Positions 1 through 64,000 of a stretch of 64,000 nt of DNA are shown piece after piece (positions within the stretch are counted from its first letter, which is position 1; each line of letters opens with the position of its first letter). Source of the stretch: Bacteroidia bacterium (GTDB lineage: Bacteria; Bacteroidota; Bacteroidia; CAILMK01; JACPUW01); the NCBI GenBank assembly GCA_049115495.1, contig JAGDZV010000001.1, positions 370,947 through 434,946 of the forward strand, in the 5' to 3' direction. Under the pieces are notes generated by a model. It saw only the letters and a list, made by a program, of their open reading frames with translations. It was not told the DNA's origin and did no database searches. A program made the position numbers and the translations under genes.

Positions 1-343
1 CGTAATCTTCAATCCATACTATTGGGTTATTTTCAACCACGGCTCCCTTAACTGTAACCCTGTATCTACCAGCTGCCGGAACATCTACATCATATTCAAA
101 CCATTGTGGTTCATTCGTATTTATTAAAGTAACCACGTCTGTTCCCGACATTACTTGTTTCTCACTAACATCTGAAGCCAAATATTCGCTTGCCTTAATA
201 AGTACTGACTGTGATTGCTTTTCTTTTACAACTTCTATTGTTGTTTCTTCTTCGGCACCTTCAGCTGCTTCCTTTTTTGAACCATCGTTTTTACAAGAAA
301 AGAAAACAAAAGCCGACAATAATATTATTGGTAAAACTCTCAT
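1..343 (-). CDS. Partial gene whose 3' end runs off the window. It encodes a hypothetical lipoprotein with a signal peptide and a lipobox Cys (MRVLPIILLSAFVFFSCKNDG), and may carry a CBM-like beta-sandwich.
   Basis: The reverse strand reads ATG at 341-343, giving MRVLPIILLSAFVFFSCKND...EPQWFEYDVDVPAAGRYRVTVKGAV.... The reading frame is open to position 1. The hydrophobic leader followed by Cys is typical of lipoproteins. The motif W-x-EYDVxVPxAGxY resembles CBM6/CBM35-type sugar-binding modules, but this is weak. Confidence 0.45.
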   Translation of the reverse strand, partial: MRVLPIILLSAFVFFSCKNDGSKKEAAEGAEEETTIEVVKEKQSQSVLIKASEYLASDVSEKQVMSGTDVVTLINTNEPQWFEYDVDVPAAGRYRVTVKGAVVENNPIVWIEDY

Positions 344-350
344 TCTATTT

Positions 351-1907
351 TTATTTTACAAGTTGTTCTTCTAGTTCTTCTAGAGACTTTCCTTTTGTTT
401 CAGGTAACTTCATTATTATGAAGACTAAGCCCAAGGCGGCAAAAACTCCATAAATTAAGAATGTTGAAGATGTACCCAAGGCTTGAAGCTCCCAAGGAAA
501 TACCAATTGAACACCAAAACTGATGGCCGAATTAACAACCCCCACAAAGGAAATAGCAATACCCCTGATCATATTAGGGAATAGCTCAGAAAATAACACC
601 CACATAACCGGTCCTACTGACATTGCAAACGAAGCCACAAATCCAAGAATACCAATAAGTATAAGTAGTGAATTAACTTTAACAGCGGCGGTAATTATAA
701 CTGACTCATTTGCTAAAAGTGCATCTTCTCCAATAGCTTTAATTACTGCTGATTTATATTCTAAATCACTTTCATAGGTGGTACCTGCCAATGGCAAAAG
801 TTTTTCAGTTTCTACTGTTTCAGGCAAAGCTGCGATGCTCTCTTCGGTAAGCGTATAAGTAGCCGATCCAAAGCCATATGAAAGTAAGAACATACAAAGG
901 GCTATTCCCGTTACACCAATTACCAATAGTGGCTTACGTCCTAACTTGTCAATAGTAAAAATGGCTAAAACAGTGAATGCTAGGTTAACCAAACCCACCA
1001 ATATGGCTTGTACAAACGAAGCATCAGTTCCTATACCTGATTGCTCAAAAATCATGGGAGCGTAAAAGAAAACTGAGTTAATACCAGTAATCTGCTGTAA
1101 TACCCCGATAACCACACCAATGGTTAACACCAATCTAAGCGCTGGCTTAAATAGATCTTTAAGTTTAGCCTCGTCTTTATCTTTATCTTTTGATAAGTTG
1201 TCTTTTATTTCTTCAATTAGCACAGAAGCATGTTCTTCTCCATTTGTCTTTTTAAGTATGGTATGTGCTTCGTCATACTCTCCTTTCATTGCCAACCAAC
1301 GCGGACTTTTAGGCACAATAAATAACCCAAAGAAATAAAGAATTGCAGGCACGCACTCTAGACCGAGCATCCAACGCCATTGGTGGTCATGAAACCCCCA
1401 ATCAACGGTCCATGGAGCATCTGAACTACCCCATTTCAAAATCAAATAGTTACTAAAGAAAGCTGCCGAAATACCAACCACAATATTCAACTGGTTAAAC
1501 GACACCATGGTTCCTCTCATTTTAGGAGGTGCAATCTCAGCAATATACATTGGAGCAATAATTAAAGACGCTCCTACGCCAAATCCACCAATCATTCTTG
1601 CAATTACAAGAAAAGTAAAGTTTGGCGCCATTGCAGAACCAAGGGCTGAAACAAAATATAGTAATGATGCGTAAACAAGAACTTGTTTTCTTCCTATTTT
1701 ATCGCTTATAGGACCTGCTGTAAGCATGGCCAATGTACTTGTAAGTGTAAGCGAACTTACTGCCCACCCAAGCTGAAGTTTGGTTAATTCAAATTCAAGT
1801 TCAATAAACTTGTTTACTCCGGAGATCACGGATGCATCAAAACCCATTAAAAAGCCACCTAAGGCTACAATAAGGGCAATGAGCACTAACTGATTCTTTT
1901 TTCCCAT
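351..1907 (-). CDS. MFS sugar porter, a sugar:H+ symporter of the XylE/GalP family.
   Basis: Twelve-TM MFS layout. It has the conserved sugar-porter signatures GRKQVLVYASLLYFVSALGSAMAPN, ARMIGGFGVGASLIIAPMYIAEIAPPKMRG and PESPRWL-like (PKSPRWLAMKG). Confidence 0.85.
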   Translation of the reverse strand: MGKKNQLVLIALIVALGGFLMGFDASVISGVNKFIELEFELTKLQLGWAVSSLTLTSTLAMLTAGPISDKIGRKQVLVYASLLYFVSALGSAMAPNFTFLVIARMIGGFGVGASLIIAPMYIAEIAPPKMRGTMVSFNQLNIVVGISAAFFSNYLILKWGSSDAPWTVDWGFHDHQWRWMLGLECVPAILYFFGLFIVPKSPRWLAMKGEYDEAHTILKKTNGEEHASVLIEEIKDNLSKDKDKDEAKLKDLFKPALRLVLTIGVVIGVLQQITGINSVFFYAPMIFEQSGIGTDASFVQAILVGLVNLAFTVLAIFTIDKLGRKPLLVIGVTGIALCMFLLSYGFGSATYTLTEESIAALPETVETEKLLPLAGTTYESDLEYKSAVIKAIGEDALLANESVIITAAVKVNSLLILIGILGFVASFAMSVGPVMWVLFSELFPNMIRGIAISFVGVVNSAISFGVQLVFPWELQALGTSSTFLIYGVFAALGLVFIIMKLPETKGKSLEELEEQLVK

Positions 1908-2020
1908 AAATCGATTGTTTTGATATTTACTTTAAACTAAATGCCTGTTAAAAAAGGTTACTAACAAATATATAAGTCTTTTTTACTTATGGTATTTTTT
2001 ACAATAAGAAATTGAGACAC

Positions 2021-2057
2021 AAAAAAGCCCTGAAGGTTGATTCAGGGCTTTTTGTTT
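2021..2057. terminator. Intrinsic-terminator-like hairpin with an 8-bp perfect stem (GCCCTGAA/TTCAGGGC) and a 6-nt loop, flanked by an A-run and a T-run. It could act in both directions.
   Basis: AAAAAAGCCCTGAAGGTTGATTCAGGGCTTTTTGTTT is read directly from the sequence. It lies just downstream of the minus-strand kinase gene. Confidence 0.5.
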
Positions 2058-2080
2058 ATTAATTTTTTTTATCTACTTCA

Positions 2081-2917
2081 TTAATTGTGATACTTAAGCA
2101 AATGCTCTACAGGTCTTCTGATTATTCTACCCATTTGAATTCTGTGATTATTTGCGGCTTTTCTTAGAACATTTTCAAAGAAAAAAGCGATAGAACCTAC
2201 AAAATGTACCGGCACATTTTTAAAGTTTTTATACTGCCAAATATGAATATCTATAAAGCGAGATAAACCATGATATACCATGTCTTGAATATATCTATCT
2301 TCTCTATTGTCACTTAAAAACTTCATAAAACTCGCCAAATAAACATTAGCATGCGGCTTCATGTAAACTCCGTTAAAAACGTCATCGCTGGTAAGCTCTG
2401 GAAATTCTTTTTCGAATAGGATTTGAATATGGGCAGGCAATTGTTTGTACAAGTATCTTGACAATAGCTGCTTTCCAAAATAAGAACCGCTGCCTTCGTC
2501 TCCAAGTATGTAGCCCAACGCCGGAACTTCTTCATGGATTTTCTCTCCATCAAAATAGGCTGAGTTTGAACCTGTTCCTAAAATGCATGCAATGCCAGGC
2601 TTACCATGGCAGGCGGCGTAAACAGCACCATCAAGGTCATGCTCAACAAGCATTTTGGCATTTGGAAATATTTTACTAAGACCTTCTTTGGCAATACCTT
2701 TTAGTCTATCTGATGAGCATCCTGCACCATAGAAATAAAGTTCTTTTACATCCTTGGCTTTGGCCAAAATATCATCATAGTTTTTAAGATCATTGGCTAT
2801 ATAATCAGCACTATGAAACATTGGATTGTAACCTGGTGTAGAAACTTCTATTTGCTCTTTGCCATCGGTCAGAATCCAATCGCACTTGGTAGATCCACTA
2901 TCTGCAACAACTAACAT
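2081..2917 (-). CDS. BadF/BadG/BcrA/BcrD-type ATPase, N-acetylglucosamine-kinase-like sugar kinase.
   Basis: N-terminal MLVVADSGSTKCDW matches the ASKHA phosphate-1 motif (DxGxT). The length and the pattern LGTGSNS...GDEGSG are typical of the GlcNAc-kinase/BadF family. Confidence 0.7.
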   Translation of the reverse strand: MLVVADSGSTKCDWILTDGKEQIEVSTPGYNPMFHSADYIANDLKNYDDILAKAKDVKELYFYGAGCSSDRLKGIAKEGLSKIFPNAKMLVEHDLDGAVYAACHGKPGIACILGTGSNSAYFDGEKIHEEVPALGYILGDEGSGSYFGKQLLSRYLYKQLPAHIQILFEKEFPELTSDDVFNGVYMKPHANVYLASFMKFLSDNREDRYIQDMVYHGLSRFIDIHIWQYKNFKNVPVHFVGSIAFFFENVLRKAANNHRIQMGRIIRRPVEHLLKYHN

Positions 2918-2993
2918 AGCTGCAAATTAAAGTATGAACTCAGTAGAATGAAATTTTAAGAGTTCATTTGATGAAAATTTCTCGAATATATTT

Positions 2994-3971
2994 TTAAAAC
3001 GAAAGGATGTTTGAGATTCTGATCAAATCTTCATTGATCTTAGGTTTATTTTCAATTGCTTCCTTTAAAGGAATATGAACAATTTTTTCGCTCTCAATTC
3101 CTACCATTTTACCGGCATGCCCGTCAAGCAATGCTTCAACCGATGCTACACCAAGTCTACTTGCAAGTAATCTATCAAAGGCACTTGGTTTACCACCTCT
3201 TTGAATATGCCCCAGAATTGAAACCCTGATATCAAATTGCGGAAACTTTTCTCCAATTCTCTTAGCAATATCATATGGGCCACCATTTGGGTTTCCTTCG
3301 GCCACTATAATTATATTGGATTTCTTGTTTTCATTGATTCCTTTGCGAAGCAGTACAAATAGCTCTCCATCGCTCATTGATTTTTCAGGAATAAGCATGG
3401 CTTTTGCTCCGCTACCTACTCCGCACCTAAGAGCAATAAAACCTGCGTTTCGACCCATTACTTCAACTAAAAATAATCTATCGTGACTTGATGCCGTATC
3501 TCTAATTTTATCTAGGGCATCTAAAGCAGTATTCACTGCTGTATCGTAACCGATGGTATAATCGGTACCGTAAATATCATTGTCAATGGTTGCGGGAACT
3601 CCAACAACAGGAATACCAAATTCTTGACTAAAAATAGTTGCTCCCGTAAAAGTACCATCACCACCAATTGTAACTAAACCATCTACATTGTTGGCCACTA
3701 AATTGTCATAGGCTTTTTGTCTGCCTTCTTTGGTTCTAAAGGCTTCACTTCTTGCTGTGTACAACATTGTTCCACCTTGTGCCAAAATATAACTTACTGA
3801 GCGAGATGTAAGCTGTGTGAATTCATTATTAACCAAGCCATCATAGCCTCCGTAATAGCCAAAAACTTCTAGATTATAGTATTTACATGACCTTACTACT
3901 GCTCGTAAACAAGCATTCATTCCCGGTGCATCGCCCCCTGATGTAATTACCGCAATTCGTTTAATGCTCAT
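2994..3971 (-). CDS. pfkA: ATP-dependent 6-phosphofructokinase.
   Basis: IAVITSGGDAPGMNA, GGDGTFTGA, MGRNAGFIAL and PEK motifs are present. Compared with E. coli PfkA (MIKKIGVLTSGG...), the likely start is MSIKRIAVIT at 3971. The longest ORF starts at 3989. Confidence 0.9.
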   Translation of the reverse strand: MSIKRIAVITSGGDAPGMNACLRAVVRSCKYYNLEVFGYYGGYDGLVNNEFTQLTSRSVSYILAQGGTMLYTARSEAFRTKEGRQKAYDNLVANNVDGLVTIGGDGTFTGATIFSQEFGIPVVGVPATIDNDIYGTDYTIGYDTAVNTALDALDKIRDTASSHDRLFLVEVMGRNAGFIALRCGVGSGAKAMLIPEKSMSDGELFVLLRKGINENKKSNIIIVAEGNPNGGPYDIAKRIGEKFPQFDIRVSILGHIQRGGKPSAFDRLLASRLGVASVEALLDGHAGKMVGIESEKIVHIPLKEAIENKPKINEDLIRISNILSF

Positions 3972-4127
3972 GATAGAAATTTTGTGCAAAGATAGCGCTT
4001 AGTGTACAAAGTACACTTTTATTATAGCCTTGATAGATTTTATATCAAATTAGCACAAGATTTTGTCTAGTTTGCAGCTGTTTTAATACCAACTTCATAA
4101 TTTTAGTAACACAAAAAAGAGAAATAC

Positions 4128-4901
4128 ATGCCACACGGATTTTTAATTGATATGGATGGGGTGATCTATATTGAAAACAAACTGATTACCGGAGCTGGAG
4201 ATTTTATTGAAAGGCTTAAAAAAGAGAATATTCCATTTACATTTATGACCAACAATAGCCAACGCAGCCCGCTTGATGGTGTGCGCAAATTGGCAAAAAT
4301 GGGTATAGAAATAGAAGAAAAACATGTTTATACAAGCGCCATGGCAACTTCTCACTTTATGGCGCAGCAGTTTCCAAACGGTACCGCTTTTGTACTTGGT
4401 GAAGGTGGGCTTGTAAATAGCCTTCATGAAAACGGGTTTTCGATGGTGCAAAACGATCCGGATTTTGTTGTGGTTGGAGAAGGAATCAATTTTACACTTG
4501 AAATGGTGAAAAATGCTATTGACTTTATTTTAGAAGGTTCAAAACTAATTGCAACTAACCTTGATCCATCGCCCAGAAAACAAGGCTGGAACAACCTTGG
4601 TATTGCTGGCATTGTAGCCATGATTGAAAAAGCAACCGGAAAAACCGCTTTTAGTGTTGGTAAGCCATCATCAGTAATGATGAGACTTGCCAGAAAACAC
4701 ATTGGCTTAAAAACTGATGAAGTAACCGTAATTGGAGATACTATGGGCACCGATATTTTGGGCGGAGTGGCCGTAGGTTATAAAACGGTTTTAACCCTAA
4801 GCGGAATGACCAAGCGCGAGCAATTGGTAGATTTTCCTTTTAAACCTGATATGATTATAGACTCTATTGCCGATATTGAATTACCCTTACCTTGGATGTA
4901 A
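4128..4901 (+). CDS. HAD-superfamily hydrolase, subfamily IIA (NagD/UMP-phosphatase-like sugar phosphatase).
   Basis: N-terminal FLIDMDGVIY matches HAD motif I (DxDG). The ~257-aa length and the C-terminal GDTMGTDILGG (HAD-IIA motif IV) fit. Confidence 0.8.
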   Translation: MPHGFLIDMDGVIYIENKLITGAGDFIERLKKENIPFTFMTNNSQRSPLDGVRKLAKMGIEIEEKHVYTSAMATSHFMAQQFPNGTAFVLGEGGLVNSLHENGFSMVQNDPDFVVVGEGINFTLEMVKNAIDFILEGSKLIATNLDPSPRKQGWNNLGIAGIVAMIEKATGKTAFSVGKPSSVMMRLARKHIGLKTDEVTVIGDTMGTDILGGVAVGYKTVLTLSGMTKREQLVDFPFKPDMIIDSIADIELPLPWM

Positions 4902-4997
4902 ATTTCCACTGCTTTTTAACAAACTCAAGTACTACTTAGGGTAAAAAGTACTATAATTGCCTATGCCTAATCAGGCATTTGATGTGGGATTTGTAGA

Positions 4998-5027
4998 AGA
5001 GTCGGCTTTGCCGGCTCTTTTTTTTTC
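4998..5027 (+). terminator. Intrinsic-terminator-like hairpin GAGTCGGC-TTT-GCCGGCTC followed by T10.
   Basis: Read directly from the sequence, about 100 bp after the stop of the HAD hydrolase gene. Confidence 0.45.
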
Positions 5028-5104
5028 AAATAAGTAAAAAGCTTATCGATATTTTTTAGGCGCAAAAGCAACCTCCAATAATTTCGTTGTCAATTACTAG
5101 CTAC

Positions 5105-5935
5105 ATGAAGTATTTAATATTCATTTTGATGTTTGTGCTCTGTTTTATTAAAACTGAAGCGCAAGACAATGACACCAACAAGGTGTTCTTTATTAAAAAG
5201 TACTATTTAAAACAACAAGCCAAAGCCGTTGCCAATGCCAAAAAGTTTGACACTTATAGAGTAACTGGTTTAAGCTTGGGCTATGCTTCTACGCAAGATA
5301 CTCGAATGGCTTTACCTATTTATTCTGGAGCTTCGCTTGGTGCAAATGTGTCGTGGCGTGAGTTTAGCGAAAAATGGTATAGCGAACTCAACTTTGAATT
5401 TGCGTACACAAATCCGTCTTTCGAGGGCGGAAGCTTAAGTTCTTACACACATCTTAGAATGCTTAGCAATATGAGCTTTTTAAGAAAGTTAAATCAAAAC
5501 AAATTTTATTTAGGGGCGGGAATTCACTTTGTTGATGGCCTAAGAATTTATGGTTTTATAGGTAACAGTTCATTCAATAACGATTTAGTTGTAAGTATAA
5601 ACCCTGAGCTTAAATATCAATCAGCTTTTTCTTTATTTAAAAGGCAGTTCAACTACTACACCGGTATTTCTATAAACGGGTTTAGCTATGTGAATAGAAC
5701 CCCATCTTTTGCTACTGGCCTTGACGGGGCACATAATTATTTTGCACCAATAGGTCAGTTTAATAGAGTAAGAATGGCTACGGGTTTGCATTGGAGAAAA
5801 AGGTTTAGCCAAGAGAATAGAATGGGCTTAGAATACAGTTGGGACTTTTACTCTTTAAACGAAAATGATGGGCAAGTTAAATTAAGGTCTGCACAACATT
5901 TAATTTCACTCAACTATTGGTTTAAAACAAGATAA
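5105..5935 (+). CDS. Hypothetical secreted protein, possibly an outer-membrane beta-barrel.
   Basis: Signal peptide MKYLIFILMFVLCFIKTEAQ. The body is rich in aromatic residues and Gly with alternating hydrophobic residues, and the protein ends ...LNYWFKTR. I do not recognise a family. The stop is 1 bp before the next ATG. Confidence 0.4.
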   Translation: MKYLIFILMFVLCFIKTEAQDNDTNKVFFIKKYYLKQQAKAVANAKKFDTYRVTGLSLGYASTQDTRMALPIYSGASLGANVSWREFSEKWYSELNFEFAYTNPSFEGGSLSSYTHLRMLSNMSFLRKLNQNKFYLGAGIHFVDGLRIYGFIGNSSFNNDLVVSINPELKYQSAFSLFKRQFNYYTGISINGFSYVNRTPSFATGLDGAHNYFAPIGQFNRVRMATGLHWRKRFSQENRMGLEYSWDFYSLNENDGQVKLRSAQHLISLNYWFKTR

Positions 5936-5936
5936 C

Positions 5937-6941
5937 ATGAAAAAGCTACTTAATTTAACCCTCTTAATAGTATTACTTACATCTTGTGAGCGAGCTTTCT
6001 TTGAAGAAGTTCCTGAAAATACCCCAAAAAGTATTTTTGAGCAAACTTGGAACTTCGCCAACGAAGAATACAGTTTTTTCAGATTTAAAGGCATTGATTG
6101 GGATTCTGTTTATACGATTTACGAACCTAAAATTAGCAATGAAATGAGCGATGAAGCGCTATTTGATACCTTATCAAATATGCTTTACTTGCTTAGAGAC
6201 GGACACGTAAACTTAAAGAGCGACTTTAACAGATCAAGAAACTGGACTTGGTATCTAGATTATGCCGACAATTTTGATCAATATGTTTTAGAACGGAATT
6301 ATTTTAAACAAGAGCAGCAGTTTGTTGGGCCATTTGTGGTTTACGACTTTGGCAATGTTGGTTATGTATACTATTCAAGTTTTGGCAGTTCTGTTGGTTC
6401 TAGTGATATGAACTATATAATTGAGAAATTCAAAGATCACAAAGGACTTATAATTGATGTAAGAAACAACTTTGGAGGCTCTTTGGGAAATGTGAGCGCC
6501 ATTGGCGAAAGATTTATTGACAGCACAACTGTGGTTGCATTTACAAGAGCTAAAAATGGTACAGAAAGAAATGATTTTAGCGACTTTGAAGACTTTGAGT
6601 TTACTTTTCGCGAAAATCAGAGTCATTTCAACAAACCAGTGGTTGTTTTAACAAACAGAAAAAGCTATAGCGCCGGAAACTATTTTCCTACATGTATGAG
6701 CGCGTTAGATAATGTTACCATTATGGGCGATGTAACCGGCGGTGGAGGTGGTGCCCCCTCATTTATTGAATTGACCAACGGTTGGCTTTTAAGAGTAAGC
6801 ACTACACAACTTTTTACCACTAAAGGCGTGAATACCGAAGATGGTTTAACGCCAGATATTCTTTATGGCGATACTGATACCGAAATGAAAGCTGGTAAAG
6901 ATGTAATTCTAGAAGCAGCCATTGAATTTCTTAACAATTAG
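5937..6941 (+). CDS. S41-family peptidase-like lipoprotein (C-terminal processing or tricorn-core-type domain).
   Basis: Lipobox LLTSCER. The block LIIDVRNNFGGSLGN...VVVLTNRKSYSAGNYFPTCMSALDNVTIMGDVTGGGGGAPS matches the S41 catalytic-domain signature (the Ser-containing GG region and the Lys-containing region). Confidence 0.6.
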   Translation: MKKLLNLTLLIVLLTSCERAFFEEVPENTPKSIFEQTWNFANEEYSFFRFKGIDWDSVYTIYEPKISNEMSDEALFDTLSNMLYLLRDGHVNLKSDFNRSRNWTWYLDYADNFDQYVLERNYFKQEQQFVGPFVVYDFGNVGYVYYSSFGSSVGSSDMNYIIEKFKDHKGLIIDVRNNFGGSLGNVSAIGERFIDSTTVVAFTRAKNGTERNDFSDFEDFEFTFRENQSHFNKPVVVLTNRKSYSAGNYFPTCMSALDNVTIMGDVTGGGGGAPSFIELTNGWLLRVSTTQLFTTKGVNTEDGLTPDILYGDTDTEMKAGKDVILEAAIEFLNN

Positions 6942-7015
6942 CGTTTTCAACTTTGCTTAGTTGTAAAATTTCTTTGTTAAAAGCTAATTTTTGGCTTTAA
7001 CTCAATGTCAAATAA

Positions 7016-7044
7016 GAAGTGCTTTTCCTTCTGAAAAGCACTTC
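7016..7044. terminator. Bidirectional intrinsic terminator with a 12-bp perfect stem (GAAGTGCTTTTC/GAAAAGCACTTC) and a 5-nt loop, sitting between convergent genes.
   Basis: Read directly from the sequence. It lies between the 3' end of the S41 peptidase gene (+) and the 3' end of gldM (-). Confidence 0.5.
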
Positions 7045-7077
7045 TCTGAAATCAAGCTCCCGTTTGATTTATAATTT

Positions 7078-8712
7078 CTATTTGATTGTAAACGTGAGTG
7101 AGCCAGGTAGCATTACTTCTTCGCCAAACCCCACAGGCTTAGCATAGATTTGATAAATACTGAATACATCGCCACTTCTTGCAGCGTTAAATCTATTCTT
7201 TAATTCAGAAGGTATGGCTTGTGAGCTACTGGTTCCCGTAGTTGCGTTACCCCTTGTAGGGCTGTAAATGAAACCATACTTGGTTATTTTGTAACGTACC
7301 CCGTCAAATAAAAACTCAGAATCCATTGTTGCCAATACTCTTCCTACCGATTGCAACTCAGCCTTTGATATTTGCCCACCTGTTTTATTATTTATGTTAG
7401 CATAAGGTTTTGGTACATTCTTTATTCTAAACTCTTGCGGGCTTAAGCTTCTTGTAGTTCCATCGTCCATTCTTACAGCAACATTGATTTTACAAGTTCT
7501 TTGTGTTCTTCTATTTATTTTAACCTTGTATAGCCCATCATTTGTTCTTCTTAGCGACCCCAAGCTGGCTGGGCTTAGAGAAACCTGAACCCTATTGGGT
7601 TCAAAACCAGGAACTGAAACCGAAACGGGGTTTTCTAAACCTACGTAAAAAACATTCATTTTCTCTGCTGAAACTATGGCTGGTGTATTAAACCCTTCAT
7701 ATGATAGCTCGGTATCGTACTCTTCTGTAATTCCTGTTTTTGGATTCAAAAGACTAATCTTAACTGACTTTTTTACAGCACCATTTTGGGTAACAGGAAT
7801 TCTATATTTCCCGGTTGATCCATTAAGTTCAACTTTTTGGCCATCAACTTCAATTGTAGGAGTTACTGATGTTATTTGAGCTCCAAGAAAAATATCTGCT
7901 TCATAACTGCCTCCAATGGGTACTGCTTTGCTCGTAGGCATAACCATGGCTTGAAGTCCGTTTATTGGCTGACCACCACCCATAAAATCTGCTGTTAGTT
8001 TATTTATGACCATTGACTCAGTATTCCTTAGGTCGTTTTGCATTTTAGTTAAAATGGCCAATGCCGCACCCAAGGGAACGTTGTTAAATGTGGCAAACTC
8101 CCAGTTTCGTTTAGAGAGTTCGGGGTTTTCAGCATCGTCTTTTGCACTTAAGGTAAAAGCAGCTTTAAATGTTTCAAGCTCTTCTTCTTTGGTACCTGGC
8201 AGGTCTTTAAATAATGAAATTAGTTTATCGTTGGTATAATAAACCAGTTCCTTCAGCTTTTTACCATAAGCTCTATTTGGGTTGTTTGGGTCAGCAAGTA
8301 GCCTTGATGGCACATCGGTATTCTCTTCATCTACCAGTACCAGCATGTTTGATCCTTTATAAGATTCAGGCCCACCATCATACAGTTGATTCTTTTCTGC
8401 CTCAACCATTAACTTCTTTATTGATTCTATTTTATTGTAAAGAGAATCTGATAGCTCAACGGCACTTTGCACTTTAATTAAATGCACCTGAGCCATTGAA
8501 TCATTTTCCATTCTGCTCACTTGCTGCGTAAAATTCAACACATCCCTTTCAATTTTTTGTTCGGTAGACATTACTGTTTCAGCAATTCCTGAAGTTAAAT
8601 TATTAAATGCCTGAAGCACTTCTCTTGATACATTTAGCGCAAGCAACGCTGTTAAAACTAGGTACATCATACCTATCATTCTTTGTCTTGGGGTTTCTTT
8701 AATTCCTGCCAT
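7078..8712 (-). CDS. gldM: GldM/PorM-family protein, a T9SS and gliding-motility component.
   Basis: The N-terminus MAGIKETPRQRMIGMMYLVLTALLALNVSREVLQAF is almost identical in pattern to F. johnsoniae GldM (MAGGKLTPRQKMINLMYLVFIAMLALNMSKEVLSAF). It has a single N-terminal TM and a ~540-aa periplasmic body, as GldM/PorM does. Confidence 0.8.
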   Translation of the reverse strand: MAGIKETPRQRMIGMMYLVLTALLALNVSREVLQAFNNLTSGIAETVMSTEQKIERDVLNFTQQVSRMENDSMAQVHLIKVQSAVELSDSLYNKIESIKKLMVEAEKNQLYDGGPESYKGSNMLVLVDEENTDVPSRLLADPNNPNRAYGKKLKELVYYTNDKLISLFKDLPGTKEEELETFKAAFTLSAKDDAENPELSKRNWEFATFNNVPLGAALAILTKMQNDLRNTESMVINKLTADFMGGGQPINGLQAMVMPTSKAVPIGGSYEADIFLGAQITSVTPTIEVDGQKVELNGSTGKYRIPVTQNGAVKKSVKISLLNPKTGITEEYDTELSYEGFNTPAIVSAEKMNVFYVGLENPVSVSVPGFEPNRVQVSLSPASLGSLRRTNDGLYKVKINRRTQRTCKINVAVRMDDGTTRSLSPQEFRIKNVPKPYANINNKTGGQISKAELQSVGRVLATMDSEFLFDGVRYKITKYGFIYSPTRGNATTGTSSSQAIPSELKNRFNAARSGDVFSIYQIYAKPVGFGEEVMLPGSLTFTIK

Positions 8713-8955
8713 TGTTTTTAGATTTATTGGGTTAGCAAAGACACACCTCTCCCATTCTCTATAATTTGGCTTGCAAGCATTAATAAAAGTGGGGAGCTTT
8801 AAAAGATGTTCTTCATAGCTTTATGATCCAACATTAAAAAGGTAACCCAGTAGTAACTGATTTTTTTGAATTTGACCTTTAAAACAAAAGCTCTATTAAG
8901 AAAAATCGGCATTTAAAAGCATGCTAGCTTTTAACAGAAAAGTTATAAATAAATT

Positions 8956-9660
8956 TTATCTAAGCTTCCACAATCGCCACCATGCCGTTGCAGGCGAATC
9001 ATGATGCTCATAGTGATAACCAAAAAAATAACACGTTAAAAAAGCTACCAAATGATTCTTTTTTTGAGATCTAGAATTGTGTTTGTTATTGGAATCATGC
9101 TGTCCACGATGTGGTAAATAGGTGCCAAAATAGAACAACTGCATTGTAGCAAGTATTGAAGGAATTATCCAATAAAGCACTAAGTTTTCTTTTGCCACCC
9201 AAATACTTATTACATTAAATGTAATTGCCGCTAAGATAATCTGCCACCAACTTATGTATTCTTTCATAAAGTCAAAAAACCAAATAAAGAAGTTTGGATG
9301 GCCATTATGATAATCAGGATCATTTTGAGTACCGGCATGCTTGTGGTGTAAATGGTGTTTTGGATAAAGTGTTTTGTAAGAATTAAACAAAAACAGAGTT
9401 GCACAAACCTTACCAATAATGTGGTTGAGTTTTGGACGCTCAGGGGCCACAGTACCGTGCATGGCATCATGTGCAGTAATAAACAAGCCTGTAAATAAAT
9501 GAGCCTGAATGAAAATTAAAACGTAGCTGAGTGGATTTAACCAATCAATTGAAGTGCTAAGGTTGATGTACAATACAAGTGCCCATAATGCCATAACAAT
9601 AAATGCTACAAAAATTCCTACACCTTGTTTTTGCCGTGGTAACTTAATTGTTTCTTGCAT
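8956..9660 (-). CDS. crtW: Beta-carotene 4-ketolase (CrtW-type fatty-acid-desaturase-like di-iron enzyme).
   Basis: Histidine boxes AHDAMHG, HHLHHKH and HYEHH are present. GTYLPHR...LTCYFFGYHYEHHDSPATAWWRLWK aligns with Paracoccus CrtW (GTWLPHR...LTCFHFGGYHHEHHLHPTVPWWRL). Confidence 0.85.
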   Translation of the reverse strand: MQETIKLPRQKQGVGIFVAFIVMALWALVLYINLSTSIDWLNPLSYVLIFIQAHLFTGLFITAHDAMHGTVAPERPKLNHIIGKVCATLFLFNSYKTLYPKHHLHHKHAGTQNDPDYHNGHPNFFIWFFDFMKEYISWWQIILAAITFNVISIWVAKENLVLYWIIPSILATMQLFYFGTYLPHRGQHDSNNKHNSRSQKKNHLVAFLTCYFFGYHYEHHDSPATAWWRLWKLR

Positions 9661-9777
9661 TTACAAATACATCAATTACAAAAGTTATTAGAACATACGA
9701 TTGTAAATTTATTACAACTATTGACTTGACAAGCACAAGCTCAAAAAGTTTATATAATCGTAGAAATTTAATGTTAT

Positions 9778-10776
9778 CTAATTGCCTTTTATCCTTTCAA
9801 AAAGCTCTTTTATAAGTTTTTTACCGTCTCTTGATGATTTTTCTACTTCGGTGAACACTATCATCCCTTCTTTATCCTTTGTAATTTCATACTTAAACAC
9901 AAAATCTTGAGAGCCAGCTTGCATACTTAATAAACCAAATCTCAAATCATTAAAAAATAGCTTCTCCCCTTCTTGGCTTATGCTATACCAGCCTTTTGAT
10001 ATATGAATCATCCTTTTTACACGTTCATTATCTATTATATCCTTAATTAAGTGATGGTTCTTATCATATGCGGTCCAGCTTACAGGCTTGCTGTCAAAAA
10101 AAGAGTAGTTCCCAAGCAAGTAGGCATCTTTGGTATCAATATTTGCACTCCAAAGTATAGTATTTAATGGAGCGGGGCGCGTATCAATTTCGGCATATGT
10201 TATTCCTTCACTTTTTAATGAATCTTTAAAGTATGATAAGGTGGTAAACTTCAGAACTACAGTAAGCAGTAGATATGATGAGCTAATAATTAAACCCCAA
10301 TTATTGTATTTTCTTCTTTTTACGTCAGTGCGATGCCTAAGCATGGCTAAAATCAAGAAAATTAAAAACGGAAAGGTATAAAGCGGGTCAATTACGAATA
10401 TTGTTTTAAAAGCCAATCTTAAATCAAAAGGCCAAAAAAGTTGGGTTCCCCATGTGGTATGAGCATCAAGCAATGGATGCGTTATAAATGCAAGAAAAAA
10501 CAGCCATGTCCAGCCTTTAATATCTTTATACTTCTCATATTTACTTACCAACCAAGCTAATAAAGGAGAAAACACCATTGCAAACAAAATTGAATGGGTA
10601 AAACCTCTATGCATATGCAAAGCCATAGTAGTATCTGTAAAGTTCGAAGCCAAAACATCTAAATCAGGAATTGTACCTGCAATAGCCCCATAAAGCATTG
10701 CCTTGTTCCCTAACTTTTTGCCTAACGCAACTTCTCCGCATGCTGCCCCTAGAACTATTTGGGTAAGTGAATCCAT
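9778..10776 (-). CDS. Membrane-bound metal-dependent hydrolase (DUF457/YdjM-like) with an extra C-terminal domain.
   Basis: N-terminal MDSLTQIVLGAACGE...IPDLD...HRGFTHS is typical of the DUF457 inner-membrane hydrolase family. It has several TM segments and then a ~150-aa soluble C-terminal extension. Confidence 0.55.
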   Translation of the reverse strand: MDSLTQIVLGAACGEVALGKKLGNKAMLYGAIAGTIPDLDVLASNFTDTTMALHMHRGFTHSILFAMVFSPLLAWLVSKYEKYKDIKGWTWLFFLAFITHPLLDAHTTWGTQLFWPFDLRLAFKTIFVIDPLYTFPFLIFLILAMLRHRTDVKRRKYNNWGLIISSSYLLLTVVLKFTTLSYFKDSLKSEGITYAEIDTRPAPLNTILWSANIDTKDAYLLGNYSFFDSKPVSWTAYDKNHHLIKDIIDNERVKRMIHISKGWYSISQEGEKLFFNDLRFGLLSMQAGSQDFVFKYEITKDKEGMIVFTEVEKSSRDGKKLIKELFERIKGN

Positions 10777-11004
10777 AATATTTAACGAAGTTCTGCATTT
10801 AATTAAAAGTGCATAGGAGGTAGCCCTGTCTTTTACCGGGTACCTTCATATTCACTTTGCCAAAGTTTTCTATCTAAAAATCACACATAAAAGCTAAAAA
10901 TTCCAATCATCTCATTGAGCCTATTTTGGCTAAACGGAGTGTTGAAAGAGAATAATTCCCAAATGATGGTATGGCCTTGAAGCCTCAGCTAAGTTAGAAG
11001 CTCT

Positions 11005-14000
11005 CTATGGATGGCCGGTTTGGCAAGAGCATCCCGGCTGCATAAAGCCTTGTGAGCTTTCATGCCACGGAAAAGCCTGATTATAAGCATTGGTTTCCCA
11101 ATAGAATGGCTCCCGCTCTTTGCTGTAATTGCCTATTTCATTCATTGTTTCTGTATCGTAAAGCCTACCATTAATCATGGTGTAAACAATACTTTCAGTG
11201 TTTCTAATATCTTCCAATGGGTTTTCGTCCATAATGATTAGATCGGCAAGTTTTCCTTCTTTTAATGAACCGATATCTTTACTCATGCCAATATAGTCTG
11301 CACCGTTAAGTGTGGCTGCTCTAAGGGCTTCAAGGTTGGTCATTCCGCCCTGTTGTAAGCTCCATAGCTCCCAATGAGCACCAAGACCTTGTAGCTGTCC
11401 GTGTGCGCCAAGGTTAACTTTTACACCGGCATCAGCTAGCTTTTTACAAGATTCCGAAACAAGAATGTGTCCATTCTCATATTCTTCTTGCGGCACCATG
11501 GTTCTATGTCGGCTTCGTGAATCAATGATTCCGCGCGGATAGAATTTCAGAAGCTTTTCGTTTTCCCAAACATTGGTGTTTTGATACCAGTAGTATTCGG
11601 AATTTAAACCACCGTAGTTAACAATTAGTGTTGGTGTGTAACCGGTATTGCTAGCACTCCAAAGCTCAATAATATCCTTATAAACAGGCGCAACAGGAAT
11701 GTTATGCTCTACTCCAGTGTGGCCATCAATAATCATGGTCATGTTGTGAAAGAAAGTAGAGCCACCTTCAGGCACCACAAAAATGCCTTCTTCTTTGGCA
11801 GCTTGAATCACCATTTGGCGTTGATCTCGGCGGGGTTGGTTGTAGCTTTTTACTGATAGCGCACCAAAAGCTTTGGTTCTTCTAATTGAAGAACGTGCAT
11901 CATCAATATTATTTACAACGGCTTTAATATCAGACTCTGCTCCGTATAAAATGAACCCTGTTGAGAACAAACGCGGGCCTACCAAACCACCTGATTTTTG
12001 CAATTCGCTCAGCGCAAAAACGGTTTCTGTGTTTGCTGAAGGATCATGTGCCGTGGTAACACCATAGGCCAAGTTGGCGTAATACTGCCAGTGCTTTTGG
12101 GTAGTTAAACCATGTCTAAATGCACCTATATGGGCGTGAACATCAACTATTCCCGGCATTATAGTTTTACCGCTCACATCAATTGTAAACGCGCCAACTG
12201 GCACAGGCACTTCTCCATTTTTACCAACGGCTTCTATCCTATTATCTTTAATAACAATGGCTCCATTTTCAATCACTTCATTGCCTTCCATGGTTATAAT
12301 TCTTGCGCCATACAAAACGGTATAGCCGTCGGGCTTATCGGCTTTTGCCACTAAACCAATCTTTAGGCCTTCTTTTTCGGGTAATGGTGCTTCTTTTGGT
12401 CCGTTTTCTAAAAAGGTGAAACGGTCTTCAATATCTACTGAGAAATATTCGTTTCCAAGTGTCCACATTAGGGTTTCGCTATTGGTGCTCCAATGCAAGT
12501 TTGTACCTGCATCAAGCGCCACCTGTGCTACAGGAATTGATTTTGATTTGTCGCTAAGGTCCAAATTCTGTCCGCTTGGCGGAATTGGGGCGATGTACAC
12601 CTTATGCAAATGCGTAAAGGCAATCCATTTGTTATCAGGGCTTGGTAACAGTCGGTTGGCATACTTTGAAGTGATGTGAACTCTCTCGTCAAGACCATCA
12701 AAATTTATGCTTTTTAGCTGCTTGGTTAGGCTGCCAAAATAATGACCACCAGTTTGAATGTATAACCTTGAATCATCTTGATTAAACATTGGATATTGCC
12801 CCTGTTCGCCAACTTTCTTTACCTCTCCTCCATTGGCATTCATTTTATAAATACCAGGATTTTTTGAGTAGGCATGGCCTTGATCATTATTGCCACCTTC
12901 TTTTTGGTAAACAATTGATAGGGCATTATTACTGAATCTTGGTGTTCTGTAAATGCCTTTTTCTCTCGTAAGCTTCACTTGGTTGGTGCCATCCAAATTC
13001 ATTTTCCATATAGCCCCAAGCTCTTTATCATTCCAAGTAACAAATACTATTTGTTTGCCATTAGGCGAGAATGATGGTTCAAACTCAAAGTCAGAAAAAT
13101 CAGTGATTCTTTTTGGCGTTCCTTTGGGCAAGGCTTTGATGTAAAGGTGTCCTAAGGCGCTAAATACCAAAGACTTTCCATCAGGAGAAGTTTGAGCATG
13201 GCGTATCACTTTTACATCAAATTCGTCAGTGTAAGCTGGATTCTCAAACTCCAAGGCTTTGGCAATTTTCAAATTAACATCAACTTCAAAAGGTATAATT
13301 GCTGATTCTAAAGTTTTGATATTTAGTTTATTGATTTTACCACCTGCCCAAAACACTAAATGCTTATTATCAGGCAACCACTGAAAATTGGTGTAAACGC
13401 CAAACAAACACCAAGCTTCCATTTGGTCTTTGTTAAGCTTGTCATAAACCGGATATTCTAAGCCTGATTCTAATTCATGGATATAAAGTACTGACTTTGT
13501 TCTTACCCTTTTTACAAAAGCCAACAACTTACCGTCAGGAGAAATTTGCGGTCGAGCCGCACCACCAGGTCCACCAGTTATGGTTTTGATTTCACCCGTT
13601 TCAAATTCATATCGCTTAATCACATAGATTTGGCTATTGGGGTCTTTGTTGTATTGAAAATAACCACCAGGATACATGTCTTCGCAGTAATACATGTATT
13701 TTCCATCCTTACTCACAACAGGCTCATTTACGTCTTGCTGATCGTTTTTGCGTTTGGTTAACTGAACACCAGAGCCTCCAGTAATATGGTACATCCACAT
13801 TTCCCCAGCACCCAATGACCTACCAGAAGTAAAGTGTTTTCTGGCGACTAAATAATCCCCATTGGGCATCCAACAGGCATTATTTAGCAGCCTAAAGTTT
13901 TCTTTTGTTACCTGTTTGGCGTTTTTACCATTGGCATCCATCACCCAAACGTTATCTCCACCGCCAGCATCACTTGTAAATGAAATTTTGCTTCCATCAG

Positions 14001-14310
14001 GGCTGAATCGTGGTTGAATTTCAAATGGAATTCCACCTCTAAGCACTTTTGCCTTACCGCCAGTAATTGGTATAGTATAAATATCACCCACCATGTCAAA
14101 AACTATGGTCTTTCCATCAGGACTTACATCTAGGTTCATCCAAGTACCTTCATCTGTAGTAAAACTCAAGTCATCATACCCCATATCTCCTGGAGGGTTA
14201 CTTACCTCCCATTTTGATTTTTCTGATGATTTTTTGCTTTTGCTAGAATATGTGAAGGCCATTGCCAAGGCCAAAATAGCCGTAGCAATGAAGTAAAGCG
14301 CTTTGTTCAT
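11005..14310 (-). CDS. Large periplasmic protein with N-terminal TolB-like WD40/PD40 beta-propeller repeats and a C-terminal amidohydrolase (metal-dependent hydrolase) domain.
   Basis: Signal peptide MNKALYFIATAILALAMAF; the longer ORF start is 14364. Repeated SPDGK.../FSPDG... PD40 motifs run through the first ~700 aa. The C-terminus carries PGIVDVHAHIG (amidohydrolase HxH metal site) and later HG...GAH. Confidence 0.7.
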   Translation of the reverse strand: MNKALYFIATAILALAMAFTYSSKSKKSSEKSKWEVSNPPGDMGYDDLSFTTDEGTWMNLDVSPDGKTIVFDMVGDIYTIPITGGKAKVLRGGIPFEIQPRFSPDGSKISFTSDAGGGDNVWVMDANGKNAKQVTKENFRLLNNACWMPNGDYLVARKHFTSGRSLGAGEMWMYHITGGSGVQLTKRKNDQQDVNEPVVSKDGKYMYYCEDMYPGGYFQYNKDPNSQIYVIKRYEFETGEIKTITGGPGGAARPQISPDGKLLAFVKRVRTKSVLYIHELESGLEYPVYDKLNKDQMEAWCLFGVYTNFQWLPDNKHLVFWAGGKINKLNIKTLESAIIPFEVDVNLKIAKALEFENPAYTDEFDVKVIRHAQTSPDGKSLVFSALGHLYIKALPKGTPKRITDFSDFEFEPSFSPNGKQIVFVTWNDKELGAIWKMNLDGTNQVKLTREKGIYRTPRFSNNALSIVYQKEGGNNDQGHAYSKNPGIYKMNANGGEVKKVGEQGQYPMFNQDDSRLYIQTGGHYFGSLTKQLKSINFDGLDERVHITSKYANRLLPSPDNKWIAFTHLHKVYIAPIPPSGQNLDLSDKSKSIPVAQVALDAGTNLHWSTNSETLMWTLGNEYFSVDIEDRFTFLENGPKEAPLPEKEGLKIGLVAKADKPDGYTVLYGARIITMEGNEVIENGAIVIKDNRIEAVGKNGEVPVPVGAFTIDVSGKTIMPGIVDVHAHIGAFRHGLTTQKHWQYYANLAYGVTTAHDPSANTETVFALSELQKSGGLVGPRLFSTGFILYGAESDIKAVVNNIDDARSSIRRTKAFGALSVKSYNQPRRDQRQMVIQAAKEEGIFVVPEGGSTFFHNMTMIIDGHTGVEHNIPVAPVYKDIIELWSASNTGYTPTLIVNYGGLNSEYYWYQNTNVWENEKLLKFYPRGIIDSRSRHRTMVPQEEYENGHILVSESCKKLADAGVKVNLGAHGQLQGLGAHWELWSLQQGGMTNLEALRAATLNGADYIGMSKDIGSLKEGKLADLIIMDENPLEDIRNTESIVYTMINGRLYDTETMNEIGNYSKEREPFYWETNAYNQAFPWHESSQGFMQPGCSCQTGHP

Positions 14311-14486
14311 GTTTGCGAATTTATGGCTTCGACTTCGCTCAGCCACCAATTCGATCCGCTTCAATCCAATCTGACTTCAACTGATGTTCTTACATGCTAT
14401 CTTAAGCACTGAGAATGCAAACGACCTAAAACGTGACAAACAATTATCTACCTCAAAAGATAGGATTCTGAGCATAGCCAAACTGA

Positions 14487-14801
14487 TTATTTGGCTTTAA
14501 TGTTCTTAAAGTGACTTTCGTTTTGGCATTCAGCAAGTTTATGAAGTGCATCGAAGTCTTTCCCAACAAGGGCTTCTTTTTTTGCTCTAGACCAACCTTG
14601 AACTTGCTTTTCTTTTTTGAAAGCATCTTGTACCCGCTCAAATTCTTTAACATACACAAGTTTCAATGGCAGGTTGTTTTTCGTGAAGTTTGCATCCACA
14701 CCCGATTCGCGCTCAGCGATCCGCCTTATCAGATTATTAGTACTCCCAGTATAATATTGGTCATTTGCAGATGGCAAAATATACATCCACCCTTTTCTCA
14801 T
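14487..14801 (-). CDS. Small GIY-YIG nuclease-family protein.
   Basis: WMYILPSANDQYYTGSTNNLIRRIAEH-like block (GIY...YIG with the conserved R and E). It is ~100 aa, typical of the stand-alone GIY-YIG proteins common in Bacteroidetes. Confidence 0.7.
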   Translation of the reverse strand: MRKGWMYILPSANDQYYTGSTNNLIRRIAERESGVDANFTKNNLPLKLVYVKEFERVQDAFKKEKQVQGWSRAKKEALVGKDFDALHKLAECQNESHFKNIKAK

Positions 14802-14854
14802 ATTCCAAAAATAGACTTGAAATAAAATTCGATGGTAATCGAGCGCAGTCGAGA

Positions 14855-16894
14855 TTAATTATAAAACCTCCAAGCCACTCCCATTCTTAATGCTCTTGGG
14901 GCCATTGGATAGTTGGGTAGCATTTCATATTGATAGCCCCAAAAGCCATCGTTGACATGTGTGAACTTTAAAAAGCCATTGAATTTTTTGACATTGGCCG
15001 TTATGTAAACATCAAGCCAAGGATAACCACCCACCGTTTTTTCTTGCTGAACGTGAAAAACACCCAAACCAGGCATGTAATTTAATCCCCTGTAGGCGCT
15101 GTAATACCAAGCTCTAAAGCCAATTCTTAAGTTTAGAACTTCTTTAAACATTGGCGTTTGGAAATACCAATTTATTCGGGCTAAAATCTCGGGGACCTGA
15201 TATGGGGAATCATCATTTATTTGTTGCCAAGATATTTCATTTTCAAAATGCCATTTTCTTAGATGAAGATTTTTCTTGATTTTAACTTGAAAGTAATTGA
15301 TCCCAATTTCGCTCTGAAATGGTTGAGCAATGGTATCAAAGTATATGAAATTGTCGCTCCTATTTGCTGTAACTGTAATTGAAGTATTCTCTCCATAACT
15401 TAAAGTTGCCCCAAGAGAATTATTAAACTCCTTTCTAAAATCATTATTCCAACGGGAATGAGTACTCACATAAACGTTTTGAGTAAACATAGGTGAAACC
15501 GCCTGGGTTCTTAAAAATGGGGAAAGCACTAGTTTTTTAAACAATACCTGTCTTACTTGTAAGTCCGCATTATAGTCGCTAAACTGAGCTCCAAGAGCTA
15601 CGTAATTTATATGACCTTTAAAATGAGTTACTGGAGTTAATGACTTACTCAAGTTTCCGAAAAGATGCAAGTTTCCATACCCCCAACACTTAATTAAATC
15701 TTCAGGGGGTTGAAAAGTGAGTCGTTCAAGACCCCAAAAACCAGCTCTACCTAATCTAAAATCTACACCTCCATAGAATACTTGCTCGGCGTAAGGCTTT
15801 GCAATGTTGTTAGAGTCACCTTCTAATATCTCTCTTTTATTTAAAAAGAGACCAAAGCCAATTTCATTACTTAATTCTCTGTGCTCAATATTTTCAAGCA
15901 ATTCACCATCAATAAATGAATAGTTGTTTCTAAAAAAACCTACATCTGATGTGTTAAATTTTGAGCTATTTCTAGTGTACGTAAGCTTATGTGATATATA
16001 GGCCCTAGGAACATAGCGGGTCGATTTGCCAAAATCTTCAATTTCAAAAGAGTCTTCCTGACCTAAATAAAGAAACTGTCTTATCCCGTATTCTACATTC
16101 TTTACGAGATAGTTGGCATCTAAAAAATTGTTTTGGCTTGTTCTTGCAATTAAAGTTTGAAAACCTGGTGCTCCAAAAAACTCTAAGTTGTCAATTCCGC
16201 CGTTTTCGTTTAGATCAGAAGTATTGAAAATACTGTAAGCCAGTAGCCGATAATTTCCTTTTTCATTTTGATATTTTGAATGAAAAGCAACATTTGTAAG
16301 CCTATTGGCTTCTTGCTCATAAAAACCTGTAGATTTTAGACTACGATATGTAATGGCAATATTCCATTGTTCAGAAATACTCTGACTATGAAATAAGTCT
16401 AGCTTTTGAAGTTCGCCATCGCCTTGTACATATTTAAATTGACTGTATGGGGTATAAGAATCGTAATATCTAAGTTGGTCCGATTTGATATTGTATTGCT
16501 CGTGAGCTCTTAAGCCTAGTGTAAACCCTGGCTTCCTAATAGGCTCAAATTCAAGATTGAATGCAGCGCTTCCGTAATTATTGATTCGTTGAAAATATCT
16601 TCCTTCTTTGATATTATCATCTATCAAATCAAAATTATTTAATGTAGTATCGATGAGCGAAAACTTTGCAGGCTTAAACAAAAAAGAGTCTTCTAAAGCA
16701 AACACAGTACGTATAGCAAACTGTTTAACCAAACCTTGATCTGTAAGCTTTTTGGTAGTATCGTTTTTCTCTGCACCCAGCTGTTCGAACTGCCCAAAAG
16801 CCGCTACGGGCAGAAATATTGATATGTAAACAAATATGTTTTTTAACACAGGAGGGTTATCTGAAAAAAATGTGCCGCAAAGAAAACAAAGCAA
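14855..16894 (-). CDS. Hypothetical large outer-membrane (beta-barrel-like) protein.
   Basis: A signal-peptide-like segment (NIFVYISIFLPVAAFGQ) follows an alternative GTG/TTG start near the N-terminus. The composition is very aromatic- and Gly-rich with amphipathic beta-strand character, and it ends WRFYN. I do not recognise a family. Confidence 0.4.
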   Translation of the reverse strand: MLCFLCGTFFSDNPPVLKNIFVYISIFLPVAAFGQFEQLGAEKNDTTKKLTDQGLVKQFAIRTVFALEDSFLFKPAKFSLIDTTLNNFDLIDDNIKEGRYFQRINNYGSAAFNLEFEPIRKPGFTLGLRAHEQYNIKSDQLRYYDSYTPYSQFKYVQGDGELQKLDLFHSQSISEQWNIAITYRSLKSTGFYEQEANRLTNVAFHSKYQNEKGNYRLLAYSIFNTSDLNENGGIDNLEFFGAPGFQTLIARTSQNNFLDANYLVKNVEYGIRQFLYLGQEDSFEIEDFGKSTRYVPRAYISHKLTYTRNSSKFNTSDVGFFRNNYSFIDGELLENIEHRELSNEIGFGLFLNKREILEGDSNNIAKPYAEQVFYGGVDFRLGRAGFWGLERLTFQPPEDLIKCWGYGNLHLFGNLSKSLTPVTHFKGHINYVALGAQFSDYNADLQVRQVLFKKLVLSPFLRTQAVSPMFTQNVYVSTHSRWNNDFRKEFNNSLGATLSYGENTSITVTANRSDNFIYFDTIAQPFQSEIGINYFQVKIKKNLHLRKWHFENEISWQQINDDSPYQVPEILARINWYFQTPMFKEVLNLRIGFRAWYYSAYRGLNYMPGLGVFHVQQEKTVGGYPWLDVYITANVKKFNGFLKFTHVNDGFWGYQYEMLPNYPMAPRALRMGVAWRFYN

Positions 16895-16915
16895 AATCTA
16901 TTTGAAACCTAGTTT

Positions 16916-17206
16916 TTAAAGCACCTTTAAATCTTTAACTACTTCTTCGCCCAACTCCTTGTTTAAATGAGCAATCATTTTAGTTTTCATCATTTGCACT
17001 TCTTGCTTCAGAGGAGAAGAATCGAATTTTACATGCAATACGCCATCACGTAAATAAATATCGCGGGTGTGTTTGGCAATCATAGGCCCTACCAATTTGC
17101 TCCACTCATTTATTATATCGAGCGTTTTCATTTTGTTCTTGAGTTTGTAAGTATCAAGCAATTGATTAATAGCCTCTTTAAGGGTAACTTGATTGTCTTT
17201 ATACAC
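16916..17206 (-). CDS. DUF721 (DciA-like) small protein.
   Basis: ~96 aa. The pattern ...EWSKLVGPMIAKHTRDIYLRDGVLHVKFDSSPLKQEVQMMKTKMIAHLNKELGEEVV matches the DUF721 consensus (GxxIAxHT...L.V.V.SS.W.QEL...K..I...LN). Confidence 0.65.
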   Translation of the reverse strand: MYKDNQVTLKEAINQLLDTYKLKNKMKTLDIINEWSKLVGPMIAKHTRDIYLRDGVLHVKFDSSPLKQEVQMMKTKMIAHLNKELGEEVVKDLKVL

Positions 17207-17363
17207 TAGCGTTTTGCATTCTATGATTGAGTGCCAAAGTTAAGTTGAATAACAGGTAATACTTATGAAAGATTTTCAATTAAAAGCCAAATGAGCCATA
17301 GCCCTTAGTTATGAATTGGCTTACTTTTGCAAGCAAATTTTAAAAACCAGAAATCAAGTCAAA

Positions 17364-18245
17364 ATGAGTGTATTGGTAAATAAAGACTCTAAAGTTGTAG
17401 TTCAAGGCTTTACAGGTAAAGAAGGTACTTTCCATTCAGAACAAATGATTGCTTATGGAACCAATGTAGTTGGTGGAGTAACTCCAGGAAAAGGCGGCCA
17501 AACTCACCTTGACAAACCGGTTTTTAATACAGTTGCTGATGCGGTTAACCAAGCTGGAGCAAATGTTTCAATCATTTTTGTACCGCCTGCATTTGGTGCC
17601 GATGCCATTATGGAAGCTGCTGATGCTGGAATAGAAACCATTATTTGCATTACAGAAGGTATTCCGGTAAAAGACATGATATACGCCAAAGATTACATAA
17701 CCAGTAAAGGTGCAAGACTTGTCGGACCTAACTGCCCAGGTGTAATTACCCCAGGCGAAGCTAAAGTTGGAATAATGCCAGGTTTTGTTTTTAAAGCAGG
17801 AAGAATTGGTATTGTTTCAAAATCAGGTACGCTTACTTATGAAGCAGCTGACCAAGTTGTTAAAGCGGGCTTGGGTGTTTCTACGGCAATTGGTATTGGT
17901 GGAGACCCAATAATTGGCACATCAACCAAAGACGCAGTTGAACTTTTAATGAATGACCCTGAAACCGACGGGATTGTTATGATTGGTGAGATTGGTGGTA
18001 ACTACGAAGCCGTTGCCTCAAGATGGATTAAAGACCAAGGTAACCCAAAACCAGTAGTTGGTTTTATTGCAGGACAAACTGCCCCGAAAGGAAAACGTAT
18101 GGGACATGCAGGAGCCATAATTGGTGGTGCAGAAGATACTGCAGAAGCTAAAAAGGCAATAATGGCAGAATGCGGAATTATGGTAGTTGAAAGCCCTGCA
18201 GATATTGGCAATACCATTGTTAAAGCCATGGAAGCAATAGCATAA
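17364..18245 (+). CDS. sucD: Succinate--CoA ligase (ADP-forming) alpha subunit.
   Basis: [45 protein letters not shown] is near-identical in pattern to E. coli SucD ([45 protein letters not shown]). The start was chosen by that alignment; the ORF extends upstream to 17316. Confidence 0.9.
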
Positions 18246-18282
18246 TTGACAATAAGAGTTCAGAATTTCGAAACTCATAAAA

Positions 18283-18318
18283 TAAAAATCCCGATTTCAA
18301 ACGAAATCGGGATTTTTC
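18283..18318. terminator. Bidirectional intrinsic terminator with an 11-bp perfect stem (ATCCCGATTTC/GAAATCGGGAT), a 4-nt loop, and an A-run/T-run on either side.
   Basis: AAAAATCCCGATTTCAAACGAAATCGGGATTTTT lies between the 3' ends of sucD (+) and crtZ (-). Confidence 0.55.
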
Positions 18319-18337
18319 GTATTTAGGTATGAAATGA

Positions 18338-18793
18338 TTATTTAATTAAGTGCCTGTATCGCTTGCCGGCATAAAGAAAGCCAAAAGCTTCGCCACCTTC
18401 TCTCCCAATGTTTTTGTGATGTTCTTTGTGTACACGTATTATTTTACGCATGTATCTACTATTGAATTTCCAATTATGCCTATATCGTTTGTGTACAATT
18501 ACATCATGAAAAACAAAATATGCAATACCATAAGCAACCACACCAAGGCCAAGGTAAAATAGTGGCCATAGGGTTTCAATTAATGAACCTATAACTACAA
18601 GCCCCATTGAAAAGAAGCTAAAAAAAACACTAAATAGATCGTTTTTTTCAAAAAATCCTTTGGGTTTGTTATGGTGATCTTGATGCCAGTTCCACATAAC
18701 ACCGTGCATTATGTATTTATGAGTAAGCCAGGCTACGCCTTCCATACCTAAAAAGGCTACCAAGATTAAAAATATGCCTATAACGATTTGCAT
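18338..18793 (-). CDS. crtZ: Beta-carotene 3-hydroxylase (non-heme di-iron, CrtZ type).
   Basis: HKYIMHG...WHQDHH...HDVIVHKR...HKEHH histidine boxes. GFLYAGKRY aligns with Pantoea CrtZ (AHKYIMHGWGWGWH..HH... FGFLYAPP). Length is 151 aa. Confidence 0.85.
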   Translation of the reverse strand: MQIVIGIFLILVAFLGMEGVAWLTHKYIMHGVMWNWHQDHHNKPKGFFEKNDLFSVFFSFFSMGLVVIGSLIETLWPLFYLGLGVVAYGIAYFVFHDVIVHKRYRHNWKFNSRYMRKIIRVHKEHHKNIGREGGEAFGFLYAGKRYRHLIK

Positions 18794-19350
18794 TATAGCT
18801 GCGATGTAATTTTATCGCTCATTGGATTTACAGAACTTGAAAATGCTTCAACATAATTTCCATTCTCATCAATAAGGTATTTATGGAAATTCCATTTTAC
18901 TGAAGAATTCTCTTTTCCGTTCAACTCTTGGCTAGTAAGCCATTTGTAAATGGGGTGTTGTTCTTTTCCTTTTACATCAATTTTCTCAGTTAATTGAAAA
19001 GTTACACCAAAGTTCTTTTCGCAAAATGCCTTAATCTCGGTTTCTGTTCCAGGTTCCTGTCCTCCAAATTGATTACAAGGAAAACCAATTATGGTAACCT
19101 TCTCTCCGAATTTTTCGTGTAGCTCTTGTAAGTCTTTATACTGCTTGGTAAAGCCGCACTCTGAAGCCACATTAACAAGAAGCAACTTTTTACCCTTGTA
19201 TTCTGAAAGTTTCAATTCTTCACCATCTATTGACCCAATGGTGTAATCATAAATATTGCTACTCATTTTTTCTTTAAATTCTGGATTGATTGAAAATGCA
19301 GATATCAGCGTTACAGCTGCTATTGCGATAGCTATAGTTATTTTATTCAT
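18793..19350 (-). CDS. Glutathione peroxidase (thiol peroxidase, GPx family) with an N-terminal signal or anchor segment.
   Basis: LLLVNVASECGFTKQYKDLQELHEKF...IIGFPCNQFGGQEPG are canonical GPx motifs; the catalytic Cys is in VASECG and FPCNQF is present. Its stop overlaps the crtZ start (TAATG) and its start overlaps the crtYcd stop (ATGA). Confidence 0.85.
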   Translation of the reverse strand: MNKITIAIAIAAVTLISAFSINPEFKEKMSSNIYDYTIGSIDGEELKLSEYKGKKLLLVNVASECGFTKQYKDLQELHEKFGEKVTIIGFPCNQFGGQEPGTETEIKAFCEKNFGVTFQLTEKIDVKGKEQHPIYKWLTSQELNGKENSSVKWNFHKYLIDENGNYVEAFSSSVNPMSDKITSQL

Positions 19351-20051
19351 TTGGTTATTTTCTTAATTACAAATTTCTTTTTTCGTATCCACTCTAGAAT
19401 AATTACGTTCATCAAAATAAGTAACATACCATACCAAATATCTTCAAAAGGTATAGTTGTAACTCTAAAGCCCAAGTTTTGCTCATTGTTATACATTACA
19501 ACCGGCTTTGCAGTAAGCACACCATTTACCAACATAAACGGAAAAATTGCAATTCCATATGTTGGATAAAAATAGTGTTCAATTTCGTGCTTGAACATAA
19601 TTCTCTGAACAATAAGAAATGTTGCCAATAACGAAAATGTAATTGCGGTGTAAGCTTTTTCGTAGTTGAATAATGCTGCCAAGATTAGTAGTGCCGAACC
19701 TCCGTAAGTTAGCACATTTAGCAATCTAATATTCAATTTAATATTAAACCATCCCCTAAGGCATTCGTATATAAAAACGCATGCATACGGTATAGTTATA
19801 AAAAAGAGCCACTCTTCAAGTGGCAAATTAATAAGATCTACACCCAATAAATAGGTTGGATTAAACCCCCAAACACCATTTTTAGTAAACCATACATCCC
19901 AAACAATAAAAAAGGCACCTACAATAAAAATGGCAATAAACAAATATTTCCAATTTTTATAAAAGGCCACCTTCTTATCGAAAGAAAGCACCAAGGGGAA
20001 AAACATGGTGCCAATGTTAAGTAAAAGGTAGGTATTGGGGCCGTCAAGCAT
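19347..20051 (-). CDS. crtYcd: Lycopene cyclase domain protein (fused heterodimeric CrtYcd-type lycopene beta-cyclase).
   Basis: ~234-aa polytopic membrane protein. It has two repeated halves, each with PLEEW/ PFEDIWY-type motifs (NLPLEEWLFFITIPYACV ... TIPFEDIWYGMLLIL), which characterise the lycopene_cycl_domain family (TIGR03462). Confidence 0.65.
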   Translation of the reverse strand: MLDGPNTYLLLNIGTMFFPLVLSFDKKVAFYKNWKYLFIAIFIVGAFFIVWDVWFTKNGVWGFNPTYLLGVDLINLPLEEWLFFITIPYACVFIYECLRGWFNIKLNIRLLNVLTYGGSALLILAALFNYEKAYTAITFSLLATFLIVQRIMFKHEIEHYFYPTYGIAIFPFMLVNGVLTAKPVVMYNNEQNLGFRVTTIPFEDIWYGMLLILMNVIILEWIRKKKFVIKKITK

Positions 20052-20057
20052 TATGCA

Positions 20058-20894
20058 CTAGAATGCGTTCAGTTGATGGCGTACGTAGGTTTGCATAAGC
20101 AAATAAAGCTTTTTCCCATTGGGTACTCTTACTCTTTCCGATTTTATCACTTCGGGAGTAAGCGATTTAATCTTGTTAAATAGTCTTTGATAATATACGA
20201 AAGCCAAGTAAACACCTCTCCTAGCTCCTGCAGGTAACTGCATTATACCAATGTAGGCCTCTTCAAAGTCTTTTTGAATATCGTCTTCAATAGCTCTTTT
20301 TGCATCAACATTAAAGCTATCAAAATCAACACCCGGAAAATACACTCTTCCTCTTTCGTAAACATCATCTTTTAGGTCTCTCAAAAAGTTTACTTTTTGA
20401 AACGCAGATCCAAGTTTCCTTGCGGGTTCTCTTAATCTTTCATATTCGTCAATATCTCCTTCTACAAAAACACATAAACACATAAGGCCTACTACTTCGG
20501 CACTTCCGTAAATGTATTTTTCGTATCCATCTTGCTTATAAGCATCAAAATATAAATCCATTTCCATGCTTTCTAAAAATGATACGATAAGGTCATGGGG
20601 AATATTGTACTCTCTAACCACTTCTTGAAAAGTGTGCAATACTGGGTTAAGGCTAATTCCTTGATCAATGGCTTTGAATGTATCGGTCCTAAACTCATCA
20701 AGCAATTGCTTTTTGTCTTTGTGATGAAAAGTATCAACTATTTCATCAGCGAATCTTACAAAGCCATAAATACCATAAATGGGATCATGAAAACGCTTGT
20801 CTAGGCTTCTAATACCTAATGAAAATGAAGTGCTGTAAGCTTTAGTAATAAGCTTACTACACTGCCTGCATGTTTGATGATATAAGGCTAGCAT
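20058..20894 (-). CDS. crtB: Phytoene synthase (squalene/phytoene synthase family).
   Basis: The N-terminal SFSLGIRSLDKRFHDPIYGIYGFVRFADEIVDT carries the DxxxD-like substrate-binding region. YIYGSAEVVGLMCLCVF and GSAFQKVNFLRDLKDD match the CrtB second aspartate-rich motif. Confidence 0.85.
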   Translation of the reverse strand: MLALYHQTCRQCSKLITKAYSTSFSLGIRSLDKRFHDPIYGIYGFVRFADEIVDTFHHKDKKQLLDEFRTDTFKAIDQGISLNPVLHTFQEVVREYNIPHDLIVSFLESMEMDLYFDAYKQDGYEKYIYGSAEVVGLMCLCVFVEGDIDEYERLREPARKLGSAFQKVNFLRDLKDDVYERGRVYFPGVDFDSFNVDAKRAIEDDIQKDFEEAYIGIMQLPAGARRGVYLAFVYYQRLFNKIKSLTPEVIKSERVRVPNGKKLYLLMQTYVRHQLNAF

Positions 20895-22371
20895 GGTTTT
20901 GTTCTTTTATAATACGTTCGGTAACAAGTTTTGAACCTACCACAACCATTGGCAATCCGGTGCCTGGTGTGGTTGAAGCACCTACATAGTATAGGTTGTT
21001 CAACTCTTCATCTTTGTTGCTTGGTCTGAAATAGCCAATTTGGTCAAGATCGTGTGCAAGTCCAAGTCCGCTACCTTTATATAGATTAAACTTCTCTTCC
21101 CAATCTTTTGGTGTCCAAATTGTTTTGCTCAGTATATTATTCTTAATATCAAAATCTACTCTATTCCCTAAGTCTTCAATTATACCATTAGCAAATTCCT
21201 CGGCATCTTCCCAAGTGGGTTTATATCTTAGATCTTGTACAGGGCATAAAATAAATAGGTTTTCACAACCTTCTGGCGCGCAAGTATCATTCATCTTTGA
21301 CAGCGAATTCACATAGTAATAAGGTCTCTGTGGACTATCATTTCTAGTGAAAATCGTATCAGCATACTCTTTAAAATTATCTCCTAAAAAGTAGTTGTGG
21401 TGATTTAGATTGTCAATTTTCCCTTTAACACCAAGGTATATGGTAAAAGGAGCTAGCGTCCATTTCTTCTTGTCTAACTTAGGTTCTGCATACTTCTCTC
21501 TGTTTAGTATTTGCCCCCTAAACGAAGCTGCATCTCCATTAACTACATATGTATCGGCTTGCCAAAGATTTCCGTTTTGATCTACAACACCATCTACAGC
21601 ACCGTTAGATTTTTTTACTTCGGTAATTTCTGTGTTGAATAAAAACTGGACACCTCTTTTCTTGAGTTCAGCCATCATCACATCAACTATTTGATACATT
21701 CCACCTTTTACATTCCAGTAACCATCGTGTTTAAGCTCTGTGTAATTCAACAAGCTGTAAACAGCAGGCGTATTAAAAGGTGTTGCGCCTAGGAAAAATG
21801 CAACAAGTGAAAAAATGATTTTAACCTGTTCACTATCGTAATGACTATCAAGCTCGTCCCACATGTTTCTAAACAACATGGGAACATATTTAACGGGCAC
21901 TTTTAAAAATTGAGCAAAGAACTTGAAAGGATTGTCAAAATTGTTCTTTACGATGTTGTACTCAGTACTGTGAAAAAGATCAGATGCCTTTTTGAGGTAT
22001 TTCTCTGTTTTGGCAACAAAATCGGGTTCAATTTTGGCAAACTCTTGAGCCAACAACTCAAGGTCTTTGTAAACCTTATATCTCTCATCTTTGCCTGCAA
22101 AATGTACAGTGTACAGGGGATTAAGCTCGTGAAAATCAATTGGATTTTTCATACCCACGTACTTAAAAAGCTCGTCGAACTCATAGCTCATTGAGAAAAA
22201 CGAAGGACCTACATCCCAAGTAAATCCATCTTTTTTGAGCTGGTTTAATCTACCTCCAGCTTGATGGTGCTTCTCTATGATTTGTACGTGGTACCCATGG
22301 TGGGTTAAGCGCAAGGCTGTGGCTAATCCACCAAGTCCTGAACCTACAATAATTGCTTTAGGCTGCGGCAT
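20857..22371 (-). CDS. crtI: Phytoene desaturase (CrtI-type FAD-dependent).
   Basis: N-terminal KAIIVGSGLGGLATALRL (FAD βαβ fold). ~500 aa. The C-terminal YYVGASTTPGTGLPMVVVGSKL matches the CrtI C-terminal signature. Confidence 0.85.
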   Translation of the reverse strand: MPQPKAIIVGSGLGGLATALRLTHHGYHVQIIEKHHQAGGRLNQLKKDGFTWDVGPSFFSMSYEFDELFKYVGMKNPIDFHELNPLYTVHFAGKDERYKVYKDLELLAQEFAKIEPDFVAKTEKYLKKASDLFHSTEYNIVKNNFDNPFKFFAQFLKVPVKYVPMLFRNMWDELDSHYDSEQVKIIFSLVAFFLGATPFNTPAVYSLLNYTELKHDGYWNVKGGMYQIVDVMMAELKKRGVQFLFNTEITEVKKSNGAVDGVVDQNGNLWQADTYVVNGDAASFRGQILNREKYAEPKLDKKKWTLAPFTIYLGVKGKIDNLNHHNYFLGDNFKEYADTIFTRNDSPQRPYYYVNSLSKMNDTCAPEGCENLFILCPVQDLRYKPTWEDAEEFANGIIEDLGNRVDFDIKNNILSKTIWTPKDWEEKFNLYKGSGLGLAHDLDQIGYFRPSNKDEELNNLYYVGASTTPGTGLPMVVVGSKLVTERIIKEQNHASLISSNMQAV

Positions 22372-22879
22372 GTGATATGTTTATTCTTTGTAATTTCTTC
22401 TTAAGCTCTTGACGTGCTAAGAAAATACGACTCTTAACCGTGCCAAGTGGCAAATCAAGTTCGTCAGCAATTTCTTGATACTTAAATCCTTCATAATGTC
22501 TCATGAATGGCACTCGGTACTCATCTGGTAAACCCGCAACAATCTTCATAAGATCGTCCATTACTAATTTACCTTGTGCTCTGTTCCCTTCGCTCTGTTG
22601 GTTTGAGTCAAGATAAAAACTGTTTTCAGTTCCGTCTTGGGTAATTCTCATTTTGGTTTTACGACGGTAGTTGTTAATGAAGATATTCTTCATTATAGTA
22701 TAAAGCCACGCTTTGATGTTGGTTCCCTGTTCAAATTTGTCCTTGTTGCTCAAAGCTTTGAACATAGTCTCTTGCAAGAGGTCGTGGGTGTCTTCTAGGT
22801 CATTGGTAAGATTCAATGCGTATGGCTTCAAAAAATTTTGGAGGGCTATTACTTTAGTTTGAAACTCTTGTGTTGACAT
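22358..22879 (-). CDS. ECF-type RNA polymerase sigma-70 factor.
   Basis: Region 2 (DLLQETMFKALSNKDKF...KAWLYTIMKNIFINNYRR) and region 4 (EYRVPFMRHYEGFKYQEIADELDLPLGTVKSRIFLARQELKK) are present. The start MSTQEFQ at 22879 is supported by a candidate -7 box 14 nt upstream; the longest ORF start is 22930. The 3' end overlaps the crtI start by 14 bp. Confidence 0.75.
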   Translation of the reverse strand: MSTQEFQTKVIALQNFLKPYALNLTNDLEDTHDLLQETMFKALSNKDKFEQGTNIKAWLYTIMKNIFINNYRRKTKMRITQDGTENSFYLDSNQQSEGNRAQGKLVMDDLMKIVAGLPDEYRVPFMRHYEGFKYQEIADELDLPLGTVKSRIFLARQELKKKLQRINISHAAA

Positions 22880-22899
22880 GTGTTTAACTTTTGATGATT

Positions 22900-22967
22900 C
22901 AAACCTAAACAAAAAATTCAGACGTACCAAATTTTTGTTTAACTATTGACCCGCCTATGTTAAACAA
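22900..22967 (-). promoter_or_regulatory. Candidate Bacteroidetes-type promoter of the sigma/crt operon, with a perfect inverted repeat abutting it. The -7 element is TAGGTTTG (22907..22900, minus strand) and the -33 element is TTG (~22930..22928). The inverted repeat is TTGTTTAAC-N15-GTTAAACAA (22935..22967).
   Basis: Read directly from the sequence. It matches the Bacteroidetes sigA consensus TAnnTTTG/-33 TTG from established knowledge. The 9-bp perfect inverted repeat is very unlikely to be chance in an AT-rich context. Confidence 0.3.
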
Positions 22968-23173
22968 AGTTCGATTTAGATGTATATACATTGATTTTAA
23001 ACATAGGGTATATACTCTGTTAACGCATTTTAACGAACTAAAAGGTATATACAGCTAATGCTAATAGCATTTTCACAAGCTGTAATTATGTTTAACATAT
23101 GCAAATCCCAACCTAAACAAAATGAGCTTAGTTTAAAATTTGAGCCTATTGGTGTCCATTCTATATTTGAATT

Positions 23174-23554
23174 ATGACTAATCCCCTAGCCAAAAACACT
23201 ATTAAAACCTATGGATTTAGTCTTTTCATGTTTATTTTATTTATGGTTCACCAGTTTGTTGAACCATTTTACAAGCACAAGCTGATTGATAGTTATCTAG
23301 ACGATATCTGTTTTTTACCTGTAGCCTATGGTTTTGTTAAACTTTTAATTCAACAAAGTATTGATCATTCGTTTAAGCTTTCAATAAGTCATGCAATTAC
23401 TGGCCTAGTTGTTAGCATATTGGCTACTGAAATACTTTTTCCGGCTTTGAGTAATAAGCATACAGCAGATTTTTATGACGGTATCGCTTATATGATAGGA
23501 TCTATTTTGTTTATGCTTTTTGGTAATAAACAATTCAATAACAATGTTGGCTAA
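23174..23554 (+). CDS. Hypothetical small integral membrane protein with four predicted TM segments.
   Basis: Only the ORF and hydrophobicity support it. It is the first gene of a long co-directional array. Confidence 0.3.
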   Translation: MTNPLAKNTIKTYGFSLFMFILFMVHQFVEPFYKHKLIDSYLDDICFLPVAYGFVKLLIQQSIDHSFKLSISHAITGLVVSILATEILFPALSNKHTADFYDGIAYMIGSILFMLFGNKQFNNNVG

Positions 23555-23590
23555 GCCTATACCCTATTTTTGAAAGACAAACATTCTATT

Positions 23591-24157
23591 ATGAAACAAT
23601 TATTTCTCTTAACAATTGTTGCAGTTTTTATGGCTCCAAACAAATCGAGCGCCCAACTTGGTAAGCAATTTTTCTTTGAACTATCTCCGCTTTACTTTTT
23701 ATCTCAAGGCGGTGGTGGTGCCATTGGCACAGAAAAAGGACATTGGCAAAACGGACTTGCCTTTAATACATTTAATCCAAATGAATTCTATAGCAATGGA
23801 AAAATTCATGTTACGGGGTCAATTTCTGCCATTAGAGCCATGAGCTTTGAACCATTTACTAGGTTTTATTTTAGCAAAGAACGAAAATGGCTATACCTAG
23901 GCTTAAACCTAGTGCCTGAGCTTTATACTTTAAAAGATGAGAAAACGGGAGAAACTTCATTGAGTTTGAGTGCTTATGCAAAACCGAAAGTAGGTCTAAG
24001 ATGGTTTCCCTTTAAACGCATATTCTATTTGGATGCCGGTTATGCTATGAGCATTAAAATTCTTGATAGCGATGTCACACAATTGACTAATCCTGAATTT
24101 ACGTTTAGCGATTTTATTGGGATGCCTGAATTCTCTGTTGGGGTTAGAATAAAATAG
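23591..24157 (+). CDS. Hypothetical secreted protein.
   Basis: Signal peptide MKQLFLLTIVAVFMAPNKSSAQ; the ORF extends upstream to 23570. I do not recognise a family. Confidence 0.35.
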   Translation: MKQLFLLTIVAVFMAPNKSSAQLGKQFFFELSPLYFLSQGGGGAIGTEKGHWQNGLAFNTFNPNEFYSNGKIHVTGSISAIRAMSFEPFTRFYFSKERKWLYLGLNLVPELYTLKDEKTGETSLSLSAYAKPKVGLRWFPFKRIFYLDAGYAMSIKILDSDVTQLTNPEFTFSDFIGMPEFSVGVRIK

Positions 24158-24158
24158 T

Positions 24159-25046
24159 ATGGTAAACAAATCAGTCTTTCTGATCACAACTATCTTTTTT
24201 TGCTTGTCTTGCAATAGAGATCAAAAAATTATTGAAACCAATGAGTTTATTATTTCAGAAAACGTAGCTCCATTAATAATTGCCCATGGTGGGTCTAAGG
24301 CACTATTTCCTGAAAACACAATGCTAGCCTTTGATGAAAGTGTGAAAATTGGAGTTGACGCCCTAGAAATGGATGTGTGTTTGACTAAGGACGAGATCTT
24401 AGTAACTCACCATGATAAAACAATTGACAGAATGAGTGATGGTGAAGGAGCGGTATACAACTACACCTTTGCCGATCTTCTCAATTTCAATTTTGGCTAT
24501 GATTTTGTTGATCTGAAAGGTGATAAGCCCTATAAAAATTCTAAAGTTGAAATTGCTAAACTCGAGTCAGTTATTGAGAAATATTCTAATTATCCATTAA
24601 TAATAGAGATAAAGGATGAAGATGAACTAGGTAAAAAAGCTGCTGACCTTTTAACAGCATTGATTGATAAATATGGCATAAAGAGCACTACAATTATTGC
24701 TTCATTTCACGATAATATAATTGATTATATAATTGATAAAGACAATGGCTTTCTTGTATCAACTGCTGAAAGTGAAGCCAGAAGAATGGTTATTACAACA
24801 AAAAGTGGAATGACGCTTTTTTACAAACCAAGTGCCATGGCACTACAGTTACCAATGGAAAGTGCCGGTTTAAATCTAACGCGTAAAAGAATTATAAAAC
24901 ACGCTCACAAACGAAATATGGCTGTGCATTACTGGACCATTAACAACAAAGAAGATATGAAGCTATTAATTGAAAATGGTGCAGACGGCTTAATTACCGA
25001 TAGGCCAGACTTAATGAACGAAGTGCTAATTGAAATGGGCTTTTAG
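24159..25046 (+). CDS. Glycerophosphodiester phosphodiesterase family lipoprotein (GlpQ/UgpQ-like).
   Basis: Lipobox FFCLSCN. IIAHGGSKALFPENTMLAFDESVKIGVDALEMDVCLTKDEILVTHHD carries the GDPD catalytic H...R/E...D...H pattern. The start is 1 bp after the previous stop. Confidence 0.75.
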   Translation: MVNKSVFLITTIFFCLSCNRDQKIIETNEFIISENVAPLIIAHGGSKALFPENTMLAFDESVKIGVDALEMDVCLTKDEILVTHHDKTIDRMSDGEGAVYNYTFADLLNFNFGYDFVDLKGDKPYKNSKVEIAKLESVIEKYSNYPLIIEIKDEDELGKKAADLLTALIDKYGIKSTTIIASFHDNIIDYIIDKDNGFLVSTAESEARRMVITTKSGMTLFYKPSAMALQLPMESAGLNLTRKRIIKHAHKRNMAVHYWTINNKEDMKLLIENGADGLITDRPDLMNEVLIEMGF

Positions 25047-25092
25047 ATATTTAGCCGCTATATTTGGTTGCAATGATGCTTAAAAACGCTAA

Positions 25093-25551
25093 ATGATAAA
25101 GTATAACATTATAGCAACAGATAGCAGCTTTGGACCTGTTTGGTTCTTATTGGGTTCTGCTGTAATCGAATACATTATCGTTTCAATAATAAAAATGCAA
25201 TTCTCAAAAACGAGTAAAAGCAAAACCAAAATTATTGAAAACGGGTATCGGACACCAGATATTTTTGGACAACAAAGGCAAGATTTTACGAAATACAGTT
25301 CCTTTAAAAAAATGGATATTGATTGGCGAGTTGCACTTTTTGCTATTCTTACTTTGTTAAGTATTTCAATTATTCAAAATAAATACAAAGGTGGGGCTAA
25401 AGAAATTTCTTATTCAGAGACCTTTTATAATACTCATGCATTTCTATACCCTACTATAAAAGCTGCAGAACCACGCCATGTTACATTTGATTTAGACGTG
25501 ACAGAGCCATTTATTAAAAAAAATACAAAAACACAAAATGTTGAATTTTAA
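25093..25551 (+). CDS. Hypothetical membrane protein.
   Basis: Two predicted TM segments. No recognisable domain. Confidence 0.3.
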   Translation: MIKYNIIATDSSFGPVWFLLGSAVIEYIIVSIIKMQFSKTSKSKTKIIENGYRTPDIFGQQRQDFTKYSSFKKMDIDWRVALFAILTLLSISIIQNKYKGGAKEISYSETFYNTHAFLYPTIKAAEPRHVTFDLDVTEPFIKKNTKTQNVEF

Positions 25552-26008
25552 AATAGACGATGCCATATACTTTCTTGGCTTAACAAGGCAGCGCATAACG
25601 GATGTGATTAGCAATAAATCAACTGAACAGCTAAACAGAATACCGCAAGGTTTTAAAAACAACCTAATTTGGAATGCCGGACATTGTTTGGCCACCCAAA
25701 ACCTATTAACATATGGCTTAAGCGGTTTACCTTTTGATATTGATAATGAAATTATTGAAAGATATAGGAAAGGCTCGAGCCCAACTGAAATGGTAGAATC
25801 TGGCCAAATTGAGATAATTAAAAAAGAGTTGATTGAAAGCCCAAAGCGACTTTTAAATCACTATGAAGCTAGCGACTTTAAGCAATTTAAAGTATACCAA
25901 ACTAGCTACGGTGCCGAATTAAAAAATGTTGAGCAAGCTATTGCCTTCAATAATACGCATGAAGGACTTCATTTAGGGATTATGATGGCTCAATCTAAAT
26001 TGGTTTAA
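25538..26008 (+). CDS. DinB/YfiT-like superfamily protein (putative metal-dependent four-helix-bundle enzyme).
   Basis: NAGHCLATQNLL ... HEGLHLGIMMAQSKL. The conserved His positions and the ~155-aa size resemble DinB_2/DUF664-type proteins. This is a weak call. Confidence 0.4.
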   Translation: MLNFKIDDAIYFLGLTRQRITDVISNKSTEQLNRIPQGFKNNLIWNAGHCLATQNLLTYGLSGLPFDIDNEIIERYRKGSSPTEMVESGQIEIIKKELIESPKRLLNHYEASDFKQFKVYQTSYGAELKNVEQAIAFNNTHEGLHLGIMMAQSKLV

Positions 26009-26020
26009 AATTAGAATTAT

Positions 26021-26563
26021 ATGAAAGGAGTAGTATTTACCGAGTTTCTAGAGTTAGTTGAAGAAAAATTCGGATATGAAGTGGCTGATCACATAATTGA
26101 AACAAGTAATTTACCAAACAAAGGAGCTTACACCGCTGTAGGCACCTATCCATTTGGTGAGTTAGCTACCATGCTGGGTAAGCTTAGCGAGCACACAAAA
26201 ATTCCAGCTTCAGACCTATTAGTGGCCTTTGGTCATCACTTATTTAACACATTTATTAGGCTTTATGGACACTTTTTTGAAGGTATCAAAGATTCGTTCG
26301 ATTTTCTCACGAACATTGAAGGCTACATACATGTAGAAGTAAAAAAACTATATCCTGATGCTGAATTGCCAAGTATAAAAACGGAACAAATTGATGATAA
26401 AACACTCATTTTGCATTACGTGTCAAAAAGAAAACTGGCACATTTAGCCTTTGGTTTAATTGAGAAATCACTTGAACACTTTAAGCAAAAGGCAAACATT
26501 AAAATGGAAAATAAAGATGATTCGGGTGAGAATGTAACCATAACAGTTGAGCTAACAGATTGA
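26021..26563 (+). CDS. hnoX: H-NOX (heme nitric oxide/oxygen binding, HNOB) domain protein, a stand-alone gas sensor.
   Basis: It aligns with T. tengcongensis H-NOX. MKGVVFTEFLELVEEKFGYEV vs MKGTIVGTWIKTLRDLYG. The proximal-His region NIEGYIHVEVKK vs MMDEVHLQLTK. The Y-x-S-x-R motif ILHYVSKRKLAHLAFGLIEKSLEHFK vs EMEYVSKRKMYDYFLGLIEGSSKFFK. The stop overlaps the next gene's ATG (ATGA). Confidence 0.85.
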   Translation: MKGVVFTEFLELVEEKFGYEVADHIIETSNLPNKGAYTAVGTYPFGELATMLGKLSEHTKIPASDLLVAFGHHLFNTFIRLYGHFFEGIKDSFDFLTNIEGYIHVEVKKLYPDAELPSIKTEQIDDKTLILHYVSKRKLAHLAFGLIEKSLEHFKQKANIKMENKDDSGENVTITVELTD

Positions 26564-29040
26564 GTAGCGAAGTTGACATATTAAAAAGAAGACTTGAAAG
26601 AGAGCGATTGGCGCGAAAAGAAGCCGAGCGAATTCTTGAAGAACGCTCGCTTCAGCTATACCATGCCAACGAAAAGCTCATTGAAATAAATCAAAACCTT
26701 GAAGAGAAAGTAGAGAAAAGAAGCAAAGAGCTTTTTATTCAAGAAAAAAACTACCAACAAGTAGTAGAAAATGTTCCTGATATAATCTACAAGGCTGACG
26801 CTGACGGGAAATTCATTTTTGTAAATAAAAACGCCGAAGAAATTACAGGGTATTCTGAAAAAGAGCTTTTGCAAATGCACTACATGCAATTGATAAAAGG
26901 AGACCATGTTGAGAATGTTCAGGCCTTTTATTACCAGCAGTACCTTGAAAAGGTTTCCAAATCATATTTAGAATTTCCGATTTTAACTAAAGAGCAAAAG
27001 CTTGTTTGGATTGGACAAAACGTGCAATACAATTACAAGAACAATGGTGAAATTGAAGAAGTATTTGCCATTGCCCGTGATATTACAGAGTTTAAATATG
27101 CCAATGAGCAGCTGGCCATAAGTGAAGAAAAATATCGAAGCATAATTGAGAACTTACACTTGGGCCTTTTAGAAACTGATGTTGAAGGTATAGTTACTAA
27201 GGTTTATCCTAAGTTTACTGAACTTACTGGCTATGCTCCACAAGATCTTCTTAACAAAGACCCTAAAAAAGTACTTTTAAAAAATGATGCAGACCGCCAA
27301 CTTGTTGTTGAACAAGAAAAACTAAGAATACAGAAAAAGGCAAGTGCATACGAAGCACCCTTGGTTAAAAAGAATGGCGAAACCATTTGGGTAATTATTA
27401 GCGCCGCTCCTATTTTCTCAAGAGAAGGTGAAATTATAGGAACCATTGGAGTTCATTTCGATATTTCGGAACGAAAACAAATGGAAGAAGACCTTAGAAA
27501 CGCTAGACATGAAGCCGAAAGCGCTCAAAAAGCCGAGCAGTTGTTTTTGGCCAATATGAGCCATGAAATTAGAACTCCGCTTAATGCTGTAATAGGCATG
27601 GCACATTTGCTATATGATTTGTCTTCAACTCAAGAGCAAATAGAGTATTTAGATATAATTAAAAACTCTGCTAACCTTTTAAAAGGGATAATTAACGATA
27701 TACTTGACATAAGTAAAATTGAAGCAGGTAAACTTGAGTATAACGAAAGTGATTTTTTAATAGCCGAACTGATTAAATCTCTTAGCAAAACCTTTGAGCT
27801 TAAAGTACAAGGCAAGCCCATTGAAGTTAAGTCTGAAATTGACGATCTTCTAAAAAACCAGGTAATTAAAGGTGATAGTTTACTTTTAAATCAAGTGCTT
27901 CTAAACTTATTAAGCAATGCTGAAAAGTTTACGAGTAAGGGCGAAATTGGCCTAAATGCTCAAGTGCTTAATAACACACCAGACCGCATAGATCTTCAAT
28001 TTATGGTTTATGATTCGGGAATAGGTATTAGCCCAAATAGAATTGACTCAATTTTTGAAAAATATGAGCAAGCCAATCAAGAAACCAAGATGAAATATGG
28101 CGGTACTGGACTGGGATTGGCAATAACCAAAAAAATAGTTGAGTTTTTAGGCGGTCATATTTCTGTAGAAAGCACAGAAAATATTGGCAGCGTGTTTAAG
28201 GTAAACTTAGGTTTTGAGAAATCAGCAGATAGCGCTGAAGCAAAAATTGAAGTTAACACAGAAAAAGAACAAACTAAAGTATATAAAGATGTATTGGTGG
28301 TTGAAGATAACGCCATGAATCGCAAATATTTAGGCGAGATTTTTAAACGATTTGACTTAAGCGTTGAATACGCCTTTGACGGCCAAATTGCCATTGAAAA
28401 AACGCAACAAAAGGTGTTTGATATTATTTTAATGGACCTGCAAATGCCTGTTAAAGATGGTTTTGAAGCAACGGTAGAAATTAGGAATAAATTAAACCCT
28501 AACCACAAGACCGAAATTGTGGGTTTAAGTGCGTTTGCAACTGATGAAGTAATTAAAAAATGTAACATGGCCGGAATGAATAATTTCATTTCTAAACCAG
28601 TTACCCCAAGTCAAATTATTGACTTGCTTAATTTAAGACAACAGCAACCCGTAATTGATTCAACTGGAATAGACAAAAGGAGCCGACTTGACAAAAATGT
28701 ATTGGAAGAACTCTATTTCGGTGATGAGAGCTACGCTTTTGAAATGTTCGATCATTTTCTTGGGGTAGCCGACGAACAGATTAATCAACTCAAAACAACT
28801 ATAAACGAGCAAAACTGGAAAGAGCTTAGAAGGTTAATTCATAAAATGAAACCTGGATTTTCTATGGTTGGCCTTCCCGGACTTCAAGAAATCGGATCAA
28901 AGCTTGAAACGGCTTGTGAGCTTGATGCCGAAAAAGAAATTCTAGAAATTTCTAAAACACTATTTATTGAGTTTGATGCTAGTATAAAAGATGTAGAAGA
29001 AGAACACAAACGATTAAAAGAATCTATTAATAGTAAATGA
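26560..29040 (+). CDS. hnoK: Hybrid sensor histidine kinase with an N-terminal coiled-coil, two PAS domains, HisKA, HATPase_c, a REC receiver and a C-terminal Hpt domain.
   Basis: H-box FLANMSHEIRTPLNAVIGM. N/G-boxes LLNLLSNAEKF, YGGTGLGLAI. Receiver DVLVVEDNAMNRKYL...ILMDLQMPVKDG...KPV. The Hpt-like IHKMKPGFSMVGL has a phosphorylatable His. There are no TM segments, so it is a cytoplasmic sensor. Confidence 0.85.
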   Translation: MSSEVDILKRRLERERLARKEAERILEERSLQLYHANEKLIEINQNLEEKVEKRSKELFIQEKNYQQVVENVPDIIYKADADGKFIFVNKNAEEITGYSEKELLQMHYMQLIKGDHVENVQAFYYQQYLEKVSKSYLEFPILTKEQKLVWIGQNVQYNYKNNGEIEEVFAIARDITEFKYANEQLAISEEKYRSIIENLHLGLLETDVEGIVTKVYPKFTELTGYAPQDLLNKDPKKVLLKNDADRQLVVEQEKLRIQKKASAYEAPLVKKNGETIWVIISAAPIFSREGEIIGTIGVHFDISERKQMEEDLRNARHEAESAQKAEQLFLANMSHEIRTPLNAVIGMAHLLYDLSSTQEQIEYLDIIKNSANLLKGIINDILDISKIEAGKLEYNESDFLIAELIKSLSKTFELKVQGKPIEVKSEIDDLLKNQVIKGDSLLLNQVLLNLLSNAEKFTSKGEIGLNAQVLNNTPDRIDLQFMVYDSGIGISPNRIDSIFEKYEQANQETKMKYGGTGLGLAITKKIVEFLGGHISVESTENIGSVFKVNLGFEKSADSAEAKIEVNTEKEQTKVYKDVLVVEDNAMNRKYLGEIFKRFDLSVEYAFDGQIAIEKTQQKVFDIILMDLQMPVKDGFEATVEIRNKLNPNHKTEIVGLSAFATDEVIKKCNMAGMNNFISKPVTPSQIIDLLNLRQQQPVIDSTGIDKRSRLDKNVLEELYFGDESYAFEMFDHFLGVADEQINQLKTTINEQNWKELRRLIHKMKPGFSMVGLPGLQEIGSKLETACELDAEKEILEISKTLFIEFDASIKDVEEEHKRLKESINSK

Positions 29041-29708
29041 ATTGCGTTGTAGTAGATGATGATGAAATGATGCTAAACTCCATAAAGAGGCTTTGCGAGA
29101 AGTCTGGTGTTTTCTCAGAAATCAATATTTTTAATGATAGCGAAGAAGCCGCTCAATTCATTTTTAACCGTCAGCCTGACGTACTTTTTCTTGATATTGA
29201 AATGCCCGGTATTAGTGGCATTGAACTACTCAAATCTTTTAACAAGATTGAGAATGTGATTGTAATTAGTGGTAAAACTGAATACGCATTTGAAGCTTAC
29301 CAGCTTAATGTAATAGATTATCTACCTAAGCCAGTAACGCTTCCAAGATTTTTGGCATCAATTGAAAAAATAAAACCAAAAACTGAAGAAAAGCCTGAAG
29401 AACTATACGTTAAGGTTGAAGGTAAGCTTACACGTGTACTGTTTAGTGAAATATTATATATTGAATCACTTACTGATTATATAAGGATTAATACATACAA
29501 CCATAAACACGTTGTTTACAGCTCTTTAAAACATATTGAATCAAAGCTCCCCTCTAAAATGTTTATGAAAGTACACAGGTCCTACATTGTAAACATGAGC
29601 AAAATCAAAGACATTGACGAAAACCTAATTGTTATTGAAGACGCCGTTATACCTGTAAGTAGAGCAAACCAATCTGAACTAATTAAGCGCCTAAACTTGT
29701 TGAAGTAG
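29037..29708 (+). CDS. LytTR-family response regulator (REC plus LytTR DNA-binding domain; AlgR/AgrA class).
   Basis: Receiver VVVDDDEMML...LFLDIEMPGISGIEL. C-terminal LytTR YVKVEGKLTRVLFSEILYIESLTDYIRINT...KVHRSYIVNMSKI. The start overlaps the kinase stop (ATGA). Confidence 0.85.
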   Translation: MNCVVVDDDEMMLNSIKRLCEKSGVFSEINIFNDSEEAAQFIFNRQPDVLFLDIEMPGISGIELLKSFNKIENVIVISGKTEYAFEAYQLNVIDYLPKPVTLPRFLASIEKIKPKTEEKPEELYVKVEGKLTRVLFSEILYIESLTDYIRINTYNHKHVVYSSLKHIESKLPSKMFMKVHRSYIVNMSKIKDIDENLIVIEDAVIPVSRANQSELIKRLNLLK

Positions 29709-29736
29709 TTCTCAAATTCAATTTAGTTTTTAGTAA

Positions 29737-30420
29737 ATGAGAGTTGCAGTCATTATTCCTGCGTTTAATGAAGAAAATGCTATTGCAAATGTGGTGAGAG
29801 ACATTCCTTCAGAGATTGAGGCAACCATATTGGTTTGTAATAACGGATCTTCTGATAGAACAGCTGCAGTTGCTAAAGAAGCAGGTGCTCTTGTACTTAC
29901 TGAAAACCGCAAAGGCTACGGATATGCATGCCTAAAAGGAATGAACTATATAGAGAATCACCTACCTAATACCGATGTGGTTGTTTTTATTGATGGTGAT
30001 TACTCTGATTACCCAGAAGAAATGCCAAAACTTTTGAATGAAATTGAAGCAGGATTTGACATAGTTATAGGCTCACGTGCACTTGGTCAATCAGAAAAAG
30101 GATCTATGACTATTCCTCAGCGCTTTGGTAATTGGCTATCTGGAATACTTATAAGGTTAATTTGGGGTGTTAAGGTTACTGACCTAGGGCCATTTAGAGC
30201 TATGAAATGGAAGCAGCTTCAAAAACTAAACATGCAAGACCCTACTTACGGCTGGACGGTTGAAATGCAGATAAAGGCCATAAAAGGTAAAATGGCCTAT
30301 AAGGAGATAGCCGTAAATTACCGACAGAGAATTGGAACAAGTAAAGTATCTGGAACGGTAAAAGGTGCCATCTTTGCCGGAACAAAAATTCTGTATACCA
30401 TTTTTAAGTATGCTTTTTAA
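29737..30420 (+). CDS. GT2 glycosyltransferase of the polyprenyl-phosphate sugar synthase type (Dpm1/ArnC/GtrB-like).
   Basis: MRVAVIIPAFNEENAI (GT-A N-terminus), DxD VVVFIDGDYSD, ~227 aa and soluble. This is typical of dolichyl/undecaprenyl-phosphate hexose synthases. It starts 28 bp after the LytTR regulator. Confidence 0.75.
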   Translation: MRVAVIIPAFNEENAIANVVRDIPSEIEATILVCNNGSSDRTAAVAKEAGALVLTENRKGYGYACLKGMNYIENHLPNTDVVVFIDGDYSDYPEEMPKLLNEIEAGFDIVIGSRALGQSEKGSMTIPQRFGNWLSGILIRLIWGVKVTDLGPFRAMKWKQLQKLNMQDPTYGWTVEMQIKAIKGKMAYKEIAVNYRQRIGTSKVSGTVKGAIFAGTKILYTIFKYAF

Positions 30421-31876
30421 TACGCTCGAGCTAATTACCCTGGGTGTTTACTCAGTGGCCATTCTATATTTATTTGTATTTAGCTTGAGCCAAATTCATC
30501 TCACTTGGGCTTATATAAAAAGAAAAAAGAATGCACCAAAAAGCCACTTTTCTAGAGTGTATAAGCCAGTGGTTACCATTCAACTACCTATTTACAACGA
30601 ACCCACCGTTGTGAAAAGACTTATTGAGCAGGTATCTGAAATTAATTATCCAAAAAACTTACTTGAAATTCAAATACTAGACGATTCTACTGATAAGACA
30701 AGCGCCATTATTAAGGATGTTGTTGCACAGCTTCCGAAAGATTTAGATGTAACTCATATTCAGCGTACCAATAGAAAAGGATTTAAAGCGGGCGCACTTA
30801 AAGAAGGTTTAGTTACTGCTAAAGGTGAACTTGTAGCAATTTTTGACGCTGACTTTTTGCCCGAAAAAGATTTCTTAGAAAAAACTGTTGGATTTTTTGA
30901 AAATGAACACCTTGGTGTGGTTCAAACAAAATGGGGGCACTTAAACGAAGATTATTCTTTACTTACAAAAACTCAAGCTTTTGGGCTTGATGCCCACTTT
31001 TCAGTTGAGCAAAAAGGTAGAAACATAGAAAACTGCTTTATCAGTTTTAATGGCACTGCAGGTATATGGCGAAAAGCATGTATTGAAGATGCAGGTGGGT
31101 GGCAAAGCGACACTTTAACCGAAGATTTAGACCTTTCTTTTAGGGCGCAAATAAAAGGCTGGAAATTTTTGTTTCTTGAAGAAGTGATATCGCCTGCTGA
31201 GCTCCCAATTACTGTTGGCGCATATAAATCTCAACAGTACCGTTGGAACAAAGGAGCCGCAGAAACACATGTTAAACTATGGAAAAAGGTTAAGCAAAGC
31301 AACATTACGGGCAAAGTAAAAGCCCACGCATTAATGCAATTGGTTAAAGGGATAGGGTTTATTGCCAGCTTTTTGCTCACCATTACTAGTGTGCCCATTC
31401 TGTATTTCAAATCAGCAGGAAATAGTACCAATACAACCATGCAAATTCTATCATTTACACTATTGTGTATTGTTGCATTAGTAATGTTCTATTTAGCGTC
31501 GAGCATAAGCCATCAAAACTCAAGAAAAGGTGGAATTATAAAATTTTTAAGAGAGTTCCCCGTATTTATTGCTATCTCACTAGGCACAACCCTACACAAT
31601 ACTGTTGCCGTAATTGAAGGCTATCTAAAAATTAAGACACCTTTTGTAAGAACACCAAAATTCAACGTATCAAATGGTAGCAAAGTTGTTGCAGAAGGAA
31701 ACATTACTTGGCTCACTTTTATTGAAGGGGTATTGGCCATATATTTTGTATTTGGGATTTTTCTTTCTTTCAAGCTACTAGATTTTACGTTTTTACCTTT
31801 TCATATTCTTTTGTTTTTAGGCTATGGGTATTTCTTTTTTTATTCCATAGCGCAACGCTATAATTGGGCGCGATAA
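30410..31876 (+). CDS. Processive membrane GT2 glycosyltransferase (CesA/NodC/HAS-like, with D,D,D,QxxRW motifs).
   Basis: N-terminal TM. ILDDSTDKT (D,D), AIFDADF (DxD), TED, and QQYRWNKG (QxxRW). Five or six C-terminal TM segments. The ORF extends to 30365; the start MLFNTLELITLG at 30410 is preferred. Confidence 0.75.
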   Translation: MLFNTLELITLGVYSVAILYLFVFSLSQIHLTWAYIKRKKNAPKSHFSRVYKPVVTIQLPIYNEPTVVKRLIEQVSEINYPKNLLEIQILDDSTDKTSAIIKDVVAQLPKDLDVTHIQRTNRKGFKAGALKEGLVTAKGELVAIFDADFLPEKDFLEKTVGFFENEHLGVVQTKWGHLNEDYSLLTKTQAFGLDAHFSVEQKGRNIENCFISFNGTAGIWRKACIEDAGGWQSDTLTEDLDLSFRAQIKGWKFLFLEEVISPAELPITVGAYKSQQYRWNKGAAETHVKLWKKVKQSNITGKVKAHALMQLVKGIGFIASFLLTITSVPILYFKSAGNSTNTTMQILSFTLLCIVALVMFYLASSISHQNSRKGGIIKFLREFPVFIAISLGTTLHNTVAVIEGYLKIKTPFVRTPKFNVSNGSKVVAEGNITWLTFIEGVLAIYFVFGIFLSFKLLDFTFLPFHILLFLGYGYFFFYSIAQRYNWAR

Positions 31877-33208
31877 TTGGGTTTAAAAGTTAAAATAGCA
31901 CTTTTTGCGTCTATTGCCTTTAGTATTGGAGCTTATTTTTCAATTCAACATGTTATTAATCCAATACATGTTTATGAGCTCATAGGAGCCTATTTACTGG
32001 CATTTGCTGCATATGCGACTTTTTTAAATCAAAAAGTAAAACTTAACCTTTGGCATGTATTTGTTTTGGGTTTGGCTTTTAGGCTGTTTATGTTTTCTTG
32101 GCCAACACTTTCTGATGACTTTTACAGATTCTACTGGGATGGCAAGCTCTTAGCTGAAGGTACTAATCCATATGCAACAATCCCTAAATCAATATTTGGA
32201 TTAGAGGTAAATAATATTAAGGTAGCTCATAAAACCTTATACGACTTCTTAAACTCAAAGGACTACTTCTCAGTTTACCCGCCTTTTTTACAGTACATAT
32301 TCGGTTTTTCTGCATTAGTTGGTAATAGCCTAAATGGCTTTGTTGCAGTATTTAGCATCCTTGTGCTCTCGGCCGAAGTTGGCACCTTCTTTTTGGTCAG
32401 AAAAATCCTTCTTATAAAAAACCTTCCTCTAAAAAACATAGCTATTTACTGGCTTAACCCATTAATAGTTATTGAGCTAAACGGAAATTTACATGGTGAG
32501 GTATTTATGATTTTGGCCATTGCGGCCGCCTTATATTTCTACAACACGAAGAAATTCCTAATTACAGGCTTGGCCCTTGGCTTAGCAGTTTTAACCAAGC
32601 TCTACCCTATTCTTTTTATCCCTTTCTTTCTATTACCATTTAATAAAAAACCAGCATTAGTAATATTACTTGGCGTGGTAATAAGTGTATTTGCATTGGG
32701 AAGACCTTTAATTAATTTAGAGCTTGCAGCAAACATTTTTGAAAGTATTCAATTGTATTATGCCAAATTTGAGTTTAATGGCAGTATTTATAACCTTTTG
32801 AAACAAATTGGAATAAAACTTACAGGCTATAATCAAATAAATCTCATTGGCAAAGTGTTAGGACTACTTACTTTAGTTGGTTTTGGTGTATTGTATTTCT
32901 TTAAAGTAAAATCTCCTTCAAAATTTACAATTGAAAGAAACATTTATTTAGGAATGATTCTTTTTTACCTGTTAAGCACTACCATAATGCCTTGGTATTT
33001 GAGCATTATAATATTTGCTAGTGTTTTTAATAAATCTAAGGTCGGAATCGTTTGGTCGGCCTTAGTAATACTAACCTATTCGGCATTTTCAAATACTCAC
33101 TTTAAAGAAGATTCGGCCTTAGTTGCCGTTGAATATTATGCATTGGCCGCGGTAATAATTTTTGAACTTAGAAACTACTTCAGACAAAAGATATTTGAGT
33201 CTAATTAA
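31877..33208 (+). CDS. Polytopic integral membrane protein, possibly a GT-C-fold glycosyltransferase (DUF2029/ArnT/PMT-like).
   Basis: More than ten predicted TM helices. An acidic motif sits in the first extracytoplasmic loop (PTLSDDFYRFYWDG), as in GT-C enzymes that use lipid-phosphate sugar donors. The start is 1 bp after the previous stop. The family assignment is inferential. Confidence 0.4.
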   Translation: MGLKVKIALFASIAFSIGAYFSIQHVINPIHVYELIGAYLLAFAAYATFLNQKVKLNLWHVFVLGLAFRLFMFSWPTLSDDFYRFYWDGKLLAEGTNPYATIPKSIFGLEVNNIKVAHKTLYDFLNSKDYFSVYPPFLQYIFGFSALVGNSLNGFVAVFSILVLSAEVGTFFLVRKILLIKNLPLKNIAIYWLNPLIVIELNGNLHGEVFMILAIAAALYFYNTKKFLITGLALGLAVLTKLYPILFIPFFLLPFNKKPALVILLGVVISVFALGRPLINLELAANIFESIQLYYAKFEFNGSIYNLLKQIGIKLTGYNQINLIGKVLGLLTLVGFGVLYFFKVKSPSKFTIERNIYLGMILFYLLSTTIMPWYLSIIIFASVFNKSKVGIVWSALVILTYSAFSNTHFKEDSALVAVEYYALAAVIIFELRNYFRQKIFESN

Positions 33209-33779
33209 GCAAATACGCGGGTCTTGGTTTTCGGGTATTTACAAGGCCACCATTCTGCCAAGGGCCAGAAAAAAAGCTAAGCTATTAAAACCTATGCTCA
33301 ATCCAAAATCTAAAATCTTAGAAATAGGAAGTGGTAATTGTGGTTTGGCTTATTTGCTTCAGAAAGATTTTCATAGCGTTACCGCAACTGATATTGTTGA
33401 TTGCTCTTTTTTCAACTCAATAAAACCTACTGTTTTTAATGGCGAAGCACTTCCTTTTAAATCAAAGTCATTTGACTATGTTTTAATTATTACCGTTTTA
33501 CACCATACAACAAAACAATTGAGTCTGTTAAATGAAGCCAAGCGTTTAGGTAATGAAGTTATTGTGATGGAAGATCTATATACCAATAAATTTGGCCAGA
33601 GAATTCTTCATTTTACAGATAGCTTGGTAAATCTTGAGTTTAAAGGACACCCACATACCAATAGAACTGATGCAGGCTGGAGAGTTGTGTTCAAAAGACT
33701 AAACTTGAAAATTACTGATACAGTTAAACTCAGAACCCTCTTTTTTTTCAGGCAAATAATTTACATGCTAAGATCCTAA
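33162..33779 (+). CDS. Class I SAM-dependent methyltransferase.
   Basis: ILEIGSGNCGLAYLL (motif I, GxGxG) ... VLIITVLHH (motif post-II) ... VIVMED. The true start is probably internal (for example M at 33294), because the ORF overlaps the upstream gene by 47 bp. Confidence 0.55.
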   Translation: MNLETTSDKRYLSLIKQIRGSWFSGIYKATILPRARKKAKLLKPMLNPKSKILEIGSGNCGLAYLLQKDFHSVTATDIVDCSFFNSIKPTVFNGEALPFKSKSFDYVLIITVLHHTTKQLSLLNEAKRLGNEVIVMEDLYTNKFGQRILHFTDSLVNLEFKGHPHTNRTDAGWRVVFKRLNLKITDTVKLRTLFFFRQIIYMLRS

Positions 33780-33939
33780 TTATCTGCAACATAAGAAAAA
33801 CCCTTGTGTTGGTATTCCTTCTATTTTTGTTGCATGAAATCAAAAGCCTTGAAACTATTTTTAGTTTGCATAAGTTGTTTGGCCATAATAAGCCTTTTGG
33901 TTTTACTGATTCAATCATTAACAAACTAAAACAATAAAC

Positions 33940-34152
33940 ATGAAGAAGAACATGGGAAGCACCGATAGAATTGTAAGGTTAATAATTGCAATTGTAATAG
34001 CCGCACTCTATTTCACAAACGTTGTAAGCGGAACTTTAGGGCTTATTCTACTTGTACTGGGTACAATTTTTGCCCTTACATCTTTTGTAAGCTTTTGCCC
34101 TTTATACTTGCCCTTTGGCTTGAGCACTTGTAAAACTGAGAAGACTTTATAG
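33940..34152 (+). CDS. DUF2892 (YgaP-like) small membrane protein.
   Basis: 70 aa. DRIVRLIIAIVIAALY...GLILLVLGTIFALTSFVSFCPLYLPFGLSTC matches the DUF2892 consensus (two TM, CPxY...G..T). Confidence 0.6.
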   Translation: MKKNMGSTDRIVRLIIAIVIAALYFTNVVSGTLGLILLVLGTIFALTSFVSFCPLYLPFGLSTCKTEKTL

Positions 34153-35046
34153 AGCGTCTAAAAAGCCGTTTAAGTCTTCGAGATTTGAAACAAAAATTAC
34201 ATTAGGCCACTTTATTTGCACCTTTGACTCTGCAAGTCTTGTACCTGCAATTATGAAAGTTTTGTTAGGGAATAAAGAGCTCAGGGTATCAATATATCCG
34301 GTTACTTCTTCAATTCCAGTTTCATAGGTTAAAACGGTAAAAAAATAATCAGGATTGTAAACATTTGATATAACCGAAAGGTCATCGACCGGAACGGTTT
34401 GGCCTAAATAAACAGTTTTATGACCATTTACTTTAAATAAGTAATTGGCGAATAAGAGTCCAATTTCGTGCAATTCACCTTCTGGTAAAAACAAGGCAAA
34501 CTTGCTTGGATTTTCCACTTTTTTTGGCAGCATATTATCAGCAGCCACAATAAGCTTGTGTCTTATCAAATTAGAGATGAAATGCTCTTGTGCAGGTACT
34601 ATACTTCCTGTTTGCCAAAGGATTCCGATCCGATACATGAAAGGATAAATTACCTTAGTAACTGCATGTGTAAAGCCCAACTTTATTACCACATTGCTCA
34701 ATATCTTTTCAAACTTATCTTCATCAAGATCAAGCATGGTAATGGTGAGAGCATTTAGCAAATCACTATCTGCCTCAACTTTTTCAGTTACAGTCATTAC
34801 CCTACTGTTTATCTCTTGTCTGGTAAGTTCTGCAATTTTAGAAATACGCATGCCGTTATTATTGAGCATGGCAATATTGAGTACATGTTTTAAATCTTCC
34901 TCGTCAAAATACCTGATATTGGTACCTGTTCTTTTGGGCTGAATAATTGAATAGCGCTGCTCCCAAATACGCAGAGTATGGGCTTTGATACCTGTGAGCT
35001 GTTCAAGGTCTTTCATTGAAAATGTGCCTTGTTGCTTTTCTTTCAT
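34147..35046 (-). CDS. MerR-family transcriptional regulator with a C-terminal cobalamin-binding domain (CarH/LitR-type AdoB12-dependent light sensor).
   Basis: N-terminal MerR HTH (FSMKDLEQLTGIKAHTLRIWEQRY). A B12-binding four-helix bundle with the Wx9EH motif (ILWQTGSIVPAQEHF). A Rossmann B12-binding domain with E/DxHxxG (LPEGELHEIGLLF) and a downstream ...SNV...GG-like region. Confidence 0.7.
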   Translation of the reverse strand: MKEKQQGTFSMKDLEQLTGIKAHTLRIWEQRYSIIQPKRTGTNIRYFDEEDLKHVLNIAMLNNNGMRISKIAELTRQEINSRVMTVTEKVEADSDLLNALTITMLDLDEDKFEKILSNVVIKLGFTHAVTKVIYPFMYRIGILWQTGSIVPAQEHFISNLIRHKLIVAADNMLPKKVENPSKFALFLPEGELHEIGLLFANYLFKVNGHKTVYLGQTVPVDDLSVISNVYNPDYFFTVLTYETGIEEVTGYIDTLSSLFPNKTFIIAGTRLAESKVQIKWPNVIFVSNLEDLNGFLDAL

Positions 35047-35079
35047 TGCTTTTGCAGCTATTAATTAATTCTAAAATTT

Positions 35080-35721
35080 TTAGGCAAACGCCAAAAACAT
35101 GGTTATAAAAAAGGTAATCAAGTAGATAAACACCCACTTGGCCATAATGTTTAGCCCTATTTGATTTAAAGTAAACCAAATGGTATTTAATATAGAAGCA
35201 ATCACAAACCAAGCCACATAATTACGGAATGGCACCGTGTTGTTTTGCCATTGCCAAAAATCAAAGGCCATGGCTACAGGCTCCATAATTACATCCATTA
35301 CCACCATAATTAATGCAGCTATTAAGCCCAAAACAACCTTTGGCAGCTTAATTTTTCTTATAACATAAACAGATGTATAACACATTAAAAGCCAGTTAAC
35401 GCCCATGGTTATTGGAACATTAAAAATTTTGAGGCCTAGAGTTTCTCCGTAATGATATTCTCCAAAAATAATTCCCGTTTTTACGCCTGCCACTTCAACA
35501 AAAAAGCCAACAAGAAAAACCAAGACCATCCATAGTGCTTCTTTAGTATTCCATTGTTTATGGTGTAACAACAAAAAACCTAAAACAAACCATAGGTTAA
35601 CGCTACTTAAGCCTAATGTAATTTCATGAAATTGAGATGTTAAAATGCCAACGAAACCGACAATTTCAATTATAAGAAAAAGCCAAATTGAATACTTTCT
35701 GTATGTATCTATTTTTTGCAA
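35080..35721 (-). CDS. Polytopic membrane protein, putatively of the carotenoid biosynthesis protein family (PF04240, CruF-like carotenoid 1',2'-hydratase).
   Basis: ~213 aa with 6-7 TM, and conserved His/Glu/Trp residues (LLLHHKQWN, FFVEVAGVKTG...GEYHYG, MEPVAMAFDFWQW). The assignment rests on overall resemblance and on its position next to the CarH-like regulator. I could not verify by alignment. Confidence 0.4.
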   Translation of the reverse strand: MQKIDTYRKYSIWLFLIIEIVGFVGILTSQFHEITLGLSSVNLWFVLGFLLLHHKQWNTKEALWMVLVFLVGFFVEVAGVKTGIIFGEYHYGETLGLKIFNVPITMGVNWLLMCYTSVYVIRKIKLPKVVLGLIAALIMVVMDVIMEPVAMAFDFWQWQNNTVPFRNYVAWFVIASILNTIWFTLNQIGLNIMAKWVFIYLITFFITMFLAFA

Positions 35722-35817
35722 GTTGGTATAACCCCGCCTTTAGTCAAAGGTTTAGTAAAAGCAAAAATCTACTTGAATAAGTATTACTTTGTTTTGAGCC
35801 AGTTAAAACCTGTGGAA

Positions 35818-36525
35818 ATGAGCAACACAAATAATACAGCATGCCAGCATTGCGGAAAGGATATAAAAATTAAGCAAATCACCTTAAAATCACTCTTTTA
35901 TGACACAATCAATGTAATTTTTAATCTTGAGAAAGGATTCTTATTTACCATAAAAATGTTGTTTATAAATCCTGGTAGTGTTCTTAATGGTTACTTAAAA
36001 ACGACAGATAGATATCGTTACTATAACCCTTTTAGATATGCTTTTATTCTTGCAACGGCTTCAGTTTTCTTTTTTGTGTACTTTGACCTTTATGAAAAAG
36101 CCATAACCATAGGTGCCCTAAACCTTGAAGCTGATAACAAAGAAGGAGTTGAATTTATTGAGAAATATGCCAATTTTATTTCATTATTGATTATCCCATT
36201 TTTAAGCTTAGGGAGTTTTTTGTTCTTTAAATCTCACAATTATGCCGAACACCTGGTGGCTAATTTCTTTGTTTTCGGACAAACTACGTTAATTGGCTTT
36301 GTTTTCCTACCACTTTACCTAGCACTTCCAAAACTGATTTTACAGCAGCAATCAATCTCGTCGCTCACACTAATTATTTACGGTGTTTTATTTTATAAAA
36401 GTGCGTTTAAACAGAGTTGGCTAAAAACCATTTTTAAATTTTTAGCTGCAATGATCATCGGTTTTGTTTGTGTTGTTTTAGTAGGTGCCTTAATTGCGAT
36501 GGTTATTTCAGCTGTTAACTCTTAG
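35818..36525 (+). CDS. DUF3667 domain-containing membrane protein.
   Basis: N-terminal Cys pair CQHCGKDI followed by ...YYNPFRYAFIL... and several TM segments, matching the DUF3667 pattern. The ORF extends to 35716. Confidence 0.5.
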   Translation: MSNTNNTACQHCGKDIKIKQITLKSLFYDTINVIFNLEKGFLFTIKMLFINPGSVLNGYLKTTDRYRYYNPFRYAFILATASVFFFVYFDLYEKAITIGALNLEADNKEGVEFIEKYANFISLLIIPFLSLGSFLFFKSHNYAEHLVANFFVFGQTTLIGFVFLPLYLALPKLILQQQSISSLTLIIYGVLFYKSAFKQSWLKTIFKFLAAMIIGFVCVVLVGALIAMVISAVNS

Positions 36526-37479
36526 AATTGAATCTATTATCAATTTACCATGATGCCTACTGTTTTCTATAAAAATCTTGCTTGTGTTTTTTCCTGTAAG
36601 AACCGTTCCTGCTAGAAATAAGCCCTTAATATTAGACTCTAAGGTAGATTCATCAAATTGAGGAATAAAGGTTACACCATCATATTGAACCCCTACTTTT
36701 TTAAGAAAACTTACGTCAGGGTGATAACCAATCAAGGCCAAAACATGGTCAGCTTTTATTTGAATCGTACCATCAGCCGTATTAACTTCAACTTCACCTT
36801 GCCAAATTTCTTTTAAATTGGCATTGAAGTAGGCTTTAATTGACCCTTCTTTAATTCTATTCTCAAGATCAGGTTTAACCCAATACTTAATTTTATGATA
36901 TAATTCTTTTTTACGATGAGCCAAGGTAACATTGGCTCCATTTCTATAAAGATCTAAAGCAGCCTCGCTAGCCGAATTTGAACCTCCAACTACTAAAACG
37001 TTTTGCCCTACGTAAGGATAAGGTTCGTCATAAAAGTATTTTACATGAGAGAGGTCATCACCTTTTACATTGAGTCTATTATGCTTATCATAGTAACCCG
37101 TAGCAATCACTACATTTTTGCCTTTAAATACACCTTTTTCAGTTTCAACGTAAAATTCATCATCGTTTTTCTTAACATCAATTACTGTATTGTATAATGA
37201 GAAATTGAGATTAAAATAGGCCACCAGCTTTGTGTAATATTTTAGCGCTTCTTGCCTTGTGGGTTGTTTATTTATGGCCGGAAAAGGTATTCCGCTCAAT
37301 TCTAATAGTTCAGAAGTTGAAAAAAAAACAGCGTAGGTGGGATATCTCCTAATTGTATTTACCAAGCTTCCCTTATCAATCATCAAGCAACTGAGGTTAT
37401 TCTTTTTAGCTTCAATGGCAACCGAAAGACCAGCTGGGCCAGCACCAACTACAATTACATCGTAATCTTTATTGTTCAT
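36508..37479 (-). CDS. YpdA-family FAD/NAD(P)-dependent disulfide oxidoreductase (putative bacillithiol-disulfide-reductase-like, thioredoxin-reductase fold).
   Basis: YDVIVVGAGPAGLSVAIEA (FAD GxGxxG), a second Rossmann VLVVGGSNSASEAALDL (NAD(P)), and a C-terminal GLFLAGTV. ~323 aa and no CxxC pair, which is typical of YpdA. Confidence 0.65.
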   Translation of the reverse strand: MNNKDYDVIVVGAGPAGLSVAIEAKKNNLSCLMIDKGSLVNTIRRYPTYAVFFSTSELLELSGIPFPAINKQPTRQEALKYYTKLVAYFNLNFSLYNTVIDVKKNDDEFYVETEKGVFKGKNVVIATGYYDKHNRLNVKGDDLSHVKYFYDEPYPYVGQNVLVVGGSNSASEAALDLYRNGANVTLAHRKKELYHKIKYWVKPDLENRIKEGSIKAYFNANLKEIWQGEVEVNTADGTIQIKADHVLALIGYHPDVSFLKKVGVQYDGVTFIPQFDESTLESNIKGLFLAGTVLTGKNTSKIFIENSRHHGKLIIDSILRVNS

Positions 37480-37486
37480 AACCTCC

Positions 37487-38878
37487 CTATACTATTTTAA
37501 AATACTGTTTTGTTAGCATAAAAAAGTGCCAGCATATTTTGGCTCCATCTTTTATGTCAATAGGAATCAAAGATCCGCTATCTAAAGTCAGGTTTTCTTT
37601 CAAGTGTTTCCCATCTTTTTCGGCATCAACATAAGCGTAGCCTAAAAGTTTTCCTTTTTCTAGCACAAAAGCAACTTTCTCATTTGCTTTCCGCCCATTT
37701 CCTGTAAATATTCCAGTAGGCTGATAGGCTCTTTTTTGATTCAATATTTTAACAAAAACGGTATTATCGGCTTCTTCTCTCACCTCTTTTTGAGTAAGAA
37801 TTGATTTGGTTTTACTCATTCTTACAAGGTTTAAGTCATAACTCTTTGAGCTCAGCTTAAACTTCTCTGCTAGCTTTTTTATTTCCTTTTCAGCTGTTTT
37901 AAAATCTTTAAAATATGCCAAATGAATGGCGTTCTTCTCTCTTACTCTTGTAATTCCAACCCTGTATGAATTGCGTTTTTTGAAAATGCTTAAGGCATAA
38001 CGGTATTCTAGTTGTTTAACATGAATATTTAATGCTGGGGGTTTTGAAAAAACTTCTTGATAAAACAACAGCTCTGCCAGTAGTTCATTACCGCATAATT
38101 GATACTCTATTTTGTTAAATTTAAAACTATGGAGTCTAAATCGCTCGTATCGCTTTGATGGAGAGAATATCTTTTTTGCTGAGTTTTTTATAGACTCGCC
38201 TCTACCAATGTACAAGGATTTACCTTTTTTATCCTTCAAATAGTAAATACCTGGTTCGTCCGGAAGCTCAGCCAAAAACTCTTCGCCAACATTAACTTTT
38301 CCAGTTGGTTCGGTCATCGCATTATGACCTTTTCTTTTGGTCGTCTCTAAGACTTCAAGAATGCTTTCTTCTTTAAGTAGCTTAAGAAAAAGGTTTGCTG
38401 TGGTTAATGCATCGCCCAAGGCTCTGTGTCTGTCTGCAACTTCTACGTTTAAACTTCTGCAAAGTTTTCCCAAACTATATGATGGTTCTTCGGCAAAAAG
38501 TATTCTGCTCATATCTATAGTGCAATACTGATCGGCCGTATATTCTATTCCAAGCTTTCTTAGCTCAGCCCTTAAATAGGTGTAATCAAACGAAGCATTA
38601 TGGGCCACAAAAAAAGAGTTTCCTAAAAATTCCACTATCTCTCTAGCCACTTCTTTAAAAACAGGAGCATCAACCAGATCATCGTCAGTAATTCCTGTAA
38701 GCTTAGAAACATACTTATCCATTGCTTGCTCTGGATTTACCAATGTAGCATATTCAGAAACAATGGTTCGGTTTCTGATTTTTACAATTCCGATTTCTAT
38801 TATTCTGCCATTTTTATGATTGCCGCCCGTGGCTTCAATGTCAACTACGCAATAGGTACTGTCCATAAACTTTCGCAA
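37487..38878 (-). CDS. DnaQ-like (DEDDh) 3'-5' exonuclease fused to a GIY-YIG nuclease domain.
   Basis: Exo I YCVVDIEATGG. Exo II FVAHNASFDYTYL. Exo III HRALGDALTTANL. Then a GIY-YIG block PGIYYLKDKKGKSLYIGRGESIKNS...R...E. A C-terminal ~150-aa domain of unknown function follows. Confidence 0.7.
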   Translation of the reverse strand: MRKFMDSTYCVVDIEATGGNHKNGRIIEIGIVKIRNRTIVSEYATLVNPEQAMDKYVSKLTGITDDDLVDAPVFKEVAREIVEFLGNSFFVAHNASFDYTYLRAELRKLGIEYTADQYCTIDMSRILFAEEPSYSLGKLCRSLNVEVADRHRALGDALTTANLFLKLLKEESILEVLETTKRKGHNAMTEPTGKVNVGEEFLAELPDEPGIYYLKDKKGKSLYIGRGESIKNSAKKIFSPSKRYERFRLHSFKFNKIEYQLCGNELLAELLFYQEVFSKPPALNIHVKQLEYRYALSIFKKRNSYRVGITRVREKNAIHLAYFKDFKTAEKEIKKLAEKFKLSSKSYDLNLVRMSKTKSILTQKEVREEADNTVFVKILNQKRAYQPTGIFTGNGRKANEKVAFVLEKGKLLGYAYVDAEKDGKHLKENLTLDSGSLIPIDIKDGAKICWHFFMLTKQYFKIV

Positions 38879-39034
38879 AAATAACCGACGGAACGCACAA
38901 CAAATTAAACCTTTAGACCTCTACGATTTTTTAACTAATCAAGTGCTATCATTCACGTCAAAAAACTCAATACTGGCGGCTATTTCAATGCCTAAATCAA
39001 TGACTTTGGTCACCTTACGGTCGTAGCGATATTT

Positions 39035-39042
39035 TATCTTTG
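39035..39042 (+). promoter_or_regulatory. Candidate -7 element TATCTTTG (TAnnTTTG) 27 bp upstream of the giant ORF's ATG.
   Basis: It matches the Bacteroidetes promoter -7 consensus. The upstream TTG spacing is a little long. Speculative. Confidence 0.25.
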
Positions 39043-39068
39043 TTGATTAGTCGAATAAAAACCTTCTT

Positions 39069-42000
39069 ATGCTAAAGCATACCCCTAAGCATCTAATTCT
39101 ACTTTTTATTTCACTTTTTAGTGCGCCATTGTTAAAGGCTCAAATGTCAGGTACTTATTCTATTGACAAAACGAGTAGTGCAACTAGAAATTATACATCT
39201 TTTACTGCGGCGGTAAATGCCCTTAACTCTGTAGGGGTTAGTGGAGCAGTAAAGTTTGAAGTAGCAAATGGAAACTACAATGAGCAAATAACATTGCTTT
39301 ATGTTTCGGGATCTTCCACCACAAACACCATCACTTTTGTTGGTAAAGATTCGAGCAAGGTTTCACTAAACTATAATTGCTCTCAATACGAAGCTGTTAT
39401 AAAGGTAAATGCTGCTGCCAACTTTGTATTTGAAGGCATGACCATTAAGAGCACAAATGCTAGTTATGGATACGGGGTGCATATTACATCAAGTGCCGAA
39501 AACATAAGCATTAGAAATTGTAGAGTAGAAGTATCGGCGACTAGCAATGTACCAGTAGAATGCGTACCTGTAAATGTGGCTGGTGGAACCGTTACTACAA
39601 ACGGTGATAATGGAGAAAAAATTGAAGTAACAAACTCAGTTTTGCGAGGTGGCTATTACGGATTAAACATTAGAGGAACTAATAATAGCTTATTAAGCGA
39701 AGGTTTTACTATTGAAAACAATCATTTTTATCAGCAACGTTTTTATCCTGTTTTTGCTGTTTTTGCCAAAGATCTCAACCTTAATGAAAACGTTATTGAC
39801 AGCACCAATTTATTTTATTCCTACTCTGTTTATACAGACCAATGTGCTGGAGGAAGCATTATTGGCAATAGGATTTATGCTGGAAGATTTGGGCTTTATC
39901 TCAGACTGCACAACTATTATAATCGCGCAGACTCATTGGTAATTAGCAACAACGAAATAAGTGATTTTGATGACCCAAGTTATCAATCCGGAATTTATGC
40001 TGTTGCTTCATATAATATTTCTGCTTACCACAATACCATTAGAACTGATGGAACGGTGAGCAACTTCAATTATTCATGTATTTATTTATCTAACCCGTAC
40101 AATCATCGCATATTAAATAATAACCTTGTTGCTGAAGGAAATAGTAGTGTGCTTTTTTTAGGAAATGGAAGCCTTGGAAGCACCTACATTGATTACAATA
40201 ATTACAGTACGACTGCAAATGGAGGATTTGTGAGCTGGCAAGGTACATCATACTCAAACCTAGCTGATCTAAAAGCAGCAACAAGTAGCCAAAATCAAAA
40301 CTCCATTAGCGAAAATCCGCAGTTTAGTTCTAAAAGAAATTTATCACCTAATACACCAGGTTTAAACAATAGAGCAAGAAATGGTTTAAGCTCATTTGAT
40401 ATTTTAAGAAATGTAAGACCAAAGTTTCCTGATGTTGTTTCAGACATAGGTGCATATGAGTATTATGTAGATTCAAATGATATTGACATAATTGCTATTA
40501 CAAGCCCATTGATTGGCCAATTGGGAAATAATGATCTGGCAATTGTTCTAAAAAACAATGGAAGTAAACCTTACCGAGACTCGGTGTTTGTACAATACAA
40601 AATCAACAATGGTTCATGGACTAAGGATACATCAGTATACACATCATTAGCTATTGGAGCCGCTGACACATTTTATTTTACCACAAATTGGAACATTACT
40701 TCATCAGGCACCTTTACTGTATGTGCCGATATTTCACCTGTAGTTCCAGGTGACCCTGACTCTTTAGTAGGTGAAGAATATTGTGAGACAAAATGTGTAG
40801 GTAGGTCTGGAACATTTACCATTGACGCCTCTGGTAATGGTGATTATACCACTTTTACCCAAGCCATAAATTCTCTTACTTGCGGCATTGCTGGCCCAAT
40901 TACTTTTAAAGTTAAACCAGGAAATTATAATGAGCGATTAACAATTACACCTGTTCTAGGTGCATCGGTACAAAATCTTATAACTTTTGAAGGAGCGCAC
41001 AAAGACAGCGTAACATTAAACTATAATGGAACATCGTCTCTTCCAGCTTCTGTTTTAATTGATGATGCAGACTTTTTAACTTTTAAAAATCTAACTATCA
41101 ACAACCAAGGCAATCAAGTTTCTTGTGGATTTTGGCTTAGAGAAGATGTTAAAAATGTAAGAATAGAAAACTGCCAAATATTTTTAGACTCGGTTGCTAG
41201 TATTTATAGTTCTGCTGGTATTTTGATTGCCAACTCACTTCCTACGTGGTCATGGACAATCCCAGGTAATACTTCAAATAATTTGGTAATCAAGAATAAC
41301 CTTATAGTTGGTGGTAGCAGCGGAATAAGAATTAATGGATCTGGTGCTACAGCCACTGCTCAAAAACTTGAAATTGAGAATAACATAATTAGAAAATATT
41401 ACTATCAAGGCTTAAATGCCGCTTATGTAAGTGAATCTAAATTTAAAAAGAATCATATTACTGGTCCAAGGTTAATTAGTGCCATAGGTTTTGGAATGTT
41501 TAATTGTCAAAACGATAGCGTTGATGCGAATTATATTCAAGGTGGAAGATTTGGACTCTATTTATCAAGAGAGAATTTTGACAACAGGAATACATTTACG
41601 GCTATTACCAATAATATGATTACCAATTTGATTGATGCAAATTATCAAATTGGCTTAATGGCATCTCTGGGCTATAATCTATCTATTTATCACAACTCAA
41701 TTTGGACTAGCCATTCTTTTTCTTCTCCATACTACTCAGGAATGAACCTTTATTACTGCCAAAATAGTTTTGCAAAAAACAACGCTATTAAAGCTACAAA
41801 TGGCGGGATGGTTTTTTCAAAGTACTATGGAAATATTAGCCGATCGAATATTGACAACAACAACTACTACGGTGAAGGTGCTGCAAAATATTATCATGAT
41901 GGTTTAACATTTACTGACCTTGGAACCTATAAAAGCATTAGAACTAACTTTAATTCAAATAGTCTAGAAGGTGAACCCAATTATACATCAATTACCGACC

Positions 42001-45000
42001 TACATGCTAGTGGTGCTCAGCTTAACAATAAAGGCGTAAACGGACTTGGCGTTGATAAGGATTATGATGATGAAGACAGACCTTTTTCTCCTGATAAAAA
42101 GCGCGATATTGGGGCTGATGAATATTATGTAAGTCCTTTCGATCTTGATCTTGTTTCGCTAGACTCTCCTTTGGTACCAGTTATTGGCCAAAATGAAGTG
42201 AAGATAATTTTGAGAAACGCTGGTATAAAAGACCTTGTAGATGACACCATGGTTGTGAGCTATTTGGTTGATGGCAATCTTGAAATTAGAGACACTGTAA
42301 TAATATCTTCACTAAAGCAAAATGAGAGTTTTACTTACACTTTTAGTAAAACTTGGAATATTTCAATTGGTAAAACGTACAAGTTGTGCGCTCAACTTGA
42401 CACCTTTTTTAAGCCCGATCCTGACTCACTAATTAATCAACAAAAGTGTGCATCTATGTGCCCAGGAGCAAAAGGCTCCTATACAATTGATGCTTCAGGG
42501 GGTGGCGATTACACCTCATTTAAAGCGGCACTTAATGCCCTTAATTGTGGAATAAATGGCCCTGTAACCTTTAACGTAAAAAATGGCACATACAATGAAA
42601 GGCTGGTAATTAATGAAATTATTGGCGCATCAAATCAGAATACAGTTTCATTTATTGGCGAAAGCAGAAAAGGAGTTATTCTTAATTACACCGGAGTAAG
42701 AGATAGCCAAGAAGTAATTCACCTTGAAGGCGCCGATTACATCTCTTTTGACCGAATGACAATTAAGAACAATAGCCAATGGTATAGCAGAGGTGTAAGA
42801 ATAAGCACGAAGGCAGATTATAACACTTTTAGTAATGTATCTTTTGATTTACCAAGTAATGCTACTAGTTGGAGTACATCTAATGTTTACATTTCAGATG
42901 AAAACCTTTCAACCTTAGGCGATGCCGGTAATTTCAATGTATTTACCAATTGTTCTTTTGAATATGGCTACTTCGGTGTAAGGCTTTATGGTATTGGAAA
43001 TACATCACTTAATTACGGAAATGAGTTTAATAACTGTAGCTTTAGAAACCATAGAGCATTTGGGATTTATGCCCTTTACCAAGGTCAATTAAAGGTAAAT
43101 GACTGCTCATTTGATTCTTTACAGCTTGATTTTTACCAAATTTATGAGAACCGATGTAGTGAGAGTATTATTACAAACAACTTAATTAAAGATGGTAGAT
43201 ATGGTATCTATCAGATTTATGAGAACTACTATTTTCAAGAAGAAACTTCAGAAATTTCGAACAACCTAATTAGCGGACAAGACTTTAGCACTGATATTTA
43301 TGGAGTGGACCTCTATTTATGTTATAACATAAAGTTCTTTCACAACAGCTTAATGGTAAATAAGGGCACAAGTGGTGCCGCTGTAAGGTTTAGGTTTGGT
43401 AATGGGCACGACATTAGGAATAATTCATTTTCAAAATCTACAAATGCTGAATTGTTTTCAAATACGAATTCTTCTTTTTCAGAAATCGACTTCAATAACT
43501 ACTACTCTGGTAGTTCAAGCAACTTTGTAAATTATAATGGTACTGCATATGACGACCTTCAAAAATGGAGTAATGCAGTAAGTGGTTTTAACAGAAACTC
43601 GAAAGAAGGTGATCCCGGTTACAACTCGTCTTCAGACCTTACTATTGACCCAAAAAGCAAACAACTGGCCAATTGGGGTTCAATTTCAACTGGTATAGGC
43701 AGTGATTTTGAAGGTGATATACGAAACCCTCAATCGCCAGATGTAGGAGCAGATGAATTCTCAGACTTATATGATATTGGGGTAAGTAGCATTCTTAGTC
43801 CACTAAGTAATTGCGAACTCAGCAACTCAGAAACCATAACTATTGAAATAGAAAATAAAGGGAATATTGCCTTGCCAAGCGGCGAGCTTATTCCTGTGGC
43901 ATACTCAATTGACGGCAGTTCAGCTCAAGTTGACACATTTATTTTAAGCTCCAATCTGTCAAAAAATGGAAAGGTACAGTTCACCTTTTCACAAAAGGCT
44001 GATTTCTCAGCATTTAAAAGCTTTAACCTTAAAGCCTACACCGATATTGCCAATGATTCATTACGGACAAATGATACGCTCGCTGTTGTTAGAAGTTCAT
44101 TTGAAAATCCAACTGCGGACTTTAGTATTGACAACATTGCTTGTAGTAATGAAGATGTAAACTTTTCTAATTCATCTTCTACTTCAGTAGCAACAATAAG
44201 TGCCTATAATTGGAATTTTGGCAATGGTTTAGCATCAACAGCCCAAAACTCAAAAACGAGCTATAGCAATGATGGCAATTTTAGCATAAAGCTAATTGTA
44301 ACTACCACAAACGGTTGTAAAGACTCAATAACTAAGAGTATTACCGTTTACCCAAAACCATCGGCAAGCTTTACCAGCAGCAACCTTTGTTTTGGAGATT
44401 CGGCCATTTTTACAAATACTTCGAATATTGCCACTTCAATTGGCGCTACATTTAATTGGGATTTTGATGATAACACCACATCTACAAAAAGAAGCCCCAA
44501 ACATATGTTTGCGACTGCCGATGATTTTGATATAGAATTCATTGCAATAAGTGCCAATGGATGTAAAGACACGGCAACAAGCACTATTCAGATATCACCT
44601 AACCCTGTTGCAAGCTTCAGCTTTGCAAATTCATGCAAAGGCGATTCAAACATCTTCAATAACACATCAACAATTCCAAATGGGTTTACACCAACTTACA
44701 GTTGGAAATTTGGTGATGGTAATAGCTCAAGCAATAAAAATCCAAAATATGTTTATGGCTCAATTGGAAACTATACTATTGAACTGACGGCTTCATTAGC
44801 CAATGGATGCTCAAATAGCGTTGCCAATTCACTTAATGTTTTTAGTAAACCTCAGCCGGCATTTACCGTTTCAAATGGCTGTCAAGGCGACTCAATATTA
44901 TTTACTGATAATTCGGTAATTCAATTAGATACAATTAAGAATTATGAGTGGTTTTTTGACGATGGAAATATTTCAAGCTTAGAGAACCCAAAAAACCTTT

Positions 45001-48000
45001 ATACCAACGATGGTAGTTACAGCCCCAAGTTGGTTCTAACTTCTATTAATGGTTGTAAAGATAGCTTGACAAAAAATTTGACTATAAACGAGAAGCCTAA
45101 TGCCAGTTTCAGCGTAAATGCGGTTTGTGAAAATGACACAAGTAAATTCTACAACAGTTCAAGTGTATCAAATGGAAGTATAATTCAATATAACTGGACT
45201 TTTGGAAATGGTTTGAGTTCAAGCTTAGCTTCACCAAAACATGTTTATAGTAGCTATGGTTCCTACAATTCAACTTTGATTATTACTTCCAATAATGGTT
45301 GTAAAGACACAGCAAATGCCATTGCACAAGTAAATGCAAGTCCAATTGCAAACTTTGATGCTCCAAATGTGTGCTTTGGAAGTAATCTGTTTATTAGAAA
45401 TCAATCTACAATTGCCAGTGGAAACATTACGTCTTACAGTTGGAATCTAGGCGATGGCACAAGTTCGTCTACCGTAAATCCTGTTCATCGATATACTTCA
45501 AAAGACACCTTTACAATAAAGCATGTCATTCAAAGTAATCTTGGATGTAAGGATTCAATTGAAAAGGATGTGATAGTTACTAGCAAAGTAATTGCAAGTT
45601 TTAGCACAGATAGCCTGTGCCATGGCGACTCTACCGCATTTAAGAATACTACGAATATTAGCTGCGGTACAGTTTTAGGTTACAGCTGGGATTTTGGTGA
45701 TGGTAACACATCAAATGATTGGAGCCCAAAACATAAATATGCAAACGCAGGATCTTATGTAGTTAAACTAATAGTAATTCAATTTGGCAATGTCAAGGAC
45801 TCAACGTCACAAACGGTTGTTATTAATTCAATACCAAAAGCCAATTTTAGCTTTAATAATGTTTGCGCAACCGATAGTGCATCGTTTATTAATACTTCTT
45901 CAATTGCAACTGGCACTATAAACAGCTACGAATGGAAATTTGGTGACGGCAACAGAAGTACCGCCTTAAGTCCAAAGCATGCCTATAATAGCGAAAACAC
46001 TTATTCTGTAACCTTAACTGCAGTTGGTTCAGGTGGCTGTATAGATTCAGCATCAAAAAACGTAACTGCTTTTGAATTACCTGTTGCTGATTTCAGCTTA
46101 AGCAATGCATGTTTGGGATCAAGTGTATCTTTCAACAATTCATCTTCAATTACAACCGGTACATTAACCTTCAATTGGCAATTTGGCAATGGATTTAGCT
46201 CAAGTCAGAAAAATCCAAATTATAATTACTCCAATAATGGTACCTATACTGTTAAATTGACTACAACATCTAACAATGGATGTGTGGCAGCTGACTCTCA
46301 GAATGTAACAATTCATCCAAAACCGGTAGCTAATTTCACTGCCTTAAATCAATGTTCCAATAAGGCAATTTCATTTACCAATACTTCTACCATATCAGCG
46401 GGAACTGTATCATACCAATGGAAATTTGGTGATGGTAACCGCAGCACTGCCATAAACCCTAGTCATAAATACTCAAGTGCAGGAAGTTATTCGGTAACAC
46501 TTATTGTTACTTCCAATAATGGTTGTATTGATTCAGTTACCAAATCAATAAGTGCATTGCCAACCCCAATAGCCAACTTCACATCTCCTTCATCTTGTAG
46601 TGGTACTAATCTTACTTTCACAAACGCATCGAGCATTTCTATCGGAACTTTAACACACTCTTGGCAATTTGGCGATGGAAACGTAAGTACTAGTATAAGC
46701 CCCACACATAATTATTCGAGTACAGGAACTTATCAAGTAAAACTAGTTACTACGGCAAGCAGCGGTTGTAAAGATTCAATTACGAAAACTATAAATGTTT
46801 ATGACATTCCAGTATCAAGTTTTTCAGTTACCGGAAGTTGCCTTAGCGATAGCATTGTGTTCAACAACACATCAAGCATAGGCGCAGGTACTATGAGTTT
46901 TGCTTGGAGTTTAGGGGATGGCACAACTACTACGAATTCAAGTGTAAATCACAAATACGCATCTGCAGGCAGCTATCAAGTTAAACTAGTGGCAACATCT
47001 AATGGCGGATGTAAGGATAGCACAACCACCACGGTTAATATTTACCCAACCCCTTCTGCCAGTTTCAATACCAATGATAATTGCTTTGCAGAAGCAACAA
47101 TTTTTACGAATAACAGTAGCATTTCATTAGGTACCCTTTCATATTTCTGGGATTTTGACAATGGCTCTGCCAGTACTTTGGCCAATCCTTCATTTACATT
47201 TAACAAAAGCGGCAGCTATAACGTAAAACTTACCGCTACGAGTAACCAAGGTTGTTCTGACTCTTCTGAAAAAATGGTAAACGTTTATGTTAACCCTAAA
47301 GCGGATTTTGCTTTTGCCAAAACTTGTCTTGACGATACAACTGTATTTACAAACAATTCTACTATAAGCTCAGGAAATTTGAATTTCATTTGGGATTTTG
47401 ATGATGGTAACAATTCTAATCTATCAAATTCTAAAAATAGATATTCTAAAACAGGAACTTATTTTGTTGAGCTAATAGCAGTTTCTACTTATGGATGTGC
47501 TGATACATCAATTTCTAAGGTTCACATTAATCCAAAAGCTAACTCTTCATTTATTGTTCAAAATACATGTTTAGGTGAATTTGTGAGTTTTAGAAATAAC
47601 TCAAGTATTAGCAGCGGAAGCTTCACAACTAATTGGAATTTTGATGATGGTACATCTTCAAATGCGCTTAACCCAAAACATTTATACAATGCGGCTGGTA
47701 CTTACTTACCATCTTTAACGCTTACTACAGATAGTGGCTGTATTTCTGTTTCGAACACTGGTTTAATAATTAATGAAAAACCTACCGCAAGCTTTAGTTT
47801 TAATAATGTTTGCGCAAATGACACTGCCCAATTTATTGATAACGCTAGCATTAATTCTGGAACAATTACAAATCATAATTGGAGTTTTGGTGATGGATTC
47901 ACAACTACATTGCCTTCACCTCTTCATAAATATGACACAAAGGGGAATTATGGTGTCGAATTGATTGTAGCATCAGACTCTGGCTGTACCGATACTGCGA

Positions 48001-51000
48001 ATGCAACAATTTCAATCTACGCAGTACCATTAACCTACTTTAGCGCGAATAATGTTTGCTTTGGTGATACATTATTCCCTTCAAATACTAGTTCAATTAG
48101 CGGTGGAATAATTAACAGCTACCGTTGGAATTTTGGTGATGGAAACACGTCCAATTCTCAATCGCCTTCACATTACTATGTCAACAAAGGCAACTTTGAT
48201 ATTAAGTTGATTGCTACTTCAAATAACAATTGTAGCGATAGCCTTACAAAACAGGTGATTGTTGACAATGTAATAATTCCTGGGTTTAGTTTTAGCAATT
48301 CTTGCATAGGCAACAAAATAGACTTTACAAACACCACAAATGCCAGCTGTGGAAACATTTCGAGCTATCAATGGGCATTTGGCGATGGTGGAATTTCAAG
48401 TCAAACAAATCCGAGTTATGTTTACAATAAGCCTGGAACCTATAATGTAAGACTTATTGTAACTGAAAAAGCGGGTAGAAAAGATACCATAACTCAACAG
48501 GTAACTGTTTATCCAAATCCTAATGTTCTATTTTCAGTAAACGATACTTGTGCCAATAGTGCGCCTATATTTAATAACCAAAGTTCAATAATAAGCGGCA
48601 ACATTTCTGATTACACATGGAGCTTTGGTGATGGAACTAAAAGTTCAAACGCCATACCACAAAAAAGCTACAACAATCAGGGAACATACAAAATCCAATT
48701 ATTGGCTGAAAGCAATTTTGGATGCAAAGACTCAATGCAAAAAAATATTGAAATTTTTGAGCTACCAACTGTAAGGTTTAATGCGAACGTAGAGTGTCTC
48801 TATGATAGCGTTTACTTTACCAATAGAAGTTCAATATCGAGCAACTCCCTGAGTTACTCATGGAATTTTGATGATCTAGGAATATCAACAAGCGCCAACC
48901 CTATACACAAATATTCAAATGCTGGAAAATTCGATGTTAAACTGATTGCTACATCGGTTAAAGGTTGTTCGTCTTCTTTGGTTAAATCTGTTTATGTTAA
49001 TCATGTACCAAACGCTTCAATAATTGGAGATTCAACATGCGTTGGTTTTGCTTCTGCTTTTAAAAATTATTCAAATATTACTAGAGGAACTTTAGTAAAT
49101 AACACTTGGCGATTTGGCGATGGTTTTGGGAGTGCTAATTCAAACCCAAGTCACACCTATTCAACAAGCGGAAACTTCAATGTTTCTTTAATAATCGAAT
49201 CTGACAGTGGATGTTTTGATACAAGCGCAACAATTGCAGTAGTGCATCCAAATCCTCAAGCGGACTTTGTAGCCAATAATGTCTGCCTTGGAGACGCTTT
49301 AAACCCAACCAACAACTCAAGTATAACTTCTGGCTCCATTTCAAAATGGCAGTGGAGTTTTGGTGATGGTAACTCATCAACCTTAAAATCTCCTTCTCAT
49401 ACCTATTCGAATAATGGCAGCTACAGTGTACAACTAGGTGCATCAAGCAATTACGGATGTAAAGATTCAATTGCTCAACAAGTTGTGGTAAGCAATGTAA
49501 TTACTGCTGGATTTACAACAAACGACATCTGTTTAGGAGACACTGCTTTCTTTACCAATACTACGAGCACTTCATGTGGTACCATAATTGGTTATCAGTG
49601 GAACTTTGGCGATGGCAATGCTTCAACCGCAACAAACCCTTTTAGGATTTATGGAAGTACAGGAACCTACACTGTTCAGTTGATAGTTACACAACAAGGT
49701 GGTAACAAAGACACTGTAACATCAACAATTACAGTAAGTCCTAAACCAAGAGTAAATTTCTTTGCAAACAATGCTTGCGCGGGTAAGCAGCTTCAGTTTC
49801 AAAACCTTAGTACCATCTCTTCTGGTAACATTGGTAGCTACATTTGGAATTTTGGGAATGGCAACAAAAGCATAGATAGAAACCCTAAACATACGTATAG
49901 TAGTCATGGAGCATATGATGTAGTTTTAATCGCCACATCAAATCAAGGGTGTACTGATTCAGTCTCAAAACCATTGAGCATTTACGAGCTTCCTGTCGTT
50001 TCCTTCATAGCAGAAAATGTTTGTTTCGGAGAATCTACAACATTCAATAACAAGTCTAGCATTTCAACAGGCTCAATAGACAATAGCTGGGATTTTGGAG
50101 ATGGATTTAGTAGTTCTCAAATAAATCCTTCATATCAATATTCTAATGCCGGTAGTTATACAGTTGAGCTTACTGTGACAACAAACAACTTCTGCACGTC
50201 AAAACTGTCTCAAGCTATTAAGGTATTTGAGCTTCCTAACGTTGATTTTGAAATCAATGATACTTGCGAAGCAGACGAAATAAGCCTAACTAACAACTCT
50301 ACCATTGCAAATGGTGCATTGAGCTTTGCCTGGGATTTTGGCAATGGCAACACATCAAATGCTAAAACTCCAAGTCTTGTTTATACGAATGATGGTAGCT
50401 ATTTGGTAGAATTAAAAGCAATTAGCAACGCTGGTTGTGCCGACTCATTAAGTAAGTCTATTAGCATATTTGAAAAGCCTATGGCATCCTTTAACTATAA
50501 TGGAACTTGCCCAGATCAAAGTATGTCGTTCTCAAACACCAGTTCTCCAGCAAGCTTAATCTCTTCAAATCAATGGTTATTTAATGGTTCAGATGCTACA
50601 ACATCTACGAACTCTTCATATATATTTGGATCAAATGGTCCGCATACCGTAGTCTTAACCATTACATCAATTAACAATTGTATAGATACTGCAGTGAAGC
50701 AGGTTAGATTTGAATCGGTACCAGTTGCGTCCTTCAGTTTTAATTCTGGCTGCGAAAGAGATAGTTTCGAGTTTATAAATAAGACTACAATTCAAAGCGG
50801 AAACTTAACCTATAATTGGACGTTTGGAGACGGAAATTCAAGTACTCAAACAAATCCAAAAAACGTTTACGCCACAACTGGAAATTTTGATATTAAACTT
50901 GTTGCCACATCAGATTTAGGATGTGCTGATTCCTTAATTCAAAGTGTTTCACCTCTTAACAAACCAGAAGTAGATTTTGCTTGGAGTGGCGCTTGTTTAG

Positions 51001-51962
51001 GAGACACTGTTTACTTCAATAACAATACTTCTAAAGATTTTGGACAAGAATATCAATGGCATTTAGGAGTTTTAGATGCTACTGACACCCTTATTAACTC
51101 AAAGTATTATTACACAAGTACTGGAAAGTACAATGTAGCTCTAAAAGTAATTGGTGCCAATAACTGCTCAGATAGCATTACTAAATCAATTGAAATTGCC
51201 GAAGGACCTAAAAACCTCGACTTCACTTTTAACGATGCTTGCGCAAGAACTAAAGTTAAATTCAATAATCAAACAACTAATAGCAACCTAAACTTCAGGT
51301 GGGTGTTTTTTGATGGATCTTTCTCGACTGAAAGAGAACCAGAAAAGTACTATGCAAGAGCAGGAAAGTATCCTGTTGGTTTTGAAGCCAGTGAAGGAGA
51401 CTGCGCTGATTCAACCTATAAACTCATTACAATTTTCCCATACGCAGATAGCTCTTTTACCTTTAAAGGCTTAGGAAGTAGGGCAGTAATATTCACCCCA
51501 CAAGACAGCAATATCCACTCCTACAATTGGGAGTTTGGTGATGGAAATACCAGCACGAGTTTTGAACCTACACACACTTACAGTAATAATGGAACATATA
51601 CAGTAACATTAACGGTGATAACTCAAAATGGATGTCAAAGCATTTCAACAAGGCAAGTAGAAATACAGGGTAGCTCAATTCATTGGATCGATGAAAAGAA
51701 TATTGATTTTGATGTTTTCCCTAATCCATTTACAGATTTTGTAAGTGTTTCTTTTGAGATTGAAAATGAAGGAAGAGTAACGATTGAAGTGTTTAATGAA
51801 ATTGGTCAAGTAGTATCAACTCCTCTAAACTCAACATTGAGAATTGGAAAATATCAGCTTCCGCTTTTCGAAAATACCGCTAATCTGAGAGGTGGCGTTT
51901 ACTATGTGAAAATGGTTTCGAATGACAATGCAACAATTAAAAGAATTGTTTTACAGAAGTAA
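39069..51962 (+). CDS. Giant (4297 aa) T9SS-secreted surface protein. It has a signal peptide, three right-handed parallel beta-helix (pectate-lyase-fold) modules separated by Ig-like/CARDB-like linkers, about 28 tandem PKD domains, and a C-terminal Por/T9SS sorting domain.
   Basis: Signal peptide MLKHTPKHLILLFISLFSAPLLKAQ. A module head motif recurs three times (SGTYSIDKTS..NYTSFTAAVNAL.. / SGTFTIDASGNGDYTTFTQAINSL.. / KGSYTIDASGGGDYTSFKAALNAL..). Each is followed by I/V-x-N-N parallel-beta-helix rungs. From aa ~1680 to ~4200 there are ~88-aa repeats with the PKD signature ...Y-x-W-x-FGDG..S...NP.H.Y...G.Y.V.L.V....GC.DS..K.I.V. The C-terminus DVFPNPFTDFVSVSFEIENEGRVTIEVFNEIGQVV...GVYYVKM is a type-A T9SS CTD. 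Confidence 0.85.
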   Translation: MLKHTPKHLILLFISLFSAPLLKAQMSGTYSIDKTSSATRNYTSFTAAVNALNSVGVSGAVKFEVANGNYNEQITLLYVSGSSTTNTITFVGKDSSKVSLNYNCSQYEAVIKVNAAANFVFEGMTIKSTNASYGYGVHITSSAENISIRNCRVEVSATSNVPVECVPVNVAGGTVTTNGDNGEKIEVTNSVLRGGYYGLNIRGTNNSLLSEGFTIENNHFYQQRFYPVFAVFAKDLNLNENVIDSTNLFYSYSVYTDQCAGGSIIGNRIYAGRFGLYLRLHNYYNRADSLVISNNEISDFDDPSYQSGIYAVASYNISAYHNTIRTDGTVSNFNYSCIYLSNPYNHRILNNNLVAEGNSSVLFLGNGSLGSTYIDYNNYSTTANGGFVSWQGTSYSNLADLKAATSSQNQNSISENPQFSSKRNLSPNTPGLNNRARNGLSSFDILRNVRPKFPDVVSDIGAYEYYVDSNDIDIIAITSPLIGQLGNNDLAIVLKNNGSKPYRDSVFVQYKINNGSWTKDTSVYTSLAIGAADTFYFTTNWNITSSGTFTVCADISPVVPGDPDSLVGEEYCETKCVGRSGTFTIDASGNGDYTTFTQAINSLTCGIAGPITFKVKPGNYNERLTITPVLGASVQNLITFEGAHKDSVTLNYNGTSSLPASVLIDDADFLTFKNLTINNQGNQVSCGFWLREDVKNVRIENCQIFLDSVASIYSSAGILIANSLPTWSWTIPGNTSNNLVIKNNLIVGGSSGIRINGSGATATAQKLEIENNIIRKYYYQGLNAAYVSESKFKKNHITGPRLISAIGFGMFNCQNDSVDANYIQGGRFGLYLSRENFDNRNTFTAITNNMITNLIDANYQIGLMASLGYNLSIYHNSIWTSHSFSSPYYSGMNLYYCQNSFAKNNAIKATNGGMVFSKYYGNISRSNIDNNNYYGEGAAKYYHDGLTFTDLGTYKSIRTNFNSNSLEGEPNYTSITDLHASGAQLNNKGVNGLGVDKDYDDEDRPFSPDKKRDIGADEYYVSPFDLDLVSLDSPLVPVIGQNEVKIILRNAGIKDLVDDTMVVSYLVDGNLEIRDTVIISSLKQNESFTYTFSKTWNISIGKTYKLCAQLDTFFKPDPDSLINQQKCASMCPGAKGSYTIDASGGGDYTSFKAALNALNCGINGPVTFNVKNGTYNERLVINEIIGASNQNTVSFIGESRKGVILNYTGVRDSQEVIHLEGADYISFDRMTIKNNSQWYSRGVRISTKADYNTFSNVSFDLPSNATSWSTSNVYISDENLSTLGDAGNFNVFTNCSFEYGYFGVRLYGIGNTSLNYGNEFNNCSFRNHRAFGIYALYQGQLKVNDCSFDSLQLDFYQIYENRCSESIITNNLIKDGRYGIYQIYENYYFQEETSEISNNLISGQDFSTDIYGVDLYLCYNIKFFHNSLMVNKGTSGAAVRFRFGNGHDIRNNSFSKSTNAELFSNTNSSFSEIDFNNYYSGSSSNFVNYNGTAYDDLQKWSNAVSGFNRNSKEGDPGYNSSSDLTIDPKSKQLANWGSISTGIGSDFEGDIRNPQSPDVGADEFSDLYDIGVSSILSPLSNCELSNSETITIEIENKGNIALPSGELIPVAYSIDGSSAQVDTFILSSNLSKNGKVQFTFSQKADFSAFKSFNLKAYTDIANDSLRTNDTLAVVRSSFENPTADFSIDNIACSNEDVNFSNSSSTSVATISAYNWNFGNGLASTAQNSKTSYSNDGNFSIKLIVTTTNGCKDSITKSITVYPKPSASFTSSNLCFGDSAIFTNTSNIATSIGATFNWDFDDNTTSTKRSPKHMFATADDFDIEFIAISANGCKDTATSTIQISPNPVASFSFANSCKGDSNIFNNTSTIPNGFTPTYSWKFGDGNSSSNKNPKYVYGSIGNYTIELTASLANGCSNSVANSLNVFSKPQPAFTVSNGCQGDSILFTDNSVIQLDTIKNYEWFFDDGNISSLENPKNLYTNDGSYSPKLVLTSINGCKDSLTKNLTINEKPNASFSVNAVCENDTSKFYNSSSVSNGSIIQYNWTFGNGLSSSLASPKHVYSSYGSYNSTLIITSNNGCKDTANAIAQVNASPIANFDAPNVCFGSNLFIRNQSTIASGNITSYSWNLGDGTSSSTVNPVHRYTSKDTFTIKHVIQSNLGCKDSIEKDVIVTSKVIASFSTDSLCHGDSTAFKNTTNISCGTVLGYSWDFGDGNTSNDWSPKHKYANAGSYVVKLIVIQFGNVKDSTSQTVVINSIPKANFSFNNVCATDSASFINTSSIATGTINSYEWKFGDGNRSTALSPKHAYNSENTYSVTLTAVGSGGCIDSASKNVTAFELPVADFSLSNACLGSSVSFNNSSSITTGTLTFNWQFGNGFSSSQKNPNYNYSNNGTYTVKLTTTSNNGCVAADSQNVTIHPKPVANFTALNQCSNKAISFTNTSTISAGTVSYQWKFGDGNRSTAINPSHKYSSAGSYSVTLIVTSNNGCIDSVTKSISALPTPIANFTSPSSCSGTNLTFTNASSISIGTLTHSWQFGDGNVSTSISPTHNYSSTGTYQVKLVTTASSGCKDSITKTINVYDIPVSSFSVTGSCLSDSIVFNNTSSIGAGTMSFAWSLGDGTTTTNSSVNHKYASAGSYQVKLVATSNGGCKDSTTTTVNIYPTPSASFNTNDNCFAEATIFTNNSSISLGTLSYFWDFDNGSASTLANPSFTFNKSGSYNVKLTATSNQGCSDSSEKMVNVYVNPKADFAFAKTCLDDTTVFTNNSTISSGNLNFIWDFDDGNNSNLSNSKNRYSKTGTYFVELIAVSTYGCADTSISKVHINPKANSSFIVQNTCLGEFVSFRNNSSISSGSFTTNWNFDDGTSSNALNPKHLYNAAGTYLPSLTLTTDSGCISVSNTGLIINEKPTASFSFNNVCANDTAQFIDNASINSGTITNHNWSFGDGFTTTLPSPLHKYDTKGNYGVELIVASDSGCTDTANATISIYAVPLTYFSANNVCFGDTLFPSNTSSISGGIINSYRWNFGDGNTSNSQSPSHYYVNKGNFDIKLIATSNNNCSDSLTKQVIVDNVIIPGFSFSNSCIGNKIDFTNTTNASCGNISSYQWAFGDGGISSQTNPSYVYNKPGTYNVRLIVTEKAGRKDTITQQVTVYPNPNVLFSVNDTCANSAPIFNNQSSIISGNISDYTWSFGDGTKSSNAIPQKSYNNQGTYKIQLLAESNFGCKDSMQKNIEIFELPTVRFNANVECLYDSVYFTNRSSISSNSLSYSWNFDDLGISTSANPIHKYSNAGKFDVKLIATSVKGCSSSLVKSVYVNHVPNASIIGDSTCVGFASAFKNYSNITRGTLVNNTWRFGDGFGSANSNPSHTYSTSGNFNVSLIIESDSGCFDTSATIAVVHPNPQADFVANNVCLGDALNPTNNSSITSGSISKWQWSFGDGNSSTLKSPSHTYSNNGSYSVQLGASSNYGCKDSIAQQVVVSNVITAGFTTNDICLGDTAFFTNTTSTSCGTIIGYQWNFGDGNASTATNPFRIYGSTGTYTVQLIVTQQGGNKDTVTSTITVSPKPRVNFFANNACAGKQLQFQNLSTISSGNIGSYIWNFGNGNKSIDRNPKHTYSSHGAYDVVLIATSNQGCTDSVSKPLSIYELPVVSFIAENVCFGESTTFNNKSSISTGSIDNSWDFGDGFSSSQINPSYQYSNAGSYTVELTVTTNNFCTSKLSQAIKVFELPNVDFEINDTCEADEISLTNNSTIANGALSFAWDFGNGNTSNAKTPSLVYTNDGSYLVELKAISNAGCADSLSKSISIFEKPMASFNYNGTCPDQSMSFSNTSSPASLISSNQWLFNGSDATTSTNSSYIFGSNGPHTVVLTITSINNCIDTAVKQVRFESVPVASFSFNSGCERDSFEFINKTTIQSGNLTYNWTFGDGNSSTQTNPKNVYATTGNFDIKLVATSDLGCADSLIQSVSPLNKPEVDFAWSGACLGDTVYFNNNTSKDFGQEYQWHLGVLDATDTLINSKYYYTSTGKYNVALKVIGANNCSDSITKSIEIAEGPKNLDFTFNDACARTKVKFNNQTTNSNLNFRWVFFDGSFSTEREPEKYYARAGKYPVGFEASEGDCADSTYKLITIFPYADSSFTFKGLGSRAVIFTPQDSNIHSYNWEFGDGNTSTSFEPTHTYSNNGTYTVTLTVITQNGCQSISTRQVEIQGSSIHWIDEKNIDFDVFPNPFTDFVSVSFEIENEGRVTIEVFNEIGQVVSTPLNSTLRIGKYQLPLFENTANLRGGVYYVKMVSNDNATIKRIVLQK

Positions 51963-51971
51963 TCTCGGTAA

Positions 51972-52056
51972 AAACAAAAGGTAACTCAATGTTGGGTTGC
52001 CTTTTGTTTAAACTCTCTTTGCTTTAAAAGGCAAGTAGTTGTCTTTTAAAGCAAAG
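51972..52056 (+). terminator. Two tandem perfect hairpins immediately after the giant gene. One is AAACAAAAGG-N18-CCTTTTGTTT (10-bp stem). The other is CTTTGCTTTAAAAG-N12-CTTTTAAAGCAAAG (14-bp stem).
   Basis: Read directly from the sequence. They begin 10 nt after the stop codon of the 12.9 kb gene. Confidence 0.5.
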
Positions 52057-52412
52057 GCCTTTTCCCCAATTATAATGAGGTTTAAAATTAGTTCATTTTT
52101 AAATTGTCCGAAAATCACGTAAGTCTACACTTTGATTTGAAAATAAAGAAGGCTTAGTTTGAAATCCTAGCTTTTGAACAAGAGTGCTTAAACACGGAAT
52201 ATGCTTAATTGTAATGAAGGTTTACTTCGCTAGTGGTCAGAACCAGCACCAGCTATTCTGGGAAAGTACTAATTTGATGTCATAGTGCTGCTTTGCTAAT
52301 TCTGAAAACGAAACGAAGTCTCAGATTTGAAGGGAATTAAAGTCGAGATGGATTCATTTTCAAATTATTCAGTTAACACGATTAATGCATAATTTAATAA
52401 ACTATTGACAAT

Positions 52413-52448
52413 AAAAAAGCGGTCCCTAACCACAAGGACCGCTCCCAC
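52413..52448 (-). terminator. Intrinsic-terminator-like hairpin GCGGTCC-N10-GGACCGC followed by a T-run on the minus strand.
   Basis: It sits just 3' of the minus-strand gene that ends at 52471. Confidence 0.4.
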
Positions 52449-52470
52449 ATATAAAAAAGTGCATTACTAA

Positions 52471-54561
52471 TTATCGTGCAATAATAAACCTGTTTGTTTT
52501 TATAACATCACCCTTTTGCAGGTTCAACATATATACTCCTTCTTTTAGCTCCGAAGTTCCAATTGATTCAAACCCACTATTAACTTCTCCTTGAAGCACA
52601 ACTGCTCCAGAAAGATCCACTATAGTATAATTTATGGTTTCAATGTCTTGATCATAAAGTTCAATAGATAAAGACTCATTGGCTGGATTTGGATACAATC
52701 TAGAATCAAGCCTCAAGTTTGCCGTAAAATCAACCCTTCTTACGTCTGTGAAAGAGAATTTTCCATCATAATCAATTTGCTTAATTCTATAAAAATTCAC
52801 GCCATATACGGGGTTTGCATCTGTAAAGTTATATCTAGATATGTCATGATATGTTCCCATACCACTCTGCACTCCTAGTACTTCCCAATTTGTACCATCT
52901 AAACTACGCTGTACTTCAAAATGACTATTGTTTACTTCAGTTGCCGTAGCCCAATCAACTAACACCTTATCATTAAGTTTATTAGCTTCAAATTCAAACC
53001 AAGTAACCGGTACAGGCGGCGTTTGTATAGCAAATGAGAATGTTTCACAAGTAGCAAAATCATGTTTGAACTTACCAACTTTTGTGGTTTCATCCCATTC
53101 AAAGGGATTGATTATACCTCCGCCACTAACAGTTTCATCTTGAAAAGACCCATCTAAATCGGTGTCAATAAGAATCCAAAGCTTAGATTTATCATCAACT
53201 TCTCCAGGCACGCTTGCGTTGCTCAAATCAAATTCGTAAGTAATTTCTCCAATATTTCCAGTGGGAGTTAATGATCTGTATGTTTCGTTAACTTTCCATT
53301 TTCTTTTTATTCTTACTGGCAAGTCTGGCGCTACTAATGTACCCAACTCCGTAGGAACATCTACAGTTTCCTGTTCTAAGGCACTAAATGAAGCAGTAAG
53401 ACCATTATCTCCCCAAAGAAAATAAGTTCTATTTCGTTCAAAATCGGCCGGTGAATCAAAACTTCCACCATTGTGAGTTAGTGCCCCGGTGAGTATGGCT
53501 TCTGTACTCTCAACATTGGTGGATTTCAAATGGCTTACACTAAAACATCTACCGTTCTTAAATATTCCGGTTATTCTATTTGAGTAAAGGCTATTTGCAC
53601 CTTCGCTGTTACATTGTACCGAAGATTCAAATAAGTCAGTTGCGCCATCCCATGACAAATATTCTGGACTCGTTCCTTCAAGTGATATTCCATACTTTAA
53701 AGCTAGGTGAGTATGAATTTGTTCTAAATCTTGAGGCACTATGCCGTAATCATAATTAAAAATCATAATCTCTGCTATGCTTATATCATAAGAAGTAGTA
53801 TTTGCATCATCCCCTATTGTCAAAAATTCAGTGATACTTGATGCCAAGTTAACGACTGCTCCTGTGGTATTTGTCTGTACTATCACTCCATTTTTATAAG
53901 TATTTATCTCGGCTGTAGCAGGGGTGTTCGTATAATCCTCTGAAACTCTAATAGTTCTAATTTCAAAATCTGACCCAACTGAATTTGATGAAAAGTCCAA
54001 GTATCTACTAGTTGTAGGCGAACCAGAAGGATCTTGCCCCCACCAAAACTCTTCATGATCAACTTGTGTTCTTCCTGTTCCAGATCCGTGCTGAAGTATG
54101 GTACTCCCTCCGTTTCGTTTTAAAACCATAATGATCAGTGTCTCATCCGATGAGTTAAGTTGTTTTCTCATGAAACTTTCTGAAAATGCGGCGTCTGATA
54201 CTAGCCTATCATTATTGGCGAATCTAACAGCGCCATAACCATTGATTTGATCTGTCAAAAAAGACGGTAAAATATTGTTTGCTCCATTATTCTCTAAGTT
54301 TTGAGCTTCCGCAGAAGTCCCATCTCCGGCTTCGTCGTCCCACCCTATAACATTCACCGCACCACTAGTTGTAATCGTTGATGGAACTCCATTACTAATT
54401 GATGTTGACGTTTTAAACCATAGTTTCAAGTCTTCACCAGCACCAGCTTCAAAACAATCAGCGTCAGAGACGAAGCGGTAGTCAGAAGTATCAAGTTTTT
54501 GTCCAATCAGCCATGAAGGAAAAATCATGGCCAAAGTCAAATAAAGTAAAATTCTTTTCAT
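52471..54561 (-). CDS. Secreted T9SS cargo protein (signal peptide plus C-terminal Por sorting domain). The body has unknown function.
   Basis: Signal peptide MKRILLYLTLAMIFPSWLIGQ. C-terminal ~80 aa LYPNPANESLSIELYDQ...GVYMLNLQKGDVIKTNRFIIAR is a T9SS CTD. An Ig/FN3-like region precedes it. Confidence 0.6.
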   Translation of the reverse strand: MKRILLYLTLAMIFPSWLIGQKLDTSDYRFVSDADCFEAGAGEDLKLWFKTSTSISNGVPSTITTSGAVNVIGWDDEAGDGTSAEAQNLENNGANNILPSFLTDQINGYGAVRFANNDRLVSDAAFSESFMRKQLNSSDETLIIMVLKRNGGSTILQHGSGTGRTQVDHEEFWWGQDPSGSPTTSRYLDFSSNSVGSDFEIRTIRVSEDYTNTPATAEINTYKNGVIVQTNTTGAVVNLASSITEFLTIGDDANTTSYDISIAEIMIFNYDYGIVPQDLEQIHTHLALKYGISLEGTSPEYLSWDGATDLFESSVQCNSEGANSLYSNRITGIFKNGRCFSVSHLKSTNVESTEAILTGALTHNGGSFDSPADFERNRTYFLWGDNGLTASFSALEQETVDVPTELGTLVAPDLPVRIKRKWKVNETYRSLTPTGNIGEITYEFDLSNASVPGEVDDKSKLWILIDTDLDGSFQDETVSGGGIINPFEWDETTKVGKFKHDFATCETFSFAIQTPPVPVTWFEFEANKLNDKVLVDWATATEVNNSHFEVQRSLDGTNWEVLGVQSGMGTYHDISRYNFTDANPVYGVNFYRIKQIDYDGKFSFTDVRRVDFTANLRLDSRLYPNPANESLSIELYDQDIETINYTIVDLSGAVVLQGEVNSGFESIGTSELKEGVYMLNLQKGDVIKTNRFIIAR

Positions 54562-54599
54562 TTCCGTGTGGTTAATTATGTAATGCTTTATGTGGTTAT

Positions 54600-55682
54600 T
54601 TATTTCGCTTCAAAAAATTGTGACCAGCCAACATGACTGAATTTAGTTCCTTCTCCCCATGCGTTGGCACACTCGCCTAGCGATGTTTTATGAGATATGG
54701 GTAAATTTTCAACTGGCAGCCACATAACACTTTGCTGAACTGCAACGTTTGGCGTTTGATTATTTGACAATGCATCTTTACACCCTTGGTCTAGCAAAAC
54801 GAGAAAGAATTGATCACAACCAGGAATAAAGCCAACACCCTTAGCCGAAGCATCTGCTACAACTTGATCTACAATTGCTTCATTAAAACTAAAACCTTGA
54901 TTACCATTTACAGGGTTATCATCATCAATTAAAGTCCAAACCGCAGCTTGAATTTCATTTGCACCAGCACCAAACTTTGTTTGATAATCTTGATTAATTA
55001 AGTAATTAATAATTGGAAGGTTTTCTGGTCTGTCTACAATGCAAGCCAATAATGCTTGGTCAGTATCATAAGAAGATACCAATTTTGGAAAATATCGCAC
55101 TCGTTGGCTTATAGGATTCTCTAAATCAACACAATTTCCAAGGTAAACACCACTAAAAATTGTATTTCCTGTTGTAACATCAATTACTCTCATTTGAAAG
55201 TATGCCGGGTTTCCGCTGAAGGAAACAGTCTGTAATACTTTTCCCGTAGGAATACTCGAATTAATTATGGAGATATCAGTTTTACAAGTGCTTGCTTGAG
55301 CTACATTAGCATTTGCCGAAACATAAACGTAGGGTTGCCCTGTAACATCTATATTATCATACTTATAAACCCTTGCTTCATCATGATTCGTTTGATAGGT
55401 AAACTGCTGAATATCAGGAACCCCAGACCCCAAGGTAGGGAAGCCGTTTGCATTGTTTGCTACATGTAAATATGATTTGGTCATAAACCATGTAGAGTCC
55501 GTAATTTCATAAGTTACATCTAATGAGTCGCCAACTCTTTCAACGTGTATAAATCCGATATCATTGCTTCTCGCCGCAACTAAAGGAGTTGAATACGAAA
55601 AGTCTTGTGCATTTGCCCATTGAAAACAAGATGAAAGTAGTAAAAGTGAAATTCCAATAATCTTAATCCTAATGTGTGACAT
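54600..55682 (-). CDS. Hypothetical secreted protein or lipoprotein.
   Basis: Signal peptide with MSHIRIKIIGISLLLLSSCFQWANAQ; a possible lipobox LSSC. I do not recognise a domain. It lies 38 bp upstream of the T9SS cargo gene on the same strand. Confidence 0.4.
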   Translation of the reverse strand: MSHIRIKIIGISLLLLSSCFQWANAQDFSYSTPLVAARSNDIGFIHVERVGDSLDVTYEITDSTWFMTKSYLHVANNANGFPTLGSGVPDIQQFTYQTNHDEARVYKYDNIDVTGQPYVYVSANANVAQASTCKTDISIINSSIPTGKVLQTVSFSGNPAYFQMRVIDVTTGNTIFSGVYLGNCVDLENPISQRVRYFPKLVSSYDTDQALLACIVDRPENLPIINYLINQDYQTKFGAGANEIQAAVWTLIDDDNPVNGNQGFSFNEAIVDQVVADASAKGVGFIPGCDQFFLVLLDQGCKDALSNNQTPNVAVQQSVMWLPVENLPISHKTSLGECANAWGEGTKFSHVGWSQFFEAK

Positions 55683-55870
55683 CTATTGTGTTTTTCTTAT
55701 TAAGCTTTTCGCTTGTCTTACCATTATTCAAAAACTGGGCAATTCATTGAGATATTTAAAAAAAGTTCTTCGAATTTCTTGAAAAGGGTCTTTTACTTCA
55801 ATAAAAATAGCCTAACACGCTCTGTTTGACCATAAAGGTATCTTCACCTTCTATTAAACAACTTTTGGCC

Positions 55871-56896
55871 TTATAATTCAGATAAAAATTTTAGGGTATC
55901 CTTACCATCAGCGTAATCAAAAAGTTCAGTTTTTTGGCTGATTCCAAATCCTACAACCCTTTTTTGTTCACTCAATTCCCTCCCTGAAACGATAATTTGA
56001 ATTTGATCATCCAAACCATTTATCTTTTCCAAGAGACTTGACAACGAACTGTAATTTTCAAAAAAAGTAACAGAAATTGGAGAATGAAGGTCATTGTCTT
56101 CCTTGAAAATGGAGAAACCTGTATCAAAATGGGAAACTTTATTTACCAAATAGATACTTTTCTGGTAAGTGTAATTATTGTGGAACTTGTAATGGTTACC
56201 TAACCAAGCGTATTCTTGGCAAACATCCAACAACCGTCTAATTTCAAATCCATCTTCAATAAAAACCTTTGAGACACTTCTGCATCCAAGCCCAAAATAT
56301 GAATAAATATCCTTCGCCAGTTCTTTCAACTCTTTTTCAGACTCGTTTTTCCTAATAATCGCAATTGAAGTTCTATTTTTTCTTAAGAGGTGCGGATACT
56401 TTCCAAAATATTGTTCAAAGTACCTATTGGTATTATTGGAGCCCGTGGCAATAACAGCATCAAATCGTTTTAGTTGTTCCGATACATAAATCAGTTTTTC
56501 AATGTCAGGTTTAATCTCTTTTAATGTTTGAATAAAATACTTGGTAAGCACACTATCCTTTTTAGATAGTTTTAATGATACATGATTACCCGAAATTAAA
56601 ACTGAAATAATGTCGTGAATACCAACTAATGGTAAATTTCCGGCGGTTACTACCCCTATTATTTTGGTTTCGAGAATATCTTTAATATCATATGCCTTAC
56701 TCCATTGCACCAGTTTTTCCCTATTCAAAAAATTATCAACTAAATTTTCAAGTGCTTCAATAACAAATTGCTTGATAAACCATGGATTTTCATTTTCTAC
56801 ATCTGCTAATAGATCATCTAACCTTGAGCCTTTTATATCGGCCTTAATTGCAGTACCTGTAGCTGCAAGCAATTCTATTCTCTCATCAACATTCAT
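55871..56896 (-). CDS. LuxC-like acyl-CoA reductase family protein.
   Basis: ~340 aa. The overall pattern and the Cys-containing GLGCRSVSK segment resemble the LuxC/acyl-CoA reductase family (PF05893). Annotated homologs in Flavobacteriia sit next to a ferredoxin gene, as here. Moderate confidence. Confidence 0.45.
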   Translation of the reverse strand: MNVDERIELLAATGTAIKADIKGSRLDDLLADVENENPWFIKQFVIEALENLVDNFLNREKLVQWSKAYDIKDILETKIIGVVTAGNLPLVGIHDIISVLISGNHVSLKLSKKDSVLTKYFIQTLKEIKPDIEKLIYVSEQLKRFDAVIATGSNNTNRYFEQYFGKYPHLLRKNRTSIAIIRKNESEKELKELAKDIYSYFGLGCRSVSKVFIEDGFEIRRLLDVCQEYAWLGNHYKFHNNYTYQKSIYLVNKVSHFDTGFSIFKEDNDLHSPISVTFFENYSSLSSLLEKINGLDDQIQIIVSGRELSEQKRVVGFGISQKTELFDYADGKDTLKFLSEL

Positions 56897-56977
56897 TGTA
56901 CAAAGCTATCGGCCTTTTTAACTAGAGCCGAAACAAAAATTAGATAAGTTTGCAGCTCAATAAAAATAGTAGCATAA

Positions 56978-57325
56978 ATGGCAATTATGATTACTGACGA
57001 ATGTATCAATTGTGGTGCATGCGATCCAGAATGTCCAAATAACGCAATATATGAGCCCGGTGCAGAATGGGCCTTTGCAGACGGTACCGAAATAAAAGGC
57101 GAAATTAAAATTAGCGGAACTGTATTAGATGCAAATGATCAAAATGAACCAGTATCAGATGAAGTATATTATATAGTACCTGACAAATGCACCGAGTGCG
57201 TTGGTTTTCACGAAGAACCTCAATGCGCGGCTGTTTGCCCTGTAGATTGTTGTGTAGACGATCCTGAGAGGAGAGAAAGTGATGAAGTACTTTTAGAAAG
57301 AAAGTCTTTCTTGCATCTTGACTAA
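56978..57325 (+). CDS. 4Fe-4S dicluster ferredoxin.
   Basis: [12 protein letters not shown] and [22 protein letters not shown] are two canonical Cys clusters. Confidence 0.8.
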
Positions 57326-58016
57326 ATTTCGGTTTCCACTTTCATCGTTCCCGGTAAGAGAAAAACCAAGCCATAAGGCTCAATTGGTTACAGAAATACT
57401 TTACGGACAAAGGTTTCAAATTATTCAGGATCAAGATACTTGGAAAAAAATAAAAATTATTGCTGATGGATATGAAGGTTGGATTGAATTCAGCCACACC
57501 TTTTTACCTTTCGACAGTAACATCAAAATTTCAAATATTACAGGTTCTTTACCAGGAAATAAAGGAAGCATAAGTTTTTATCCTGGTTCCGAGCTCATTC
57601 CGAGTGAAATTGACATTTCAAATTCGATTTTAGCTTATATAGAACTTGAAATACTTGCAAAAACATATTTGAATACTCCTTACTTGTGGGGTGGTAAAAC
57701 AGCCAACGGAATTGACTGCTCTGGTTTTGTACAGGTTTTATTTGCTACACGGGGATTCTTTTTACCAAGAGATGCTTCTCAGCAAGTTGAAATAGGCTTT
57801 GAAGTAAGTTACTCTAACAAAAAAAATGGTGACCTAGCCTTCTTCAAAAACGATAAAGGCAAAATAACCCACGTAGGTATCATACTTGGTGATGATCAAA
57901 TTATTCATGCAAGTGAAATGGTTAGATTAGATAAACTTACCAATCAAGGTATTTGGAACAGTGATTTAAAAAAGCAGACGCATAATTTGGCCATAATAAA
58001 GAGGCTTACGATCTAA
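57318..58016 (+). CDS. NlpC/P60 (C40) family peptidoglycan endopeptidase with an N-terminal SH3b-like domain.
   Basis: [22 protein letters not shown] has the catalytic Cys, and [15 protein letters not shown] has the His. It overlaps the ferredoxin stop by 8 bp. Confidence 0.8.
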
Positions 58017-58767
58017 GAAAATCTCTTTGAATTTCAGCATAATTCTCAATTTGAGATTCATAGCCTTTTGCTAATCTAGACAGATTTGGGGTTACTTTCA
58101 TCGTTTCAACTCCCATTTTAGTTAAAAGTGAGTCCATTGTAATTTGCTGTTTGACAAGATTAATAAGATCATTTTCATAAACTATATGATAATACACATC
58201 TGAAACCAATTTTAAAAACTCCACTTCTCTTGCTTTTTCCTTAACTCTATAACTTAACTCCCTATTTAAGAGATGAATAGGAATTTGAATTTGTTTAATT
58301 TCTCTATTTGAAAGTGAATTGTATCGTTTAGTTGCTTTGGCGACTTCAGCAGAAAGGGCTACTTTTTTTAAGTTTAACCTCTCGATATATATGAACTTTA
58401 TTGACAGACCTTTTAACTTATTTACAAAGCTTGAATCTGATAAAGACTGGACTCTATTGATATGGAAGTGTTTTACTCTAAAACAATAATTAGCTTCTTG
58501 GCTTCTGATTGCTCGGTAAAGTATAAATGATCTTAAATGAAGAACCCATTTATCTAGAATTTCGCCATCGGCTCTAATGCCTTCGCTTTGATTTAGAAAC
58601 TGGATAAACAGCGTACTACCTACCCTTCCCATTCCAAAAATTATGAATATTGGCTTAGGTTCTACATTTTTTTTGGCTTTTACATAAAGCCAAAAATACA
58701 CTTGGCTAAATACAGAGTAGTTTTTGATAAACAAATACTTTCTGTAAAGCCAAGTTCTAAATTTCAT
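58006..58767 (-). CDS. Hypothetical protein, possibly a sulfotransferase-family protein.
   Basis: A P-loop-like segment FIIFGMGRVGSTLF resembles the 5'-PSB motif of Stf0-type sulfotransferases. The call is weak. Confidence 0.25.
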   Translation of the reverse strand: MKFRTWLYRKYLFIKNYSVFSQVYFWLYVKAKKNVEPKPIFIIFGMGRVGSTLFIQFLNQSEGIRADGEILDKWVLHLRSFILYRAIRSQEANYCFRVKHFHINRVQSLSDSSFVNKLKGLSIKFIYIERLNLKKVALSAEVAKATKRYNSLSNREIKQIQIPIHLLNRELSYRVKEKAREVEFLKLVSDVYYHIVYENDLINLVKQQITMDSLLTKMGVETMKVTPNLSRLAKGYESQIENYAEIQRDFLRS

Positions 58768-58769
58768 GG

Positions 58770-60320
58770 TTAGAGTTTTCTCAGAAGCTTAGAAACATCT
58801 AGCTCGCTACGCATTTCATTCTTAAGCTCATCAATTTTGATTCTTTTTTGCGCCATGCTATCTCTGTATCTAACGGTTACTGAATTATCTTCAATTGAAT
58901 CGTAGTCTATCGTTATGCAATATGGTGTTCCAATGGCATCTTGTCTTCTATACCTTTTTCCTATGGCATCTTTTTCATCATATTGACAAGCAAACTCATA
59001 ACGTAAGTCATTAAAAATCTCCTTAGCTTTTTCATCTAAGCCATCTTTTTTAACAAGGGGTAAAATGGCCAACTTAACTGGAGCCAAGATTGGAGGAATT
59101 TTAAGAACCGTTCTCTCTGATTTTTTACCATCTTGCTCTAGTTGTTCTACTTCAAATGAGTTTGATAGTACAACTAAAAACATTCTATCCAAACCAATTG
59201 ATGTTTCAACAACATAAGGCACGTAACTTTCTTTAATCTCAGGGTCAAAATACCTTAATTTTCTTCCACTTACTTCTTCATGTGCCTTGAGGTCAAAATC
59301 GGTACGAGAATGAATTCCTTCTACTTCTTTAAATCCAATTGGAAAATCAAATTCTATATCAGTTGCGGCATTTGCATAATGTGCCAAACTTATATGGTCA
59401 TGAAACCTATACTTTTCTTCAGAAATACCTAAGCTTTTGTGCCATCTAATTCTTTTTTCTTTCCAATGCTCATACCACTCCATTTCGGTTCCAGGACGTA
59501 CAAAAAACTGCATTTCCATTTGCTCAAACTCCTTCATTCTAAACAGAAACTGCCTGGCAACAATCTCATTTCTAAAAGCCTTACCAGTTTGAGCTATTCC
59601 AAAAGGCACCTTTCTTCTCGACGATTTCTGCACATTTAAAAAATTTACAAAAATGCCTTGCGCCGTTTCAGGTCTTAAATAAAGTGTTCCACTCTCATCT
59701 GCCACAGAACCCAATTGGGTGGAAAACATCAAGTTAAATTGCCTTACATCAGTCCAGTTTTTTGAACCGCTTTCAGGACAAGCAATTCCTAAATCTTCAA
59801 TCAGCTGTTTTACTCCAGCCAAATCACCTTTGCCCATTAAGGCTTCAAACCTTGACTCTATATCGTCAATCTTAGCTTGATTTCTTTTTACATTAGGATT
59901 TGTTGCTTTAAATTGTTCTACGTCGAACGAATCACCAAATTTCTTTTTGCCCTTGGTTACATCTTTTTCAATCTTTTGCCTATACTTTTCTACGTGATCT
60001 TCTATAAGCACGTCGGCCCTATACCTTTTTTTAGAATCTTTATTATCAATCAATGGATCGTTGAAATTATCAACATGCCCAGAAGCTTTCCATGTTTTGG
60101 GATTCATGAAAATTGCCGCATCTAGCCCAACGACATCGTCATTTATTTCAACCATGGCTTTCCACCAGTAGTCTCTAATATTCTTCTTAAGCTCAACACC
60201 ATATGGGCCATAATCGTATACGGCGCCTAATCCATCATAAATTTCAGATGAAGGAAAAACGTAACCATACTCTTTTGAATGCGAAATGATTTCTTTGAAA
60301 TTGTCAAGCTTTTGGCTCAT
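58770..60320 (-). CDS. glyQS: Glycine--tRNA ligase (homodimeric class II GlyQS type).
   Basis: N-terminal YGYVFPSSEIYDGLGAVYDYGPYGVELKKNI. Class II motif 2 FRNEI...R and motif 3 GIAQTGKAFRNE. The C-terminal anticodon-binding domain is present. Confidence 0.9.
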   Translation of the reverse strand: MSQKLDNFKEIISHSKEYGYVFPSSEIYDGLGAVYDYGPYGVELKKNIRDYWWKAMVEINDDVVGLDAAIFMNPKTWKASGHVDNFNDPLIDNKDSKKRYRADVLIEDHVEKYRQKIEKDVTKGKKKFGDSFDVEQFKATNPNVKRNQAKIDDIESRFEALMGKGDLAGVKQLIEDLGIACPESGSKNWTDVRQFNLMFSTQLGSVADESGTLYLRPETAQGIFVNFLNVQKSSRRKVPFGIAQTGKAFRNEIVARQFLFRMKEFEQMEMQFFVRPGTEMEWYEHWKEKRIRWHKSLGISEEKYRFHDHISLAHYANAATDIEFDFPIGFKEVEGIHSRTDFDLKAHEEVSGRKLRYFDPEIKESYVPYVVETSIGLDRMFLVVLSNSFEVEQLEQDGKKSERTVLKIPPILAPVKLAILPLVKKDGLDEKAKEIFNDLRYEFACQYDEKDAIGKRYRRQDAIGTPYCITIDYDSIEDNSVTVRYRDSMAQKRIKIDELKNEMRSELDVSKLLRKL

Positions 60321-60401
60321 GGTTCTCTTTTGTAAGTAGCTGCAAAGATTGCAAAGCCTTTATAAAGGCGATTCATAATGAATAAAAGTTTTCAAGAACT
60401 C

Positions 60402-61367
60402 TTACTTCATAAAATACTCTTCTTGTAAAAATGCTAAAATATCCATACCCAAGGCTATAAAAATATGTACCCAAACACCTCCATACACACTTCTTGACCT
60501 CAGTGCAATTACTCCTAAAATAAACCCACCAAATATGGAGCTTATACATTCCATCATTGGTTTTCCAAAATGCAAAGTGCAATAGACCATAACCATTGGG
60601 ATAACCACCTTTTCACCCAAGTATTTTTCCATTTCGTAAATTAAGAAACCCCTAAAAAGTATTTCTAATGCTAAAAATGTTAAAGCGTAAAGTGCCTCAT
60701 AGGGAATAAACGTAACCCACGGACTAACTTCTAAATATTTTTCGGTAACTCCAACATTGTAAGTTGGGTAGGATCTCAAAAAATCAGGATTAAATGAAGC
60801 CCATATTAACATTGGTGTCATTATGAGCATCATAATTAAGTAAGGACTCTTGTCAAAACCTTTCGTTGTTAAACCAAAAAATGACTTCATTCTGTTTTTC
60901 TGAAGCATATAGTAAATACCAATTGGCACAACATATATCAAGGCTCTTGTCACCTTTGCGGTCATTTTTCTATTGTAATATTCTAGCTGTCGGGGCACAT
61001 CAATTATGCTATACCATTTGTACCAGGCATCTAGAGACAGGGAAAAGCAAAAAATAAAAAGAACAAGCCAGAATCCACCCTTACTCCAAAACGACCAATC
61101 GTTTTTAAATATGGAAAGTGCAAATGCCCCAAATAAATAAGGCACAGCATAATAAAGCATGTTGTATATGAAGTATAGTGAACGGTTTTGCTCTCTGTCT
61201 AAAATTCCCCTTTCAAAATTGTACTCGTAATTGAACCAAATGGCTATTATCAAAAAAACACTAAGGGTAGCTAAAAGGCCAATTGTATTTTTAGCCTGCT
61301 TACCACCGGGGAACACACTCGTAGAATATGAGTAGAGATAAGCAACAATCTTTTTAAATCCTTTCAT
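60402..61367 (-). CDS. CPBP-family intramembrane glutamic endopeptidase (CAAX protease/Abi-like).
   Basis: Motif 1 LALEILFRGFL (EExxxR). Motif 2 is a His in a TM (TLHFGKP). Motif 3 IFGGFILGVIALRSRSVYGGVWVH. Eight TM segments. Confidence 0.65.
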   Translation of the reverse strand: MKGFKKIVAYLYSYSTSVFPGGKQAKNTIGLLATLSVFLIIAIWFNYEYNFERGILDREQNRSLYFIYNMLYYAVPYLFGAFALSIFKNDWSFWSKGGFWLVLFIFCFSLSLDAWYKWYSIIDVPRQLEYYNRKMTAKVTRALIYVVPIGIYYMLQKNRMKSFFGLTTKGFDKSPYLIMMLIMTPMLIWASFNPDFLRSYPTYNVGVTEKYLEVSPWVTFIPYEALYALTFLALEILFRGFLIYEMEKYLGEKVVIPMVMVYCTLHFGKPMMECISSIFGGFILGVIALRSRSVYGGVWVHIFIALGMDILAFLQEEYFMK

Positions 61368-61374
61368 AATTGAG

Positions 61375-62220
61375 TCACAAAAGAATGGCTAGAGAATCTA
61401 AAATGATGCATCCATCAATAAGAAATAAGTAGTATGGCCAAGTACGCTCTTTAGTCCAACTTAAAACCAACAACATAGAAACCACCACAACTCCTATTCT
61501 CAATAGGCCTTCATTAACAAACCAAAGTGAGAAGAGCATCAATAAAAAGGCAATTACTGCACTAGATAAAGATTTTCTAACCCCCATTTTAATAGGAATG
61601 GTTGCTAAACTTTTCTGTTCATCCACAACCATATCTCTAAGATCAAATGGAATAGTAATGGCATAAATCAAAAGAAATCTATCAACAAATAAAATTGAAT
61701 TATTAAAAGTTATTTCGCCAACTGGTGTGCACAAAAAGGCCCCCAACCATGCCCAAACAAAAGCTATTGAAAAGATTTTTGCAAAAGGCAGCTCGCGTAG
61801 TCTCAGTTGACCACTTCCAATAGGTAAGGCATATAAAAAAGCCACAAAAGCGGGTACAATTAGAGTAATTTTTTGAGCATTTGGTATAAACAGAAAAAGG
61901 GCAAGTGCAGGCAAAGCAAAAACAAGTTGAAACGTTACTTTCGCGTGCGATTTTACAAACTCAGAATTCTTTTTGGTTAAGGCCTGAAAATAGGTTTTTA
62001 TCAAAGGCCATTCATCTCCAAAAAGTCTATCGAGATTGTACATTAAAATGGTAGCAAAAAACAAAAATGCAGCGGTTACAAAATCTGCATTATTAAAGTG
62101 ATTATTCAATTTGTAAGCTGAAGATAAATACCAAATTGAGGCGCAAAAGGCAATAAAGAAGTTGTTAGTAAAGAAGTTTTTTAGCAACAGATTTATTTTA
62201 ATTGTGCTACCTTTACACAT
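61375..62220 (-). CDS. Hypothetical polytopic membrane protein.
   Basis: About eight TM segments. There is no canonical UbiA NDxxDxxxD motif (only NLDRLFGDE). I do not recognise a family. Confidence 0.3.
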   Translation of the reverse strand: MCKGSTIKINLLLKNFFTNNFFIAFCASIWYLSSAYKLNNHFNNADFVTAAFLFFATILMYNLDRLFGDEWPLIKTYFQALTKKNSEFVKSHAKVTFQLVFALPALALFLFIPNAQKITLIVPAFVAFLYALPIGSGQLRLRELPFAKIFSIAFVWAWLGAFLCTPVGEITFNNSILFVDRFLLIYAITIPFDLRDMVVDEQKSLATIPIKMGVRKSLSSAVIAFLLMLFSLWFVNEGLLRIGVVVVSMLLVLSWTKERTWPYYLFLIDGCIILDSLAILL

Positions 62221-62315
62221 ATAGCATAATTGCTATAATAGGTGTTAGATAATTAATCACGCTTACAGTAAAGATTTATACAAATTAACATAAAGTAGCG
62301 TAAGCATATTTTGTA

Positions 62316-64000
62316 ATGGAAGATATTAAAAGAGGCGACACTACAACTGACGAAGAGCTATACGGTGCGCTAAAAAAGTATTTTGGCTTTAACGAGTTTA
62401 AGGGCACCCAAAAAGCCGTAATCAGAAGTATTCTTAATGGAGAAGACACTTTTGTAATAATGCCAACGGGTGGTGGTAAGAGTTTGTGTTATCAACTGCC
62501 AGCTTTTATGAGTGAAGGCACAGCTATTATCATTTCTCCACTTATTGCTTTAATGAAGAATCAGGTAGACTTAGTTAGAGCATTTGGTGGCAAAGATGGC
62601 GTGGCTCATTTTATGAATTCTTCGCTTTCAAAAAAGCAACTTGACCAAGTAAGGAAAGATGTGCAAGAAGGCGTTACTAAAATTCTTTACTTAGCACCAG
62701 AATCACTTACCAAGGAAGACACTGTAAAATTCTTGAAGGAAATTGAGATTCCTTTTGTTGCCGTTGATGAAGCACACTGTATTTCTGAATGGGGACATGA
62801 CTTTAGGCCAGAATACCGAAGGATTAGGCAGATTGTAGAGAATATTGGTGTAGTTCCTATTATGGGACTTACCGCATCAGCCACTCCTAAAGTAAGAGAA
62901 GATGTAATAAAAAACCTAAGGATGAAACAGCCTTTGGTTTACCAATCTTCATTCTTGCGTGATAATCTCTACTACGAAATAAGACCTAAGAAGAATAAGA
63001 CTCAGGCCATTAAGGAAATAATCTCGGTTATTAAAAAACGTCAAGGCCAATCTGGAATTATATATTGTTTAAGTCGTAAATCTACTGAAGAACTGGCTGA
63101 GACGCTTAGAGTGAATGGTCTTAATGCCTTAGAATACCATGCGGGTATGGATTCTGGTACAAGGTCAAAGCATCAAGACGCCTTTTTGATGGAAGAAGTT
63201 GATGTAATTGTAGCAACAATTGCCTTTGGTATGGGTATAGATAAGCCTGATGTAAGGTTTGTGATTCACTACGATGTTCCTAAAAGTATTGAAAGCTATT
63301 ATCAAGAAACCGGAAGGGCCGGCCGTGATGGTATAAAATCAGATTGCATCTTATTTTATGATTATAAAGATCTTTCAAAACTTGAACATTTCTTAAAAGA
63401 CAAACCAGTTTCAGAAAGAGAAGTAGGAATGCAGCTACTTGAAGAAATGGCGGCATTTAGTGAAAGTTCTGGTTGTAGAAGAAAAGGTATCTTACACTAC
63501 TTTGGCGAAGACCATGATGATACAGCTTGCCGCATTGAAGGCAAGATAAAAATGTGCGATAATTGTGTTCATCCGAAGGAAAGGTTTGATGCCAAGGTAC
63601 AGGTAAAGCAAGTTATCGACCTTCTTTTAGAGATTAAGGATAAATTCTTAATGAAGCATATCATTCAGGTTATTCGTGGAGAAAAGAAACAACGCGTAGT
63701 TTCTTACGAGCACGATAAGCTTGAAATGTTTGGCTTTGGTAAAGACAATGATTATAACTATTGGAAAAGCATAATAAGAGCTGCAATGCTCGAAGGGCTG
63801 ATTGCTAAAGATATAGAAACCTACGGTACGCTCAAAGTAACCAATGACGGAAAGGCTTTCTTAGAATCTCCAAGAACCATTGAAGTTGCCATAGATCATG
63901 ATTTTGAAGATGACACCGCTGATGCAGTTGTTACTACAGGTCAAAAGCAAGCTGGTTATGATAAGGTTCTCTTTGCACTTTTAAAAGAAAAAAGATTTGA
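62316..64000 (+). CDS. recQ: ATP-dependent DNA helicase RecQ. The 5' part is present and the 3' end runs off the window.
   Basis: It is not in the supplied ORF track because it has no in-window stop. It was read from the sequence as MEDIKRGD...FGFNEFKGTQKAVIRSILNGEDTFVIMPTGGGKSLCYQLPA...VDEAHCISEWGHDFRPEY...TATA...IVATIAFGMGIDKPDVRFVIHYD...QETGRAGRDG. Helicase motifs I to VI and the start of RQC are all present. Confidence 0.9.
   Translation, partial: MEDIKRGDTTTDEELYGALKKYFGFNEFKGTQKAVIRSILNGEDTFVIMPTGGGKSLCYQLPAFMSEGTAIIISPLIALMKNQVDLVRAFGGKDGVAHFMNSSLSKKQLDQVRKDVQEGVTKILYLAPESLTKEDTVKFLKEIEIPFVAVDEAHCISEWGHDFRPEYRRIRQIVENIGVVPIMGLTASATPKVREDVIKNLRMKQPLVYQSSFLRDNLYYEIRPKKNKTQAIKEIISVIKKRQGQSGIIYCLSRKSTEELAETLRVNGLNALEYHAGMDSGTRSKHQDAFLMEEVDVIVATIAFGMGIDKPDVRFVIHYDVPKSIESYYQETGRAGRDGIKSDCILFYDYKDLSKLEHFLKDKPVSEREVGMQLLEEMAAFSESSGCRRKGILHYFGEDHDDTACRIEGKIKMCDNCVHPKERFDAKVQVKQVIDLLLEIKDKFLMKHIIQVIRGEKKQRVVSYEHDKLEMFGFGKDNDYNYWKSIIRAAMLEGLIAKDIETYGTLKVTNDGKAFLESPRTIEVAIDHDFEDDTADAVVTTGQKQAGYDKVLFALLKEKRF

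What the first reader, a model, noticed from the sequence alone, without database searches (positions are those of the whole stretch)
7078..9660. Orphan gldM/porM homolog without gldK, gldL or gldN neighbours, directly downstream of crtW
GldM normally lies in the invariant gldK-gldL-gldM-gldN (porKLMN) operon that forms the T9SS motor and ring. Here the GldM-like gene (N-terminus virtually identical in pattern to F. johnsoniae GldM) is flanked upstream by crtW and downstream by a convergent S41 peptidase gene with a strong bidirectional terminator. No GldL-sized ORF is present in the 243-bp upstream gap. Either the core operon is split in this organism, or this is a second, stand-alone GldM paralog. 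A paralog could be a specialised periplasmic shaft for particular cargo such as the 4297-aa CTD protein in this window.
Basis: partly seen in the sequence, partly recalled or inferred. Interest (0 to 1): 0.55.

Follow-up and report, generated by a model that had tools for sequence, protein, structure and literature searches.

The report
Stand-alone second GldM motor paralog
This marine Bacteroidia genome has the normal gldK-L-M-N secretion and gliding motor operon on another contig, and the window gene is a conserved, separately placed second copy of the motor shaft protein GldM, a paralog my literature searches did not find described.

Summary
Window 7078-8712(-) encodes a full-length GldM with the N-terminal TM helix, Arg9 and all four periplasmic domains. 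It scores 240 bits on TIGR03517 (cutoff 180). No gldK, gldL or gldN lies anywhere in the 64 kb.

The operon-split reading is refuted and the paralog reading is confirmed. The window's own MAG (locus-tag prefix JXQ87) carries PorP, GldK, GldL, a second GldM (JXQ87_15135, 39% identical) and GldN on another contig. Their accessions are consecutive, MFY0674729-733. Two related MAGs show the same pairing directly in DNA.

The extra copy, here called GldM2, forms a 100%-supported clade nested in this lineage's own GldM clade. It has diverged as slowly as the operon copy. Its D1/D2 domains are more conserved than in the operon copy, and its D3/D4 tip is less conserved. A basal subclade keeps a gldM2-gldN2 pair, so the origin was a partial gldMN duplication. 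The window's subclade keeps only gldM2.

crtW adjacency is incidental. No link to the 4297-aa CTD protein is supported.

A conserved GGTTACC-N15-CAT motif precedes gldM2 in every stand-alone locus examined, which suggests separate regulation.

The likely function is an alternative GldL-driven shaft with a changed outer partner. This is inferred, not shown.

The parts
7078..8712 (-). gldM2: stand-alone second GldM/PorM paralog, 544 aa. Layout: cytoplasmic N-tail with Arg9, one TM helix (about residues 8-29), helical D1, and beta domains D2-D4.
   Evidence: Pfam and NCBIfam hits. PDB sequence alignments. AF2 model with pLDDT 81, and Foldseek top hits PorM 7cmg and GldM 6ey4. 100% identical to NCBI MFY0672064.1, locus tag JXQ87_01585.
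8823..8847 (-). Conserved two-block motif GGTTACC-N15-CAT, 110 nt upstream of the gldM2 start codon. Candidate alternative-sigma (ECF-type) promoter or regulator site.
   Evidence: It is the only exact match in the 64-kb window; 0.09 are expected. The same motif lies at a similar upstream distance in L001, L002, L003, L088, L089, L093, L096 and L097. It precedes gldN2 in L092 and L094. It lies 21 nt upstream of a Sigma70_r2 gene in L088.
8713..8822 (-). Leader/intergenic stretch between the motif and the gldM2 start. It contains the palindrome CTTGCAAG at 8770-8777, conserved in 6 of 7 relatives.
   Evidence: Alignments. No conserved RNA structure. No Rfam family.
7015..7045 (.). Perfect 13-bp stem / 5-nt loop hairpin between the convergent gldM2 and S41 genes. 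Probable transcription terminator.
   Evidence: strand folding gives z -5.0 on the minus strand and -4.8 on the plus strand. Sequence read.
8956..9660 (-). CrtW-like beta-carotene ketolase gene. It is an upstream neighbour only and is not part of the GldM2 unit.
   Evidence: NF045690 248 bits, below the 350 cutoff, plus FA_desaturase. Absent next to gldM2 in L001, L003, L088 and L093.
5937..6941 (+). S41 peptidase (Tricorn_C1 + Peptidase_S41), convergent neighbour. With the 282-aa ORF at 5087-5935 it stays syntenic in close relatives but not in all, so it is a neighbourhood feature and not an operon partner.
   Evidence: Present in L001, L002, L088 and L089; absent in L003 and L093.

Best explanation
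The gene is GldM2, a conserved extra copy of the T9SS/gliding motor protein GldM. It sits alone, away from the genome's complete porP-gldK-gldL-gldM1-gldN operon.

Origin: it arose within this uncultured marine Bacteroidia lineage by a partial duplication of gldM-gldN. A basal subclade still has gldM2-gldN2. The window's subclade kept only gldM2.

Proposed mechanism (inferred, not shown): GldM2 keeps the cytoplasmic tail, Arg9 and the TM helix that in solved GldLM motors sit inside the GldL pentamer and pair with GldL Glu49. It therefore most likely assembles with the operon-encoded GldL into alternative proton-driven GldL5-GldM2(2) units, or into mixed GldM1/GldM2 dimers. The periplasmic shaft has diverged to about 40% identity with GldM1. 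The constraint pattern is reversed, with D1/D2 tighter and the outer-membrane-proximal D3/D4 looser. This suggests the tip engages a different or less demanding partner than the GldK/GldN ring. The gene is probably transcribed on its own from a promoter region carrying GGTTACC-N15-CAT, so the cell could change motor composition under particular conditions.

Confidence is tiered. That this is a conserved stand-alone second GldM paralog in a genome with a full operon: about 0.9. That it works as an alternative GldL-driven shaft with a changed outer partner: about 0.45. The single figure given is a blend of the two.
For: Shown.
(1) Full GldM architecture and family score.
(2) No gldK, gldL or gldN in the window or in the stand-alone relatives' loci.
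(3) The same assembly has PorP, GldK, GldL, GldM1 and GldN with consecutive accessions MFY0674729-733 on one 604,430-b contig. The accession logic was validated on GCA_016124515.1, where consecutive accessions match adjacency seen in DNA.
(4) Both loci were read directly in GCA_016124515.1 (L088 and L090) and in GCA_020437725.1 (L094 and L095).
(5) The GldM2 clade has 100% bootstrap support and is nested in the lineage's own GldM clade. A gldM2-gldN2 subclade is sister to the stand-alone subclade.
(6) Purifying selection. Between the same genome pairs GldM2 and GldM1 diverged equally (0.62/0.61 and 0.50/0.50). dN is 0.128 with dS saturated against the 82% relative.
(7) Arg9, Gln10, Tyr17 and Asn27 are invariant across 47 GldMs including the GldM2 sequences. 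In GCA_016124515.1, residues 5-29 are identical between GldM2 and GldM1 by direct reading.
(8) The role of Arg9-Glu49 comes from bioRxiv 10.1101/2022.01.28.478170.
(9) Domain-wise shift of constraint: D1 0.63 vs 0.49, D2 0.58 vs 0.45, D3 0.60 vs 0.78, D4 0.58 vs 0.77, GldM2 vs GldM1, for JXQ87 vs GC194.
(10) The motif is conserved upstream.
Against: No experiment or expression data exists, and all genomes are MAGs or metagenome contigs.

The TM helix is nearly identical in most Bacteroidota GldMs. Its conservation shows competence to bind a GldL but not that it uses the operon GldL. A divergent second gldL elsewhere in the genome cannot be excluded, because the GldL search listed only the best 120 hits.

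Only five clade-discriminating, fully conserved positions were found, and all are conservative changes. No obvious new interface is visible.

The D3/D4 relaxation could equally mean partial loss of function.

The promoter reading of the motif rests on position and on one sigma-gene instance. In the gldM2-gldN2 loci the motif precedes gldN2 and not gldM2.

Co-occurrence rests on MAG binning. It is seen in three independent assemblies, and the GldM1 and GldM2 divergences are congruent.
Confidence: 0.6

Rival explanations
1. Simple operon split. This would be the genome's only gldM, moved away from gldK, gldL and gldN.
For: The gene is alone in the 64 kb and scores above the GldM equivalog cutoff.
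Against: The same assembly has GldL, GldM1 and GldN with consecutive accessions on another contig. Relatives carry a full K-L-M-N operon plus the extra copy.
Confidence: 0.03
2. Binning artefact. The orphan and the operon belong to two different but related organisms merged in each MAG.
For: All evidence comes from MAGs. One MAG pair also comes from one sequencing run (SRR10063241).
Against: Three assemblies with different accession series and locus-tag prefixes show the same pairing. The window's two contigs are 812 kb and 604 kb. Pairwise divergence of GldM2 tracks that of GldM1 for the same assembly pairs. None of the GldM2 loci carries gldK or gldL. An organism with only GldM2 would therefore need those genes elsewhere anyway.
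Confidence: 0.05
3. Modulator or brake. GldM2 competes with GldM1 for GldL, or heterodimerises with GldM1, without driving any outer-membrane partner. Its role would be to tune or switch off T9SS or gliding.
For: The TM helix and Arg9 are retained. The D3/D4 tip is relatively relaxed, and gldN2 is lost in the window's subclade. A separate regulatory motif is present.
Against: All four periplasmic domains stay under purifying selection, and overall divergence equals that of GldM1. A pure competitor would need only the N-terminal part.
Confidence: 0.2
4. Decaying or functionless duplicate.
For: There are no partner genes nearby. NCBI annotated it 'hypothetical protein'.
Against: Full-length intact ORFs occur in at least 16 clusters at 90% identity, plus two seawater contigs, spanning 49-85% identity. 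dN is far below dS. An upstream motif is conserved.
Confidence: 0.03

Closest known systems
GldM / PorM, the periplasm-spanning subunit of the GldLM (PorLM) T9SS/gliding motor (F. johnsoniae GldM 6ys8 and 6ey4; P. gingivalis PorM 7cmg and 6ey5)
   Same: Single N-terminal TM helix with Arg9. Helical D1 plus three beta domains. Family HMM score above cutoff. Predicted fold matches over about 530 columns.
   Different: It is not encoded between gldL and gldN. It coexists with a canonical GldM in the same genome at 39% identity. The pattern of constraint across domains is shifted. It has its own conserved upstream motif.
GldN/GldO paralog pair of F. johnsoniae (PMC9127263)
   Same: A lineage-specific duplication of a core T9SS ring or motor component. 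The basal GldM2 subclade also carries a duplicated GldN.
   Different: gldO lies next to gldN inside the operon, and the two are partially redundant. Here the duplicate is GldM, it is relocated, it is only about 40% identical, and in the window's subclade it has no GldN partner.
Multiple PorP/SprF paralogs dedicated to particular cargo (PMC9127263)
   Same: The idea that T9SS accessory paralogs specialise the machine for subsets of substrates.
   Different: PorP/SprF paralogs sit next to their cargo genes. GldM2 has no consistently adjacent cargo gene.
Alternative stator sets of flagellar motors, such as MotAB/PomAB or MotCD (my own knowledge, analogy only)
   Same: One rotary machine served by exchangeable, separately regulated 5:2-type motor subunits.
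   Different: In those systems both stator subunits are duplicated. Here only the '2' subunit (GldM) is, as far as could be seen.

Membership tests
GldM/PorM (TIGR03517; Pfam PF12081, PF21601, PF21602, PF12080) | Whole-protein score above the curated equivalog cutoff | tested here: met
   240 bits against a cutoff of 180. This is lower than expected for a typical orthologue, which fits a divergent paralog.
GldM/PorM (TIGR03517; Pfam PF12081, PF21601, PF21602, PF12080) | Four periplasmic domains D1-D4 after a single N-terminal TM helix | tested here: met
   All four Pfam domains are above cutoff. The AF2 model has helices at 8-26 and 30-244 followed by three beta domains. Foldseek top hits are PorM and GldM.
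GldM/PorM (TIGR03517; Pfam PF12081, PF21601, PF21602, PF12080) | Conserved Arg9 (FjoGldM numbering), proposed to pair with GldL Glu49 | tested here: met
   R9 is invariant in the 47-sequence alignment. It aligns without gaps to FjoGldM residues 1-36.
GldM/PorM (TIGR03517; Pfam PF12081, PF21601, PF21602, PF12080) | Encoded in the gldK-gldL-gldM-gldN (porKLMN) operon | tested here: not met
   No K, L or N gene in the 64 kb or in the stand-alone relatives' loci. The operon with its own gldM is on another contig.
GldM/PorM (TIGR03517; Pfam PF12081, PF21601, PF21602, PF12080) | Forms a GldL5:GldM2 proton-driven complex and is required for secretion or gliding | not testable with these tools
   This needs co-purification, cryo-EM, multimer modelling or genetics.
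ECF-sigma-dependent promoter (for the GGTTACC-N15-CAT motif) | Two conserved blocks at fixed spacing upstream of target genes | tested here: met
   The spacing is exactly 15 nt in all ten instances aligned. There is one match in the 64-kb window against 0.09 expected.
ECF-sigma-dependent promoter (for the GGTTACC-N15-CAT motif) | The same motif upstream of the cognate sigma gene (autoregulation) | tested here: inconclusive
   Seen once, 21 nt upstream of a 187-aa Sigma70_r2 gene in L088. No such sigma gene lies within the other loci. The window's own ECF sigma at 22358-22930 lacks the motif.
ECF-sigma-dependent promoter (for the GGTTACC-N15-CAT motif) | Transcription start downstream of the motif, dependent on the sigma factor | not testable with these tools
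   This needs 5'-end mapping or transcriptomics.

The most novel reading that the evidence does not exclude
This lineage runs two kinds of T9SS/gliding motors from one GldL. One is the operon GldM1 motor, coupled to the GldK/GldN ring. The other is a separately regulated GldM2 motor, originally with its own GldN2, whose diverged shaft and tip drive a different output. Examples of such an output would be adhesin movement as opposed to secretion, or a particular cargo class. This would be the first case of exchangeable rotor or shaft subunits in the T9SS, comparable to stator swapping in flagella.
Probability: 0.3. Interest if true: 0.7.

Novelty: new variant of a known kind. Interest (0 to 1): 0.5.

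Why it matters
GldLM is one of the few known proton-driven rotary motors. How one motor serves both secretion and gliding is still open. For example, GldL E59 is needed only for SprB movement (PMC8986121).

A naturally occurring second GldM offers a comparative handle on which parts of the shaft determine the output. It keeps the membrane-embedded motor residues but has a re-constrained periplasmic shaft. It also carries its own regulatory motif.

The finding also corrects annotation practice. Both GldM copies of this MAG are labelled 'hypothetical protein'. In addition, the presence of 'a gldM' on a contig cannot be taken as a marker of the operon.

The main limit is that all carriers are uncultured, so tests would need heterologous systems or a cultured relative.

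Tried and rejected
1. Exact-sequence look-ups of the window protein and of P0001 in the contig index found nothing on record.

2. The genome-contig scan with the window protein was swamped by the universal QRMIGMMY pattern. I reused those loci as a baseline for K-L-M-N linkage.

3. crtW linkage is rejected, because crtW is not adjacent in any relative.

4. S41 peptidase linkage is rejected. The gene is convergent, and it is absent in L003 and L093.

5. A link to the giant CTD protein is not supported. It lies 30 kb away behind unrelated genes.

6. tblastn with GldN2 of L092 finds no gldN2 in the window or in L001-L003, L088-L089 and L093; with both GldN queries it also finds none in L096 or L097.

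7. The Rfam search of 6900-9000 gave only sub-threshold noise.

8. RNAalifold on seven gldM2 leaders predicted no structure.

9. The sigma-70 and terminator consensus scans were uninformative.

10. The search for clade-specific radical substitutions found only five conservative positions.

11. Literature searches for GldM or PorM paralogs, second copies or 'GldM-like' proteins found nothing relevant.

12. The first bootstrap attempt timed out. I redid it with a numpy distance routine.
Full report
**1. The observation**

The ORF at 7078..8712 on the minus strand encodes 544 aa. It matches all four Pfam GldM domains: GldM_1st at residues 31-241, GldM_2nd at 251-334, GldM_3rd at 345-431 and GldM_4th at 434-543. 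Each is above its gathering score. It scores 240 bits on the NCBIfam equivalog TIGR03517, 'type IX secretion system motor protein PorM/GldM', whose cutoff is 180.

phmmer against PDB sequences aligns it end to end with P. gingivalis PorM (7cmg, E 6e-33) and F. johnsoniae GldM (6ys8, residues 1-536 to 1-503). The first 36 residues align without gaps. They are 23/36 identical by my count from that alignment.

An AlphaFold2 model (mean pLDDT 81) shows a TM helix, a long helical D1 and three beta domains. Its best Foldseek matches in the PDB are PorM and GldM chains over about 530 columns.

The upstream neighbour at 8956..9660(-) is CrtW-like and lies 243 bp away. It scores 248 bits on NF045690, below the 350 cutoff. 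The downstream neighbour at 5937..6941(+) is a convergent S41 peptidase.

A perfect 13-bp hairpin at 7015-7045 lies between the convergent genes, with z about -5 on both strands.

tblastn with PorP, GldK, GldL and GldN from the nearest canonical operons finds none of them in the 64-kb window.

**2. Operon split or paralog**

A homology search showed a graded series of relatives. P0001 is 100% identical and comes from an NCBI MAG annotated 'Bacteroidia bacterium', locus tag JXQ87_01585, on an 812-kb contig. P0002-P0017 are 85-49% identical, and P0018-P0036 are 45-39%. After that comes the bulk of GldMs at 35% or less.

Contexts separate two classes:
- Proteins at 58% identity or more are stand-alone, as in the window (L001/L002, L003, L088, L093).
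- The 42-45% proteins whose loci were read sit in porP-gldK-gldL-gldM-gldN operons (L004-L007, L090).

A search with an operon GldM (P0025) then returned P0124. It is annotated 'hypothetical protein JXQ87_15135 [Bacteroidia bacterium]' and lies on a 604,430-b contig. This is a second GldM with the window MAG's own locus-tag prefix. It is 39% identical to the window protein.

Cluster look-ups gave the neighbours on that contig:

| Accession | Protein |
|---|---|
| MFY0674729.1 | PorP/SprF |
| MFY0674730.1 | GldK |
| MFY0674731.1 | GldL |
| MFY0674732.1 | GldM (P0124) |
| MFY0674733.1 | GldN |

Consecutive accessions mean adjacent genes. I checked this on GCA_016124515.1. There GldN, GldM, GldL and GldK are MBI1184237-240, and they are seen adjacent in the DNA of L090.

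Two related assemblies show both loci directly:
- GCA_016124515.1 has the stand-alone copy on WGNN01000050.1 (L088) and the full operon on WGNN01000076.1 (L090).
- GCA_020437725.1 has the extra copy on JAGQWA010000045.1 (L094) and the full operon on JAGQWA010000128.1 (L095).

The operon split is therefore refuted. The gene is an additional paralog, which I call GldM2.

**3. Evolution**

I built NJ trees with 100 bootstraps. The first used 51 sequences and the second 63. The GldM2 clade is monophyletic at 100% (18 sequences). The stand-alone subclade within it is also supported at 100% (15 sequences). Both lie inside a lineage-specific clade that also holds the operon copies and is well separated from other Bacteroidota GldMs.

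The sister subclade (P0014-P0016) is different. In L092 and L094, gldM2 is followed by a gldN2 of 291-295 aa. It hits PF19841, and the L092 copy is 56% identical to an operon GldN. These loci have no gldK or gldL. The simplest history is a partial duplication of gldM-gldN followed by loss or relocation of gldN2 in the window's subclade.

GldM2 is under purifying selection:
- Between the same genome pairs, GldM2 and GldM1 have diverged equally. The values are 0.62 vs 0.61 for JXQ87/GC194, 0.50 vs 0.50 for JXQ87/KDC92 and 0.47 vs 0.52 for GC194/KDC92.
- dN is 0.128 against the 82%-identical relative, with dS saturated.

The distribution of constraint differs between the copies. For JXQ87 vs GC194, identities in GldM2 and GldM1 are as follows:

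| Domain | GldM2 | GldM1 |
|---|---|---|
| D1 | 0.63 | 0.49 |
| D2 | 0.58 | 0.45 |
| D3 | 0.60 | 0.78 |
| D4 | 0.58 | 0.77 |

The same trend holds across whole clades.

**4. Surroundings and regulation**

crtW is not next to gldM2 in any relative. The genes found upstream are an AAA_14 gene plus a 165-aa gene, RNase Y, or an Aldolase_II gene. The pair formed by S41 and the 282-aa ORF is syntenic in close relatives only, and it is convergent. No gene is consistently co-oriented with gldM2, so it looks monocistronic.

The upstream regions are otherwise diverged but share GGTTACC-N15-CAT. In the window this lies at 8823-8847(-), 110 nt before the ATG. It is the only exact match in 64 kb, where 0.09 are expected.

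The motif's other occurrences are:
- It lies at a comparable upstream distance in L001, L002, L003, L088, L089 and L093.
- It also lies there in two seawater metagenome contigs retrieved with a GldM2-specific DNA pattern (L096, L097).
- In the gldM2-gldN2 loci it lies in the short gap before gldN2.
- In L088 a further copy lies 21 nt upstream of a 187-aa Sigma70_r2 gene.

This is what an autoregulated ECF-type sigma regulon would look like, but it rests on a single sigma-gene instance. No Rfam family and no conserved leader structure was found.

**5. Mechanism (inference)**

Arg9, Gln10, Tyr17 and Asn27 are invariant in a 47-sequence alignment that includes the GldM2 clade. In solved GldLM/PorLM motors the FjoGldM Arg9 equivalent points at the FjoGldL Glu49 equivalent, a proposed salt bridge (bioRxiv 10.1101/2022.01.28.478170).

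In GCA_016124515.1, residues 5-29 of GldM2 and GldM1 are identical (sequences). The TM helix is almost as conserved across the phylum, so this shows competence to bind a GldL and not a specific partner.

The most economical model is that GldM2 plugs into the operon GldL. This would form alternative motor units whose outer tip has changed partner.

A brake or modulator role is the main rival.

**6. How unusual**

Of the 80 ordinary GldM loci fetched from GTDB species genomes, 66 had enough flank on both sides to test. Of those, 64 show K-L-M-N.

Two exceptions are L034 and L079, from Flavobacteriales UBA6057 and UBA1993. They are full four-domain GldMs and are 58% identical to each other. Neither has gldK, gldL or gldN in its fetched flanks. 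They branch far from GldM2. Stand-alone GldMs have therefore probably arisen more than once.

Full-text searches found no description of GldM/PorM paralogs. Only the GldN/GldO pair and multiple PorP/SprF paralogs are discussed.

**7. Verdict**

The paralog alternative is confirmed and the operon split is refuted. The cargo-specific link to the giant CTD protein is unsupported.

This is a new variant of a known kind: a conserved, separately placed and probably separately regulated second GldM. Its function is inferred only.

Noticed in passing
window 8823-8847 (-); L001 9864-9888; L003 9852-9876; L088 9861-9885 and 795-819(-); L093 9843-9867; L092 11645-11669; L094 about 11639-11663; L096 motif start 5596(-); L097 motif start 6293: The two-block motif GGTTACC-N15-CAT precedes gldM2 in stand-alone loci and gldN2 in gldM2-gldN2 loci. 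It also precedes a Sigma70_r2 gene in L088. It may mark an ECF-type regulon.
   Followed up: partly
window 8770-8777 (-), and the aligned positions in L001, L003, L093, L096, L097: The 8-bp palindrome CTTGCAAG is conserved in the gldM2 leader in 6 of 7 relatives. A further block, AAGTCGTT(A/G)C, is shared by L003, L093, L096 and L097. No RNA structure was predicted.
   Followed up: partly
L034 384-2015 and L079 4138-5769: A second, unrelated group of stand-alone four-domain GldMs occurs in Flavobacteriales MAGs UBA6057 and UBA1993. They are 58% identical to each other, and no gldK, gldL or gldN lies in their fetched flanks. Whether those genomes also carry an operon copy is unknown.
   Followed up: partly
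L092 1-9538 and 12846-15059: In one gldM2-gldN2 locus the pair is flanked upstream by a protein of more than 3383 aa with Laminin_G_3 and by a 612-aa protein with no Pfam hit. Downstream is an LRR protein with a T9SS C-terminal sorting domain. This arrangement is not seen in L094.
   Followed up: no
P0124 (JXQ87_15135, not in the window): The operon GldM of the window's MAG is annotated as 534 aa starting at MMYLV. It thus lacks the about 14 N-terminal residues, including Arg9, that all relatives have. This is probably a mis-called start. Both GldM copies of this MAG are labelled 'hypothetical protein'.
   Followed up: no
window 19347-22930 (-) and 8956-9660 (-): A carotenoid cluster comprises an ECF sigma (22358-22930), a phytoene desaturase-like gene (20857-22371), phytoene synthase (20058-20894) and lycopene cyclase (19347-20051). 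The CrtW-like ketolase lies about 10 kb away from it.
   Followed up: no
window 39069-51962 (+) and 52471-54561 (-): A 4297-aa protein carries 29 PKD_4-type repeats and a Por_Secre_tail T9SS sorting domain. Next to it is a 696-aa protein with the same sorting domain. No link to gldM2 was found.
   Followed up: partly
window 26021-29040 (+): An H-NOX (HNOB) haem-NO-binding gene is immediately followed by, and overlaps, a PAS/HisKA/HATPase/receiver/Hpt hybrid histidine kinase. This looks like a likely NO or O2 sensing pair.
   Followed up: no
window 11005-14364 (-) and 5937-6941 (+): An 1119-aa protein has PD40 repeats and an amidohydrolase domain; its counterpart in relatives is annotated with Tricorn_N/Tricorn_2nd. 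An S41 peptidase with a Tricorn_C1 domain flanks the gldM2 region on the other side. Both stay syntenic in the 82%-identical relative (L001).
   Followed up: no

Follow-up and report, generated by a model that had tools for sequence, protein, structure and literature searches.

A compact carotenoid operon with an ECF sigma factor and a glutathione peroxidase gene behind paired palindromes in an uncultured Bacteroidia lineage

In Streptomyces, a circuit leading from LitR through the ECF sigma factor LitS to the crt genes is established (PMC11519972), and light-induced carotenogenesis through LitR–LitS in S. coelicolor is credited to Takano et al. (2005, as cited in PMC11519972). LitR is an AdoB12-type MerR photoregulator that controls the promoter of the sigma gene as well as its own, and LitS is a small ECF sigma factor without a dedicated anti-sigma factor, encoded next to the crt genes (PMC11519972). 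In Myxococcus xanthus, the ECF sigma factor CarQ drives light-induced carotenoid genes (PMC9304148; PMC8156234), and the system is defined by CarS and by CarR, a co-transcribed six-helix DUF1109 anti-sigma factor. CarH/LitR of Thermus thermophilus and Bacillus megaterium repress directly, through operators of three to four tandem 11-bp direct repeats that overlap the −35 and −10 elements; the experimentally defined repeat is nnnnTnnACAn (PMC9304148). Further, Echinicola is already known to have a merR-rpoE-crt cluster (PMC8683446), and Nonlabens spongiae-type Flavobacteriaceae carry MerR-crtI-crtB-crtZ clusters that are headed by a MerR-family gene and contain zeaxanthin/myxol genes, a CrtY-type cyclase and no sigma factor (PMC11855829).

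The operon described here lies in a window of 64 kb (the whole stretch of DNA that was analysed) and comprises six minus-strand genes in the order ECF sigma, crtI, crtB, fused crtYcd, gpx and crtZ (Table 1). The genes and junctions given in the first-pass annotation are all exact by the ORF listing and the sequence, with −14 nt at sigma/crtI, −38 nt at crtI/crtB, +6 nt at crtB/crtYcd, −4 nt (ATGA) at crtYcd/gpx and −1 nt (TAATG) at gpx/crtZ. The same gene order is common to 8/8 diverged loci of the window's clade, among which sigma identity ranges from 61% to 95%. The overlaps at sigma/crtI and crtYcd/gpx are kept in all eight and that at crtI/crtB in seven, while protein identities fall to 50–61%, and the arrangement is therefore not a matter of chance. 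The hairpin after crtZ is the sole strong terminator of the operon, and internal matches resembling terminators (4 vs 4.0) or sigma-70 promoters (16 vs 19.7) are no commoner than in shuffled sequence. The earlier proposal of a compact single operon is borne out by these tight, conserved junctions, the strong end terminator and the lack of internal signals above chance, and from the junction geometry we infer co-transcription and coupled translation of the six genes.

Table 1. Features of the carotenoid locus and its surroundings (positions within the window; a dot marks features given no strand).
Feature	Position	Strand	Details
Terminator-like hairpin, intrinsic type	18284..18317	-	15 pairs + T run; 21 nt after crtZ stop
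CrtZ, beta-carotene hydroxylase, 151 aa	18338..18793	-	last operon gene; PF04116 FA_hydroxylase, 45 bits vs cut-off 31
Gpx, Cys-type glutathione-peroxidase-family enzyme, 185 aa	18793..19350	-	PF00255 GSHPx, 139.6 bits
Fused CrtYc-Yd-type lycopene cyclase, 234 aa	19347..20051	-	PF18916 Lycopene_cyc x2, 140.3 bits
CrtB, phytoene synthase, 278 aa	20058..20894	-	PF00494 SQS_PSY, 154.9 bits
CrtI, phytoene desaturase, 504 aa	20857..22371	-	TIGR02734, 384.8 bits vs cut-off 238.1
ECF-type sigma factor, 173 aa	22358..22879	-	first operon gene; Pfam Sigma70_r2, r4_2, ECF
Proximal palindrome O1	22881..22911	.	TGTTTAGG-N15-GTTAAACA; ends 2 nt before sigma ATG
Distal palindrome O2	22936..22966	.	TTTGTTTAAC-N15-GTTAAACAAA; perfect 10-nt arms; 57 nt before sigma ATG
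Third palindrome O3	23089..23119	.	54 nt upstream of divergent 4-TM gene
mem126, four-helix (4-TM) membrane protein, 126 aa	23174..23554	+	conserved divergent neighbour of sigma gene
CarH/LitR-type regulator, MerR HTH + B12-binding, 299 aa	34147..35046	-	MerR_1 + B12-binding_2
Carotenoid-biosynthesis membrane protein, CruF-like	35080..35721	-	PF04240; directly upstream of MerR-B12 gene, same strand

CrtB, CrtI, fused CrtYcd and CrtZ would supply the four enzymes needed from GGPP to zeaxanthin, a membrane pigment. TIGR03462 matches the cyclase in two stretches, and crtZ, found in all clade loci, encodes the CrtZ-type His boxes HKYIMH, HQDHH, HDVIVH and HKEHH (read from the sequence). A CruF-like gene is a further likeness to the Nonlabens spongiae-type clusters (PMC11855829); it is paired with the MerR-B12 gene in the window and also in locus L003. 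Between the operon and the MerR-B12 gene lies an H-NOX/hybrid histidine kinase pair.

The first gene encodes an ECF-type sigma factor, as had been claimed, with Pfam matches to sigma-2 and sigma-4 domains only and more than 7,900 homologues, mostly in Bacteroidota; no NCBIfam equivalog exceeds its cut-off (NF058625, 104.5 vs 130). The operon span given earlier stands in its junctions and fails at its upper limit of 22930, which is merely the TTG start of the mechanical ORF (22358–22930). The real start is probably the ATG at 22879, because the family N-terminus is MxxxEF (M1 and F6 invariant in the family alignment), which MSTQEF at this ATG fits, and the NF058625 alignment begins at residue 18.

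Sigma-family context was drawn from 80 metagenome loci. A crtI-like gene or crtB lies directly downstream of sigma in 25 of 63 relatives (about 40%), a MerR+B12 gene directly upstream in 25 of 53, and the complete MerR/B12-sigma-crt order is found in 18 of the 45 with both flanks. The contrast previously drawn, of an ECF sigma factor where a MerR regulator would be expected, is thus mistaken, as the Echinicola cluster also indicates (PMC8683446), and it is undercut by the window's own CarH/LitR-type MerR-B12 gene 11 kb from the operon. The merR-rpoE-crt clusters of other Bacteroidota, such as Echinicola marina (PMC8683446) and these 18 metagenome loci, have the same sigma family (49–58% identical), the same palindromes upstream and crt genes downstream. 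However, their MerR-B12 gene is adjacent to sigma, their CrtI belongs to another subfamily (27–32% identical), and they have gaps between genes, no gpx and no 4-TM gene.

The reported lack of an adjacent anti-sigma gene holds for the window, where crtI comes directly after sigma, and across the family, with no anti-sigma-like gene co-oriented downstream of sigma in the 80 metagenome loci. Because of this, the suggested analogy with CarQ gives way to LitR–LitS as the closer analogue (PMC11519972). An ECF sigma factor with carotenoid genes and an adjacent membrane-protein gene is common to the Myxococcus system and the present locus (PMC9304148; PMC8156234), but neither CarR nor CarS was found here, and the 4-TM protein is divergently encoded and unrelated to DUF1109. 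LitR–LitS in turn belongs to a different phylum and differs in that its sigma gene is a separate unit, whereas here sigma is joined to the crt operon by translational fusion, gpx is included and the MerR-B12 gene is distant. This locus lacks the LitS promoter consensus GCATCCR-N15-CVGAAD.

Upstream of sigma, a palindrome of consensus TGTTTAAnTTT-N9-AAAnTTAAACA, with about 11 symmetric nt in each half, occurs in three copies (22881–23119), which are the only perfect ones in the 64 kb. O1 and O2 are spaced 55 bp apart, some 30 nt around O1 are almost invariant in five clade loci, and a palindrome precedes the divergent 4-TM gene in 5/5 clade loci. Across the sigma family, 59 of 82 loci have the palindrome within 130 nt upstream of sigma, and its density there is 7.6 per kb compared with 0.047 per kb elsewhere (about 160-fold enrichment). 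Exact 55-bp phasing is seen in 17 of 25 neighbouring pairs, and pairs are present at 23/34 crt-linked sigma genes vs 2/53 others. The dyad symmetry and strict phasing point to an oligomeric DNA-binding protein, and we read the palindrome as a putative operator for an oligomeric repressor, probably one of LitR type. The half-site TAAACA is compatible with the CarH repeat (TnnACA; PMC9304148), and the several phased sites suggest oligomer binding as with CarH. Unlike in CarH operators, the half-sites are inverted and separated by 19 nt, and the palindromes are paired at a 55-bp spacing, with a sigma factor interposed where CarH/LitR repress directly. A single stress sigma factor common to the pigment genes and gpx, as claimed earlier, is not established; these genes have in common a promoter region that carries paired palindromes as putative operators.

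The MerR-B12 protein has Thermus CarH (5c8d) as its best solved relative (E 1.3e-15), aligned over both the DNA-binding and B12 domains, and keeps the W-x9-EH motif and the HEIG histidine ligand. It is a candidate light sensor that would act in trans on the palindromes. On balance we lean towards a photo-oxidative-stress operon under LitR–LitS-like light control. Such an operon is most likely a variant of the known light-protection circuit and not a new kind of system, since the first-gene sigma stands beside a vitamin-B12 light sensor in many relatives. A single transcript, starting upstream of sigma and ending at the hairpin after crtZ, would encode an ECF sigma factor without anti-sigma, the four carotenoid enzymes and a secreted 2-Cys GPx-type peroxidase. 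The scheme, with its presumed light control, palindrome binder, sigma targets and peroxidase substrate and location, would begin in the dark with an oligomeric repressor, likeliest the AdoB12-dependent CarH/LitR homologue, on the phased palindromes (two 55 bp apart, the third by the divergent 4-TM gene). Light would release the repressor and permit transcription, and sigma may then amplify the response or carry it to genes at unlinked sites, following the Streptomyces model. A single repressor-controlled promoter for both sigma and crt would leave unexplained why a sigma factor is needed.

Within the clade of the window, sigma and the MerR-B12 gene are not neighbours, the palindrome match upstream of the latter is weak (one mismatch, within the preceding ORF), and the H-NOX/hybrid histidine kinase pair separates the two loci. 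These observations would suit a constitutive or non-light-regulated operon, with the palindrome bound by an unrelated regulator and MerR-B12 confined to the control of its surroundings, namely the CruF-like gene. We consider this improbable, as the palindrome is found upstream of sigma in 33/36 loci with an adjacent MerR-B12 gene vs 21/41 with neither MerR nor crt, precedes MerR-B12 genes themselves (10 matches at ≤1 mismatch; 17/30 genes at a relaxed ≤2 mismatches), and has a CarH-compatible half-site. Its presence at about half of the sigma genes without adjacent MerR or crt nevertheless leaves room for a binder other than LitR.

Autoregulation is common among ECF sigma genes. The palindromes could be, or overlap, auto-activated promoters of the sigma factor itself, which would be gated post-translationally by a CarQ/CarR-like logic without LitR, for example with the 4-TM protein as a membrane anti-sigma factor of a novel type that senses singlet oxygen or lipid peroxides. 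The position of the proximal palindrome, odd for an operator, is consistent with this: in about 40 loci its end lies 1–13 nt, most often 7–9 nt, from the sigma ATG, and a copy ends 7 nt before the ATG of a stand-alone gpx in another genome (L099), as expected for the promoter of a leaderless or short-leader mRNA, and could mark such a promoter read by sigma. Also, the motif is found at many sigma genes without a nearby MerR, and mem126 is the divergent partner in 9/10 clade loci, in the slot held by MerR-B12 in other lineages. However, a dyad of about 11 nt per half with strict 55-bp phasing is not what two different sigma domains would produce on −35 and −10 elements, and the window-clade proximal copy, 1–2 nt before the ATG, is too close for a −10 element. 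The mem126 protein has no anti-sigma domain, zinc motif, family assignment or structural match and is missing from L009, where the operon is retained, and two gut Bacteroides sigma homologues (40–47% identical) that were checked are without the motif. Auto-activation is, on this evidence, unlikely, and an oligomeric repressor remains our preferred reading of the palindromes.

The gpx product is, by its sequence, a 2-Cys, Gpx3/GPx4-like peroxidase bearing a predicted signal peptide. Among solved structures, yeast Hyr1/Gpx3 (3cmi, E 2e-42) is its best match, followed by GPx4 entries, with both the peroxidatic (VASECGFT) and the resolving Cys (AFCEKNFGVTF) aligned. A hydrophobic, signal-peptide-like N-terminus in 8/8 clade loci agrees with the first-pass annotation of a secreted or anchored enzyme built into the operon. 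Carotenoids, as quenchers of singlet oxygen, and GPx4/Gpx3-type enzymes, as reductants of lipid hydroperoxides, act on the same damage pathway, and the peroxidase most likely acts on lipid hydroperoxides at the periplasmic side of the envelope.

A GPx-family gene embedded among genes of another pathway is also seen in the E. coli B12-transport operon btuCED, which contains the GPx homologue btuE. BtuE lacks a signal peptide and has no known link with what its operon does, whereas enzyme and pigment here are both directed against one type of damage. With this precedent, gpx might be a passenger without functional connection to the pigment. Its occurrence within a crt operon is confined to the window clade among the 80 metagenome loci, close homologues (58–67% identical) are gpx genes of the ordinary Flavobacteriales kind, of which at least one lies at another genomic site, and its best NCBIfam match is the E. 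coli-type GPx model (149 bits vs a cut-off of 270). Nevertheless, comparison within the clade shows the ATGA overlap with crtYcd retained in 8/8 loci while the protein diverges to 57%, and a passenger role is doubtful also in view of the shared damage pathway. In addition, a perfect copy of the same palindrome precedes the stand-alone L099 gpx (66% identical); this single case ties gpx to the same regulon on evidence separate from the operon.

Bacteroidota are among the most abundant pigmented bacteria of lakes, soils and the sea, and light-induced carotenogenesis, known in its workings from Myxococcus, Streptomyces, Thermus and Bacillus, is to our knowledge not yet understood in this phylum. 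The window and about 100 related loci (the L handles, from other genomes and metagenome contigs) indicate that a module of a LitR-type regulator and an ECF sigma factor, marked by a phased palindrome, is widespread in Bacteroidota. For the minus-strand operon of the window (sigma, crtI, crtB, crtYcd, gpx and crtZ), the best reading is that one clade, the loci with a gpx-containing operon, has rearranged this Bacteroidota form of the LitR-ECF-sigma light circuit. In the rearrangement, the sigma gene would have been welded to crtI, the LitR gene displaced, a predicted-secreted 2-Cys glutathione peroxidase (GPx) recruited and a small membrane protein added. The sharply defined phased palindrome and the link of gpx to the regulon are the most useful new facts.

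The ORF listing and the sequence agree with the first-pass annotation on all six ORFs and on every junction: sigma and crtI overlap by 14 nt, crtI and crtB by 38 nt, crtYcd and gpx by 4 nt (ATGA) and gpx and crtZ by 1 nt (TAATG), with 6 nt between crtB and crtYcd. The sigma ORF also stands, but its start at TTG 22930 was a mechanical ORF start only; ATG 22879 (173 aa) is favoured because of the family-wide N-terminus MxxxEF and the profile alignments. Domain and family searches bore out the gene identities, namely an ECF-type sigma factor, CrtI (TIGR02734 score above the cut-off), CrtB (SQS_PSY match), a fused two-domain lycopene cyclase of the CrtYc/Yd type, a GSHPx protein and, with the histidine boxes expected of it, a CrtZ-type FA_hydroxylase. 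At the level of genes, all four enzyme families of a zeaxanthin pathway (CrtB, CrtI, lycopene cyclase and CrtZ) are encoded, and the operon contains no crtE (GGPP synthase). A hairpin of 15 pairs followed by a T run lies directly 3' of crtZ. Apart from this terminator, sigma-70 promoter and terminator scans gave no excess of internal matches over shuffled sequence. Neither a Bacteroidetes-type (-33 TTTG / -7 TAnnTTTG) nor an ECF-type promoter (-35 AAC / -10 CGT) could be placed convincingly by eye, and an Rfam scan of 17800-23700 returned nothing relevant.

Two collection scans, with look-ups of relatives of sigma, 4-TM (the small membrane protein) and gpx, yielded eight full loci that are independent of one another: the window, L001, L100, L096, L015, L003, L009 and L004. 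Gene order is identical in all of them, while identity falls from 95% to 61% for sigma and from 81% to 57% for gpx. The 14-nt sigma/crtI and 4-nt crtYcd/gpx overlaps are kept in 8/8 and the 38-nt crtI/crtB overlap in 7/8, and the gpx/crtZ spacing varies from -1 to +12 nt. In L004 the flanking genes differ, so the block is conserved in its own right, and the operon is a real unit. From the conserved overlaps, the lack of excess internal signals and the terminal hairpin, we infer a single translationally coupled transcript, for which the conserved junctions are about the strongest support that a sequence can give. At species level, a groundwater 'Bacteroidetes bacterium' is nearest among the genomes of the GTDB-based collection (CrtI 77% identical), so that the label 'flavobacterial' is an approximation.

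The sigma factor has sigma-2 and sigma-4 domains only (PF04542, PF08281 and PF07638), which at 173 aa places it in the ECF (group 4) type, defined by these two domains and a length of about 170-200 aa. It scores 79 bits against TIGR02937 (cut-off 42.9) and is related to, but not a member of, the GFO_1088/PG0214 ECF sigma family NF058625, with 104.5 bits against a curated cut-off of 130; relatives in L005 and L004 score about 93 bits, and none of four others exceeded the search threshold. Its own family is very large, belongs to Bacteroidota and is captured by no curated NCBIfam model. Since a CrtI scan of the genome collection yielded just 6 loci, the census of this family was taken on metagenome contigs, where a scan with the family alignment gave 80 loci at 49-86% identity. 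Directly after sigma, a crtI-like gene was found in 24 and crtB in 1 of the 63 loci with enough downstream sequence; directly before it, a gene for a MerR protein with a B12-binding domain (MerR-B12) was found in 25 of the 53 with enough upstream sequence. Where both flanks could be read (n = 45), the arrangement was MerR-sigma-crt in 18, MerR-sigma in 4, sigma-crt in 2 and neither in 21. The pairing of this sigma family with crt genes is thus common, and a CarH/LitR-type gene normally accompanies it. The proposal that an ECF sigma factor here takes the place of MerR therefore needs correction, as the lineage has both, unlinked. Tandem paralogous sigma copies occur in three loci, and in two of these (L020 and L050) the palindrome precedes just one of the two copies. 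The CrtI of the window is just 27-32% identical to the CrtI-like products encoded after sigma in MerR-sigma-crt loci (L027-L083) and 59-61% identical to CrtI of sigma-less Ignavibacteriales and Bacteroidia loci (L010 and L011). As the subfamilies differ, the sigma-crt junction of the clade may have been rebuilt with a different crtI.

The first-pass annotation had likened the sigma factor to CarQ of Myxococcus, a system defined by CarR, a co-transcribed six-helix membrane anti-sigma factor of the DUF1109 type, and by CarS (PMC9304148). Neither is found in the operon of the window, and we rejected the likeness because an anti-sigma gene, DUF1109-type or otherwise, is lacking. As that annotation had itself seen, no such gene adjoins sigma: crtI directly follows and overlaps it, the divergent neighbour is a four-helix protein without a match in Pfam, and the census revealed no co-oriented anti-sigma-like gene downstream at any locus. 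The apt analogue is LitR-LitS of Streptomyces, in which LitR controls its own gene and the sigma gene, and LitS promoters are of the type GCATCCR-N15-CVGAAD (PMC11519972). At the family level the sigma factor is LitS-like by genomic pairing (MerR-B12 directly upstream in 25/53, crt downstream in 25/63), whereas in the window itself the MerR-B12 gene lies 11 kb off. Echinicola has a described merR-rpoE-crt cluster (PMC8683446), and Flavobacteriaceae such as Nonlabens have MerR-crt clusters without sigma (PMC11855829). No account of a LitR-sigma circuit from Bacteroidota came up in our literature searches.

The MerR-B12 protein of the window combines MerR_1 and B12-binding_2 domains (PF13411 and PF02607), and its best solved relative is Thermus CarH (5c8d). 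The W-x9-EH motif and the histidine lower ligand of the B12 site are retained in the alignment (W...QEH for W...EEH, LHEIG for RHEIG), which places the protein in CarH/LitR class I, with binding of AdoB12 and a response to light predicted. Its gene adjoins a CruF-like carotenoid gene, and the same pair lies 5.6 kb from sigma in the clade member L003. No motif common to the window and L003 was found upstream of this pair.

The palindrome TGTTTA-N19-TAAACA occurs three times (O1-O3) in a 243-nt region upstream of sigma, and these are the only perfect copies in 64 kb. About 110 nt before the sigma ATG are kept across five clade loci, beyond expectation from protein divergence. With up to one mismatch, the element lies within 130 nt upstream of sigma in 59/82 loci, at a density of 7.6 per kb compared with 0.047 per kb elsewhere. 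The consensus (TGTTTAAnTTT / AAAnTTAAACA) is symmetric over ~11 nt per half, and copies end preferentially either 1-13 nt or 54-66 nt before the sigma ATG. Neighbouring copies are exactly 55 bp apart in 17 of 25 pairs, and pairs at any spacing precede 23/34 sigma genes heading crt genes compared with 2/53 others. Sorted by the gene behind them, ORF-upstream copies belong to sigma (79), MerR-B12 (10), the divergent 4-TM gene (4), crtB (1) and other genes (7); allowing two mismatches, the element lies upstream of 17/30 MerR-B12 genes and 5/5 4-TM genes.

Because the proximal palindrome lies very near the sigma start codon, the element may be a sigma-dependent promoter for a leaderless mRNA, but the dyad symmetry and strict helical phasing speak against a -35/-10 pair and for an oligomeric DNA-binding protein. 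The half-site TAAACA agrees with TnnACA of the CarH repeat. In the CarH operator, an 11-bp repeat (nnnnTnnACAn) stands three or four times in direct tandem and overlaps the promoter (PMC9304148), whereas the half-sites here are inverted, with a 19-nt gap, and come in pairs 55 bp apart. The symmetry and phasing, the fitting half-site and the presence of the motif at both MerR-B12 and sigma genes, as in the Streptomyces LitR pattern, favour a LitR/CarH-type repressor as the putative binder. A counter-point is that the palindrome is also found at half of the sigma genes that stand isolated. Of the gut Bacteroides sigma homologues on PLSDB records (40-47% identical), the two that were scanned (45-46%) have neither the palindrome upstream nor crt or MerR genes nearby, a result that speaks for neither reading of the motif. 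The palindrome offers a concrete 31-bp site and, with it, a protein pair that is testable in any culturable relative, and the module could serve Bacteroidota genetics as a compact light switch. Between O2 and O3, the window also holds three exact GTATATAC palindromes, the only copies in 64 kb; the triple is not kept in the 95%-identical relative L001. In L030, a 3.3-Mb contig with MerR-sigma-crtI-crtB, a one-mismatch palindrome was found between crtI and crtB and none directly upstream of sigma, so the element can precede crt genes themselves.

The best alignments of the GSHPx protein are with yeast Hyr1/Gpx3 and GPx4-type enzymes. Its peroxidatic position is a cysteine, not selenocysteine, in VASECGFT (Hyr1 VASKCGFT), and the resolving cysteine is in place in AFCEKNFGVTF (Hyr1 QFCQLNYGVTF). 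These match the patterns NVAS-x-C-G-x-T and F-C-x-x-x-(F/Y)-G-V-x-F, by which the protein is predicted to be a thioredoxin-dependent 2-Cys GPx (Gpx3/Hyr1, plant GPX and GPx4-like monomeric enzymes). In 8/8 clade proteins the N-terminus has a short basic stretch and a hydrophobic segment of non-conserved sequence, as is typical of a signal peptide, and export is predicted from this sequence pattern. The presence of gpx within the crt operon, raised for comparison in the first-pass annotation, extends to all eight clade loci and, among the 80 sigma loci, is limited to the clade. The literature searches likewise turned up no report of gpx within a crt operon. Outside the clade, ordinary gpx genes of Flavobacteriales, equal in length, come closest. 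An outside relative of 66% identity, at locus L099 of a 3.85-Mb genome, does not lie in a crt operon but has a perfect palindrome ending 7 nt before its ATG (background of perfect copies about 1.4e-3 per 130 nt). On this one case, gpx would be a member of the same regulon in other genomes too, and the clade would have made the link permanent when gpx was inserted between crtYcd and crtZ. Carotenoids act in membranes as quenchers of singlet oxygen, and the lipid hydroperoxides that get past them are reduced by GPx4/Gpx3-type enzymes; the pairing of pigment and gpx therefore makes functional sense. It is a genetic hint that prevention (pigment) and repair (a GPx4-like enzyme) are combined against envelope photo-oxidation. 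In L099 the palindrome-bearing gpx is followed by genes for a SOUL haem-binding protein and an aldo-keto reductase, and is divergent from a gene for a 217-aa FA_hydroxylase, which by tblastn does not resemble CrtZ; the group may form a further small unit against photo-oxidative stress.

The 4-TM gene encodes a four-helix membrane protein of 126 aa and is divergent from sigma in 9/10 clade loci, being absent from L009. The copies in L004, L095, L096 and L097 are just 27-34% identical to that of the window. For the window protein and ten relatives, Pfam and NCBIfam gave no family, and an exhaustive profile search recovered 309 clusters of similar small unannotated proteins. The confident four-helix model had no informative structural neighbour. 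E86 and D102 are invariant and several residues near-invariant, which suggests a specific function. By its position, the protein is the only candidate partner of sigma. It is conceivable, though we consider it improbable, that in the clade it replaces the adjacent LitR as sigma input, as a minimal membrane anti-sigma factor or a sensor of singlet-oxygen or lipid-peroxide damage, with the secreted GPx closing a feedback by removing sigma-activating lipid hydroperoxides. If true, envelope photo-oxidation would be met by a self-limiting circuit of a kind not described so far.

Coordinates of features in the window and in related loci
Feature	Locus	Position (nt)	Strand
crtI	window	20857-22371	-
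Palindrome O1	window	22881-22911	
Palindrome O2	window	22936-22966	
GTATATAC palindromes	window	22982, 23008, 23045 (span 22982-23052)	
Palindrome O3	window	23089-23119	
4-TM gene	window	23174-23554	+
H-NOX (HNOB) and hybrid histidine kinase genes	window	26021-29040	+
Glycosyltransferase and methyltransferase genes	window	29037-33779	
MerR-B12 gene	window	34147-35046	-
CruF-like gene (PF04240)	window	35080-35721	-
CruF-like/MerR-B12 pair	window	34147-35721	-
4,297-aa ORF	window	39069-51962	+
Tandem sigma paralogues	L020	10001-11332	
Tandem sigma paralogues	L040	1-1594	
Tandem sigma paralogues	L050	932-2169	
Palindrome between crtI and crtB	L030	12155-12185	
Palindrome-bearing gpx unit	L099	5222-8167	

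The CruF-like gene, directly upstream of the MerR-B12 gene, suggests a second carotenoid branch, possibly monocyclic or hydrated. Glycosyltransferase and methyltransferase genes lie between the crt operon and this pair. The same interval holds a putative gas-sensor pair, an H-NOX haem-NO/O2-binding protein and an 826-aa hybrid histidine kinase (two PAS, HisKA, HATPase, receiver and Hpt domains), whose genes overlap by 4 nt. Synteny of the HNOB gene extends to L001/L002 and L015; L015 has an intact kinase, and in L001/L002 the kinase is represented by fragment matches only (residues 31-223, no called gene). Further along the window, a single ORF encodes 4,297 aa.

Follow-up and report, generated by a model that had tools for sequence, protein, structure and literature searches.

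An H-NOX, hybrid kinase and LytTR gene trio recurrent in Bacteroidota as a candidate NO-responsive system for envelope glycan genes

Does a haem gas sensor that is encoded directly upstream of a glycosyltransferase cassette govern the expression of that cassette? The question is raised by a 64,000-nucleotide stretch of a Bacteroidia bacterium contig (hereafter the window), in which genes for a stand-alone H-NOX protein, a hybrid histidine kinase and a LytTR response regulator (the trio) are followed by a four-gene glycan cassette. All seven open reading frames were found where the first-pass annotation had placed them (Table 1), and the gene logic that it had read from the first three proved real.

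Table 1. Features of the locus, with positions in the window.
Feature	Position	Strand	Basis
Divergent control region	22882..23119	.	ECF sigma/crt operon (−) versus 12-gene + strand array
DinB_2 family gene	25538..26008	+	Pfam E=1e-20; 12 nt 5' of hnoX
Stand-alone H-NOX haem sensor, 180 aa	26021..26563	+	Pfam HNOB
Soluble tripartite hybrid histidine kinase	26560..29040	+	Pfam domains, residues, junction
REC-LytTR DNA-binding response regulator	29037..29708	+	Pfam, D53, junction
Spacer TTCTCAAATTCAATTTAGTTTTTAGTAA, 28 nt	29709..29736	+	Direct-repeat and hairpin search
GT2a, Dpm1/ArnC/AglJ-like candidate	29737..30420	+	Pfam, solved relatives, DGD86
GT2b, membrane-embedded, BcsA/NodC-like	30365..31876	+	Pfam, motifs, relatives' gene calls
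GT-C fold polytopic glycosyltransferase (GT87/MptA_B, PIG-M-like)	31877..33208	+	Profile matches, DDFYR80
SAM-dependent methyltransferase	33162..33779	+	Pfam; fusions in other genomes
Terminator-like hairpin, 9-bp stem	33787..33811	+	Directly 3' of methyltransferase gene

The sensor matches Pfam HNOB (PF07700) over profile positions 1–162 of 163 (E=5.9e-43), and its PDB matches include H-NOX proteins of Kordia, Shewanella, Nostoc and Caldanaerobacter. The proximal haem histidine and the YxSxR motif, on which the first-pass call depended, are both present (His104 and Y133-x-S135-x-R137); together with Pro112, these residues are invariant among 23 relatives. They align with what we take to be H102 and Y131/S133/R135 of the Caldanaerobacter H-NOX, and the distal pocket residues F9/L74/L142 occupy what are presumably positions W9/N74/Y140 of that O2-binding protein. 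Work by Boon and colleagues in 2005 is said to have found that H-NOX proteins exclude O2 when their distal pocket is apolar. Because the pocket here is apolar, we predict that this H-NOX is NO-selective. The best solved relative is the Kordia algicida H-NOX (6BDE/6BDD, E=1e-42 over residues 1–174), whose His104 aligns with the proximal His104 of the window protein, and the next are H-NOX entries from Shewanella whose descriptions name them as NO-binding sensors. The existence of the Kordia structure (6BDD; PMC7356049) weakens the earlier view that H-NOX systems of Bacteroidetes are essentially uncharacterised. The Kordia protein has been studied only in isolation, however, and we found no study of a signalling partner in the literature searched.

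The kinase gene shares what appears to be one operon with hnoX, as in HnoK/HahK/HqsK-type systems. Pfam recognises two PAS domains, HisKA, HATPase_c, Response_reg and Hpt in its product, arranged as a coiled coil, PAS, PAS, HisKA (H335), HATPase, REC (D626) and Hpt (H761). No hydrophobic segment was found in the H-NOX protein, the kinase or the regulator. The description of a cytoplasmic hybrid kinase with two PAS domains, REC and Hpt holds. The regulator, likewise identified correctly, combines a Response_reg domain (E=1.8e-20), with its phospho-acceptor D53 in the sequence LDIEMP, and a C-terminal LytTR domain (E=1e-20). The three genes had been described as joined by ATGA overlaps. This is true of the kinase/regulator junction, where the regulator ATG start overlaps the kinase stop, whereas the H-NOX/kinase junction is a 4-nt TTGA in which the TTG start at 26560 overlaps the hnoX TGA stop. 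These overlaps are conserved across the window's clade.

All four cassette products have the domains that had been predicted for a glycan-synthesis block. GT2a, a Pfam GT2 protein with DPMS and ArnC as its best solved relatives, is a candidate soluble polyprenyl-phosphate sugar synthase. GT2b is a GT2 of BcsA type (BcsA catalytic domain, E=5e-23) with the motifs DAD161, TED252 and QQYRW290 and hydrophobic segments at residues 10–49 and 322–485; by these motifs and flanking segments it resembles the BcsA/NodC/HAS membrane GT2 enzymes, and it is predicted to be processive. Its open reading frame as listed begins at a GTG (30365), but its true start is probably the ATG at 30410, since the gene calls of relatives are 488 aa long. 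The third protein, which has several hydrophobic segments spread along its length, scores 27.2 bits against GT87 (cut-off 25), and a profile search connects it to GPI mannosyltransferase 1 (E=1.2e-8); an identical protein carries a precomputed PF26314 assignment. It also has a DDFYR80 loop motif in a conserved acidic loop towards its N-terminus, and D81, R84, W87 and D88 are invariant. Several other genomes encode the methyltransferase and the GT-C protein as a single polypeptide (fusions P0138, P0178, P0195, P0217, P0227 and P0228), which marks the two as functional partners.

The sensor genes and the cassette form the 3' two-thirds of an unbroken array of 12 same-strand genes (23174–33779, gaps of at most 46 nt) that diverges from an ECF sigma/crtI operon. 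The 28-nt gap between regulator and cassette is as first reported. A LytTR box and a promoter would not both fit in it, and neither a direct repeat nor a hairpin was found there. The first-pass annotation had drawn an analogy to AlgR, in which the regulator directly activates a glycan operon. That analogy does not fit a spacer without room for a LytTR-dependent promoter, nor did LytTR-type repeats turn up where they had been suspected, near 29700–29740 and upstream of 26021; the search covered 29300–29800 and the region upstream of 26021. Co-transcription is therefore likelier than AlgR-like activation, and is the most likely form of coupling between trio and cassette. Consistent with this, the spacer has no hairpin, and a terminator-like hairpin lies directly 3' of the methyltransferase gene, although terminator-like matches also occur within the array and their regional frequency is no higher than in shuffled sequence. 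The likeliest promoter/operator region of the array that holds trio and cassette is the divergent control region, which contains three copies of TGTTTAAC-N15-(C/G)TAAACAAA, a motif found nowhere else in the window.

How far does the arrangement persist in other genomes? The trio is followed directly by the cassette in the window and in the clade loci L171, L169 and L084, and L170 has the two as well, its regulator and GT2a separated by an inserted 3.4-kb gene; the H-NOX proteins of L169, L170 and L084 are 59–63% identical to that of the window. The sensor genes and the cassette thus occur together in five clade genomes. The DinB_2 gene is a constant upstream neighbor of hnoX across the clade. 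In the closest relative (H-NOX 83% identical), the kinase and regulator are deleted, from about kinase residue 224 to about regulator residue 180, while H-NOX and the cassette are intact and the cassette proteins are 64–81% identical to those of the window. Contigs from two ENA metagenome samples carry this deletion; a third data set has a shorter contig that agrees with them over its own extent.

Beyond the clade the two halves part. The cassette is in none of the best 80 H-NOX loci outside it, and none of 80 cassette loci elsewhere carries H-NOX, the kinase or LytTR. The proposal that orthologous loci keep trio and cassette together is thus mostly not borne out: it fits five clade genomes but neither the closest relative nor these other loci. 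The juxtaposition is limited to the window's own clade, and the link of the trio to this particular cassette is weak. Elsewhere GT2a, GT2b and the GT-C gene form an autonomous module: GT2a is 53–60% identical in cassette loci across Bacteroidota, and of the 52 metagenome loci whose upstream sequence extends far enough, 36 show GT2a and GT2b adjoining the GT-C gene. In Zeaxanthinibacter the cassette lies beside arginine genes.

The trio, by contrast, often lies within clusters of other polysaccharide genes. The window trio is orthologous to a module common in Bacteroidota: 38–39 of the best 80 H-NOX loci in GTDB species genomes have it, in lineages that include Saprospiraceae, Spirosomataceae, Cyclobacteriaceae, Flammeovirgaceae and Flavobacteriaceae. 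At least two recognised polysaccharide genes are present in 22/38 trio loci and in 7/42 H-NOX loci without the trio, counts that ignore relatedness (many loci are from Saprospiraceae) and take other H-NOX loci, not random genome segments, as the control. An unbiased Pfam count over 130 random neighbors gave GT1 (8), GT2 (8), GlmS-like (5), Wzx (4), Bac_transf (3) and GH5 (4) at trio loci versus GT2 (6), GT1 (2) and Wzx (2) at non-trio loci. Trio loci are thus enriched in polysaccharide genes other than the cassette (GT4, GT2, Wzx, Bac_transf, GlmS), and in other lineages polysaccharide genes, with phased repeats in front of them, typically occupy the slot just 3' of the LytTR gene. Because the usual partners of the trio are genes for envelope and exopolysaccharide synthesis, glycan production is its most likely output class.

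Known LytTR sites are pairs of direct repeats with a period of about 21 nt. With this classic geometry, the direct repeat TTCGnTTTTTGGTA occurs upstream of polysaccharide genes and hnoX in Saprospiraceae and some other lineages. TTTTTGG is repeated at 19–23 nt in 13 loci, while at control spacings no 7-mer did so in more than three. The H-NOX loci (1.31 Mb) contain 44 sites of at least 18 bits, almost all intergenic, which lie upstream of hnoX, GlmS, UGDH, GT1, GT2, TPR and REC genes, whereas the control loci from Bacteroidota (1.02 Mb) contain none. We infer that the LytTR regulator binds these repeats, which are a candidate operator. Together with the polysaccharide genes of the trio loci, they support the general idea that NO acts through LytTR on glycan transcription. 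Neither a LytTR-type repeat nor a match to the candidate Saprospiraceae operator was found in the window or the clade loci (best window score 11.9, shuffled maximum 15.7). The regulator resembles those of FimS(AlgZ)-AlgR in Pseudomonas aeruginosa and of Gram-positive AgrA/ComE in its REC-LytTR architecture, and its Saprospiraceae orthologues share with them candidate sites of 21-nt-period direct repeats, here upstream of polysaccharide genes. It differs in that its input is a haem gas sensor rather than a membrane kinase or peptide receptor, and in that such repeats were not found in the window.

We see about an even chance that the locus encodes a NO-type H-NOX phosphorelay of the glycan output class, with the adjacent cassette co-transcribed as the tail of the array. 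On binding NO at its ferrous haem, H-NOX would modulate how the soluble hybrid kinase autophosphorylates. From H335 the phosphate would pass to D626, to H761 of the Hpt domain and finally to D53, and the LytTR regulator would then alter transcription. The cassette would most probably be co-transcribed with the sensor genes at the end of one long same-strand array, and as a consequence its expression would track the two-component genes rather than a dedicated LytTR-activated promoter. Domain identities, signature residues, gene overlaps, clade synteny and, in other lineages, the recurrence of the trio with polysaccharide genes and phased repeats are observed; we infer that NO is the ligand, which way the kinase is controlled, which genes LytTR targets and that the cassette is co-transcribed.

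A sizeable minority chance goes to incidental adjacency, in which a housekeeping module for envelope glycosylation came by chance to lie beside the H-NOX system in one lineage. The upstream divergent promoter or constitutive read-through would drive it, and the LytTR targets would lie elsewhere in the genome. This would explain why 80/80 other loci have the cassette but no H-NOX, with GT2a conserved across families, why the sister lineage retains it after losing kinase and regulator, why an insertion separates it from the regulator in L170, and why no operator was found in the window or clade loci. Furthermore, the whole neighborhood is syntenic in the clade, down to unrelated GDPD, DinB and crt genes, so that adjacency alone is weak evidence. 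Yet polysaccharide genes lie 3' of the LytTR gene in other lineages, a pattern that a glycan cassette in this slot fits, and a 28-nt spacer with no terminator makes independent expression of the cassette unlikely.

The flanking carotenoid genes suggest another reading, which we consider unlikely: the 12-gene array could belong, with those genes, to a regulon for light or photo-oxidative stress, in which the ECF sigma factor and a MerR/B12 (CarH/LitR-like) regulator would act through the TGTTTAAC-N15-TAAACAAA elements and the H-NOX system would be a member or modulator. The array does diverge from ECF sigma-crtI-crtB-lycopene cyclase-GSHPx genes, and a MerR-B12 regulator and a CruF-like gene lie on its other side. 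All three motif copies, one of them some 55 nt 5' of where the + strand array begins, are confined to the divergent region and conserved in every clade member (6/6 loci, including the one without the regulator). However, the evidence here ties the motif to no regulator, carotenoid genes are in 0/80 cassette loci elsewhere and in no trio loci elsewhere, and the arrangement could be plain clade synteny. It seems very improbable that the sensor reports oxygen tension by binding O2 (or CO) instead of NO. O2 binders do exist within the H-NOX family, and the two PAS domains of the kinase could contribute redox or O2 input, but the presumed O2-hydrogen-bonding residues of Caldanaerobacter (W9, N74 and Y140) are replaced, and the nearest solved relatives, of Kordia algicida and then Shewanella, include entries described as NO-binding.

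If the favored phosphorelay operates, how new would it be? No paper describing an H-NOX/LytTR system was found in the literature searched, in line with the earlier statement that no described system with H-NOX upstream of a LytTR regulator and a glycosyltransferase cassette is known. Signalling from NO directly to exopolysaccharide transcription, which had been put forward as new, has a precedent in Vibrio fischeri, where HnoX-HahK acts on the exopolysaccharide locus syp by way of the Hpt domain of SypF (PMC8738867). There, too, a stand-alone H-NOX gene lies beside a kinase gene and a NO-dependent phosphorelay ends at polysaccharide-gene transcription, not c-di-GMP turnover (PMC8738867). The V. 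fischeri kinase feeds a separate Hpt protein, whereas the window kinase has REC and Hpt fused. The syp regulator, SypG, is reportedly of sigma-54 type; the cognate regulator in the window is a LytTR protein encoded in the same operon. In Shewanella oneidensis HnoX-HnoK and Vibrio H-NOX/HqsK (VpsS)-LuxU-LuxO, NO-regulated phosphotransfer governs biofilm behavior (PMC6769237, PMC3759921). As in the window, hnoX there overlaps or adjoins a soluble kinase gene, but the outputs are EAL/HD-GYP response regulators (c-di-GMP) or a quorum-sensing relay. Neither system has PAS-PAS-...-Hpt in one polypeptide or a LytTR regulator, unlike the window.

It is possible, though doubtful, that the trio is a Bacteroidota-wide, self-regulating switch from NO to transcription of envelope polysaccharide genes, with a definable operator of TTCGnTTTTTGGTA x2 at 21 nt. 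In the window's clade, operon fusion would have tied this switch to a polyprenyl-phosphate-sugar/GT-C cassette within a carotenoid stress locus, and cells exposed to NO would reshape their surface directly and independently of c-di-GMP. No characterisation of the GT2a-GT2b-GT-C module in Bacteroidota was found in the literature searched. Its logic of a donor synthase plus an outer-face transferase is that of mycobacterial Ppm1-MptA/MptB, GtrB-GtrC-type and DPM1-PIG-M pairs, with GT2a resembling DPMS/ArnC and the GT-C protein matching MptA_B/GT87 and GPI mannosyltransferase 1. Unlike these pairs, the window cassette has a GT2a without a membrane anchor and adds a BcsA-like GT2 and a methyltransferase.

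Of the 80 best H-NOX loci in GTDB species genomes, 38-39 have the gene order H-NOX, kinase, LytTR regulator (hereafter the trio); they belong to the families Saprospiraceae, Spirosomataceae, Cyclobacteriaceae, Flammeovirgaceae and Flavobacteriaceae. Loci of Proteobacteria and other phyla have a shorter kinase gene after hnoX and no LytTR gene. Recurrent neighbours of the trio are GT4 and GT2 genes, Wzx-type flippases, Bac_transf initiating transferases, GlmS-like amidotransferases, UDP-glucose dehydrogenases and epimerases, and a GH5 enzyme. At least two such polysaccharide genes were present at 22 of 38 trio loci versus 7 of 42 H-NOX loci without the trio; the families counted had been recognised partly because they recur, a bias towards the better-sampled Saprospiraceae. 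Among the seven are several Bacteroidota loci whose LytTR gene is located elsewhere or whose contig is truncated. We also ran a family-blind Pfam scan on 130 random neighbours from each class. Trio loci gave GT1 (8), GT2 (8), GlmS-like (5), Wzx (4), GH5 (4) and Bac_transf (3) matches, whereas non-trio loci gave GT2 (6), GT1 (2) and Wzx (2), with receiver, GGDEF and EAL domains instead. The enrichment in polysaccharide genes at trio loci is roughly two- to threefold relative to other H-NOX loci, uncorrected for relatedness.

The first-pass annotation had proposed that NO sensing by H-NOX passes through a LytTR regulator to glycan transcription. As a general idea this is supported by the comparison across Bacteroidota, where gene neighbourhoods point to a phosphorelay that runs from H-NOX to a LytTR regulator as its endpoint and would govern glycan synthesis transcriptionally. 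The support does not extend to the particular cassette in the window, which adjoins the trio in one clade only; the polysaccharide genes around the trio elsewhere are of other kinds. In seven H-NOX loci of Spirosomataceae and Flavobacteriaceae (L002, L038, L044, L047, L048, L066 and L076), we also observed a FIST-domain protein together with a kinase of its own. The NO sensor NosP has the FIST fold, so signals from two distinct NO sensors may meet at one LytTR regulator in these loci.

A candidate operator accompanies the trio. When all 7-mers that recur 19-23 nt apart in the intergenic DNA of the trio loci were compared, TTTTTGG stood out, with this spacing in 13 loci; at control spacings no 7-mer exceeded 3 loci. 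Twenty-one TTTTTGG sites share a longer unit, about TTTCGnTTTTTGGTAg, with a 21-nt period, and the candidate site takes the form TTCGnTTTTTGGTA-N8-TTCGnTTTTTGGTA, for example at 13916-13957 and 9670-9711 of the H-NOX locus L023. Scanning 1.31 Mb of H-NOX loci with a matrix made from these sites yielded 44 matches at or above 18 bits, almost all intergenic; 1.02 Mb of control (cassette) loci and the window had none, and the top score over 30 shuffles of the window was 15.7. Strong sites also occur in loci outside the matrix-building set (L023, L025, L028, L065 and L080). In about a dozen loci hnoX is preceded by candidate sites, and others lie 40-90 nt upstream of GlmS, UGDH, GT1, GT2, TPR and stand-alone receiver genes beside the regulator gene. 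Known LytTR sites, such as those of AgrA and ComE, consist of paired direct repeats separated by one double-helical turn pair, and the candidate 21-nt-phased repeats have the same geometry. From their co-location, we infer that the trio's regulator binds the TTTCGnTTTTTGGTAg repeats. The range of this candidate operator is Saprospiraceae and a few other Bacteroidota. It was undetectable in Flavobacteriaceae, most Spirosomataceae and the clade of the window (the window and its relatives at loci L081-L084 and L169-L171), where the Saprospiraceae matrix gave no score above the shuffled background. De novo searches for phased repeats in the window-clade, Flavobacteriaceae and Spirosomataceae/Cyclobacteriaceae sets gave no signal.

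Control of biofilm by H-NOX/kinase pairs is well established, and the output of Proteobacterial H-NOX goes to c-di-GMP enzymes or quorum-sensing relays. To our knowledge, NO control of bacterial biofilm has been described almost entirely in Proteobacteria. Bacteroidota are abundant on marine particles, on algae and in activated sludge, and if the trio's LytTR factor acts on polysaccharide genes, it would provide a direct, testable route from NO to the surface glycan in this phylum. The candidate operator and the cultured, trio-bearing species Aquimarina spongiae (DSM 22623), Rapidithrix thailandica (JCM 23209) and Flavobacterium sp. ASW18X offer experimental handles. A literature search found no paper on an H-NOX/LytTR system, in agreement with the first-pass annotation. 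The Bacteroidota trio represents a variation on a known theme, not a novel class of system: HnoX-HahK of Vibrio fischeri, an NO-sensor pair that reaches polysaccharide-gene transcription, already acts on the syp locus (PMC8738867).

For the window, which comes from a metagenome-assembled genome, less can be concluded: it has a real sensor system, whose link to the cassette rests on adjacency in one clade. All seven open reading frames of the trio and cassette are sited as annotated. The H-NOX protein has the anticipated proximal His and YxSxR motif (His104, Tyr133, Ser135 and Arg137), which align with those of solved H-NOX proteins and, together with Pro112, are invariant across 23 aligned relatives. 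Among solved structures, the H-NOX of Kordia algicida is nearest (6BDD/6BDE, E about 1e-42; PMC7356049). When aligned with an approximate Caldanaerobacter sequence, Phe9, Leu74 and Leu142 occupy the O2-hydrogen-bonding positions, and because these residues are apolar an NO-type sensor is expected. Phospho-sites are present in the kinase (H335, D626 and H761) and regulator (D53), and no hydrophobic segment was found in any of the three proteins. Two ATGA junctions had been described; the one between kinase and regulator (29037-29040) is ATGA, whereas the one between hnoX and kinase (26560-26563) is TTGA, with a TTG start.

Features of the window and further candidate operator sites in two H-NOX loci
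Feature	Position	Strand	Matches and remarks
Carotenoid locus, one arm	18793-22930		glutathione peroxidase, lycopene cyclase (PF18916), crtB, crtI, ECF sigma factor
Array genes 1-5			in order: two unknowns, GDPD phosphodiesterase, unknown, DinB_2
H-NOX	26021-26563	+	Pfam HNOB, E=5.9e-43
Kinase	26560-29040	+	Pfam: two PAS, HisKA, HATPase_c, receiver, Hpt
Regulator	29037-29708	+	Pfam: receiver and LytTR
GT2a	29737-30420	+	Pfam GT2; resembles dolichol-phosphate mannose synthase and ArnC
GT2b	30365-31876	+	Pfam GT2; BcsA-like catalytic domain
GT-C polytopic protein	31877-33208	+	Pfam GT87; MptA_B/GT87/PIG-M kind
SAM methyltransferase	33162-33779	+	Pfam
YgaP-like transmembrane protein, 70 aa	33940-34152		PF11127, E=1.5e-23; between methyltransferase and MerR/B12 regulator
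Carotenoid locus, other arm	34147-35721		MerR/B12-binding CarH/LitR-like regulator, CruF-like hydratase
Candidate operator, L058	6429-6470		TTTCGnTTTTTGGTAg, 21-nt period
Candidate operator, L018	320-361		TTTCGnTTTTTGGTAg, 21-nt period

Profile, motif and structure-relative matches of the four cassette genes agree with their earlier description. GT2b has the complete signature (D, DxD, TED and QxxRW) and hydrophobic segments at residues 10-49 and 322-485. GT-C (MptA_B) and the methyltransferase form a single polypeptide of 612-658 aa in six GT-C relatives (proteins P0138, P0178, P0195, P0217, P0227 and P0228), and because of these fusions in several other genomes the last two cassette genes are predicted to work together. 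GT2a-GT2b-GT-C is a well-conserved module, present in 36 of the 52 metagenome loci that have enough upstream DNA (GT2a 53-60% identical) and in Hymenobacter and Zeaxanthinibacter isolates.

In the window, cassette and trio are the tail of an unbroken 12-gene same-strand array (23174-33779). Divergent from the array runs an ECF sigma-crtI-crtB-lycopene cyclase-glutathione peroxidase operon. Past the other end of the array come genes for a small YgaP-like membrane protein and a MerR/B12 regulator, and a CruF-like carotenoid gene; trio and cassette sit inside a split carotenoid locus. The YgaP-like gene is shorter than the usual ORF length cut-off. Carotenoid genes on both sides of the array suggested carotenoid glycosylation as the cassette's general role, which we rejected, as homologues of CrtI, CruF and CarH occur in none of 80 cassette loci elsewhere.

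Are trio and cassette conserved together, as a functional link would have it? Within the clade they are. From longest-ORF calls in the fetched loci, L171, L169 and L084 share the order crt, DinB, H-NOX, kinase, regulator, cassette, MerR-B12, CruF (H-NOX identity to the window 59-63% in L169 and L084), and L170 keeps trio and cassette on a contig that ends inside the GT-C gene. Because the whole neighbourhood is syntenic in the clade, this adjacency says little alone, and two rearrangements cut against a necessary link. In L170, a 3.4-kb gene (13728-17171) for a 1147-aa secreted Laminin_G_3/T9SS-sorted protein is inserted between regulator and GT2a. In the closest relative (L081, L082 and L083), an intact H-NOX, 83% identical to that of the window, is an orphan: a deletion of ~2.4 kb (at L081 10563-11357, also in L082) extends from kinase residue ~224 through regulator residue ~180, leaving only kinase residues 9-223, frameshifted, and regulator residues 181-223. 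The junction carries GCTTACATAGTGAATATAATTAAGCTTAAAGA as a 32-nt tandem duplication in two copies. The cassette of this relative is 64-81% identical to the window's. The deletion was seen on contigs of two ENA metagenome samples; L083, from a third data set, is a shorter contig that ends at 11218 inside this interval and agrees over its extent. At the position of the L170 insertion, L084 (13690-13925) has ~170 nt between two copies of the regulator 3' end (TTGAAATAG..AACCTTTT), a pattern that resembles the scar left at an insertion/deletion hotspot.

Outside the clade the association disappears: GT2a, GT-C or the methyltransferase was near H-NOX in none of the 80 best H-NOX loci, and H-NOX, kinase, LytTR or carotenoid genes were in none of 80 metagenome loci retrieved with the GT-C protein. 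The sole cassette locus with H-NOX nearby is L086 (Hymenobacter jejuensis), where a divergent HNOB gene (13049-13645, 198 aa) lies 3.7 kb from the GT2a-GT2b-GT-C triplet, after an ECF sigma/anti-sigma pair and within a radical-SAM/rhodanese/DUF2064 cluster; since it is a single case among the cassette loci, we take this as coincidence.

AlgR-like switching of the cassette by the adjacent regulator has no support beyond adjacency in one clade, because the cassette is autonomous elsewhere and survives loss of the regulator, and because the spacer before GT2a, 28 nt as annotated, leaves no room for an activator site and a promoter. It contains no repeat and no hairpin. LytTR direct repeats, sought at 29300-29800, upstream of 26021 and at 22931-23173, were not found; only TGTTTAAC elements were. 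We rejected these near-palindromic elements as LytTR repeats, since they persist in the lineage without the regulator. If trio and cassette are coupled, co-transcription in one long operon would be the most economical mechanism, and such an operon may be transcribed from the divergent region that it has in common with the carotenoid operon.

That region, which separates the array from the ECF sigma/crt operon, contains three copies of TGTTTAAC-N15-(C/G)TAAACAAA (22882-23119), the middle one palindromic, found nowhere else in the 64 kb. The element is kept across the clade (L081 6872-6956, L084 7264-7348, L169 4586-4824, L170 7258-7486 and L171 1003-1087), and may serve as an ECF-type promoter or as operator for the MerR/B12 regulator nearby. 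Scanning the 64-kb window for Rfam families and tRNAs gave no matches, and a sigma-70 consensus, which is uninformative for Bacteroidota promoters, matched less often than in shuffles. Immediately upstream of hnoX, L084 and L170 (9975-9998 in both) have a common CCGTTTACATTTGAGAAAAAACGG, an inverted repeat containing TACATTTG, which fits the Bacteroidota -7 promoter motif TAnnTTTG; at this position the window has only 12 nt upstream of hnoX. A palindromic core, GGTATATAC, occurs in three copies at 22981-23052 of the window, within this divergent region, spaced 26 and 37 nt.
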